Shown here: in pieces, positions 1-64,000 of the stretch
Position numbering within the stretch: position 1 is the first letter of the stretch
Layout: the number at the start of each line of letters is the position of its first letter
Source: an uncultured Gammaproteobacteria bacterium
GTDB lineage: Bacteria; Pseudomonadota; Gammaproteobacteria; Ga0077554; Ga007554
Assembly (NCBI GenBank): GCA_947085925.1
Contig: CAMTYI010000004.1
Coordinates: 2,891 to 66,890 of the forward strand
Direction of reading: 5' to 3'
Length of the DNA: 64,000 nucleotides
Notes under the pieces: generated by a model
Told to the model about the DNA's origin: nothing
The model's input: only the letters and a program-made list of their open reading frames with translations
Databases searched by the model: none
Translations under genes and position numbers: made by a program

Positions 1-21785: not shown

Positions 21786-22172
21786 GTGATATATTGTGGT
21801 ATCCAACGGGTTACTGGAGATAAGCTGATGTCGTTACGATTGCGGAAGAATAAAGCATCACCGCCACCCCCGGCGTGCCCACTCACCGAATGCATGGCTA
21901 TTTTGGGCGGCGCCTGGACACCCAATGTGATCTGGTATTTGAGTGAGGGCCCACGCCGCTTCGGTGAATTACGGCATGACATTCCACGAATATCTGCCAA
22001 AGTCCTTAGTGCGCGCTTGAAAGAGCTTGAGGGACAGGGCGTAATCGCGCGTCGGGTCATGCCGACGTCTCCACCTTCTGTCGAGTACACACTCACTGAA
22101 CTGGGACGGGAGTTGATTCCTGCCATCAACGCCATCGTCGAGGTCGGCTCAAAGCTCAAGAAAAAACGTTAA
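21786..22172 (+). CDS. HxlR-family transcriptional regulator
   Basis: CP..ECMAILGG.WTPNVIWYLSEGPRRFGELR...P..IS.KVLS.RLKELE pattern. Divergent from the NTF2-like/tautomerase/SDR genes. Confidence 0.75.
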   Translation: MIYCGIQRVTGDKLMSLRLRKNKASPPPPACPLTECMAILGGAWTPNVIWYLSEGPRRFGELRHDIPRISAKVLSARLKELEGQGVIARRVMPTSPPSVEYTLTELGRELIPAINAIVEVGSKLKKKR

Positions 22173-22285
22173 AGAGCAGAAGTCCATGGTATGGTGGCTG
22201 GTGGCTAACAAGCCCAACCGGGCGCGCAAAAGCAGCGCCCCAGTTAGCATGGCGTTAGGCATCAGAGAATTGATCACACCGGCAA

Positions 22286-22846
22286 ATGACCAAGCTAATC
22301 GAGTTCGAGACAGAACGCCTCTTTATACGTCAGTGGAAACCCTCTGACCGCGAACCATTTGCCGTGCTCAACGCAGACCCAAGGGTCATGGCGTTTTTTC
22401 CATCGACGCTCACGCGCAGCGACAGTGACGCGATGGCTGACCGTTGCCAATCACTCATTGAAGAACGCGGCTGGGGTTTGTGGGCTGCCGAGTCCAAGGC
22501 CACGCAAGAGATCATCGGGTTTGTTGGATTGCACATCCCGATTCCCGAGCTTCCGTTCTCCCCTTGTGTAGAAGTGGGTTGGCGGCTCGCCTTTCAACAC
22601 TGGGGCAAAGGCTTTGCTACGGAGGCTGCGCGGGGCGCTCTTCGTGTTGGCTTCGAGCTACTCAGCTTGCCGGAAATCGTGTCTTTCTGCGCCGTTCAAC
22701 ATTTCAAATCGCGCGCGGTTATGGCGCGTCTCGGTATGCGGGAATCTGGCAGCTTCGAGCATCCCAGTGTGCCCATCGGCAGCATGATCCGGCAACACTG
22801 CTTATACCGGTTATCGCGCGTGCATTGGAAGGCGCACGCCGCGTAA
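22286..22846 (+). CDS. GNAT N-acetyltransferase (RimJ/RimL-like)
   Basis: TERLFIRQW...GFVGL...GWRLAFQHWGKGFATEAA acetyl-CoA binding pattern. Confidence 0.8.
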   Translation: MTKLIEFETERLFIRQWKPSDREPFAVLNADPRVMAFFPSTLTRSDSDAMADRCQSLIEERGWGLWAAESKATQEIIGFVGLHIPIPELPFSPCVEVGWRLAFQHWGKGFATEAARGALRVGFELLSLPEIVSFCAVQHFKSRAVMARLGMRESGSFEHPSVPIGSMIRQHCLYRLSRVHWKAHAA

Positions 22847-22963
22847 CCTTTCATTAATACGAGACGCATGGGCCAATGGCGCGGTGATCTGTTTCCTTGT
22901 TTTGCATTACGTGCCTGTGCGATGATTTAAGCAGGATCATGCTGCAAACCGGGCACCCGCACT

Positions 22964-23701
22964 ATGATGGACCAGGAAAGTCACGCAAGGCCGGGGTTGC
23001 GCCCTATCTTCGAAGCACATGATCTGACCAAGACCTATCAAATGGGCGAGGTTGAGGTGCAGGCCTTGCGCGGCGTGAGTCTTAACCTTTATGCCGGTGA
23101 ATTCGTGGTGCTGCTTGGACCCTCTGGCAGCGGTAAATCTACTTTGCTCAATATCCTCGGCGGATTAGATACGCCCACTACCGGCACGGTACGTTATGGT
23201 GATCATGACTTGAGCATATACGATGACGCGGCTTTAACGCGTTATCGCCGCGAGCATGTAGGCTTCGTGTTTCAGTTCTACAATCTTATCCCAAGCCTCA
23301 CGGCGCGCGAGAATGTCGCGCTGGTCACGGAAATCGCCGACAACCCCATGACGCCTGAGGAGGCGCTGGCGCTCGTCGGGCTTGCTGCGCGCATGGATCA
23401 TTTTCCCTCACAGATGTCGGGCGGCGAGCAGCAGCGTGTCGCCATCGCGCGCGCGGTGGCGAAGCGTCCTCAAGTATTGTTGTGCGACGAGCCTACAGGC
23501 GCTCTGGATGCGCAAACCGGCGTGCTGGTGCTGGACGTAATCGCGCGCGTGAATCGCGAGCTGGGCACGACCACCGCCGTTATCACACACAACGCCGTGA
23601 TCGCCGCCATGGCCGATCGCGTGGTGTATGTGAGCGACGGTCAGGTGTCGCGCATTGAAAGCAACACCCACAAGAAGATGGCGGCCGAACTGCATTGGTG
23701 A
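22964..23701 (+). CDS. ABC transporter ATP-binding protein (YbbA/LolD/MacB-type)
   Basis: Walker [10 protein letters not shown], signature [14 protein letters not shown], Walker [12 protein letters not shown]. Confidence 0.85.
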
Positions 23702-23705
23702 CCCT

Positions 23706-26069
23706 ATGCGTGCGTTGGATCGAAAACTGTGGCGCGATTTGTGGCAGATGAGGGGCCAAGCCCTGGCCATTGGTCTGGTGGTGATGTGTGGTGTTGGCAC
23801 CTACATCATGTTTCTCACCACGCTGGGGGCGCTACGCGCGTCACAAGACAGCTATTACCGTGAGTATCGCTTCGCGGAGGTATTCGTCTCTCTGAAACGG
23901 GCGCCGGAAGTGCTTCGGCAGCGAATTCTGGATATCCCGGGCGTAGATCAAGTGGAGACACGGGTGATTGCGCAGCTTCGGCTGGACATGCCTGATTTCG
24001 TCGAGCCTGTGACGGCGATGATGATGTCCCTGCCCGATAGCGGCCATCAGGGGCTGAACGCGCTGTACCTGCGTCAGGGCCGCCTGCCCGCACCGGGTCG
24101 CGCCGATGAGGCGGTGGTAAGTAGCCCGTTCGCACAGGCCCACGGATTGAAGCTCGGGGATCGTTTTTACGCCATCCTTAACGGCCGCCGTCAGGCGCTG
24201 ACCATGGTCGGCGCCGCGCTGTCGCCAGAGTTCGTACAACAACTGCGTCCGGGTTCGGTATTCCCCGATCACAAGCGTTACGGCGTGCTGTGGATGGGGC
24301 GCCGCGCCCTGGGTCAGGCCTATGACCTGGAGAGCGCATTTAACGATGTGGCGCTGAGCTTGCGACCCGGAGCCGACGCGCAGAGGGTCATCGACAACGT
24401 AGATGAACTGCTCAAGCCTTACGGCGGATTGGGTGCCTACGCACGCAAGGATCAGCGTTCGCACCGGTTCCTGTCCGAGGAATTTCAGCAACTCGGAACG
24501 CTCGCGAGCCTGTTTCCTGCCATGTTCATGGGCATTGCCGCGTTTTTGCTCAATGTGGTGATCAGCCGGATGGTGGCGATGCAACGTGAACAGATCGCCA
24601 CGCTCAAAGCCTTCGGCTATGGCAATGGTGCGGTATTGGGGCACTACCTCAAACTCGTATCGGTGATCGTCGGCGCGGGCATTCTGACCGGTATCGCGCT
24701 GGGTGTGTGGCTGGCGAAGATGCTGTCTGGCATCTACATGGAATTCTATCGATTTCCCTATTTAAAATTCTCGCTGGAGTCCGCAACGGTGGTGGAGGCC
24801 AGCGTGGCAAGCCTGCTGGCGGCAGCAGCGGGAACGCTGTTCGCCGTGTGGAACGCCGCAAAGCTGCGGCCAGCGCAGGCCATGCGCCCTGAACCACCCA
24901 CACGCTATCGCGAGGCGTGGGTGGAGACAATAGGGTTCAGGCACTGGCTTTCACAACCCACCCGCATGATTGTCCGCCACATCCAGCGTCGTGCAGTGAA
25001 ATCCATGCTGACTGTTCTTGGCATCGCATTGGCATGCGGCATCATCCTCACCGGCCTGTTTCAGCGCGACACGATGAGCTATATGGTGAATGTCCAGTTT
25101 GGGTTGTCGCAGCGCGAAGATCTCTCCGTTACCTTCACCGACCCCACCAGCCAACGCGCGCGTTTCGATTTATTGAGCTTGCCGGGCGTGCAGCATGTGG
25201 AGGTGTTTCGTGCGGTACCGGTACGCTTGCGTCATGGCTATCGCACCTATCGCACCGGCATACGCGGTGTGGAGCCGGGTGGTGATCTCCAGCGGCTTCT
25301 GGATGCGGGGTTGCATCCCGTCACCTTGCCGGAAGACGGCATATTGCTTACCGATCACCTCGGCAAGATACTGAATGTGCGTCCGGGCGACCGTCTTGTA
25401 GTGGAGGTACTGGAGGGCAATCGGCCGGTACGCGAGACCACCGTGGTTGGCCTGGTTAAGGAATATCTGGGCGTATCAGGCTACATGGATCTTGCCGCAT
25501 TGAACCGCTTCATGCGCGAGGGGCCGACGCTATCCGGCGCTTATCTCAGCGTGGACAGCGCGCACCTGCAGGCGTTGTTCACCCAACTTAAAAACATGCC
25601 GCGCATCGCCGGCGTGGCGGAGCGCAAGCAAGAGATTCGAAACTTTAATCGCGTCATGCAGGAGACCATGCTGTTCTTTACCTATGTCGCCACCGTGTTC
25701 TCCGTCATCATTGCCTTTGGCGTGGTGTACAACAGCGCCCGCATTGCACTCAGTGAACGCAGCCACGAACTGGCGAGCCTGCGCGTGCTGGGCTTCACGC
25801 GCGGCGAGATTTCTTACATACTCCTCGGTGAGATGGGTATCCTGACACTCATCGCCATTCCGCTCGGTTTATGGTTGGGATATTGGATGTGTTATTACAT
25901 TGCGCACAACATGCAAAACGATCTTTTTCGCGTGCCGGTTGTACTGGCCCCCGCAACCTATGCCTTTGCTGTGACGGTCGTGCTGATCTCTTCTGCATTG
26001 TCGGGCTTGATCGTGCGCCGCAGGCTGGATCAACTCGATCTTATTGGCGTGCTGAAGACGGCGGAGTGA
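23706..26069 (+). CDS. large FtsX-family ABC permease (YbbP-like, two FtsX domains, ~800 aa)
   Basis: Two TM bundles with FtsX-like C-terminal motifs. Size and pairing match E. coli YbbA/YbbP. Start set at the ATG at 23706 just after the ATPase stop. Confidence 0.75.
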   Translation: MRALDRKLWRDLWQMRGQALAIGLVVMCGVGTYIMFLTTLGALRASQDSYYREYRFAEVFVSLKRAPEVLRQRILDIPGVDQVETRVIAQLRLDMPDFVEPVTAMMMSLPDSGHQGLNALYLRQGRLPAPGRADEAVVSSPFAQAHGLKLGDRFYAILNGRRQALTMVGAALSPEFVQQLRPGSVFPDHKRYGVLWMGRRALGQAYDLESAFNDVALSLRPGADAQRVIDNVDELLKPYGGLGAYARKDQRSHRFLSEEFQQLGTLASLFPAMFMGIAAFLLNVVISRMVAMQREQIATLKAFGYGNGAVLGHYLKLVSVIVGAGILTGIALGVWLAKMLSGIYMEFYRFPYLKFSLESATVVEASVASLLAAAAGTLFAVWNAAKLRPAQAMRPEPPTRYREAWVETIGFRHWLSQPTRMIVRHIQRRAVKSMLTVLGIALACGIILTGLFQRDTMSYMVNVQFGLSQREDLSVTFTDPTSQRARFDLLSLPGVQHVEVFRAVPVRLRHGYRTYRTGIRGVEPGGDLQRLLDAGLHPVTLPEDGILLTDHLGKILNVRPGDRLVVEVLEGNRPVRETTVVGLVKEYLGVSGYMDLAALNRFMREGPTLSGAYLSVDSAHLQALFTQLKNMPRIAGVAERKQEIRNFNRVMQETMLFFTYVATVFSVIIAFGVVYNSARIALSERSHELASLRVLGFTRGEISYILLGEMGILTLIAIPLGLWLGYWMCYYIAHNMQNDLFRVPVVLAPATYAFAVTVVLISSALSGLIVRRRLDQLDLIGVLKTAE

Positions 26070-26073
26070 CCGT

Positions 26074-27276
26074 ATGAAGAACCAGGTTCAATGGCGTAGG
26101 CGCATCGTACTGGCCGTTATTGCAATGCTGATCGGCGTGGGACTTTTCTATGGATTTCGTCCGCAACCCGTGGCGGTGGATATGGGCGTGGCGCTGCGTG
26201 GTCCGCTGCGCGTCAGCGTCGAGCAAGAGGGCAGGACCCGCGTGGTCGATCGCTATGTAATCTCATCGCCCGTGGCCGCCTATGCGCGGCGAATTGACCT
26301 TGACGTGGGCGACATGGTGCAGCGCGGTGTGGCCCTGGTTCGTCTCGAACCGCTGCGCGCCGAAGTATTGGACGTGCGACGTCGCGCCGAAGCGGAAGCC
26401 CGGGTCGCCGCCGCGCAAGCCAACATCAGTGCCGCCGAACAGCGTGTACAGGCCGCGCGGGCCGACGCCGAGTTGGCACAAAAGGAACTCGTGCGTATAC
26501 GCACCTTGCGCGTCGGCGGACACGTAACCGCAGCAGCGGAGGACCGCGCGGCAGCCGAGGCGGAGCGCACGGCGTCGGAGCTGCGTTCGGCACACTTCGC
26601 TGTGGATACTGCGCGATACGAGAGGGTGGCCGCACGCACGGCCTTGCAATACGGCGCCGCAGACGGTGCGATAGCGCCCATCGTGGTGCATGCGCCGGTG
26701 GCGGGGCGAGTGCTCGCTATCCCTCGCAAGAGCGAAGGCGTGGTCACAGCAGGACAACCGCTCATGGAAATCGGCGATCCGCAGGCATTGGAAGTCGAGG
26801 TTGACGTCCTCTCGGCAGATGCGGTACGCATGCAGCCAGGGACCAAAGTCGTGTTTGAGCGCTGGGGTGGGAAGGGTGTGCTGGAAGGCGCCGTGCGCGT
26901 GGTGGAACCGATCGGATTCACCAAGGTTTCGGCGCTGGGCGTGGAAGAACAGCGTGTGTGGGTCATTGTTTCCTTCACCTCACCCGCTGCGCGTTGGGAG
27001 AAATTGGGCAGCGGTTACCACGTCGAGTCCAGCTTCATCCTCTGGGAGGACAAGGATGTCCTTCAAGTACCGGCAAGCGCTTTGTTCCATGACGGCGCGG
27101 AGTGGGCGCTTTTTATGGTGCAACAAGATAAGGCGGTGAAACGCCGCGTGCAAGTCGGACAACGCAATGGTCTAAGCGCCCAGATAATCTCCGGCATTAA
27201 CGAAGGCAATCAGGTCATTCTCCACCCCGACGATCAAGTACGAGATGGCGTGCGCGTGGTTGCGCGGGGTGATTGA
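26074..27276 (+). CDS. HlyD-family periplasmic adaptor (membrane fusion protein)
   Basis: N-terminal TM, long coiled-coil (EAEARVAAAQANISAAEQRVQAAR...) and beta-barrel C-terminal region. Confidence 0.8.
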   Translation: MKNQVQWRRRIVLAVIAMLIGVGLFYGFRPQPVAVDMGVALRGPLRVSVEQEGRTRVVDRYVISSPVAAYARRIDLDVGDMVQRGVALVRLEPLRAEVLDVRRRAEAEARVAAAQANISAAEQRVQAARADAELAQKELVRIRTLRVGGHVTAAAEDRAAAEAERTASELRSAHFAVDTARYERVAARTALQYGAADGAIAPIVVHAPVAGRVLAIPRKSEGVVTAGQPLMEIGDPQALEVEVDVLSADAVRMQPGTKVVFERWGGKGVLEGAVRVVEPIGFTKVSALGVEEQRVWVIVSFTSPAARWEKLGSGYHVESSFILWEDKDVLQVPASALFHDGAEWALFMVQQDKAVKRRVQVGQRNGLSAQIISGINEGNQVILHPDDQVRDGVRVVARGD

Positions 27277-27364
27277 GCGGGCAATCCGGGATACGACGGT
27301 GTGGCCGACCCCTCGCGGATTACGCTATCACTCCGTCCGGGCTACCTCACTAACCGTTTTAAAA

Positions 27365-28021
27365 CTATACGCAGACACGCCCCGTTGGGCACGCCACTCC
27401 AGTGCCACCCAAGCCGCAATAACCACCAGGATTTTTCGCCAGATATTGCTGGTGGTAGTCTTCCGCATAATAAAATTCCGGCGAGTCCATGATCTCGGCA
27501 GTGATTGCTGCTCCATAACCTGCCGCGTTCAGCGCCTGTTGATAGGTCTCTTTTGAGGCCAGCGCTGCGGTCTTTTGAGCATCGTCACAGACATAAATTC
27601 CCGAGCGGTATTGTGTGCCGATGTCATTGCCCTGCCGCATGCCTTGGGTCGGGTCATGCGATTCCCAGAATACCTTCAGCAAATGCTCGTAGCTCACCAC
27701 GTTAGGGTCGTACACCACCCGTACCACCTCATTGTGACCGGTCATTCCGGAGCAGACCTCCTGATAGGTGGAATTCGGTGTGTAGCCGCCCGCATAGCCC
27801 ACCGCCGTGGAGTAAACGCCGTCCACCAACCAGAATTTGCGTTCCGCGCCCCAAAAACACCCCAGGCCAAACATCGCCATCGTCATACCTTCCGGGAACG
27901 GCGGCACGATACGATGGCGATTCACATAATGATATTCCGCCACCGGCATCTTCTCGTTGCGACCTGGCAGCGCCTCGTGCGGCGAGGGCATGAACAATTC
28001 TTTTCCGGGGCGAAAAAGCAT
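27365..28021 (-). CDS. msrA: peptide methionine sulfoxide reductase MsrA
   Basis: GLGCFWGAE active site. Near full-length match to E. coli MsrA. Start moved to the ATG at 28021 (MLFRPGKEL...). Confidence 0.9.
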
Positions 28022-28025
28022 CGTG

Positions 28026-28816
28026 CTATTTCCTGAAGAGCTTGACGAATAACATCTGCATTTCGTCCCAGGAGCGCCGGTCGGCCTCGGCGTTGTGCTC
28101 CAGCGGCAGGTTGAATTTCTGGCCGTAGACATCAGCATCAGGATTGGTGAAAGCATGCTTGGCGCCGGGGTAGGAAATGAACTTGTAACTCACTTTGGCT
28201 TTTTCCATTTCTTTCTTGAATTGCGCGATCTGCTCGGGCTTGACGAACGGGTCGTCCGCGCCGTTCAGCACCAACACCTTGGCCTTCACCTTGCCGCGCT
28301 GCGCGGGGTGGGCCGTGCCCAGGCTGCCATGAAAGCTCACCACGCCGTCGAGCGGCACACCCATGCGCGCCATCTCCAGCACTACGGCGCCACCGAAACA
28401 GTAGCCAATCGCCGCGATGTGGCGCGAATCGACAGTTGACTGGTTTTGCAACAGATTCATTGCCGCTAGAAAACGCGCCTTGGCGGCCTCCCTGTTCTGC
28501 GCCACCTCATTGGCAAACTTGCCCGCGTCATCCGGATGTTCGGCCTGCTGGCCGTTGCCATACATATCCACCGCCAGCGCCGTATAACCCAGCTCTGCCA
28601 GCATACGCGCCCGTTTACGCGCGTATTCGTTATGTCCCCACCACTCATGCACTACCAACACGCCGGGGCGTTTGCCCTTGATGCTGTCGTCATAGGCCAG
28701 ATAGCCTTTCAGCACCGTGCCGCCCGCTTTATAGCTAATCTCTTCGCCTTGCACCGCCGCCTGTGCGGTGGAGATTCCGGTAAAAAAAGTGCGACAATTA
28801 TCCAAAAATGTTTCAT
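28026..28816 (-). CDS. dienelactone hydrolase-family protein; apparent frameshift in an A7/T7 run after codon 11
   Basis: DLH motifs (VHEWWG, GYCFGG). The ATG at 28816 has a strong AGGAGG SD and encodes [11 protein letters not shown], which falls out of frame at the T7 run (28782-28788). One extra T would give an intact signal peptide [23 protein letters not shown]. The track's in-frame start is a TTG at 28805. Confidence 0.7.
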
Positions 28817-28829
28817 CTACTCCTCCTGA

Positions 28830-30101
28830 TTACGCTCTATCACCCAACATCCAGATTCGCGCATGCGACGCACCCGCTGTGACCTCGACAGTCTCCAGCA
28901 CGGCGTCTGTCTTGCCGTCGATCACCACCAGCGATCCAGCCTCCGCGTTGGCGGAGAACACCAGCTCCGTGACACCGTTCTGAACCAGAAAAGCCAGCGA
29001 TCCCGAAGGCCCTGCCTTGATCTCCTGGATCAGCCGCAGCTTTGGCAAGGTGGTGAGATCGAACACCAGCACCACATCGGCCTTGATGTTCACCTGCTGC
29101 TCAGGACTGCCCGAGCTGCTGGTCGTCATGTACAGCTTGGTACCTTCGGCATTGAAGTAGTACTTGCTGAAATAAATGTCTGGCAGATCGAGATTGTCCG
29201 CCACGGTGTTGGTGGCGGTATCCAGCGCGGCAATCCTGGCGATAACGTGGCTGGGGTCGGACTTGCGATCCGCGCCGCGTCCGATCAGATAACGTCCGCC
29301 CGGCGCCGCAAACAGGTTGCTGTAACCCTTGAAATTCAAGCGCTGTTCAATGACGTGTGTAACCGGGTCGATAATCGCCACCGTGCCGTAACCGCTGTTG
29401 AGGTTATAAAGCTTGCCGGCGGCCGTGGAATACGCCAGGCCATGTGGATACGCGGTGTTCGGGATCTTGTCCGCCACGCCCTCTTCGCGTTCCGGCTCGC
29501 ACAGGTTGATGGTGGCGAGCGGTTTCAGATAGCTTGCGGCATCGTTGGGGTCGTTGCCGACGACCGAGACCGTGCCATCGTTGAGATTGCTGATATAGGC
29601 GCGCTGCGGCACGCTGGATGCTGGTGTGGCAGGCGGAGTAAACGCCGCCTGATGATGGCCTCGCCCGATGCAAATGGTCTTCAGAAATGTTGCGTCGCGA
29701 CTCGCCGTGCTTGCGATAACGGTCACCGAGGAGCCTTTATCTCCGCAATTCAGGGTGTCGTTGCCGGTCGCCTTATCGCCATCGTTCATGAACCAGTCGC
29801 GGTTGGAATACGGGTCGGCATAAAGATGGGCGGGAAAGGTATCCGCCGGAAAATCCGCCTGTAGCCGAACCTCCTTGCTGCGCGGATCGAGTAGAACAAC
29901 CTGGCTGTCTTGCGTCAGTCCCGCCATAACGGGCTTGAGCAGCTTGTCCAGATCCGTGCCCGGTGCGACCGGGAGGTGCTCAATCGTGGTTTGATCGTTG
30001 TTGCGGTTTACAACATGGATGGCTCCAGTGCTACGGTCGCCGATGTAATACACCACGGAGAAATCCTGCGATGCCTTGCTTGAATTATTCATTGTCTGCA
30101 C
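28830..30101 (-). CDS. hypothetical beta-propeller (YVTN/YncE-like repeat) protein
   Basis: Repeated ~40-aa blocks with G-x-V/I-A/S-V-I-D-like strands. 13-nt gap to the DLH gene downstream. GTG at 30101 or ATG at 30092. Confidence 0.45.
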   Translation of the reverse strand: MQTMNNSSKASQDFSVVYYIGDRSTGAIHVVNRNNDQTTIEHLPVAPGTDLDKLLKPVMAGLTQDSQVVLLDPRSKEVRLQADFPADTFPAHLYADPYSNRDWFMNDGDKATGNDTLNCGDKGSSVTVIASTASRDATFLKTICIGRGHHQAAFTPPATPASSVPQRAYISNLNDGTVSVVGNDPNDAASYLKPLATINLCEPEREEGVADKIPNTAYPHGLAYSTAAGKLYNLNSGYGTVAIIDPVTHVIEQRLNFKGYSNLFAAPGGRYLIGRGADRKSDPSHVIARIAALDTATNTVADNLDLPDIYFSKYYFNAEGTKLYMTTSSSGSPEQQVNIKADVVLVFDLTTLPKLRLIQEIKAGPSGSLAFLVQNGVTELVFSANAEAGSLVVIDGKTDAVLETVEVTAGASHARIWMLGDRA

Positions 30102-30203
30102 TCGTCAAATCGTTGTGGCCCACTAACCCTAAAATGATTATTCTACACTGCTATCTATGCCATACTCGCGCGGATTTGAAAATGGATCCAGAGATTCGCC
30201 ACG

Positions 30204-30704
30204 ATGTCACGCTACCGCCCGCCACAACCCAAAGCCTCCCCCTACATCACCCCCGAGGGCTATCAATGCCTTCAGGACGAACTGGAGGCCCTGTGGAAAC
30301 GGCGCGCCGAGGTGACCAAGGCACTGACGGCTGCGGCAGCCGAGGGTGACCGCTCGGAAAACGCCGAATATATCTATCGCAAAAAAGAGCTGCGCGAGAT
30401 CGACCGGCGCATCCGTTACCTGCAGAAGCGCTTGCCGGACCTTAAAGTGGTGCGAGATACCCCGCAGGATCAAACCCGCATCTTCTTTGGTGCCTGGGCG
30501 CATCTTGAAGACGAGCACGGCAAGAAAGTGGTCTATCGCATCGTCGGCCCCGATGAATTCGACATAAAAAAGGGCTACATCAGCATAGACTCCCCCGTTG
30601 CACGCGCCTTGATGAAGAAGGCCGTGGATGACGAAGCCACGGTGCAAACGCCGGAGGGGAGCACGACCTATTACGTAACCGAAGTCCATTATCCGGGCAA
30701 GTGA
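30204..30704 (+). CDS. greB: transcription elongation factor GreB
   Basis: [29 protein letters not shown] matches the GreB coiled-coil tip. C-terminal FKBP-like domain present. Confidence 0.8.
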
Positions 30705-30771
30705 ATTCCCCCAACTTTGCGATACCCAACCCAGTCATGCTAACGTTGCCTTAAAAATTCAGGATAATCCC

Positions 30772-31308
30772 ATGCAAGACATTCTCGAAAAAGCGTCACA
30801 CATCAAGCTGGTGATCTTTGACGTGGACGGCGTACTCACCGACGGCAGCCTGTACATAGACGCCGAAGGCCGGGAGCTAAAGGTGTTTCATTCGCGCGAC
30901 GGGCATGGCATGAAAATGCTGCAAAACAGCGGCGTCGATATCGCCGTAATCACCGCGCGCACCTCCGAAGCCGTCGCCCACCGCATGGACAGCCTCAATA
31001 TCAAGCATGTCTACCAGGGTCAGCAGGACAAACTCACTGCCTTTACAGTGCTATTGGAAAAGCTGGCGCTGGATGCACAACATGTGGCCTATGTCGGCGA
31101 CGACGTGATCGACCTGCCGGTAATGCAGCGTGTGGGCCTGGCAATTGCCGTGCAGGACGCCCATTATCTGGTCAAAAAACACGCCCACTGGCAAACCCCC
31201 AGCGTGGGCGGGCGCGGTGCGGCGCGGGATGTATGCGAGATGGTCATGGAAGCACAGGGGACGCTGGAGGCGCAGTTGGACAGGTATTTGGTGGTCGGCG
31301 ATTCTTGA
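30772..31308 (+). CDS. kdsC: 3-deoxy-D-manno-octulosonate 8-phosphate phosphatase
   Basis: HAD motif IKLVIFDVDGVLTDG. Canonical position before lptC. Confidence 0.8.
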   Translation: MQDILEKASHIKLVIFDVDGVLTDGSLYIDAEGRELKVFHSRDGHGMKMLQNSGVDIAVITARTSEAVAHRMDSLNIKHVYQGQQDKLTAFTVLLEKLALDAQHVAYVGDDVIDLPVMQRVGLAIAVQDAHYLVKKHAHWQTPSVGGRGAARDVCEMVMEAQGTLEAQLDRYLVVGDS

Positions 31309-31358
31309 CAGGGACTGGCCTGTTTCAGTAATGATTAGCTTACAGGATTACACAACCC

Positions 31359-31952
31359 TTGATTAATACAAGCATCCATTTTCATTGGCGATATGGGTTC
31401 ATTCTGATTGTTCTCGTCGCACTCGCCGCCCTGAGCGGGTGGCTGCTGCAATCCGCACAGACCCCGCATGCCAGTCACCCCGGATCGACGCGGCACGACC
31501 CTGATTTTTATCTGACGGACTTCACGCTGACCACCATGGACAAGGCGGGGGCGCCGCGCAACCATTTGGCCGCACCATCCATGGTACATTACGCGGACGA
31601 CGACAGCGCGCTGCTCACGCTGCCGCACATGACCGTATTCCGCAAAGGCGAGGCGCCATGGCACATCGACGCCGAGCAGGGATGGGTATCGTCGGGCGGC
31701 AAGACCGTGATACTGCACGGCAAGGTGATGATGCGTCAAACCGATCCCGCGCTGGGGCACGAGCAAACAGTGCGCACCACCGAACTGCATCTCAAACCGG
31801 ATGATGAATACGCGGAAACGGACCAGTCTGTCACCTTCAGCAATAATGCGGGCAGCGTGGTCGATGCGGTGGGGATGCGCGCCAGCCTGAAAGACGAACA
31901 CCTGCAATTGCTCTCTAAAGTACGTGGAACTTATGTATCACAAACACCTTAA
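31359..31952 (+). CDS. lptC: LPS export protein LptC
   Basis: N-terminal TM anchor plus OstA-like fold. TTG start in the ORF track and no in-frame ATG nearby, so the start is uncertain. Confidence 0.65.
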   Translation: MINTSIHFHWRYGFILIVLVALAALSGWLLQSAQTPHASHPGSTRHDPDFYLTDFTLTTMDKAGAPRNHLAAPSMVHYADDDSALLTLPHMTVFRKGEAPWHIDAEQGWVSSGGKTVILHGKVMMRQTDPALGHEQTVRTTELHLKPDDEYAETDQSVTFSNNAGSVVDAVGMRASLKDEHLQLLSKVRGTYVSQTP

Positions 31953-32514
31953 ATCTATTCTACTGGCCGCATCGCTAGGGTTGTTCCCGGTCGCCGTCAT
32001 GGCCATGACCGGTGACCGGGAACAACCCATTCATATCGAGGCCGACAGTGTCGACATCGATGATAAAAAAGGCATCAGCGTCTACCGGGGAAATGTGCGT
32101 ATGACACAGGGCAGCATCGTGTTGACCGCCGACACGGTGACAACCTATGCCTCCTTCGTCACTGAGACCAAGCCCAAACCCGGCGCGGAGGGCAAAAAAA
32201 AGGAGCGGCAACTGGACAAGATCATCGCCGAAGGCAAGCTGGCGAATTATCGCCAGCTTCTGGACAGCAAAGATGCCACGACCGGCAAAAATGAAGAGTT
32301 GCGCGCCCGCGCCGAACGTATCGACTATTTCTCCAGCGAGGAACGTATCGTACTGCAAAGAAGCGCCTATCTCTGGAAAGAAGGCAGTGAATTTACCGGC
32401 AACGTCATTGAATACAGCGGCCGGGAAGAGACGGTCAAAGCCAGCAAGGCGCAAACCGGCCCGGAACGTGTGCAGGCCGTGATCCAGCCACGGCGCAAGG
32501 AAGTGGCCCCGTGA
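31933..32514 (+). CDS. lptA: LPS transport periplasmic protein LptA
   Basis: Signal peptide and the conserved PIHIEADS...VYRGNV..TQG OstA-like N-terminal motif. ATG at 31933 preferred over the GTG at 31924. Confidence 0.8.
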
Positions 32515-33236
32515 GCGTTTTAAGCGCACACGACATCGCCAAGCGCTACCGTGCGCGCAATGTCGTCAACGGCGTATCCCTGGAAGTAAACAGCGGCGAG
32601 GTAGTGGGTTTGCTGGGCCCCAACGGGGCGGGCAAAACCACCTGCTTTTACATGATCGTCGGCCTGATTTCCTGCGAACAGGGCGCCATCATGCTCGATG
32701 GGCAGGACATCACCGCCTATCCCATGCACGCGCGGGCACGGCTGGGGATAGGATACTTGCCGCAGGAGGCGTCGGTATTCCGCAAACTTACCGTCGCCGA
32801 CAACATCCGCGCCATTCTGCAAACCGTGCCGGGGCTGGGCCGCGAACAGCAGGAGCAGGAATTAGAGCAATTGCTGCAAGAGCTGCACATCGGTCACATC
32901 CGCGCCAGCCTGGGGATGAGCCTGTCGGGCGGCGAACGGCGGCGCGTCGAGATCGCCCGCGCTCTGGCCACCCGGCCGCGCTTTATTCTTCTGGATGAGC
33001 CGTTTGCCGGTGTCGACCCCCGTTCCGTGGTCGATATTCAGACTATAATAAATCACCTCTGCGCCAAGGGCATCGGCGTATTGATTACCGATCATAACGT
33101 GCGGGAAACCTTGGGAATTTGCGGCCGCGCCTATATAGTAAGTGAAGGCAAGGTGATCGCGGCCGGGGCGCCCGCCGAGATCTTGAGCAATCAGCAGGTT
33201 AGGGATGTATACCTGGGGCAGCAGTTCCAACTTTGA
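32511..33236 (+). CDS. lptB: LPS export ABC ATPase LptB
   Basis: Walker [25 protein letters not shown], and LptB-specific C-terminal extension. GTG start. Confidence 0.9.
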
Positions 33237-33247
33237 TGATTTGGGGC

Positions 33248-33393
33248 TAGCAGCCTGTCGGACTTAGGGGAGCGAGGACAGTTTTCCGCTATTTTGAGGA
33301 GAATAGCTGGCACTATTTAACGAAAAATAGCGGAAAAATGGACCGCTCTCCCGCTTTTGCAGCAGATTCGACCTAAGTCCGACAGGCTGCTAG
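33248..33393. repeat. 146-bp nested palindromic element between lptB and rpoN
   Basis: Perfect 22-bp outer inverted repeat CTAGCAGCCTGTCGGACTTAGG (33248-33269) / CCTAAGTCCGACAGGCTGCTAG (33372-33393). Inner perfect 14-bp inverted repeat TTTTCCGCTATTTT (33282-33295) / AAAATAGCGGAAAA (33324-33337). Confidence 0.6.
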
Positions 33394-33460
33394 ACTAGCC
33401 GTCCTTCGCCACATAAGCGTATATTGTTGTTTTATGCATGATTGAGTCAGCCGTTTTACC

Positions 33461-35014
33461 ATGAAACAATCACTCCAGCTTCGCTTGGGTCAACATCTGA
33501 CCATGACGCCACAACTGCAACAGGCAATCCGCCTGTTGCAGTTGTCCACGCTTGAGTTGCAGACGGAAGTACAACAGGCTCTTGAAGCAAACCCCTTGCT
33601 TGAGCTTGCCGAAGAGGGCGAGTTCGAAAGCGCCCTGGCCGGTGGCGGGCTTGAAGCATCCAGCGAGGGCGATACCGGCGGGTCTGATGAATTTCTGCCG
33701 CCCACACCCATGGATATAAGGGTAGATACCGGTAGTGACATGGGCATGGATGACCAGCCTGTGGGGAGCGGGGCCACCTCCGAATCCACCCTCGACTTGC
33801 AATCGTCCGACATGCCCGACGACCTGCCCGTCGACAGCTCCTGGGATGATGTCTATGACAACATCGCGCCACAGACGCAAGGCAGCGATCAGGATGGGCG
33901 CGATTATGAGGTTCAGGGCGAATCTGTCGAGGGCCTGCATGAGCACCTGATGTGGCAAATGCAGCTCACCCCGTTCAGTGACACCGACCGCGCCATCGCC
34001 ACATCGCTTATCGACTCGATTAGCGATGACGGTTATCTCACCAGCCCGCTGGAAGAGATCCGCGCTGGACTGCACACTGATCTGGATGTCGAACTGGATG
34101 AGGTGGAAGCCGTCCTGCGCCGCCTCCAGCATTTCGACCCTCCCGGCGTAGCGGCGCGCGATCTGCGCGAATGCCTGCTGCTCCAGCTCCAGCAATATGA
34201 TCCGGCAACCCCTTGGCGCGCGCAGGCGCTGCAACTGGTGCGGGAGCATCTGGATCTGCTGGCGGGCCGCGATTACGCACAGTTGATGCGCCGCATGAAG
34301 TTGACCCAGCAGGAGCTAAGCCAGGTGAATACGCTGATTCAGACCGTGAACCCGCGCCCCGGAAGCATTTTTTCGAGCAAGACGTCTGAATATGTCATTC
34401 CCGACGTGGTCGTCACGAAAAAGCGCGGCGCGTGGCGCGTCGAACTCAACCCTGAGGCCATGCCACGGGTACGCGTCAACGCCCGCTACGCCAATATGAT
34501 CCGGCGCGCCGACAACAGCACGGACAACACCTATCTGAAAAACCACTTGCAAGAGGCGCGCTGGTTCATCAAAAGCCTGCAAAGCCGCAGCGAAACCCTG
34601 CTCAAGGTGGCGTCGTGCATTGTCGAGCGGCAGCGCGCCTTTCTCGATTACGGCCCGGAGGCGATGAAGCCGCTGGTATTGCATGATGTCGCCGAAGTGG
34701 TAGGGATGCATGAATCCACTATATCGCGCGTCACCACTCAAAAATTCATGCATACCCCGCAAGGCATTTTCGAGCTAAAATACTTTTTTTCCAGCCACGT
34801 TTCCACCGCCACCGGCGGCGTGTGCTCCGCCACTGCAATACGCGCGCTGATCAAGAAACTGGTAGCGGCGGAAAGTCCACAGAAGCCACTCAGCGACAAC
34901 CAGCTTGCGGAGATCCTTTCCGAGCAGGGAATCAACGTAGCGCGCCGCACAGTAGCGAAATACCGCGAGGCAATGAACATCTCGCCTTCGAGCGAGCGCA
35001 AGCGGATGGCCTGA
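33461..35014 (+). CDS. rpoN: RNA polymerase sigma-54 factor
   Basis: N-terminal activator-interacting region ([15 protein letters not shown]), RpoN box [13 protein letters not shown]. Confidence 0.95.
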
Positions 35015-35083
35015 ATACAAACTCGTGGGTGCGGGTTCTAATTCCGCCCCCACGATTATAATAGGGGAGATGTTCCAAAAAAT

Positions 35084-35566
35084 ATGCAAATAGCGGATAT
35101 CATTACACTTGAGCGCGTTGCTTGCCATGTCAAAGCAAGCAGCAAGAAGCGCGTATTTGAATTATTGGGCGAGTTACTGGCGAGCGGCCCATCGGGACTG
35201 ACGCAGGCAGAGATAGTCGATAGCCTGCTCGCGCGTGAACGGCTGGGCTGTACCGGGCTGGGTCATGGGGTGGCGATTCCCCATGGCCGCCTCAAGAAGA
35301 TCGACAAGGCACTGGGTGCCTTTATACAACTGGAAAAAGGCATAGACTTCGACGCCAGTGACAACCAGCCTGTGGACTTGCTGTTTGTGTTGCTGGTGCC
35401 GGAAAAATCAACGGATGAGCATCTGCAGTTACTCGCCCAACTGGCGGAGATGTTCAGCGACGAGGCGCTACGCGAAAAACTGCATTGCGCCCAGACGCGT
35501 GATGAACTGCGCGATTTGGTCACCCACAGGCCACCGTCCGCAGCACCCCTCACGATGCATGCCTGA
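35084..35566 (+). CDS. ptsN: PTS IIA-Ntr nitrogen regulatory protein
   Basis: Active-site region GHGVAIPHGR. Position after rpoN. Confidence 0.85.
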   Translation: MQIADIITLERVACHVKASSKKRVFELLGELLASGPSGLTQAEIVDSLLARERLGCTGLGHGVAIPHGRLKKIDKALGAFIQLEKGIDFDASDNQPVDLLFVLLVPEKSTDEHLQLLAQLAEMFSDEALREKLHCAQTRDELRDLVTHRPPSAAPLTMHA

Positions 35567-35571
35567 TTTTT

Positions 35572-36558
35572 ATGCCCACCCCCCTCACCGTCACAACCCT
35601 GTTTGAAATCCACCGCGAAAAACTCGCGCTGGAATGGCTGGCGGGTCATGCGGGGGAAGGCCGGGCCGTAGAGCTGGAAAAGCGGCGGTACGCCGCCGGT
35701 CTGGCCCCGGACTCTTCCTGGGGCGCTTCATCCGGCCCTGCCGTGGTAGGACATCTTAATCTTATTCACCCCAACCGCATCCAGGTGCTGGGGCGCTCGG
35801 AGTGCGACTACTTGCGGGCGCTGGGAAAAAATTCGCACGATGACGCCATCAAACACCTGTTCGATTATACCCCTGCTGCGGTCATTATCGCCGACGGACA
35901 ACAGGCCGAACCAGAGCTGAAGCAATATGCCGAGCGCACCGCCACGCCGCTGCTTGCATCACGCCAGTCGAGCGACAAAATAGTCGATCACCTGCATTAC
36001 TATCTGGTCAACTTCCTGGCCGATAAAACCACGCTGCATGGCGTCTTTATGGATGTGTTGGGGATCGGCGTACTGCTTACCGGCGATAGCGGTGTGGGTA
36101 AAAGCGAGCTGGCGCTGGAGCTGGTGAGCCGTGGTCACTGCCTGGTCGCCGATGATGCGCCTGAATTCTCCCATATCGCGCCCGACACGCTGGACGGCAC
36201 ATGCCCCGAATTGCTGCGCGATTTCCTTGAGGTGCGCGGGTTGGGAGTGCTCGATATCCGCGCCATGTTCGGTGACAGCGCGATAAAACAAAATGAACGC
36301 TTGCGGCTAATCGTTCACTTGAGGCGCATGACGGACGAAGAGGTATACAAAATGGATCGCTTGCGCGGTGAGCACAGCGTCCGCACCGTGCTGGAGGTCG
36401 AGATCCCGCAAATATTGTTGCCGGTGGCGCCGGGGCGCAATCTTGCCGTACTGGTGGAGGGTGCGGTGCGCAACCACATCCTGTCTCTCGGTGGATATCA
36501 TGCCGGCAAGGCCTTTATGGAGCAGCAGCGGCACATCATGGCACAGCAATCGGCATGA
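35572..36558 (+). CDS. hprK: HPr kinase/phosphorylase
   Basis: P-loop GDSGVGKSE and the HprK C-terminal signature. Confidence 0.9.
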   Translation: MPTPLTVTTLFEIHREKLALEWLAGHAGEGRAVELEKRRYAAGLAPDSSWGASSGPAVVGHLNLIHPNRIQVLGRSECDYLRALGKNSHDDAIKHLFDYTPAAVIIADGQQAEPELKQYAERTATPLLASRQSSDKIVDHLHYYLVNFLADKTTLHGVFMDVLGIGVLLTGDSGVGKSELALELVSRGHCLVADDAPEFSHIAPDTLDGTCPELLRDFLEVRGLGVLDIRAMFGDSAIKQNERLRLIVHLRRMTDEEVYKMDRLRGEHSVRTVLEVEIPQILLPVAPGRNLAVLVEGAVRNHILSLGGYHAGKAFMEQQRHIMAQQSA

Positions 36559-37406
36559 AGCTACTGATCGTCAGCGGGCTGTCCGGTTCCGGCAAGAGTA
36601 TTGCGCTGCATGCGCTGGAAGACCTGGACTACTACTGTATCGACAATCTTCCGGTGGGGTTGTTGCCGGCCTTTGCGGCACAAATGAAGGGCGCGGCCGG
36701 ACGTCTTCCCAAAGACGCCGCCGTCGGCATCGATGCGCGCAACCTTTCTGCGGATTTTTTGCACTTTCCGGAAATATTGAAAGACATTGAGGCGCAGGGG
36801 TTGGCATGCGAGATATTTTTTCTCGATGCAGATGATGCCACCCTGCTCAAACGCTTCAGCGAAACACGCCGCAAGCACCCATTGACCAGCGGTGACGTAT
36901 CGCTCGCCGAAGCGATCCGTGCCGAACGCCGCCTGCTTGAGCCCATCGCGGGCCGTGCCGATTGGCACATCGACACCGGCCGCACCAATGTCCATCAGTT
37001 ACGCGGCATGATTCAGGCGCGCGTCGCGAATCGCACCGCCTTGTCACTGCTGTTTGTGTCGTTCGGCTATAAACACGGGCTGCCAGTTGACGCCGATTTT
37101 GTATTCGATGTGCGCTGCCTGCCTAATCCCCATTGGGAGACGCACCTGCGCTCATTGACGGGGTTGGACGCAGGCGTCGCGTCATTTTTGGAAAACCAGC
37201 CACTGGTGACGCAAATGCTGGGAGATATGAAAGCATTCCTGGAAACCTGGATTCCCCGTTTCGAGGCAGAGAATCGCAGCTATATCACCGTGGCGGTCGG
37301 CTGCACCGGCGGCCAACACCGTTCCGTTTACCTGGTTGAGCGGCTGGCGGAATATTTTCTTCTCGCGCGTGGGAATGTACTAACTCGCCACAGGGAGCTG
37401 ACATAA
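36555..37406 (+). CDS. rapZ: RNase adapter protein RapZ (YhbJ)
   Basis: N-terminal P-loop GLSGSGKS, and the full-length RapZ pattern. Confidence 0.9.
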   Translation: MKLLIVSGLSGSGKSIALHALEDLDYYCIDNLPVGLLPAFAAQMKGAAGRLPKDAAVGIDARNLSADFLHFPEILKDIEAQGLACEIFFLDADDATLLKRFSETRRKHPLTSGDVSLAEAIRAERRLLEPIAGRADWHIDTGRTNVHQLRGMIQARVANRTALSLLFVSFGYKHGLPVDADFVFDVRCLPNPHWETHLRSLTGLDAGVASFLENQPLVTQMLGDMKAFLETWIPRFEAENRSYITVAVGCTGGQHRSVYLVERLAEYFLLARGNVLTRHRELT

Positions 37407-37804
37407 TGATCGGATTATTGCTCATCACGCATAACCAGATCGGCGACGAATTGTTGAAAACCGCAACAGGAATGCTCGGCATGTGCCCTGTCATGACGGT
37501 AGCCTTGTCAGTGACACCGGACAGTGATCGCGACAATGTTTTAAACGAGGCGCGGCACAATGTTGTGAGACTCAATCAAGGCGCGGGTGTACTGGTTTTG
37601 ACGGATATCTATGGTTCAACCCCAAGCAACATTGCCGCGCAGTTGACGGATGATAATCAGGTTCGGGTGATCGCCGGCGTCAATCTACCGATGCTGGTGC
37701 GTGTGCTCAACTATCCTCGTCTGAGCCTTGATGAGCTGGTCAACAAGGCGTTAAGCGGCGGACGGGATGGTATTCTGCCGAGCAACGCTGGTTCGGATAC
37801 TTAA
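37406..37804 (+). CDS. PTS EIIA component, mannose/fructose family
   Basis: MIGLLLITHN... with His in ITHNQIGDELL. About 130 aa EIIA-Man fold. Confidence 0.7.
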   Translation: MIGLLLITHNQIGDELLKTATGMLGMCPVMTVALSVTPDSDRDNVLNEARHNVVRLNQGAGVLVLTDIYGSTPSNIAAQLTDDNQVRVIAGVNLPMLVRVLNYPRLSLDELVNKALSGGRDGILPSNAGSDT

Positions 37805-37809
37805 AACCT

Positions 37810-38079
37810 ATGCTGCGCAAGGACGTCATGATCATCAACAAACTGGGGCTGCATGCGCGTGCCGCCTCGAAGTTCGTCACCCTGGCGTCGGGGTTCGAGA
37901 GCGATATCCGCCTGGCTCGGGGTAGCCGCGAAGTGAACGGCAAAAGCATCATGGGGGTAATGATGCTGGCCGCAGGGCGCGGCACTTCCCTGGAAATCAT
38001 AGCCGATGGCGCAGACGAGGAAGACGCCATCCGCTTGCTTGATGATTTGATCAAAATGCGCTTTGGGGAAGAGGAATAA
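37810..38079 (+). CDS. ptsH: phosphocarrier protein HPr
   Basis: GLHARAA with the active-site His. About 89 aa. Confidence 0.85.
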   Translation: MLRKDVMIINKLGLHARAASKFVTLASGFESDIRLARGSREVNGKSIMGVMMLAAGRGTSLEIIADGADEEDAIRLLDDLIKMRFGEEE

Positions 38080-38128
38080 CCGTTCGGACAAGCGCCGCCT
38101 CAAATTTTAACTGGGTATTCTTGCGATC

Positions 38129-39892
38129 ATGGGATTGACGCTGACAGGGGTGGGGGTATCCAGAGGGATTGCGATAGGGAATGCCTACCTGTTGCAGCCT
38201 GAATCACCCGAAATCACCGAATACGCCCTACCGAAACATCTCATCGCGGAAGAGGTCGCCCGCTTCAAAGTCGCGCTGGACACCGCCAAACAACAACTCG
38301 GCGCGATACGCAAACAGATTCCTCGCGGCACCCCGGCAGACATTGCCGCCTTTATTGAAACCCATGTATTGATGCTCGAAGACAGCGCATTGGCCGATGC
38401 GCCAGTGAAGCTGATCAAGACCCAGCAGTGCAATGCCGAGTGGGCTCTCAAACAGCAGCGCGACATCCTGGTAAGCGTATTCGAAGCGATGGACGACCCC
38501 TACCTGCGCACGCGCAAGGATGATGTGGATCATGTCGTCAACCGTATTCAACGCATTCTGCTTAACCAACCTGCCCATCCCCTGGAGTTTTCTGACGACC
38601 GGTTAAAGGGCGTCATCATTGTTACCGGGGATATCTCCCCGGCGGATCTGCTCTTGATGCAGCAGCAGGGTGTTGCCGCATTTATCACCGAAGCGGGCGG
38701 TCCTACCTCCCACACCACCATCCTGGCCCGTAGCCTGGGCATCCCCGCGATCATTGGGGTCGCTCATGCACGGCGCCATATACTGCCAGGCTCTCTGCTG
38801 ATCATGGATGGCCAGCAAGGGACGGTGCTGGTGGATTCCGATGCGCAATCGATGCGTTATTTCCGCAGCAAACAGCGGGAAGAAAAACGTCACCGGGCGG
38901 CACTTGCCGGACTCAAAAAAAAGCCCGCAGTAACCCGCGATGGCTGGTCAATTACGTTGCGCGCCAATGTTGAATTGCCCGAGGATATCCAGGCCATCAA
39001 GCGCACGGCGGCGGCAGGCGTGGGCTTGTACCGCACCGAGTTTCTTTTTATGAACCGTCCGGACATCCCCGGCGAAGAAGAGCAACTCCGCGCCTATGTG
39101 CACATTGCGCGAGCCGCGCGAGGGGCGCCGGTCACCATCCGCACCCTTGATCTTGGTGCCGACAAGATGCCAGGGAGCATACAACAGATGGCGCCATCCG
39201 CCACACACTCCGCACTAGGGCTGCGGGCGATACGCCTGTGCCTGAATGAACCGTCCCTGTTCCGTCCACAACTGCGCGCCATCCTGCGCGCCTCGGCGTA
39301 TGGGCGGGTGCGCATGATGATCCCCATGCTATCGAGCCTGCCGGAACTACACCAGGTATTGCACCTTGTACAAGATGTCAAAAACGAACTGAAAGGACAA
39401 GGCCATAAATACAATGAAAACATGCGCGTGGGGGGCATGATCGAGGTGCCCGCCGCTGCTCTCATCGCCGAAAGCCTGGCCCGCCACCTGGACTTTCTAT
39501 CCATCGGCACCAATGATCTGATTCAGTACACTCTTGCCACCGACCGCACCAATGAGGCGGTCAATTATATCTATGACCCGCTCCACCCCGCCGTGCTACG
39601 CTTGATTGAAATGACCCTCCGCGCCGGGCGCAACGTCGGCATCCCGGTGGCGATGTGCGGCGAGATGGCAGGAGATGTGCGCTATACCCGCTTGCTGCTC
39701 GGCATGGGATTGAATGAGTTCAGCATGCATCCTTCCATGCTGCTGGAAATAAAGAGCATCATCCACACCAGCCGCTTGGCGGAATTAACCAAAATGGCAC
39801 GCAAGGTACTGAAATGCAGCGACGCCGAGGAGATTCGCGCGCTGATCGGAAAAATCAACACTCTCGAAACTGTAGAAGCTGCTCACAAGTGA
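38129..39892 (+). CDS. ptsI: phosphoenolpyruvate-protein phosphotransferase (Enzyme I)
   Basis: Full-length EI pattern (GGPTSHTTILARSLGIPA, PEP-utilising C-terminal TIM barrel). Confidence 0.9.
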   Translation: MGLTLTGVGVSRGIAIGNAYLLQPESPEITEYALPKHLIAEEVARFKVALDTAKQQLGAIRKQIPRGTPADIAAFIETHVLMLEDSALADAPVKLIKTQQCNAEWALKQQRDILVSVFEAMDDPYLRTRKDDVDHVVNRIQRILLNQPAHPLEFSDDRLKGVIIVTGDISPADLLLMQQQGVAAFITEAGGPTSHTTILARSLGIPAIIGVAHARRHILPGSLLIMDGQQGTVLVDSDAQSMRYFRSKQREEKRHRAALAGLKKKPAVTRDGWSITLRANVELPEDIQAIKRTAAAGVGLYRTEFLFMNRPDIPGEEEQLRAYVHIARAARGAPVTIRTLDLGADKMPGSIQQMAPSATHSALGLRAIRLCLNEPSLFRPQLRAILRASAYGRVRMMIPMLSSLPELHQVLHLVQDVKNELKGQGHKYNENMRVGGMIEVPAAALIAESLARHLDFLSIGTNDLIQYTLATDRTNEAVNYIYDPLHPAVLRLIEMTLRAGRNVGIPVAMCGEMAGDVRYTRLLLGMGLNEFSMHPSMLLEIKSIIHTSRLAELTKMARKVLKCSDAEEIRALIGKINTLETVEAAHK

Positions 39893-39995
39893 ACCATTCG
39901 GTTTTTTAGAATAAACCACGCGTTATGCGCTTTTTCCTTTCCAATCTCCCCCGCTTTTTCATACACTTGCGGTCACTGAGGATCGAGGGATTGAA

Positions 39996-41369
39996 ATGAC
40001 CGAACCCGCCAAACAGGAAACACGCCAAGGGCGCCTGAAAACCCTCACCACTGCACTGGCTGCCGCACTCGAGAGCGGCGGCGCACTGGTGAACGCCCGC
40101 AAGATGCTCAACAACCTGCACCCATCCGAGATCGCACACCTGCTGGAATCCGTACCCTCCCGCGAACGCGCCCTGGCATGGGAGCTGGTGGACCCGGAGC
40201 TTGAGGGCGATGTGCTATCGCACGTCGGTGACGAGGTGCGTGCATCCCTGTTGCGCCTCATGGATACCCACGAGTTGGTGGCGGCCACTGAAGGCATGGA
40301 GACCGACGACCTGGCGGATATCCTGCAGGACCTGCCGCGTGTGGTAATCCGCACCGTACTGCAATCCATGGACGAACAGGACCGTCAGCGCGTGGAGGCG
40401 GTGCTCTCCTATCCGGAGGACACCGCAGGCGGCCTGATGAACACCGACACCATCACCGTGCGGCCCGATGTGACGCTGGATGTCGTGCTGCGCTACTTGC
40501 GGCGACGCGGCGAGATCCCGGAGACGACAGACAGCCTGATCGTCGTGACCCGCGCCGATCAATATATCGGTCTGCTGTCGCTCGCCGACCTGCTCACGCA
40601 AGATCCCTCCCTGGCGGTCGCCGAAGTCATGATGCGGGATGTCGAAGGCATCCCGGCCACCCTGCCCGCCAATGAGGTGGCGAACCTGTTCGAGCAGCTC
40701 GACCTGATTTCCGCGCCGGTGATCAACGAGGCCGGCCAGTTGCTGGGCCGCATTACCATCGACGACGTAGTGGACGTCATCCGTGACGAGGCCGAGCACT
40801 CCATGATGAGCATGGCCGGTTTGCACGAAGAGGAAGACATCTTCGCCCCGGTGATAATCAGCGCACGACGTCGCGCAGTGTGGCTGGGCATCAACCTGAT
40901 GACCGCCTTCCTCGCCTCCTGGGTGATCGGTTTGTTCGAGGCAACCATCGAAAAGATCGTGGCGCTGGCAGTGTTGATGCCGATCGTCGCCAGCATGGGC
41001 GGCATCGCCGGCAGCCAGACCGTCACGCTCGTGATACGCGGCATGGCGCTGGGACGTGTCGGTGATGCCAACGCCAAGCGCGTGGTGATGAAAGAGCTTG
41101 CTGTAGGCGCATTGAACGGCATCCTGTGGGCAGCGGTAGTCGCCGCCGTCGCCAGCGTTTGGTACAAGGACTACCGGATCGGCGCCATCATCGCCGCAGC
41201 GATGGCCATCAACCTCATCACCGCCGCCCTGGTCGGCGCCACCCTGCCGCTGTTATTGCGCCGCATGGGCGCCGACCCGGCATTGGCGGGTTCCGTAGTA
41301 TTAACCACCGTCACCGACGTTGTTGGATTTATGTCCTTTTTAGGGCTTGCGACGGTGTTTCTGATTTAA
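39996..41369 (+). CDS. mgtE: magnesium transporter MgtE
   Basis: N-terminal domain, tandem CBS domains, and C-terminal TM domain with the MgtE signature. Confidence 0.9.
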   Translation: MTEPAKQETRQGRLKTLTTALAAALESGGALVNARKMLNNLHPSEIAHLLESVPSRERALAWELVDPELEGDVLSHVGDEVRASLLRLMDTHELVAATEGMETDDLADILQDLPRVVIRTVLQSMDEQDRQRVEAVLSYPEDTAGGLMNTDTITVRPDVTLDVVLRYLRRRGEIPETTDSLIVVTRADQYIGLLSLADLLTQDPSLAVAEVMMRDVEGIPATLPANEVANLFEQLDLISAPVINEAGQLLGRITIDDVVDVIRDEAEHSMMSMAGLHEEEDIFAPVIISARRRAVWLGINLMTAFLASWVIGLFEATIEKIVALAVLMPIVASMGGIAGSQTVTLVIRGMALGRVGDANAKRVVMKELAVGALNGILWAAVVAAVASVWYKDYRIGAIIAAAMAINLITAALVGATLPLLLRRMGADPALAGSVVLTTVTDVVGFMSFLGLATVFLI

Positions 41370-41921
41370 TTTAAGGGTTTAAGCGCTGTTAAGAAAAGTT
41401 GTTATTTCATGTTTATAACGTGTGGATAATTTTCCTGGTTCTCAATAAACCAAAGTTATCCACAAATCGTCAACAAGATCATAGGGGGTTCGATATAGAG
41501 TTTTAAACCCTCTTATGATTGACTTAATACTATGTATATAAAAGATTTTTAAAAAACATACAGTAATATTGAGCGCTTTATTATAGTAATAATAAAGTTT
41601 TAAATATTTAGATAATTAAATAGGGTATTGCCGTTTTTGAAGTATTTTTTAAAACGCGGGTATATGTAGATTCAACGCAAAATGGATTACGGATATTATC
41701 CATACAAATAAAATGGTTTTATCAGTCACACCATATTACCCAGCCGTTTTAATTACCTAAAAAATTTTAAAATTATCAAATAAAACAAATAATTAACAAA
41801 ATTTTCTTTTCTTTCAAAAAGTTAAAAAAAACTGCCGCAAGGTTGTGGATAACCTTCCTCAAGAGGTATAGACTTTGGCCCTTGATATCCCATAGCACCA
41901 CCTTTCTGGAGACGTATATCC
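41370..41921. other. putative replication origin (oriC): AT-rich region with DnaA boxes upstream of dnaA
   Basis: About 550 bp that are highly AT-rich. DnaA boxes TGTGGATAA (41421-41429), TTATCCACA (41456-41464), TTATCCATA (~41697-41705), TGTGGATAA (41845-41853). Confidence 0.6.
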
Positions 41922-43283
41922 GTGGAGCTTTCTTTGTGGCAACGATGTCTTGAGCGGCTGGAAGGCCAGCTCACGCCACAACAGTTCAATACCTGGATTC
42001 GACCCCTGCATGCCGTTGAGGATACGGCCTCGCTACGCCTTCTTGCCCCCAATCAGTTCGTCCTGGATTGGGTTAATGAACGCTTCTCCAGCCAGATCAA
42101 CGATATCCTTACAAAATCAGGTGATGGTGAGTCTCCCAAGCTGATTCTGGAAATCGGCAGTTCAAAGGCGACGAACGCACCTTCTGCGACTACCGCCAAG
42201 CCCTTTTTAATCAAAAGACGGTTTCATCCCAGTGCAAAAGAAGATACGTCTGAGATGGACCATGTCAGCAATCTGAAACCGGAGTTCACCTTCGATACCT
42301 TTGTGAGCGGAAAATCCAACCAGTTGGCGCATGCCGCCTCCCTACAGGTAGGGGAAAACGCCGGCGGAGCCTACAACCCCTTATTCATCTACGGGGGCGT
42401 TGGTCTGGGTAAAACGCACTTGATGCACGCCGTCGGCAACATGATGGTAAAGACCAAGCCCGATGCGAAGGTCATCTACCTGCACTCGGAACAATTCGTT
42501 GTCGACATGGTAAAAGCCTTACAACACAACACCATCGACGACTTCAAACGCTATTATCGCTCGGTGGACGGCTTGCTTATCGACGATATTCAATTCTTTG
42601 CCGGAAAGGAACGTTCACAAGAAGAGTTTTTTCATACATTCAATTACTTGATGGAAGGGCAAAAGCAGATCATCATGACCTGCGACCGTTATCCGAAAGA
42701 GGTCGATGGTCTGGAAGAACGTCTCAAATCACGCTTTGGATGGGGTTTGACGGTACATATCGAGCCACCTGAACTGGAAACGCGTGTCGCCATCCTGATG
42801 AACAAGGCCGAACAAACCCAGTGTGATTTACCCAGCGAGGTTGCCTTCTTCATCGCAAAGCGCATTCGTTCCAATGTGCGCGAACTGGAAGGCGCGCTAC
42901 GCCGCGTTATTGCCAATGCGCGCTTCACGGGTAAGCCTATTACCGTTGAGTTCACCAAGGAGGCCCTGCGCGACCTGCTGGCCGTTCAGGACCGCCTGGT
43001 GACGATTGAAAATATCCAGAAGACCGTGGCCGATTACTACAAGATCCGTGTGGCTGATCTTGTTTCCCAGCGGCGCACACGCTCGGTCGCACGCCCTCGC
43101 CAGCTTGCCATGGCGCTTGCCAAAGAGTTGACCAAGCACAGCTTGCCTGAAATAGGGAAATCCTTTGGTGGCCGCGATCACACTACGGTGTTACATGCCT
43201 GCAGAAAAATAGTAGAGTTGAAAGAAAGCGATAACCACATTAATCAGGATTATTCCAATCTGTTAAGAACTCTGACTAATTGA
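41922..43283 (+). CDS. dnaA: chromosomal replication initiator DnaA
   Basis: GTG start ([13 protein letters not shown], matching the MSLSLWQQCLARL N-terminus), AAA+ Walker [11 protein letters not shown], and C-terminal DnaA-box binding HTH. Confidence 0.95.
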
Positions 43284-43284
43284 T

Positions 43285-43337
43285 GTGGATAGTCTGTGGA
43301 TAAGTTTTTTATTTATTAAAAAATAAGGTTATCCACA
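43285..43337. promoter_or_regulatory. second DnaA-box cluster (3 boxes in 53 bp) between dnaA and dnaN
   Basis: TGTGGATAG (43285-43293), TGTGGATAA (43296-43304), TTATCCACA (43329-43337), followed by an AT-rich tract up to the dnaN start. Confidence 0.6.
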
Positions 43338-43490
43338 AAACATCAACAGGATCAGGCCGTTTTTAAGATGTGGTTTTGAGCATCGTTGTGATTATCGTAA
43401 CATGATGTTTTTGAAAGTTTTTGTAAATATATACAAAGAGTTACAGGGCATAATAACTATAATAATAATTTTAAATATTCAGGTAATTTT

Positions 43491-44591
43491 ATGAAACTCA
43501 CGATACAGCGCGAAAACTTGTTGAAACCGCTTCAATTGGTCTGTGGTGTTGTGGAGCGCAAGCAGACTTTGCCTATTCTATCCAACGTTCTGCTCAAGGC
43601 CGGAAGGGAGGGGCTGTCTCTCACGGCGACAGACCTGGAAATCGAGATGATGGCGCATACCCAATTCGATGGTTCCGAGGCTGGCGAAACTACCTTGCCT
43701 GCGCGTAAGTTTCTGGATATCTGCCGTGCCTTGCCAGATCAGGCCCAAGTGGAGCTGACGGTAGAAGGTGAACGTACCGTAATCCGTTCCGGCAAGAGCC
43801 GCTTTACCCTGTCTGCACTGCCTGCCGCTGAATTTCCGAATATCGGTTCGTTCAATGAAGTGATCAGCTTTTCCGTTGCACAGAATATCCTGAAAAATCT
43901 CATTGATCGGACAGGCTTTGCGATGGCGCAACAGGATATTCGCTACTATCTGAATGGGTTGCTACTGGAGATTGCCGATAGCAGGCTGCGCACGGTTGCT
44001 ACCGATGGACATCGGCTCGCGCTGTGTGATGCCGAAGTTGATATTAGAGTACCTGAAATCCAACAAATCATTATCCCCCGCAAAGGGATACAAGAGCTGT
44101 CACGGTTGCTTGAGGATTCCGACCGGATGGTTCAGGTTCAACTTGGCGCAAACCATATCCAGCTTTCAACACCTGAAATAAGTTTTACCTCCAAGCTGAT
44201 CGATGGACGCTTTCCTGACTATCAGCGTGTTGTGCCGCAAGGTGGCGACAAACTTGTTATCAGTGACAAGGAAACACTCAAACAGGCGCTGGTACGCGCT
44301 TCGATTCTTTCCAATGAGAAACACCGTAGCGTGCGCTTCCAGTTGGCGAAAGATAGTCTACGCATCTTTGCTCACAACCCGGAGCAGGAGGAAGCGGAGG
44401 AAGAAGTCACTGTCGACTATCAGGGTGATACCCTGGAAATAGGCTTTAACGTAGGCTATGTGATAGATGCGCTTTCTGCTGTTACTGGAACGCAGGTGCA
44501 ACTGGTGCTTTCAGATGCCAATAGCTGTTGTTTGATACAGGGCGTCGGCATGGAGCATTGCAAGTATGTTGTGATGCCGATGCGGCTTTAA
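43491..44591 (+). CDS. dnaN: DNA polymerase III beta sliding clamp
   Basis: Full-length DnaN pattern (MKLTIQRENLLKPLQLV...). Confidence 0.95.
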   Translation: MKLTIQRENLLKPLQLVCGVVERKQTLPILSNVLLKAGREGLSLTATDLEIEMMAHTQFDGSEAGETTLPARKFLDICRALPDQAQVELTVEGERTVIRSGKSRFTLSALPAAEFPNIGSFNEVISFSVAQNILKNLIDRTGFAMAQQDIRYYLNGLLLEIADSRLRTVATDGHRLALCDAEVDIRVPEIQQIIIPRKGIQELSRLLEDSDRMVQVQLGANHIQLSTPEISFTSKLIDGRFPDYQRVVPQGGDKLVISDKETLKQALVRASILSNEKHRSVRFQLAKDSLRIFAHNPEQEEAEEEVTVDYQGDTLEIGFNVGYVIDALSAVTGTQVQLVLSDANSCCLIQGVGMEHCKYVVMPMRL

Positions 44592-44649
44592 TGCCGGGAG
44601 AATGGTTGTTTGCAGCTTAGAGCATTCAGGCTAAATTACCCTTAAATCT

Positions 44650-44800
44650 AAAAACTCAGTTATCCACGAAATTCACGAAAAAACACGAAAATATTCAGGT
44701 ATATACCCTATTTTATTTACCACATCGCCATCCGGTGAATTGCTGAAGCGGCCTATGTTTTTGCTTTATTTCGTGAGTTTCGTGTTTTTCGTGGATAAAA
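44650..44800. repeat. palindromic CACGAAA-heptad element, copy B (between dnaN and recF)
   Basis: Left arm TTATCCACGAAATTCACGAAAAAACACGAAAAT and right arm ATTTCGTGAGTTTCGTGTTTTTCGTGGATAA. Arms match copy A (14711-14831) in inverted orientation. The termini resemble DnaA boxes (TTATCCACG). Confidence 0.6.
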
Positions 44801-44817
44801 AGAGGTTTCAAGGTTAA

Positions 44818-45900
44818 ATGAGCCTGGCCTCCCTTTATGTCAAGAATGTCCGGAATCTTGCCGAGACCCATATCGAACCTGCGCCGTGCCTGAATATTTT
44901 TCACGGCGCGAATGCCAGCGGCAAAACAAGTCTTCTGGAGGCGGTTTACCTGCTGGGACGGGCACGCTCTTTTCGTTCCTCTTATATCCAGAATGTGATC
45001 AGCAAGGGCACGGACAGTTTTACTGTGGTTGGTCAGGTCAACGTTGGTGCTGATCAGCGTATCCCATTGGGTATTGAATATGCGGCGGAAAAGATGCGTA
45101 TGCGTGCGGCGGGGCAAACGCTGGAGCGCACCTCTGATCTCGTCACTCATCTGCCACTTCTTTTAATCAATCCTGATAGCCACAAAATATTAACCCTGGG
45201 TCCCCGGCAGCGTCGCCGCTTTATGGATTGGGGTGTGTTCCACGTGGAACATACCTTTATGCCCATCTGGACACGCTATTGTCGCGCTATTAAACAAAGG
45301 AATGCGGCGCTGCGCTGTTCTGGCCGCTCTATGCCGGAAGATGTGTGGAGCCTCGAATTACAGGAAAGCGCAGGCCGAATAGATTTGCTCAGACGTGAAT
45401 ACCTGCGGGATTATCTGCCGTTGTTTGTTGGGTTTGTCGAAAAGCTGCTGCCTCTTGAGGGCGTGTCATTGCGTTATTTGCGTGGTTGGGCGCAGGATAC
45501 CGAATATCGTGAGGTTCTGGCACGCTCGCTGGAAAAAGATCGTTCGCTAGGCCATACCAGCAGGGGGCCACACCGCGCTGATGTCATGATAGAGGTTGCG
45601 GGCAAACCTGCGCAGGAATACACATCAGGGGGGCAGCAAAAATTACTGATATGCGCAATGTATCTGGCACAGGCCGCGCTTCTAAAAGCCCGCGCACAAC
45701 GCCAGTGCATTATTTTGGTCGATGACCTGCCCGCTGAGCTTGATACGCAACACCGTAGAAAATTAATAGATCTGCTCTGCGGACTTGATGCACAGATAAT
45801 GGTAACGACCACGGATAGAGGATTGATCCATGTGCCGGAAATGGTTGAGCGGAAGATGTTCCACGTGGAACACGGGGTGGTAACGGAGCAGGCTTTTTGA
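44818..45900 (+). CDS. recF: DNA replication and repair protein RecF
   Basis: Walker A GANASGKTS and the SMC-like signature. Confidence 0.95.
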   Translation: MSLASLYVKNVRNLAETHIEPAPCLNIFHGANASGKTSLLEAVYLLGRARSFRSSYIQNVISKGTDSFTVVGQVNVGADQRIPLGIEYAAEKMRMRAAGQTLERTSDLVTHLPLLLINPDSHKILTLGPRQRRRFMDWGVFHVEHTFMPIWTRYCRAIKQRNAALRCSGRSMPEDVWSLELQESAGRIDLLRREYLRDYLPLFVGFVEKLLPLEGVSLRYLRGWAQDTEYREVLARSLEKDRSLGHTSRGPHRADVMIEVAGKPAQEYTSGGQQKLLICAMYLAQAALLKARAQRQCIILVDDLPAELDTQHRRKLIDLLCGLDAQIMVTTTDRGLIHVPEMVERKMFHVEHGVVTEQAF

Positions 45901-45918
45901 CAGGATTCCGCACGGTAA

Positions 45919-48393
<2,475 letters not shown>

Positions 48394-48409
48394 TCCTGAT
48401 TTTTTGATT

Positions 48410-48438
48410 ATCTACAGAGGATTGCATCCTCTGTAGAT
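48410..48438. terminator. perfect 12-bp stem hairpin between convergent gyrB and rubredoxin reductase genes
   Basis: ATCTACAGAGGA-TTGCA-TCCTCTGTAGAT. The U-tract sits 5' of the hairpin on the plus strand and A-rich sequence sits 3', so it is not a canonical intrinsic terminator in either direction. Confidence 0.3.
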
Positions 48439-48455
48439 AAATTACCGCTTTTAGT

Positions 48456-49598
48456 TTAAAGCAGTGCTGGCAATTCCTTGACCAGCGCATTTTTTTCACT
48501 CACCGCTACACCCGTCAGGGCAAAGCCGCGCAGCTTGTTTTCAGCATCAAAAAATAGCGCGCGCACGCCGGCTTCCAATACCTCCACCTTCCATTCGCCC
48601 ATAACACCTGGCGGCGGCGGGCAAACGACCACGGGATGTGCTGGTGTTTTCACAACCACTGGCATGGGTGGATAGCTGACCGGGGTAGGCTCACCCGCCA
48701 GGGTTTTCGCCAAAGCGCGCGCGGCGTTCATCAGCGGCATGACGTAGAACAGCACCAAGCCTTCTACCTCGGCGCAATCACCCATGGCATAAACATCGGG
48801 CGCGCGGGTGGCAAGGAAGCGGTCCACCGCAATACCCTGTACGGTGTGTATGCCCGCAGCATTGGCCAGTGTGGTACGCGGACGCAGGCCCACGCAGGAC
48901 AACACCACATCTGCCTCGATGCCTGAGCCATCAGAGAGTGTAAGGCGGTAGCCTTGGGCGGCACGGTCTACCGCCGTAACGGCCTTGTCGATGTGCCAGT
49001 GAACCCCGATATTTGTCAGACCTTCCTGCAATGCGTGCCCAGCCGCTTCGGGTAGCAAGCGATTGAGTGGTGCGTTGCCAGTGCTGATGACATCCACAGC
49101 GATACCGGCGCTGCGCAGGTCGTTGGCGAACTCACAGCCGATCAACCCGGCACCGATGATGGCGACGCGTTTGGCATCGGTAATAACCGCACGAAAACGC
49201 GAGTAATCGCCCAGGTCATTCACCGAGATCACAGCATCAGCGGCATCGCCCTTTAATGGGGGCTTGATCACATCGGCACCCAGCGCAAGCACGAGCTTGG
49301 CATATTCCAGTTCCTGACCATCCACGGAAATAGTATGACGTGCTGTGTCGATAGCGGTTACCCGGCTATGTGTCTGGATCACCGCGTTCAATTGGGTTGC
49401 CATTTGTGTGGCGTCAGCCGTGGCTAACTGATCCGGCGTCCGGCCGCTGCTCAAGGCATTGGAAAGCATAGGCTTGGAATAAAACCGTCCGTCATCCGCC
49501 GTGATGATCCGCAATGGCGTGTCTTTGTCGAGTTTGCGGAACTCGCGGGCCAGGGTGTAACCCGAAAGACCGCTGCCGACGATGATGATGGGGTTCAT
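48456..49598 (-). CDS. rubredoxin-NAD(+) reductase (FAD-dependent pyridine nucleotide-disulfide oxidoreductase)
   Basis: N-terminal FAD fold IIIVGSGLSGYTLAREFRKLD..PLRIITADDGRFYSKPMLS resembles the Pseudomonas rubredoxin reductase N-terminus. Confidence 0.8.
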   Translation of the reverse strand: MNPIIIVGSGLSGYTLAREFRKLDKDTPLRIITADDGRFYSKPMLSNALSSGRTPDQLATADATQMATQLNAVIQTHSRVTAIDTARHTISVDGQELEYAKLVLALGADVIKPPLKGDAADAVISVNDLGDYSRFRAVITDAKRVAIIGAGLIGCEFANDLRSAGIAVDVISTGNAPLNRLLPEAAGHALQEGLTNIGVHWHIDKAVTAVDRAAQGYRLTLSDGSGIEADVVLSCVGLRPRTTLANAAGIHTVQGIAVDRFLATRAPDVYAMGDCAEVEGLVLFYVMPLMNAARALAKTLAGEPTPVSYPPMPVVVKTPAHPVVVCPPPPGVMGEWKVEVLEAGVRALFFDAENKLRGFALTGVAVSEKNALVKELPALL

Positions 49599-49675
49599 GG
49601 GATCTCCAGGGGTGATTGTCGTAGATAAAAACAGGGGTGGTTCTCAAACCATCCCCTGCCGATCAGGTTTGGGCA

Positions 49676-49849
49676 TTATGCCGTGATTTCGACCATCTCG
49701 AAATCGCTTTTTGCTACCCCGCAGTCCGGGCAGGCCCAGTTGTCGGGGATGTCCGCCCAGCGCGTACCCGGGGCGATGCCTTCCGTAGGCATTCCGGCGC
49801 CTTCGTCATAGATAAGGCCGCATACTACACATTGCCATTTTTTCATCAT
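49676..49849 (-). CDS. rubredoxin (57 aa; missing from the ORF track because it is under 60 aa)
   Basis: Reverse-strand translation [57 protein letters not shown] with two CxxCG motifs. Confidence 0.85.
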
Positions 49850-49883
49850 CTTTTTCCTCTTGAATCAGTATTAAATGAGCAAC

Positions 49884-50357
49884 TTAACTGCGCACCTTGG
49901 CGAGTGTTGCGCGATAGTGGTTGGCGTGGCGCTCTTCAACCTTGGTCAGGGCGGCAAACCGTTTGGCGGCTTTTTCCAGGGTTGTCTGAAAGCGTTGTGC
50001 ATGTTCAACGGACTCGGCGATTTGTTCGTCAAATTCGCGCACCGCTGCCTCGTTTTGCTCCTGCATTGCCAGGTGCCTGAACTTGGGGTACATCTCGGTG
50101 TACTCGTAGGTTTCTCCGGCAATCGCCATATCCAGGCAGCGCGCGGCATCCATCCGGTCCTTGGGGTAAAGCAAATCAAGGTGGCCGAAGGCATGTTGTA
50201 CCTCCTGCGCCGCCGTATCTTCAAAGACCTTGGCAGTTTCTTCGTCCCCCTGCGCACGGCAGATTTTGGCGAAGTACATGTATTTGATGTATGCCATCGA
50301 CTCGCCGGCGAAAGCTGCTTCAAGATTCTGGATGGTTACCGAACCGTCGTGTTTCAT
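49884..50357 (-). CDS. rubrerythrin-like diiron (ferritin-like) protein without rubredoxin domain
   Basis: EAAFAGESMAYIKYMYFA and E..H diiron ligand pattern. ATG at 50357 has an ACAGGAG SD. The track start at 50378 is a TTG. Confidence 0.75.
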   Translation of the reverse strand: MKHDGSVTIQNLEAAFAGESMAYIKYMYFAKICRAQGDEETAKVFEDTAAQEVQHAFGHLDLLYPKDRMDAARCLDMAIAGETYEYTEMYPKFRHLAMQEQNEAAVREFDEQIAESVEHAQRFQTTLEKAAKRFAALTKVEERHANHYRATLAKVRS

Positions 50358-50476
50358 GATTTTCTCCTGTGTATCCAAGGGTGTGACATCTCATTTTTGA
50401 TCGTGGTCGTAACCACGTGAGATGCATGTTAGATGCACAAGAGAGATTAATCTAATTGATCGTTATTATTAAATTG

Positions 50477-50491
50477 ATAGTTTATAGCTAT
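50477..50491. promoter_or_regulatory. OxyR-type half-site pair ATAG-N7-CTAT upstream of rubrerythrin gene
   Basis: ATAGtttatagCTAT lies about 120 bp upstream of the rubrerythrin start, next to the oxyR stop, in an AT-rich promoter-like region. Confidence 0.3.
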
Positions 50492-51411
50492 AACTTGACA
50501 GGGTGTATGCCAGGCACATCCGAGGAAAGAATAGCCTGCCGGATGGCTTGTATCGCTTCGGGCCGGGTGAAGCTCTTGCGCCAGGCCAGCGCTACCCTGC
50601 GGGTGGGGACGGGTTTGACAAAGGGGCGTACGGCAAGCAGCTTGTCATGCCGGGTGCTTACCGAAGTGCCCGGCAACACTGTGATCCCCGCGCCGGAGGC
50701 CACCATCAGACGGATAGTCTCCAGTGAGCTGCCCTCCAGAGTTTTTTGCAGGCTGCCGGGCATGGCGCTGCCACGATGGCAGGCTGGACAAGCGCTCAGC
50801 ACCTGGTCACGGAAGCAGTGCCCCGCCCCCAGCAGTAATACCGTCTCATCGGCGATGTCCGCCGGTTTGAGGGCGGTTTTTTTCGCCAGCGGGTGCCCGG
50901 CGGGCAACACCACCACAAAATCTTCGTCGTACAGCGGCTGGGTGACAATGCCGGGCGCCTCAAAGGGCAGCGAGAGTATGATCACATCCAGTTCGCCCTG
51001 CTGCAGGCGCCCAGCCAGTGCGCCGGTGTAATTTTCCTCGATCAGCAGCGGCATGTGTGGCGCGCGCTTATGCAACACCGGAATCAAGTGGGGCAACAAG
51101 TAAGGCGCAATGGTGTAGATCGCACCCAGGCGAATTGGGACGGAGAGCGGATCTTCCCCCTGTTTGGCAAGCTCTTTGAGCGTGCGCGCCTCGTCCAGCA
51201 CGCGTATCGCCTGCGCGATGATCCGCTCTCCTGTCGGCGTCACCGTTATTTCATTCGGGCCGCGCTCGAACAGCACCACACCCAACTCATCCTCCAGCTT
51301 GCGCACCGCCACGCTTAATGTAGGCTGGCTGACAAAGCACGCCTCCGCCGCGCGCCCAAAATGGCGCTCACGGGCAACGGCAACGATGTAGCGGAGTTCG
51401 GTGAGGGTCAT
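50488..51411 (-). CDS. oxyR: LysR-family regulator, OxyR-like
   Basis: N-terminal HTH MTLTELRYIVAVARERHFGRAAEACFVSQPTLSVAVRKLEDELGV is close to the OxyR consensus. Two Cys are present in the effector domain. Confidence 0.75.
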   Translation of the reverse strand: MTLTELRYIVAVARERHFGRAAEACFVSQPTLSVAVRKLEDELGVVLFERGPNEITVTPTGERIIAQAIRVLDEARTLKELAKQGEDPLSVPIRLGAIYTIAPYLLPHLIPVLHKRAPHMPLLIEENYTGALAGRLQQGELDVIILSLPFEAPGIVTQPLYDEDFVVVLPAGHPLAKKTALKPADIADETVLLLGAGHCFRDQVLSACPACHRGSAMPGSLQKTLEGSSLETIRLMVASGAGITVLPGTSVSTRHDKLLAVRPFVKPVPTRRVALAWRKSFTRPEAIQAIRQAILSSDVPGIHPVKL

Positions 51412-51619
51412 GATTGATAAAGTTTAGTGTCGCCTCGAAGTGGAGAGGTTTTTTGCATCGAAAACGGTTCAGATCCGATGGCCGCTGACCGATAAATGTC
51501 CACACAGCAGTATTTTTTTACATGATCCGGTGTGCTGGAGACGGTAGTATCATGATCGATTATATTGTTGAGGTAGCCGCCGCCTCGTTCGCCTTTTTAT
51601 CTTATCATGCACTTTTAAT

Positions 51620-52141
51620 TTGGGGGGATCGATGTCCGGTGTGAATCCTTATCAAGCGCCTCAGGCCAGGGTAGACGACGTTGCGGAACAGGGGCAGGAC
51701 TTTGTGTTGGCTGAGCGATCAACGCGTTTGGGAGCGACCCTTCTGGATGTCGCCATGTTGATGGTGCCTGGCATAGCTGCCGCAGTGTCGCTGCCGTCGC
51801 TCATGGCTGGGCAGGGGGTATCTGCCAGCCAGTCGATGAGCTGGGTGATGGTCGCTGGGGGGATAGTAATGCTTGGTTTATTCATCACGAACTTGATATT
51901 CTGGCATCGCTACGGACAAACCATTGGCAAGCGCATACTCAAGATAAAAATTGTCCGCTCGGATGGAAGCCGCGCGGGACTGCGGCGCATCTTTTTTATG
52001 CGCTACATGGTGCCTGGGTTGGTAGGCAACATACCTGTTGCTGGTGTGGTGTTTAGTTTGGTGAATGTCTTGATGATCTTCCGTGAATCACGCAAATGCC
52101 TGCACGATAATATCGCCGATACCCTCGTTATAAAAGCCTGA
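51620..52141 (+). CDS. RDD-family membrane protein
   Basis: NPYQAP N-terminal motif and an RDD-like TM core. Stop overlaps the next start (TGATG). Confidence 0.7.
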   Translation: MGGSMSGVNPYQAPQARVDDVAEQGQDFVLAERSTRLGATLLDVAMLMVPGIAAAVSLPSLMAGQGVSASQSMSWVMVAGGIVMLGLFITNLIFWHRYGQTIGKRILKIKIVRSDGSRAGLRRIFFMRYMVPGLVGNIPVAGVVFSLVNVLMIFRESRKCLHDNIADTLVIKA

Positions 52142-52824
52142 TGCTCGATACCCGCCGCGCTATCGAGACACCGGAAGGCGTTACCCTGGACTTGCGTGTT
52201 GCCGGTCCGGTGGTGCGCTTTTTCGCGTGGAGTATTGATTTTCTGATTCGCGGTGTTGTGTATATTATTCTGTCGATGACCCTGGTCAATATGATGGGGC
52301 GCTTTGGTCAGGGTATCTTCCTGGTTGCCGTTTTTATGCTCGAATGGTTTTACCCAGTCCTGTTTGAAGTGTTCAGCAGAGGTGCGACGCCGGGCAAGCG
52401 TGTGATGGGCATTACCGTCCTGCAAGACAATGGTGTGCCGGTGGGTTGGTCGGCCTCCGTCACGCGCAATTTGCTGCGTTTTGCCGACTTCCTGCCTGTG
52501 TTGTACGGATTTGGTGTGGCCTCCATGCTCATTAGCCGTGACTTCAAGCGCTTGGGTGATCTGGCAGCCGGCACCATCGTGGTGTATCGCCCCCTTCCCG
52601 ATAAAATCGGTGAGCTACCCTCTGAGTTGCCCGTACCCCCGCGTTATCCCCTGTCGCTGGATCAGCAGCGTGCCGTCATCGCGTTTGCCGAGCGGGCGAC
52701 CACCCTAACGCCAGAGCGCGCGAGGGAGCTGGCCAATATTGTTTCGAGCCTGACGCGTGCCACTGAAGATAGGGGGGTGAAGAGGCTATTTGCTATGGCG
52801 AATTGGCTGGTGGGCAGGCGATGA
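52141..52824 (+). CDS. RDD-family membrane protein (second copy)
   Basis: RDD-type motif pattern (RFFAWSIDFLI...GATPGKRVMGI...DLAAGTIVV). Confidence 0.7.
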   Translation: MLDTRRAIETPEGVTLDLRVAGPVVRFFAWSIDFLIRGVVYIILSMTLVNMMGRFGQGIFLVAVFMLEWFYPVLFEVFSRGATPGKRVMGITVLQDNGVPVGWSASVTRNLLRFADFLPVLYGFGVASMLISRDFKRLGDLAAGTIVVYRPLPDKIGELPSELPVPPRYPLSLDQQRAVIAFAERATTLTPERARELANIVSSLTRATEDRGVKRLFAMANWLVGRR

Positions 52825-53843
52825 GTCCGCAGGAGTTTGTCGCGCGCCATGAGCCACAATGGGTACGCCTGGAGCAGTTGCTGAACCGTTTGACAAAGGC
52901 GCCGCGCAACAAAGCCCAAGGTGATAATGCACAGCCCTCCATTTATTCCACCGGTGAAAATAGTTCACCTCACGCTGCGGAACTTCCCGAATTATATCGT
53001 CAGGCGTGTCACCATCTTGCGTTGGCGCGCGACCGTCACTATCCCACCGTGGTGGTTGAACGGCTGAATCAACTGGTGCTAAATGGGCATCAGGTGTTTT
53101 ATAGCGCACGTGGTGGATTGTGGACGGACATTGTACGTTTTGCCGCAGCCGATTTTCCTGCCTTGATACGCCAGCATGCCAGACTTTTCTGGCTGGCCGC
53201 GCTGCTTTTTTATTTGCCCTTGCTGGTGATGGGCGTGGCAGTCTATTTCGCGCCTGAAATGGCCTATACGCTGATCAGCCCCACGGATGCCACAGCCATG
53301 GAGGCGATGTATCGTCCCACGGCTGAGCACATTGGCAGGCCGCGAGACTCAGGCGGTGACTTTCTCATGTTCGGTCACTATATCCGCAATAACATTGGCA
53401 TTGGTTTTCAAACCTTTGCCAGTGGCATTGTGTTTGGTCTGGGCAGTTTGTTTTACCTCCTCTTCAATGGATTGTATATAGGAACAGTAGCCGGGCATCT
53501 TACCCACGTTGGCTATACCGGCACTTTTTATCCCTTTGTGGTAGGACACGGCGCCTTTGAGCTTAATGCCATCGTGCTAAGTGGCATGGCAGGGCTAAAG
53601 CTGGGTCTGGCATTGCTTGCCCCTGGGCAGATGACGCGTAAGCAGGCGCTCTTGGCAGCGGCCAGGATCAGCGTGCGCATTATTTATGGCGTTGTTGCCA
53701 TGCTGCTTATTGCTGCATTTCTCGAAGCATTCTGGTCATCAAGTGCGATAATTCCCAGCCAGGTAAAATATATTGTCGGGGGTGTTTTCTGGGCGTTGGT
53801 AATTTTTTACTTTGTAGTGATGGGAAGACGGCGTGCAAATTAA
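52803..53843 (+). CDS. stage II sporulation protein M-like (DUF95) integral membrane protein
   Basis: Six-TM core with the NNIGIGFQTFASGIVFGLGSLFYLLFNGLYIG pattern typical of DUF95. Overlaps the upstream gene by 22 nt. Confidence 0.6.
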   Translation: MAGGQAMSPQEFVARHEPQWVRLEQLLNRLTKAPRNKAQGDNAQPSIYSTGENSSPHAAELPELYRQACHHLALARDRHYPTVVVERLNQLVLNGHQVFYSARGGLWTDIVRFAAADFPALIRQHARLFWLAALLFYLPLLVMGVAVYFAPEMAYTLISPTDATAMEAMYRPTAEHIGRPRDSGGDFLMFGHYIRNNIGIGFQTFASGIVFGLGSLFYLLFNGLYIGTVAGHLTHVGYTGTFYPFVVGHGAFELNAIVLSGMAGLKLGLALLAPGQMTRKQALLAAARISVRIIYGVVAMLLIAAFLEAFWSSSAIIPSQVKYIVGGVFWALVIFYFVVMGRRRAN

Positions 53844-54600
53844 CCAGCTTACCCTGGCGCTACGGCCCCGCAACGCTTATGAGGCCATTGATTTAGGTTT
53901 TGTTGTGGCACGCGCCTACTGGAAACCGTTGTACATGATCTGGTTTTCTCTGCTGTTGCCCTTTTTTGCATTGCTGCAAATATTGGAGACCTACAACGTC
54001 TGGGTTGTAACCTTGGTGATATGGTGGTTAAAGCCGCTGTATGACCGCATAGCCCTGTTTGTTTATAGCCGTGCAGTATTCGGTGAGCTTCCTACGGTAC
54101 GTGAGACCTGGCGCGCCGTGCCGGGCTTTTTCCGCGCGGGACTTATTTCGGCATTAACCTACCGTCGTTTTGATCTTGCGCGGTCATTCACTCTTCCGGT
54201 GTTTCAGCTTGAGGGATTGCGGGGCCAGGCAAGGCGCGCGCGGCAAAATATATTGAATAAAAATATACGCCCCAAGGCGGTCTGGCTGGCCATCGCATGC
54301 GTGCATCTGGAAAGCGTGCTGATGTTATCGTTGGTGGCCTTTTTATATCTCATGACACCCCATTCGGCCCAAGGGCAAATCGGAGAATTTTTCTTTAGCA
54401 ATAACGGCCCTTTATGGTTTGGGTTGTTGACCAACGCCATTTATTTTATAGCGGTGAGCATCATCGAACCTTTTTATGTGGCGGCAGGTTTTGCGTTGTA
54501 TTTGAACCGGCGCACACAGCTCGAAGGATGGGATATCGAGTTGGCATTCCACGGTATCGCCGAGCGCGCCAGGCTTTTGGAAAAGAGCCAAGCCACATGA
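53833..54600 (+). CDS. hypothetical polytopic membrane protein
   Basis: Multiple hydrophobic segments. Overlaps both neighbours (11 nt and 4 nt). Confidence 0.45.
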   Translation: MQINQLTLALRPRNAYEAIDLGFVVARAYWKPLYMIWFSLLLPFFALLQILETYNVWVVTLVIWWLKPLYDRIALFVYSRAVFGELPTVRETWRAVPGFFRAGLISALTYRRFDLARSFTLPVFQLEGLRGQARRARQNILNKNIRPKAVWLAIACVHLESVLMLSLVAFLYLMTPHSAQGQIGEFFFSNNGPLWFGLLTNAIYFIAVSIIEPFYVAAGFALYLNRRTQLEGWDIELAFHGIAERARLLEKSQAT

Positions 54601-55343
54601 GAAATTTTGATCCGCGCTGGTTCCGCATGGTGTTGTGTTCACTGGTAGCCTTTTGCTTTTTGGTGGCACAACCCATTCGGGCAGAAGATCGACAACCGAC
54701 GTCGGCAGAAATCAAAAAGACCATCACCGAAATCCTTGGAAAGCCCGAATTCAAAACGCAGGAGATGCAGAAAAAATTGCGCTACATGGGCAAGAAGAAC
54801 GAGCGGGATCAAAGCAGTGACTCATGGGTGCAGGGTCTCGCGGAGTTTATTGGGTATCTCGCTTCATTTCTCGAATTTATATTATGGTTGTGTGTTTTCA
54901 TTATTATAGTTTTGGTGATTGTTTATAGAGATCGCTGGTTGAGGCTGTTTCCATCAGCGTCAGCATCACTCTTTTCAAAATCCACCGTCCCCAACGTGTT
55001 GTTTGGCCTGGATGTCCGCCAGGAATCCTTGCCCGCCGATATTCCGGGCGAGGCGAGGTTTTTGTGGTCACGCGGTAAAACCACGGAAGCCATGAGCCTG
55101 TTATACAGAGGCGCACTGGCAAGGCTGATTATTCGTCATGGTGTTGCCATTTCTGGCAGTGCCACTGAGGGCGAATGCCTGCAACGTGTTAGCCAGACCG
55201 CACACACTGAGCTTGCACAGTATTTTGGCATGTTGACCCACGCCTGGCAGATAACGGTGTATGCGCACCGCCTCCCCGAAGACGGCGCAGTGCGGGCGCT
55301 TTGCGAGGGATTCAGTCATCACTTTGAGACAACTGCATCATGA
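54597..55343 (+). CDS. DUF4129-like membrane-anchored protein
   Basis: Start reassigned to ATG 54597 (MRNFDPRWFRMVLCSLVAFCFLVAQPIRA signal/anchor) within the longer track ORF. C-terminal LLYRGALARL...TEGECL region. Confidence 0.5.
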   Translation: MRNFDPRWFRMVLCSLVAFCFLVAQPIRAEDRQPTSAEIKKTITEILGKPEFKTQEMQKKLRYMGKKNERDQSSDSWVQGLAEFIGYLASFLEFILWLCVFIIIVLVIVYRDRWLRLFPSASASLFSKSTVPNVLFGLDVRQESLPADIPGEARFLWSRGKTTEAMSLLYRGALARLIIRHGVAISGSATEGECLQRVSQTAHTELAQYFGMLTHAWQITVYAHRLPEDGAVRALCEGFSHHFETTAS

Positions 55344-56485
55344 ATGCACGCACGCTGATCACGGGCGCGGTTGTCATTGGCCTGTCGGTGTGGGCGGGAT
55401 TCTGGTTTTACAATAATTTTGGTTGGGTAGATGAAAAGGCTGAGATTGGTTATCAAGGGGAGGCAAAAGAAAATTCATTTCTGGCAGCGCAGCGGCTGAT
55501 CGTCGCCTTGGGAGGTACAGCCCAGTCTGTGCGCGGCATGCCCAATATTCCACCGCAGGGCACCACGCTGGTAATGCCAACATTGCGGTATAGCCTGGGG
55601 CCAAAGTCTATCGGGGCGTTGCTGAGCTGGGTCGCTACGGGCAACCATCTCGTAGTGGCTACTCATGGTGAGTATTACACCGAGGATAAGAAAGATATTT
55701 TGCTCGATGCCTTGGGCATTTCCGAAATTAACGCCAGGGCCAAAGGTGACTACAAAGTAAAACATATCAACGCAGAAATATATAAGGTTCCCACCGTTGA
55801 TATTTCCGGCAACGGTGAGTTATTTCAGGTTGATTTTGATGCCTTGCACAGGCTGACAAGCAAACAGGCGGCACTCTGGAAGATCGAGGATAGCGCCGGC
55901 GCCTATCTTGTGCGGGTGAAGCACGGTAATGGCAGGGTTACCGTAATGAGCGATTATGGTTTTATGGAGAATTATGCTATCGGAAAATACGACCACGCCG
56001 CGTTCATGGCCCGCGTTCTTGATGTGCGTCCGGGTGGTGCAGTATGGCTGGTCTACAGTGAAGACATGCCGTCTCTCCCGCAATGGTTGGCCCTACATGC
56101 CTGGCAGGTATTAATCAGTGGTGCGCTGTTGCTGATGGTGTGGCTATGGGCGGCGAGCCGCCGCTTCGGTGTGTTGCTGCCAGAACCGGTCATGGAACGG
56201 CGCAGTTTGCTGGAACACATTACAGCAGGGGGGCACTTTCTATGGCGGCACGGCGGAGAGTCTGCATTGCTGATGCGCGTGCGCGCATCTGTGAAGCAGG
56301 CAATTTTCCTGCGTTACCCGCGATGGGCGAGCATGTCTGATGAACAGCTCTATGTTGAGTTGTCCCTGTTATGTGGGCTGAGTCCGCAACAGATTCAAAA
56401 AGCGCTTGATCTTCCTGTGTACGGAAATCAGCACGAGTTTACTAGCGTAATAAAAAACATGGAAATAATAAGGAGGAAGCTGTGA
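55340..56485 (+). CDS. DUF4350-like protein with N-terminal TM anchor
   Basis: TM anchor followed by a soluble domain. Start ATGA-overlaps the previous stop. Confidence 0.45.
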   Translation: MNARTLITGAVVIGLSVWAGFWFYNNFGWVDEKAEIGYQGEAKENSFLAAQRLIVALGGTAQSVRGMPNIPPQGTTLVMPTLRYSLGPKSIGALLSWVATGNHLVVATHGEYYTEDKKDILLDALGISEINARAKGDYKVKHINAEIYKVPTVDISGNGELFQVDFDALHRLTSKQAALWKIEDSAGAYLVRVKHGNGRVTVMSDYGFMENYAIGKYDHAAFMARVLDVRPGGAVWLVYSEDMPSLPQWLALHAWQVLISGALLLMVWLWAASRRFGVLLPEPVMERRSLLEHITAGGHFLWRHGGESALLMRVRASVKQAIFLRYPRWASMSDEQLYVELSLLCGLSPQQIQKALDLPVYGNQHEFTSVIKNMEIIRRKL

Positions 56486-57477
56486 CTGAGCCGCTCATGA
56501 GTGCTGGCGTTCCGCAGGAAAAAGTAGATAAAGCCCATACAATTATCCAGCGCATGCGTACCGAAATTGGCAAGGCGATAGTCGGCCAGGTTGAAATGGT
56601 TGATCAAGTGCTCATCGCGCTGTTCGCGGCAGGCCATGTATTGATCGAAGGCGTGCCGGGACTGGGGAAAACATTGTTGGTGCGGGCGATTGCCAAAACC
56701 TTTGAAGGTAACTTTTCGCGCGTCCAGTTTACGCCGGACTTAATGCCCTCGGATATTACCGGCCATGCAATGTATAACCTTGAAAACGGACAATTCCATG
56801 TGCGTAAGGGCCCGGTGTTTACCAATTTACTGCTGGCGGATGAAATAAATCGCGCCCCGGCCAAAACCCAGGCGGCCTTGCTCGAAGTGATGCAGGAAAA
56901 TCAGGTGACCATTGAGGGGCAAAGTTATATGTTGGCCCCACCTTTTATGACGCTCGCCACTCAAAACCCCATCGAGCAAGAGGGCACATATCCCTTGCCG
57001 GAGGCGCAGCTTGATCGCTTTTTGTTGAAAGTTTTAATGGAGTATCCCTCGCAGCAAGAAGAAAGGCTTATGTTGAATCAAGTAACATCCGGGCAGGTGG
57101 GTGACACGCTTAATGTTGATCAAGTGTCGGCGGTGGTCAATCCCGCGACGATTCAAACTATTCAGCGCCTTGTTTCCATGTTGCGTGTAGATGAGCGGGT
57201 ACGCGATTACGCGGTCAGCATAGTGCGTGCTACGCGCGAATGGCCTGGTATTTCCGTAGGCGCCGGACCAAGAGGCGGCATTGCTTTAATTCGTGCCGCG
57301 CGTGCTGCGGCGCTGTTAAAGGGACGAGATTTTGTAACGCCGGATGATGTGAAAGCCATAGCCCCGGCTGCTTTGAGGCACCGTTTGATATTGGAGCCTG
57401 ATCTGGAAATAGAAGGCCATGACACGGATGATGTATTAAAGGCCTTGCTCGATAAGGTTGACTCCCCGCGGACATGA
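56482..57477 (+). CDS. MoxR-family AAA+ ATPase
   Basis: VGQVEMVDQVLIALFAAGHVLIEGVPGLGKT Walker A, Walker B LLADEINRA, and C-terminal AAA lid. Confidence 0.9.
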   Translation: MTEPLMSAGVPQEKVDKAHTIIQRMRTEIGKAIVGQVEMVDQVLIALFAAGHVLIEGVPGLGKTLLVRAIAKTFEGNFSRVQFTPDLMPSDITGHAMYNLENGQFHVRKGPVFTNLLLADEINRAPAKTQAALLEVMQENQVTIEGQSYMLAPPFMTLATQNPIEQEGTYPLPEAQLDRFLLKVLMEYPSQQEERLMLNQVTSGQVGDTLNVDQVSAVVNPATIQTIQRLVSMLRVDERVRDYAVSIVRATREWPGISVGAGPRGGIALIRAARAAALLKGRDFVTPDDVKAIAPAALRHRLILEPDLEIEGHDTDDVLKALLDKVDSPRT

Positions 57478-58778
57478 AGCCCGCCAAAAACCTTTTCCTG
57501 TTGTTATGGCTATGGCTTGCCTTGGCAGTAGCCGCGTCCGTGTTTCCCGTGCTTTCAGTAGTGTGGCTGGTCATGGGCGCCGTGATTATGATCGTCGCCT
57601 TATTTGATGGCCGCACTGTTTTGCATATAAAACAGCTTTATGCCAGACGCCAGTTGCGCGGCTCCTTGCCCGTGAATGTATGGCGCACCATCAAAGTACG
57701 GATTGCCAACGCCTATAAAAAACCCGTTTCACTTACCCTTTATGACCACCATCCTACGCAGGCAGAAAGCCGCAAGCTACCCCAGGCGATGGTGATACAG
57801 CCCGATGGGTGGGGCGAAGCAAACTATCAGGTACGATTACTGCGGCGTGGCGACCAACGCTTCGGTGCGACAGAGGCCTTGTTGCTTTCACCCTTGAGAC
57901 TATGGCAGCGCAAAGTGATGCTGGGGGAGCCGCAAGCTGTGCGCGTCTATCCCGATTTCGCGGCGGTGGCAAAGTATGCCTTGCTGGCGACCGATCACCA
58001 ACTGAGCCAGATGGGCATACGCAAACGCAGGCGGCGCGGCATGGGACTGGAGTTTCATCAACTGCGTGAATACCGGGACGGCGACACTTTGCGTCAGGTG
58101 GACTGGAAGGCCACGTCCCGCATGAATAAATTGATCTCTCGCGAATATCAGGATGAGCGTGATCAACAGATCGTATTCCTTTTTGATGGAGGGCGCCGCA
58201 TGCTGGCCCAAGATGGCGCCCTTTCGCATTTTGATCACGCCCTGAATGCCATGCTTTTGCTGGCGCATGTCGCACTGCGCCAGGGCGATGCCGTAGGCAT
58301 GATGAGCTTTGCCGACGAAGCACGCTACTTGCACCCAAAAAAAGGAAGCGCCACCTTAAATCAACTTATGAATCGCCTGTATGACATGCAACCCATGTTA
58401 AAAACTCCAGACTATGTACTTGCGGTGACAGAATTGATGAAGAAACTCAGGAAACGTTCTCTAGTGGTGCTAGTGACCAATCTACGTGATGAAGACAGTG
58501 ATGAGCTAATGGTCGCGCTGAATTTGCTCAAGAAGCGTCACCTGGTGCTACTGGCGAGCCTGCGTGAAATGGTCATTGGTGATACCTTGAGGAAACCTGT
58601 GGACAATTTTAACGATGCCCTGACGCTCGCGGCCACGCATCACTACCTGGGCTCGCGTGAGAAAGCGTTTGAGCAGATAAAGCATGCCGGGGTTTTCTGT
58701 CTGGATGTCGAACCGGCAAAGCTGCCAGTGGCAATGGTGAACAGATATCTGGAAATCAAGCGCAGCGGTCGGTTGTGA
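57474..58778 (+). CDS. DUF58 (vWA-like) protein, MoxR partner
   Basis: Hallmark LEFHQLREYRDGDTLRQVDWKATSR motif and vWA-like core (VFLFDGGRRM). Confidence 0.85.
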   Translation: MKPAKNLFLLLWLWLALAVAASVFPVLSVVWLVMGAVIMIVALFDGRTVLHIKQLYARRQLRGSLPVNVWRTIKVRIANAYKKPVSLTLYDHHPTQAESRKLPQAMVIQPDGWGEANYQVRLLRRGDQRFGATEALLLSPLRLWQRKVMLGEPQAVRVYPDFAAVAKYALLATDHQLSQMGIRKRRRRGMGLEFHQLREYRDGDTLRQVDWKATSRMNKLISREYQDERDQQIVFLFDGGRRMLAQDGALSHFDHALNAMLLLAHVALRQGDAVGMMSFADEARYLHPKKGSATLNQLMNRLYDMQPMLKTPDYVLAVTELMKKLRKRSLVVLVTNLRDEDSDELMVALNLLKKRHLVLLASLREMVIGDTLRKPVDNFNDALTLAATHHYLGSREKAFEQIKHAGVFCLDVEPAKLPVAMVNRYLEIKRSGRL

Positions 58779-58955
58779 TTTTGGCTGCGGGCTGCTTGAG
58801 GAGTGGCGTATGTACAATGATGCAAGGTGATGCACATAGGTGAAACCAGTAGTGTCAGGAAATTTAGTTGAATAAATTCAGTTTGTTATCGTTTTTTTGC
58901 GTAGCCATTTGCATCTCCTATTTGTTGCTAACATGTATTTTTCGTTGGGTCGCGA

Positions 58956-58982
58956 GATAAAAATGATTGACAATCATTCTCA
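58956..58982. promoter_or_regulatory. Fur-box-like palindrome overlapping the -35 of a TTGACA-N18-TATAAAT promoter upstream of bfd
   Basis: GATAAAAATGATTGACAATCATTCTC with perfect inverted repeat AATGATTG-A-CAATCATT. -35 TTGACA at 58967-58972 and -10 TATAAAT at 58991-58997. Confidence 0.4.
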
Positions 58983-59028
58983 TTTGCATTTATAAATAGC
59001 ATCAGGTTGTTTCACTGGGTGATCCATA

Positions 59029-59223
59029 ATGTACATCTGCCTTTGCCATGCCGTAACCGAAAGCGATATCCAGAACGCCGTGGAGCAGGGCGCCTGCACC
59101 ATGCGCGAGCTGCGTAATGAATTAAAGGTGGCCACCCAGTGCGGACGCTGCGCCACCTGCGCACGAACCTGCCTTAACCAGGCGCTTGCCGAAATTGCGG
59201 GCGATCAGGTGATGGCCGCCTAA
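59029..59223 (+). CDS. bfd: bacterioferritin-associated ferredoxin (Bfd-like [2Fe-2S] protein)
   Basis: 64 aa with a C-x-C...C-x2-C pattern (ICLCHAV...CGRCATC). Confidence 0.8.
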   Translation: MYICLCHAVTESDIQNAVEQGACTMRELRNELKVATQCGRCATCARTCLNQALAEIAGDQVMAA

Positions 59224-59338
59224 CAAACGGTCAGGCTTGAGGGTTGTAGCGCGCAGTCGGCAACCCTGTAAGCTGCTGAAGAAATAGCCACGTATTCTTG
59301 GTGACAGTAACTAATCGAGCAGCGTTGAGATTTTATCC

Positions 59339-59941
59339 ATGCTCAAAATCGGCTTGACTGGCGGCATTGGTAGCGGCAAAACTACGGTGGCGGATTGCTT
59401 CGCTTTATTGGGTGTGCCGGTCATCGACGCCGACAAGATATCCCACGAATTGACTGCCCCCGGACAACCGGTGTTGCGGGACATCGTCAGCATCTTTGGG
59501 CCGGATATCCTGAAGGACGATGAACGGCTCGACCGGGCGCGGTTGCGCGCCGTCGTTTTCAATGATGCTATGCGCCGCAAGCAGCTTGAGGAAATCCTGC
59601 ACCCCCGGATCCGCGCCGAGATGCGTCGCCGCATCGCCGATATCGAAGCAAGCGCCACTCCTTATTGCATTCTCTCCATCCCTCTGCTGCTGGAAACCGG
59701 ACAAACCGATCTGGTGGACCGCGTTCTGGTGGTGGACGTCCCAGAAGACCTGCAATACCAGCGCGTGAGAGTACGCAATGGTCTGCCGGATGATGAAATC
59801 GCCGCAATCATCCATGCCCAACTCAGCAGGGAACAGCGCCTGGCGGCAGCGGACGATATCATTGCCAATGATGGCGGACTTGATGAGCTGCGCCAGCATG
59901 TCTTGGGGTTGCACCGGCGCTATCTAAAACATTTGGGTTAG
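59339..59941 (+). CDS. coaE: dephospho-CoA kinase
   Basis: IGLTGGIGSGKTTVA P-loop and the full-length CoaE pattern. Confidence 0.9.
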   Translation: MLKIGLTGGIGSGKTTVADCFALLGVPVIDADKISHELTAPGQPVLRDIVSIFGPDILKDDERLDRARLRAVVFNDAMRRKQLEEILHPRIRAEMRRRIADIEASATPYCILSIPLLLETGQTDLVDRVLVVDVPEDLQYQRVRVRNGLPDDEIAAIIHAQLSREQRLAAADDIIANDGGLDELRQHVLGLHRRYLKHLG

Positions 59942-60081
59942 ATTTTTCATGCTGCGGGGCGTGCTTCCGGCCGCCGAGTGTCACCTCGCCACGACGTAAT
60001 TTTTTTACGCTATTATTCCTAATGTTTTACACTCCGTGTTTATTTATTCAAATTATCAGGTATAGTGCCTAAGCTTCGGTG

Positions 60082-60873
60082 ATGACTAGCGAATCGGTAA
60101 TCTTCGTGCAGAAAAAAATTACTTACGAACAACCGCTGAATGAACGGATCCGCACCTTTTTGCGGCTCGAATTCCTGTTTCAACAGGCGCGCGCCCATCT
60201 GGAAGGAAATTCAATATGGGACAGCCGCGCGACGCTTACCAGCATTCTGGAAATGCTGAGCATCTTTAGTCGTGCCGATCTCAAGACTGAGGTCATGAAG
60301 GAGCTTGAGCGGCAAATTATCGTATTGGAACGGCTGGAGCAGAATCCGGGTGTTGATCGCCAAAGGCTAAGCTTGCTGCTCAGTGAAATGGACGGATTCA
60401 TTGATCATCTGCACGCCAGCAAGGGGCAGATTGGTCACGAATTGCGGCAGAATGAATTTCTCAATAGCATCCGGCAACGTAGCAGTATCCCTGGTGGCAC
60501 ATGCGATTTCGATCTCCCCGCGTATCACTACTGGCTGCAACAGCCTACTGGGATGCGCAGACAGCAGCTTGAGCAATGGCTCAAACCCTTCAGCGTTATC
60601 GCGCAATCCATTGGTCTGATTCTGCGGCTGATCCGCGACAGTGCCCCACCGGCAAAGGAAATCGCCCAAACGGGGTTTTTTCAAAAAACCCTGGAGCCGA
60701 CACCCCCATGCCACATCGTGCGTGTTACCGTGTCGGCGGACAGCCCCTATTTTGCCGAGATCAGCGGCGGCAAACACCGCTTCACAGTGCGCTTTATGGA
60801 GCAACGGATAGATGAGCGTCCGGTTCAGACCATGGGGGATGTGGACTTTGAGTTGACCTGCTGCACCATATGA
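60082..60873 (+). CDS. zapD: cell division protein ZapD
   Basis: Near full-length similarity to E. coli ZapD/YacF ([21 protein letters not shown]...[20 protein letters not shown]...FELTCC). Confidence 0.85.
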
Positions 60874-61076
60874 TGTTGTCGTCCCCGCCGAAAAAAACCG
60901 TTGTTACCTGCCCCACATGCGGCAAAACCGTGGAATGGGCGCCGGAGCAGCGCTGGCGACCGTTTTGCAGCGAACGCTGCCGGCTCATCGACCTGGGCGA
61001 ATGGGCAAGCGAGTCATACCGCGTCCCGGTCGAGGAACAGACACCCGCTGATGATGCGGAGACGGAAAAGCAGTGA
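60870..61076 (+). CDS. yacG: DNA gyrase inhibitor YacG (zinc finger)
   Basis: CPTCGK...[17 protein letters not shown] matches YacG. Confidence 0.85.
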
Positions 61077-61176
61077 TGAGCGGAGGGGGGACGTTCACCC
61101 CCCAGGCTCACGAAGCCGTAAGTTATGTTTCTTTGAACATCCATGTTGAGTAAAAAATAACCGCCTGGGGGCTATT

Positions 61177-62721
61177 ATGAATAACAAACGCATGTCTGCT
61201 ACGTCAATGGCAGGAGTTTTGGTTGTAAGTCTGACGGCTTGCGGAGGAGGTGGCGGCGACAACAATCCCGGTAATCTCCCCTCAAATACCGGCCCCAGCG
61301 AACCAACGGCCACCTATCTTTTCTACCAAGGCTCCCTTGGGGCGGTAGACCCCGCCAATCCCGCCAGCCCAATCTCTGTCGAAGCCGGCCCCGTCTCCGG
61401 CGCGGCGACGATTATCCATGGAACATATACGGCCGCCACGCACAGCGTGTCTGATCTTCATCCGCGCACTGCTGTCTATGCCAAGGATGGAAAATTGTGG
61501 AAAGTCAGCGCATTGAAAGGAAGTACCCCAGCGCCTGTCCGGCTTTCCAGTGAGGACGGGGCTAACACAGTGTGCGATCACACCACGGAAGTAGACTTTG
61601 TCAATCACAATAATGCCGCGTACATCTACTTGTTGCCGGGTTCGGACGCAACATGTTACACCGCCGATGACACGCGGAAAATGGTGAAAGTGGGAATGAG
61701 TGGCACGGAGGCGCCGATTGATCTCAAAACCAAACGGCTGGTAACTGCCATTATGAATTCACAAACCGGCGCCTTGCAGGGCTGGCTGGCAACCGACGGG
61801 GGCAGCCTCAGCCGCTACGACGCAAACTTTGGCAACGCTGTACAGATTGCTAATTTCAGTGTCGGTGCGGAGGAAGTGGCAACTTCGGGGGCCAATAGGG
61901 TGTTTTTGAAAATCGACGATAAATTGCGCATGTACAATGCCGAGACAGGCAACCTGTCCGCGCCGCTACATACCTATACATCGAGTACCGTCCCTGATTA
62001 TTCGGCACATGATATCAATCATGTCTTTTTTGTTGATGGAGCGACCATATACAAATTACCCACCGATGGCAGCGTAATGGCCACGCCGTTTACCACGGAA
62101 AGCGGGGCTGGATTTTACAAGCCCCCGGAGTTAACAGCCAATAGATTGGTTTACATATGGGCTAGTGCGGCGGACACCGCAAACCTCACCTATACCATGA
62201 AATCTTCACTGAAGAGCACCGGGGCAACTACAGTTCTCATTGATGCCACACCGAACATATTGACGTCGGCTGGCGCCAGCAAGGGCGGCTGGGTTTACTA
62301 CTACCGATATAACAGTGCAGGTACAGGTACTGCATATGCGGGGGCAATCAGAGAGGACAGTACTGGCAAAAACGAGAGACCGAATGCTTTCTGGGTTGGG
62401 TTCATATCGCCAGCTTCAGGGCACATAGATGAAACCACAGAACCTAAAAACGTGATTCTTGCGGAAGGTTATCAGCCAGCAACAGGCTTTGCCAACGGCT
62501 CACTCACATCCTTCGATGCGCTGACCAACACCCCGGTGGCTAATCTCGGAACCATTCCTTCGGGCGTACTTGACTTCCAATTTTACGGGCGTGGCGACTA
62601 CATATTAGGCAGGGGCTTCCTCGCTGCCGGAGGAAACGACATCTTCTTCATCAATACTGCAAAACAAAGCTCGCTCACGCGAGTAACAAACACATCTGCG
62701 ATCGACGAGTTCCCTATGTGA
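61177..62721 (+). CDS. hypothetical lipoprotein, 514 aa
   Basis: Signal peptide with lipobox LTAC, then a Gly-rich linker (CGGGGGDNNPG). Rich in T/S/G/A/N. No recognisable family. Confidence 0.55.
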   Translation: MNNKRMSATSMAGVLVVSLTACGGGGGDNNPGNLPSNTGPSEPTATYLFYQGSLGAVDPANPASPISVEAGPVSGAATIIHGTYTAATHSVSDLHPRTAVYAKDGKLWKVSALKGSTPAPVRLSSEDGANTVCDHTTEVDFVNHNNAAYIYLLPGSDATCYTADDTRKMVKVGMSGTEAPIDLKTKRLVTAIMNSQTGALQGWLATDGGSLSRYDANFGNAVQIANFSVGAEEVATSGANRVFLKIDDKLRMYNAETGNLSAPLHTYTSSTVPDYSAHDINHVFFVDGATIYKLPTDGSVMATPFTTESGAGFYKPPELTANRLVYIWASAADTANLTYTMKSSLKSTGATTVLIDATPNILTSAGASKGGWVYYYRYNSAGTGTAYAGAIREDSTGKNERPNAFWVGFISPASGHIDETTEPKNVILAEGYQPATGFANGSLTSFDALTNTPVANLGTIPSGVLDFQFYGRGDYILGRGFLAAGGNDIFFINTAKQSSLTRVTNTSAIDEFPM

Positions 62722-62849
62722 AGCATGCCCCCTGTGTATGCAGGTCAATCGCGCTACCATCGCGACGGCCTGCAAACCCAGCCATTTCCCCGTCGGGCAA
62801 CCAACACTTGACGCTTCTCTCCGCCAACCTCTACAATTCGCCCTTCGCT

Positions 62850-63050
62850 TCAGGTGGCCCGAAGGCATTCGCCCAAGGGCTTAAACGGGAAGCCGGTGTG
62901 TTCCGCCTCACGGTGTGAGAACAAAGCCGGCGCTGCCCCCCGCAACGGTATGCGAGTCAAAGAGTAGCAACACGCCACTGTGCATTGCATGGGAAGGCGC
63001 TGCTCCTGGGAATTTTCCCGCTCGTAAGCCCGGAGACCGGCCTGCTGCGT
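62850..63050 (+). ncRNA. cobalamin (AdoCbl) riboswitch
   Basis: Conserved blocks GGGAAGCCGGTG, GCTGCCCCCCGCAACGGTA, GCCACTG and GGGAAGGCG, and the B12 box AAGCCCGGAGACCGGCC (63026-63042). Lies 5' of a btuB-like gene. Confidence 0.75.
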
Positions 63051-63180
63051 TGTGATGACATTGCGGAGGGCGATGTCCGGGCGTTCAGGTGCTATCCCTG
63101 TTTTTCCTGACTATTTTCCTCTTGCGTGTCTTATGTTCTAACCCGCCGTCGCGCGCTTGTGCGAGAGAGGAATACATTCA

Positions 63181-64000: not shown

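Follow-up and report, generated by a model that had tools for sequence, protein, structure and literature searches.

A conserved MoxR-DUF58 membrane gene cluster that may encode a remodelled inner-membrane complex

The window (the whole 64,000-nucleotide stretch of DNA analyzed) contains, at positions 51620-58778 of the plus strand, eight genes (g1-g8) whose reading frames overlap at all seven junctions. Based on Pfam, the products are, in order, RDD, RDD, SpoIIM-like, a membrane protein without a Pfam family, DUF4129, DUF4350, MoxR, and DUF58. Our tentative interpretation is that they constitute a single operon encoding a hetero-oligomeric inner-membrane complex, which is remodelled by MoxR/DUF58 and may act in membrane or envelope remodelling or have a secretion-like role. 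The initial annotation had placed eight open reading frames (ORFs) here, and their coordinates were confirmed. The domain identities proposed at that time were also recovered, with Pfam matches above the curated cutoffs for seven of the eight proteins and no match for g4. Likewise, the pairing of a MoxR ATPase with a DUF58/vWA partner and membrane proteins in one packed same-strand cluster is well supported. The features are as follows.

51412..51631, plus strand: intergenic, presumed operon promoter region (about 220 nt without an ORF)
51620..52141, plus strand: g1, small RDD-family membrane protein (Pfam RDD 69.7 bits, cutoff 24.1, E = 4e-19)
52141..52824, plus strand: g2, core RDD-family membrane protein (Pfam RDD 68.1 bits, cutoff 24.1, E = 1e-18)
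52803..53843, plus strand: g3, SpoIIM-like polytopic membrane protein (PF01944, formerly DUF95, 111.4 bits, cutoff 26.9, E = 5e-32)
53833..54600, plus strand: g4, four-TM membrane protein of a family without a Pfam model
54597..55343, plus strand: g5, two-TM protein; DUF4129 at the C-terminus, facing the cytoplasm (Pfam DUF4129 32.4 bits, cutoff 24.8)
55340..56485, plus strand: g6, N-terminal anchor, periplasmic DUF4350, second TM segment, and cytoplasmic tail (Pfam DUF4350 50.8 bits, cutoff 30.4; hydropathy)
56482..57477, plus strand: g7, soluble MoxR-family AAA+ ATPase (AAA_3 214.9 bits, cutoff 27; AAA_lid_2 85.1 bits, cutoff 22.7)
57474..58778, plus strand: g8, DUF58 protein; TM hairpin at the N-terminus, DUF58/vWA-like domain in the cytoplasm (PF01882 97.2 bits, cutoff 23.4)

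The cluster has a core-chromosome location, with gyrB on one side and coaE/zapD on the other, beside replication origin genes. The presumed promoter region separates g1 from a divergent OxyR-like regulator gene; within it, a sigma-70 consensus scan found nothing convincing and a search of Rfam gave no match, riboswitches included. On the other side of the cluster, g8 is followed by a BFD-like ORF and coaE. For g1, ATG 51632, which lies just 3' of a Shine-Dalgarno-like run (GGGGGGA), is a more likely start codon than 51620. The g1/g2 junction is TGATG (1-nt overlap), g3 and g4 overlap by 11 nt, the g4/g5, g5/g6, and g7/g8 junctions are ATGA (4 nt in the case of g7/g8), and the g6/g7 junction is GTGA. 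The junctions described previously are thus all overlaps as read, but the 22-nt overlap given for g2/g3 applies only if g3 starts at TTG 52803. With ATG 52821, the likely start, the overlap is 4 nt (ATGA), and in an identical public contig the g3 product is called as 340 aa from this ATG. These overlaps, together with the synteny described below, suggest co-transcription and stoichiometric expression of the eight genes.

At least 586 species genomes gave a match, and about 80 related loci drawn from them (gammaproteobacteria, betaproteobacteria, and Acidobacteriota) preserve both the order RDD, SpoIIM, g4/g5, DUF4350, MoxR, DUF58 and the overlaps. The order g2-g3-g4/g5-g6-g7-g8 is present in almost all loci of sufficient length to show it, whereas the flanks differ; no conserved flanking gene family or enzyme neighbour was found across 80 related loci. 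The spacing is -4 for g2/g3 in 52 of 77 loci, for g5/g6 in 43 of 76, for g6/g7 in 44 of 68, and for g7/g8 in 29 of 57, and it is -11 or -14 for g3/g4 in 70 of 83. Because the overlaps recur at the same junctions in these loci, the pattern is not attributable to chance. The RDD gene has shifted 3' of DUF58, though still inside the cluster, in two loci (L023 and L045), and in Rhizobium, Nonomuraea, and Prevotella the Pfam set is retained in a changed order. The claim that the arrangement is seen across phyla therefore holds, with the gene set present in at least four (Pseudomonadota, Acidobacteriota, Actinomycetota, and Bacteroidota).

One structural feature missed by the initial annotation concerns g4 and g5, which on alignment evidence are the halves of one protein of about 500 aa that is split here and fused in most relatives (67 of 77 loci, and 130 of the 150 best representatives of the g4 family). 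In the fused relative P0122, residues 283-488 align with g5 residues 38-245 (32% identity, E = 3e-25), and among six long fused relatives scanned, five have a C-terminal DUF4129 above the Pfam cutoff and the sixth falls short of it. This fusion argues for a physical interaction between g4 and g5. The start of g5 was corrected from the longer ORF start at 54414 to 54597, and its topology was assigned by hydropathy and the positive-inside rule. The g4 protein has 420 homologues, and its family comprises 2618 representatives at 50% clustering, with 130 of the best 150 being 411-584 aa in length. A Pfam scan of 36 family members gave no match even at E <= 10, and the motifs WWLKPLYDR, RSFxLPVWQLEG, and EPFYVAAGFALYLNRRTxLEGWDIE are invariant. 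Regarding the five or six polytopic membrane proteins expected for the cluster, the membrane set is present, but hydropathy indicates that only g1-g4 are polytopic; g5, g6, and g8 have two TM segments each, and g7 is soluble.

Another point absent from the initial annotation is that g1, judging from locus comparisons, is a variable accessory gene outside the core. The product has three predicted TM segments (hydropathy) and an N-terminal NPYQAP motif, and g1 orthologues are limited to a few related loci. In other loci, this leading slot contains DUF805 or GPDPase_memb/DUF975-like membrane proteins, several of the occupants having an NPYQAP-type N-terminal tail in common, and in many related loci the slot has no such gene. 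By comparison, g2 orthologues were found in 76 related loci, usually directly 5' of the SpoIIM-like gene, and about 90 aa at the C-terminus of g2 form a conserved extension. Membership of the RDD family is clear for both g1 and g2, and the alignment shows conserved Arg/Asp columns. In g3, the N-terminal 120 aa or so form a cytoplasmic helical domain (PF28475, DUF8413; precomputed on an identical protein), and the conserved residues H243, E247, and E302 are inside TM helices. The AF2 models of g3 (pLDDT 89, all-helical) and g4 (pLDDT 86.5) had no match among PDB folds. Since neither protein resembles a solved structure, the fold gives no indication of a transport or enzymatic mechanism.

In the ATPase encoded by g7, Walker A (GVPGLGKT, residues 57-64), Walker B (LLADE, 117-121), and the sensor/arginine set (N162, R179, and R264) are all intact. 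In an alignment of 67 sequences (the window protein and 66 orthologues), each motif is at least 90% conserved. Its best PDB relative is 2r44 (E = 8e-81, residues 21-327). The adjacency of MoxR and DUF58 genes is retained in related loci. Based on the TM hairpin and flanking positive charges, the vWA-like domain of g8 is predicted to be in the cytoplasm alongside MoxR. This domain scores 26.9 bits against VWA_2 (cutoff 27), and no canonical MIDAS motif (DxSxS) was found in g8; the residues aligned with the beginning of the VWA_2 profile are D238-G-G-R-R-M. The same site is Dx[G/S]x[R/K/L/V]M in 28 of 28 g8 orthologues, including those of Rhizobium and Prevotella. Given this degenerate MIDAS, the usual contact between a vWA domain and its client cannot be assumed. 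No relatives of g8 were found in the PDB.

The DUF4350 domain of g6 is of the GldG/IFT52 type, and g6 orthologues have weak but consistent matches to ABC_transp_aux, GLMA_2nd, and IFT52/GH42 domains. The cytoplasmic tail of about 100 aa has conserved residues R275, G277, R288, and H293. The TM segment and tail match DUF4381 at E = 0.02-0.03 in three of 27 orthologues, which is below the Pfam threshold. For archaea, Makarova et al. (2015) predicted, as a prediction only, that the arCOG01314 (DUF4350)/MoxR/vWA neighbourhood encodes a secretion or membrane-remodelling complex (PMC5898192). The layout of g6 agrees with that description: an anchor is followed by an extracytoplasmic domain and then by a TM segment on the C-terminal side, and genes in the same cluster encode a COG0714 ATPase and a vWA protein; the weak GldG/ABC_transp_aux and IFT52 similarity of DUF4350 that those authors reported was reproduced for g6 orthologues. 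A COG0714 ATPase, a vWA protein, and a membrane-anchored DUF4350 protein whose extracytoplasmic domain is GldG-like are common to the archaeal system and the window. However, the archaeal version includes Ig-like/S-layer-type proteins, in place of which the window has RDD, SpoIIM-like, and g4/DUF4129 proteins; Pfam detected no Ig-like/S-layer-type domain (arCOG02884 and relatives) in the eight window proteins.

Bacterial loci of similar content include Rv3689-Rv3695 of M. tuberculosis and its equivalents in M. chelonae and Nonomuraea, which have the same Pfam set and are all uncharacterised. In M. tuberculosis, Rv3695 is RDD, Rv3694c is SpoIIM-like, Rv3693 is DUF58, Rv3692 is MoxR2, and Rv3691 is DUF4350, with additional membrane proteins, and the Rv3689-Rv3695 genes of M. 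chelonae/M. tuberculosis shift expression together (PMC8191103). The Nonomuraea locus (L086) has the same layout, with significant profile matches. These loci differ from the window in having DUF4350-MoxR-DUF58 on one strand and the SpoIIM-like gene opposite, and the g4 family was not detectable in their positionally equivalent membrane protein. Rv3694c and Rv3695 were pulled down with the divisome protein Rv0954 and PbpA (PMC8093794). That co-immunoprecipitation is a single mass-spectrometry list with many membrane proteins in it.

MoxR-DUF58-TgpA operons (P. aeruginosa PA2875-PA2873, B. subtilis yeaC-yeaD-yebA, and the Bifidobacterium PFNA cluster) also combine MoxR and DUF58 with a polytopic membrane protein. 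Like g5, proteins of the TgpA type carry DUF4129 at the C-terminus. Unlike in these operons, the periplasmic element in the window is DUF4350, RDD and SpoIIM-like subunits are added, and the transglutaminase core (PF01841) has no Pfam match in the eight proteins. The P. aeruginosa operon is co-transcribed, and TgpA is essential and was linked by the authors to the cell wall (PMC3507681). The Bat (Bacteroides aerotolerance) operons, MoxR-DUF58-DUF4381-BatA/BatB, share the MoxR and DUF58 pair, and the DUF4381-like part of g6 provides another weak likeness; BatA/BatB vWA-TM, TPR, and SH3 proteins are absent from the cluster according to Pfam. The SpoIIM of the B. subtilis SpoIID/SpoIIM/SpoIIP engulfment complex belongs to the same Pfam family as g3, which has DUF8413 as an additional N-terminal domain. 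SpoIIM acts as a scaffold in the membrane to which extracytoplasmic enzymes are recruited, and bacterial SpoIIM homologues adjoin genes for vWA proteins and COG0714 (MoxR-type) ATPases (PMC5898192). No SpoIID or SpoIIP gene was found in the cluster or the conserved flanks of 80 loci, and the relatives of the cluster are from non-sporulating proteobacteria. In RavA-ViaA, CbbQ-CbbO, NorQ-NorD, and CoxD-CoxE, a MoxR ATPase is encoded next to a vWA-type adaptor, and the model is adaptor-mediated remodelling of a target complex. In these pairs the MIDAS is intact, and the client enzyme is known and encoded alongside, whereas the conserved partners in the window cluster are membrane proteins only.

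In the complex that we tentatively propose, the membrane core would consist of the RDD protein g2, the SpoIIM-like g3, the six-TM g4+g5 protein, and the two-TM g6. The DUF4350 domain of g6 would be the single sizeable domain on the periplasmic face, and the conserved helical domains on the cytoplasmic side would be the DUF8413 N-terminus of g3, the g4 loops, the DUF4129 of g5, and the DUF4381-like tail of g6. Tethered to the membrane through its TM hairpin, g8 may act as an adaptor that recruits a g7 MoxR hexamer to these cytoplasmic domains, and ATP hydrolysis by g7 would drive assembly, disassembly, or a conformational switch of the complex. At the cytoplasmic membrane, the complex may in this way remodel the membrane or envelope or carry out a secretion-like activity, and g1 may be an exchangeable accessory or client membrane subunit. 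This reading is based on the conserved overlaps, the stable order with differing flanks, the g4/g5 fusion, the survival of the gene set through rearrangement, the intact and conserved MoxR motifs, and the predicted cytoplasmic position of the g8 vWA-like domain. It is also consistent with the independent prediction for archaea, the pull-down of Rv3694c/Rv3695, and the link between the sister TgpA operon and the cell wall. A function confined to peptidoglycan or to the outer membrane is unlikely, because the system occurs in diderms and monoderms alike and its DUF4350/MoxR/vWA core extends to archaea.

Regulated cation/proton transport, in which RDD (possibly with the SpoIIM-like protein) conducts ions and MoxR/DUF58 gates or assembles the transporter under ionic, pH, or osmotic stress, provides another explanation, although an unlikely one. 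The only characterised RDD protein, from Halobacillus andaensis, was reported to carry out Na+(Li+,K+)/H+ antiport, for which Arg and Asp residues are essential (PMC5996927), and the RDD columns of g1 and g2 and the intramembrane His and Glu of g3 fit this possibility. However, a small antiporter requires no AAA+ motor, DUF58 adaptor, or large periplasmic GldG-like domain, and RDD is just one of six or seven conserved components. Moreover, the leading-slot RDD is freely swapped for the unrelated DUF805 and DUF975-like families, and ion-homeostasis genes are not among the conserved neighbours. The idea in the initial annotation, that MoxR/DUF58 is a chaperone inserting a metal or cofactor into an enzyme, or inserting a membrane protein, encoded elsewhere, with the membrane proteins as a scaffold, now seems improbable. 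Characterised MoxR/vWA pairs such as CoxD/E, NorQ/D, CbbQ/O, and the Mg-chelatase relatives mature metalloenzymes or remodel enzymes, and g7 has NCBIfam matches to chelatase ATPase subunits, but these are weak and far under the cutoffs. Cofactor-inserting MoxR systems adjoin the genes of their client enzyme, whereas here no enzyme is a conserved neighbour across 80 loci, the metal-binding MIDAS is degenerate in every g8 orthologue compared, and it is the membrane proteins that are conserved as partners.

The variable leading slot raises the alternative of quality control of small polytopic membrane proteins, with the first gene encoding a client or specificity subunit that a MoxR-driven core extracts, inserts, or turns over. 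Consistent with this, the slot alternates among unrelated small membrane-protein families while the core is constant, the leading gene in the window overlaps the core and would be translationally coupled to it, and several occupants share the N-terminal tail. Yet the slot is without such a gene in many loci, an accessory subunit would explain the pattern equally well, and MoxR proteins are not known to act as unfoldases or dislocases; we regard this alternative as quite improbable. A role in anti-phage defence or conflict, as a MoxR-vWA type system, is already disfavoured and highly improbable. MoxR-vWA modules occur in conflict systems, and g7 matches PF20030 (bpMoxR) at 50 bits, but PADLOC gave only generic AAA matches (26 bits or lower) and Pfam found no beta-propeller or effector domain in the eight proteins. 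The core-chromosome context near the replication origin genes and the stable order across the related loci also differ from the variability typical of defence islands.

The initial annotation had described the cluster as having no assigned function, and no functional study of this cluster type was found in the searchable literature. Taken together, these findings indicate that the cluster is a real and widespread "known unknown," to which the window adds one more instance.

Eight ORFs (g1–g8, in order) occupy positions 51620–58778 on the plus strand of the window. The reading of these genes and their junctions agrees with the initial annotation, which had proposed a coupled eight-gene operon, and a Pfam check of each protein confirmed the labels assigned there to all eight. 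The g1/g2 junction reads TGATG, g3 and g4 overlap by 11 nt (53833–53843), g6/g7 is GTGA, and g4/g5, g5/g6, and g7/g8 are all ATGA. Two start codons probably differ slightly from those first annotated. For g1, the likely start is the ATG at 51632, directly after a GGGGGGA run. For g3, it is the ATG at 52821; an identical public contig has the corresponding 340-aa product, and with this start the g2/g3 overlap changes from 22 nt to ATGA.

Genes of the cluster at 51620–58778 (plus strand), with length, Pfam assignment, and topology predicted from hydropathy, the positive-inside rule, and direct reading of the sequence (TM, transmembrane)
g1, 173 codons: RDD; three TM segments
g2, 227 codons: RDD; three TM segments, then a conserved tail (about 90 aa)
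g3, 346 codons: SpoIIM (PF01944, formerly DUF95); helical N-terminal domain in the cytoplasm (about 120 aa; DUF8413 in newer Pfam), then the SpoIIM TM bundle
g4, 255 codons: no Pfam family; six TM segments together with g5
g5, 248 codons counted from ATG 54597: DUF4129, cytoplasmic
g6, 381 codons: DUF4350; N-terminal anchor, DUF4350 domain in the periplasm (about 230 aa), second TM segment, conserved tail in the cytoplasm (about 100 aa)
g7, 331 codons: MoxR-type AAA_3 and AAA_lid_2; soluble
g8, 434 codons: DUF58, VWA_2 borderline; TM hairpin at the N-terminus, both ends cytoplasmic

Full-length homologs are numerous for every one of the eight proteins; in NCBIfam, the seven non-ATPase proteins (g1–g6 and g8) all lack a specific model. 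Rfam returned no RNA-element match across 51300–59400, and nothing in a promoter and terminator scan exceeded the shuffled background.

When the g4 alignment was used for a pattern scan, at least 586 species-representative genomes proved to carry relatives. Gammaproteobacteria and betaproteobacteria make up the bulk of these (Sulfuriferula, Parabeggiatoa, Thiomargarita, Thiothrix, Competibacteraceae, Accumulibacter, and many Pseudomonas/Stutzerimonas), and the scan also reached Acidobacteriota (Thermoanaerobaculia and Holophagaceae). Among the 80 loci kept for synteny comparison, the single-strand order g2-g3-g4/g5-g6-g7-g8 is present in essentially all sufficiently long contigs. The same order was obtained from independent gene calls with Pfam labels and is found in a RefSeq-annotated Catenovulum replicon. 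The genes flanking the cluster vary from lineage to lineage. Overlaps of 4 nt occur at g2/g3 in 52 of 77 loci, at g5/g6 in 43 of 76, at g6/g7 in 44 of 68, and at g7/g8 in 29 of 57, with start codons picked by a heuristic, such that larger gaps may be errors. At g3/g4, an overlap of 11 or 14 nt prevails across the family (70 of 83 loci) in place of the usual 4-nt ATGA type, and the odd 11-nt form seen in the window is the most frequent state. Because the overlaps, like the gene order, are conserved across loci, we infer that the cluster is co-transcribed.

None of the 36 g4 family members scanned matched a Pfam model, even at E <= 10. An exhaustive profile search collected 2618 cluster representatives, and 130 of the 150 best are 411–584 aa long, compared with 255 aa in the window. 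In five of six long g4-type proteins scanned, a C-terminal DUF4129 domain scored above the Pfam cutoff (the sixth was below it), and one long relative aligns to residues 38–245 of g5 (32% identity, E = 3e-25). The extra C-terminal half of the long relatives is thus g5, and the window carries a split form of what is a single ORF in 67 of 77 loci. The split is common to the closest relatives of the window (255-aa proteins, 73–89% identity) and is also found in Parabeggiatoa/Thiomargarita loci and some betaproteobacterial loci. Since the two are fused in relatives, g4 and g5 are predicted to act as one polypeptide unit, and we regard the fusion as direct evidence. The AlphaFold model of g4 is confident and all-helical (pLDDT 86.5) and gave no significant fold match among PDB structures. 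The g4 alignment contains invariant charged motifs (WWLKPLYDR, RSFxLPVWQLEG, and EPFYVAAGFALYLNRRTxLEGWDIE), which sit mostly at predicted cytoplasmic membrane edges. Kinship with the DUF975-like upstream proteins was considered and rejected (profile–profile probability of 6%), as was kinship with the positional equivalents from Prevotella and Nonomuraea, in which the g4 family was not detected and for which profile–profile comparison failed. Given these negative Pfam and profile–profile comparisons, g4 is kept apart from known families.

The leading slot, upstream of the core RDD gene g2, is variable. Only a few loci have a g1 ortholog, and in many others the slot holds a different small polytopic membrane protein on the same strand as the core RDD gene. 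These include DUF805 proteins (about 10 loci), proteins of the GPDPase_memb/DUF975/DUF7847/DUF7544 type (about 17 loci as judged by eye, with Pfam checks on four), and one RDD-pilin fusion. Based on these comparisons, g1 is accessory, and the conserved core consists of six or seven genes behind a variable leading membrane protein. An NPYQAP-type N-terminus is common to g1 and the leading-slot DUF805 proteins; the motif NPYQAP(x)xxV was read in g1 (51632–51670) and in DUF805 proteins of loci L005, L011, L012, L014, and others. Its presence on unrelated RDD and DUF805 proteins may reflect a common cytoplasmic recognition tail. Pilin-like features were also observed in this slot (L007:229–1311 (+), L014:7766–8347 (+), and similar loci). 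In Candidatus Parabeggiatoa, the leading gene joins an RDD domain to a type IV pilin domain (Pfam Pilin, E = 2e-7). The leading-slot DUF805 proteins of other loci have a hydrophobic, pilin-like helix at their end (…AIAIPAYQTYVKRAQ…).

The protein g7 is closest to 2r44, a solved MoxR structure, and its Walker A, Walker B, sensor, and arginine residues are intact and conserved. Both ends of the predicted g8 hairpin are cytoplasmic, which places the DUF58 domain in the same compartment as MoxR. The vWA-like part of g8 lacks a canonical MIDAS, with D238-G-G-R-R-M at the expected DxSxS site, and Dx[G/S]x[R/K/L/V]M occupies this site in all 28 orthologs examined, including those of Rhizobium and Prevotella. 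In g3, H243, E247, and E302 are conserved within helices, and the structure model, although confident (pLDDT 89), has no fold relatives in the PDB. PDB sequence searches gave no match for g6 or g8 and only non-significant ones for g3 (E = 0.68 or worse); a DUF58 profile likewise had none, and a g6 profile produced weak IFT52/GH42 matches and nothing else. The DUF4350 domain of g6 has weak but mutually consistent matches to ABC_transp_aux (GldG-type), the GLMA/GH42 flavodoxin-like domain, and IFT52, reproducing a published HHpred result (Makarova et al., 2015; PMC5898192). In addition, the g6 TM segment and tail weakly resemble DUF4381, a small protein of Bat-type MoxR operons (E = 0.02–0.03 in three of 27 orthologs), and this likeness is a hint only.

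Comparison with other phyla was based on tblastn with g3 against annotated replicons. The initial annotation had described the arrangement as seen across phyla, which holds for the gene set in Rhizobium, Nonomuraea, and Prevotella but not for the exact order. The Rhizobium leguminosarum chromid has DUF805, DUF4129 (20.3 bits, below the Pfam cutoff), DUF4350, MoxR, DUF58, SpoIIM, and RDD. Prevotella (Bacteroidota) has RDD, SpoIIM, two membrane proteins without assignment, DUF4350, MoxR, and DUF58. Nonomuraea (Actinomycetota) has DUF4350-MoxR-DUF58 on one strand and a SpoIIM-like gene, with RDD beside it, on the opposite strand, which is the layout of M. tuberculosis Rv3691–Rv3695. The M. chelonae orthologs of the latter genes carry the same annotations, and their expression shifts jointly (PMC8191103). 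Co-IP of Rv0954, a divisome protein, recovered both Rv3694c and Rv3695 (PMC8093794). Archaeal DUF4350, MoxR, and vWA proteins were predicted to form a secretion or membrane-remodeling complex, and bacterial SpoIIM homologs adjoin genes for vWA and COG0714 (MoxR-type) ATPases (Makarova et al., 2015; PMC5898192). In P. aeruginosa, a related operon, MoxR-DUF58-TgpA, is co-transcribed, and TgpA is essential and has a periplasmic domain (PMC3507681). For this cluster type, full-text literature searches turned up comparative genomics (PMC5898192), expression tables (PMC8191103 and PMC4694148), and one co-IP list (PMC8093794), but no functional study.

The flanks of the cluster in the window are housekeeping genes, with dnaA, dnaN, recF, and gyrB upstream and coaE and zapD downstream. 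The first four are consecutive on the plus strand (41922–48393), and therefore the window spans the chromosomal replication-origin region; GC content falls to about 0.49 over 42–46 kb. Three other genes lie near the cluster.

Other genes near the cluster in the window
48456–49598, minus strand: NorW-like NADH:flavorubredoxin reductase, next to the OxyR-like gene
50488–51411, minus strand: OxyR-like LysR regulator
59029–59223, plus strand: BFD-like [2Fe-2S] ferredoxin ORF of 64 aa (PF04324, E = 2e-10), directly downstream

The OxyR-like regulator, transcribed divergently from the cluster, scored 240 bits against NF008361, under the 329-bit cutoff. OxyR control as part of the system, with an oxidative-stress link as in the Bat operon, was rejected, since this adjacency is absent from the 80 related loci; any such control would be lineage-specific. 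An AT-rich Fur-box-like sequence (…AAATGATTGACAATCATTCTCATTTGC…, about 58955–58995) lies ahead of the BFD-like ORF, and the two together suggest an iron-regulated bfd gene. Two candidate ORFs of 514 aa (61177–62721, plus strand) and 181 aa (49875–50420, plus strand) have no Pfam or NCBIfam match. An antisense ORF inside g8 (194 aa, 57754–58338, minus strand), rich in Arg, Pro, and Ala, is probably a spurious one of the type common opposite GC-rich genes.

The view that the cluster proteins make up a single functional unit has good support and is highly probable, because synteny survives rearrangement, overlaps are conserved, g4 and g5 are fused, and the genes are co-regulated in M. chelonae. 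As for mechanism, g2, g3, g4/g5, and g6 would form one inner-membrane complex. A membrane-tethered DUF58 adaptor would engage the cytoplasmic helical domains of this complex, a MoxR hexamer would remodel them, and the remodeling would be passed on to the membrane bundle and the sole periplasmic GldG-type domain. The output may be membrane or envelope remodeling or a secretion-like function, although this cellular role is the weakly inferred part. Taken as a whole, the mechanism is tentative, with somewhat less than an even chance of being correct. A bolder version is unlikely, namely a previously undescribed type of trans-membrane machine, extending from proteobacteria to mycobacteria, that is an AAA+-powered counterpart of the ABC-type mechanotransmission of FtsEX, MacB, and GldFG. 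Here, the MIDAS-less DUF58 would dock the MoxR motor onto the cytoplasmic DUF4129, DUF8413, and DUF4381-like domains, and conformational work would travel via the SpoIIM-like, RDD, and g4 TM subunits to the periplasmic GldG/IFT52-type domain.

Several other explanations were weighed against the remodeling complex. One RDD protein has been reported as a cation/proton antiporter (PMC5996927), and a regulated ion transporter based on RDD is conceivable here but quite improbable. The initial annotation suggested an insertion system as a possibility; a chaperone that inserts a cofactor or protein for an unlinked client ranks below the transporter, as no conserved client gene was found near the cluster and the DUF58 MIDAS is degenerate. 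The handling of the small polytopic membrane proteins encoded by the leading slot has a slimmer chance still. A defense system is the least plausible, given the negative PADLOC result and the core-chromosome context.

The initial description of a conserved, uncharacterized cluster is accurate, and the cluster is real. The cluster in the window is a further copy of an already noticed neighborhood and is not new in kind. The present analysis adds the g4/g5 split and the unnamed g4 family, the recognition of g1 as accessory, the absence of a MIDAS in DUF58, the conservation of the overlap pattern, and the predicted topology map. The fusion of g4 and g5 points to a specific interaction, and the topology map indicates which domains would lie within reach of MoxR. 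The gene set is among the more widespread bacterial "known unknowns", with the g4 marker alone in at least 586 species-level genomes and the wider Pfam set in Pseudomonas/Stutzerimonas, Rhizobium, Prevotella, and M. tuberculosis (Rv3689–Rv3695). The system is carried by genetically tractable hosts, including Stutzerimonas stutzeri, Rhizobium leguminosarum, and M. smegmatis. If an AAA+-driven membrane or envelope remodeling machine is indeed encoded, it would give roles to RDD, non-sporulation SpoIIM, DUF4129, DUF4350, DUF58, and the unnamed g4 family, which are large families without a known or general function, and would add a principle by which energy is coupled to work at the cytoplasmic membrane.
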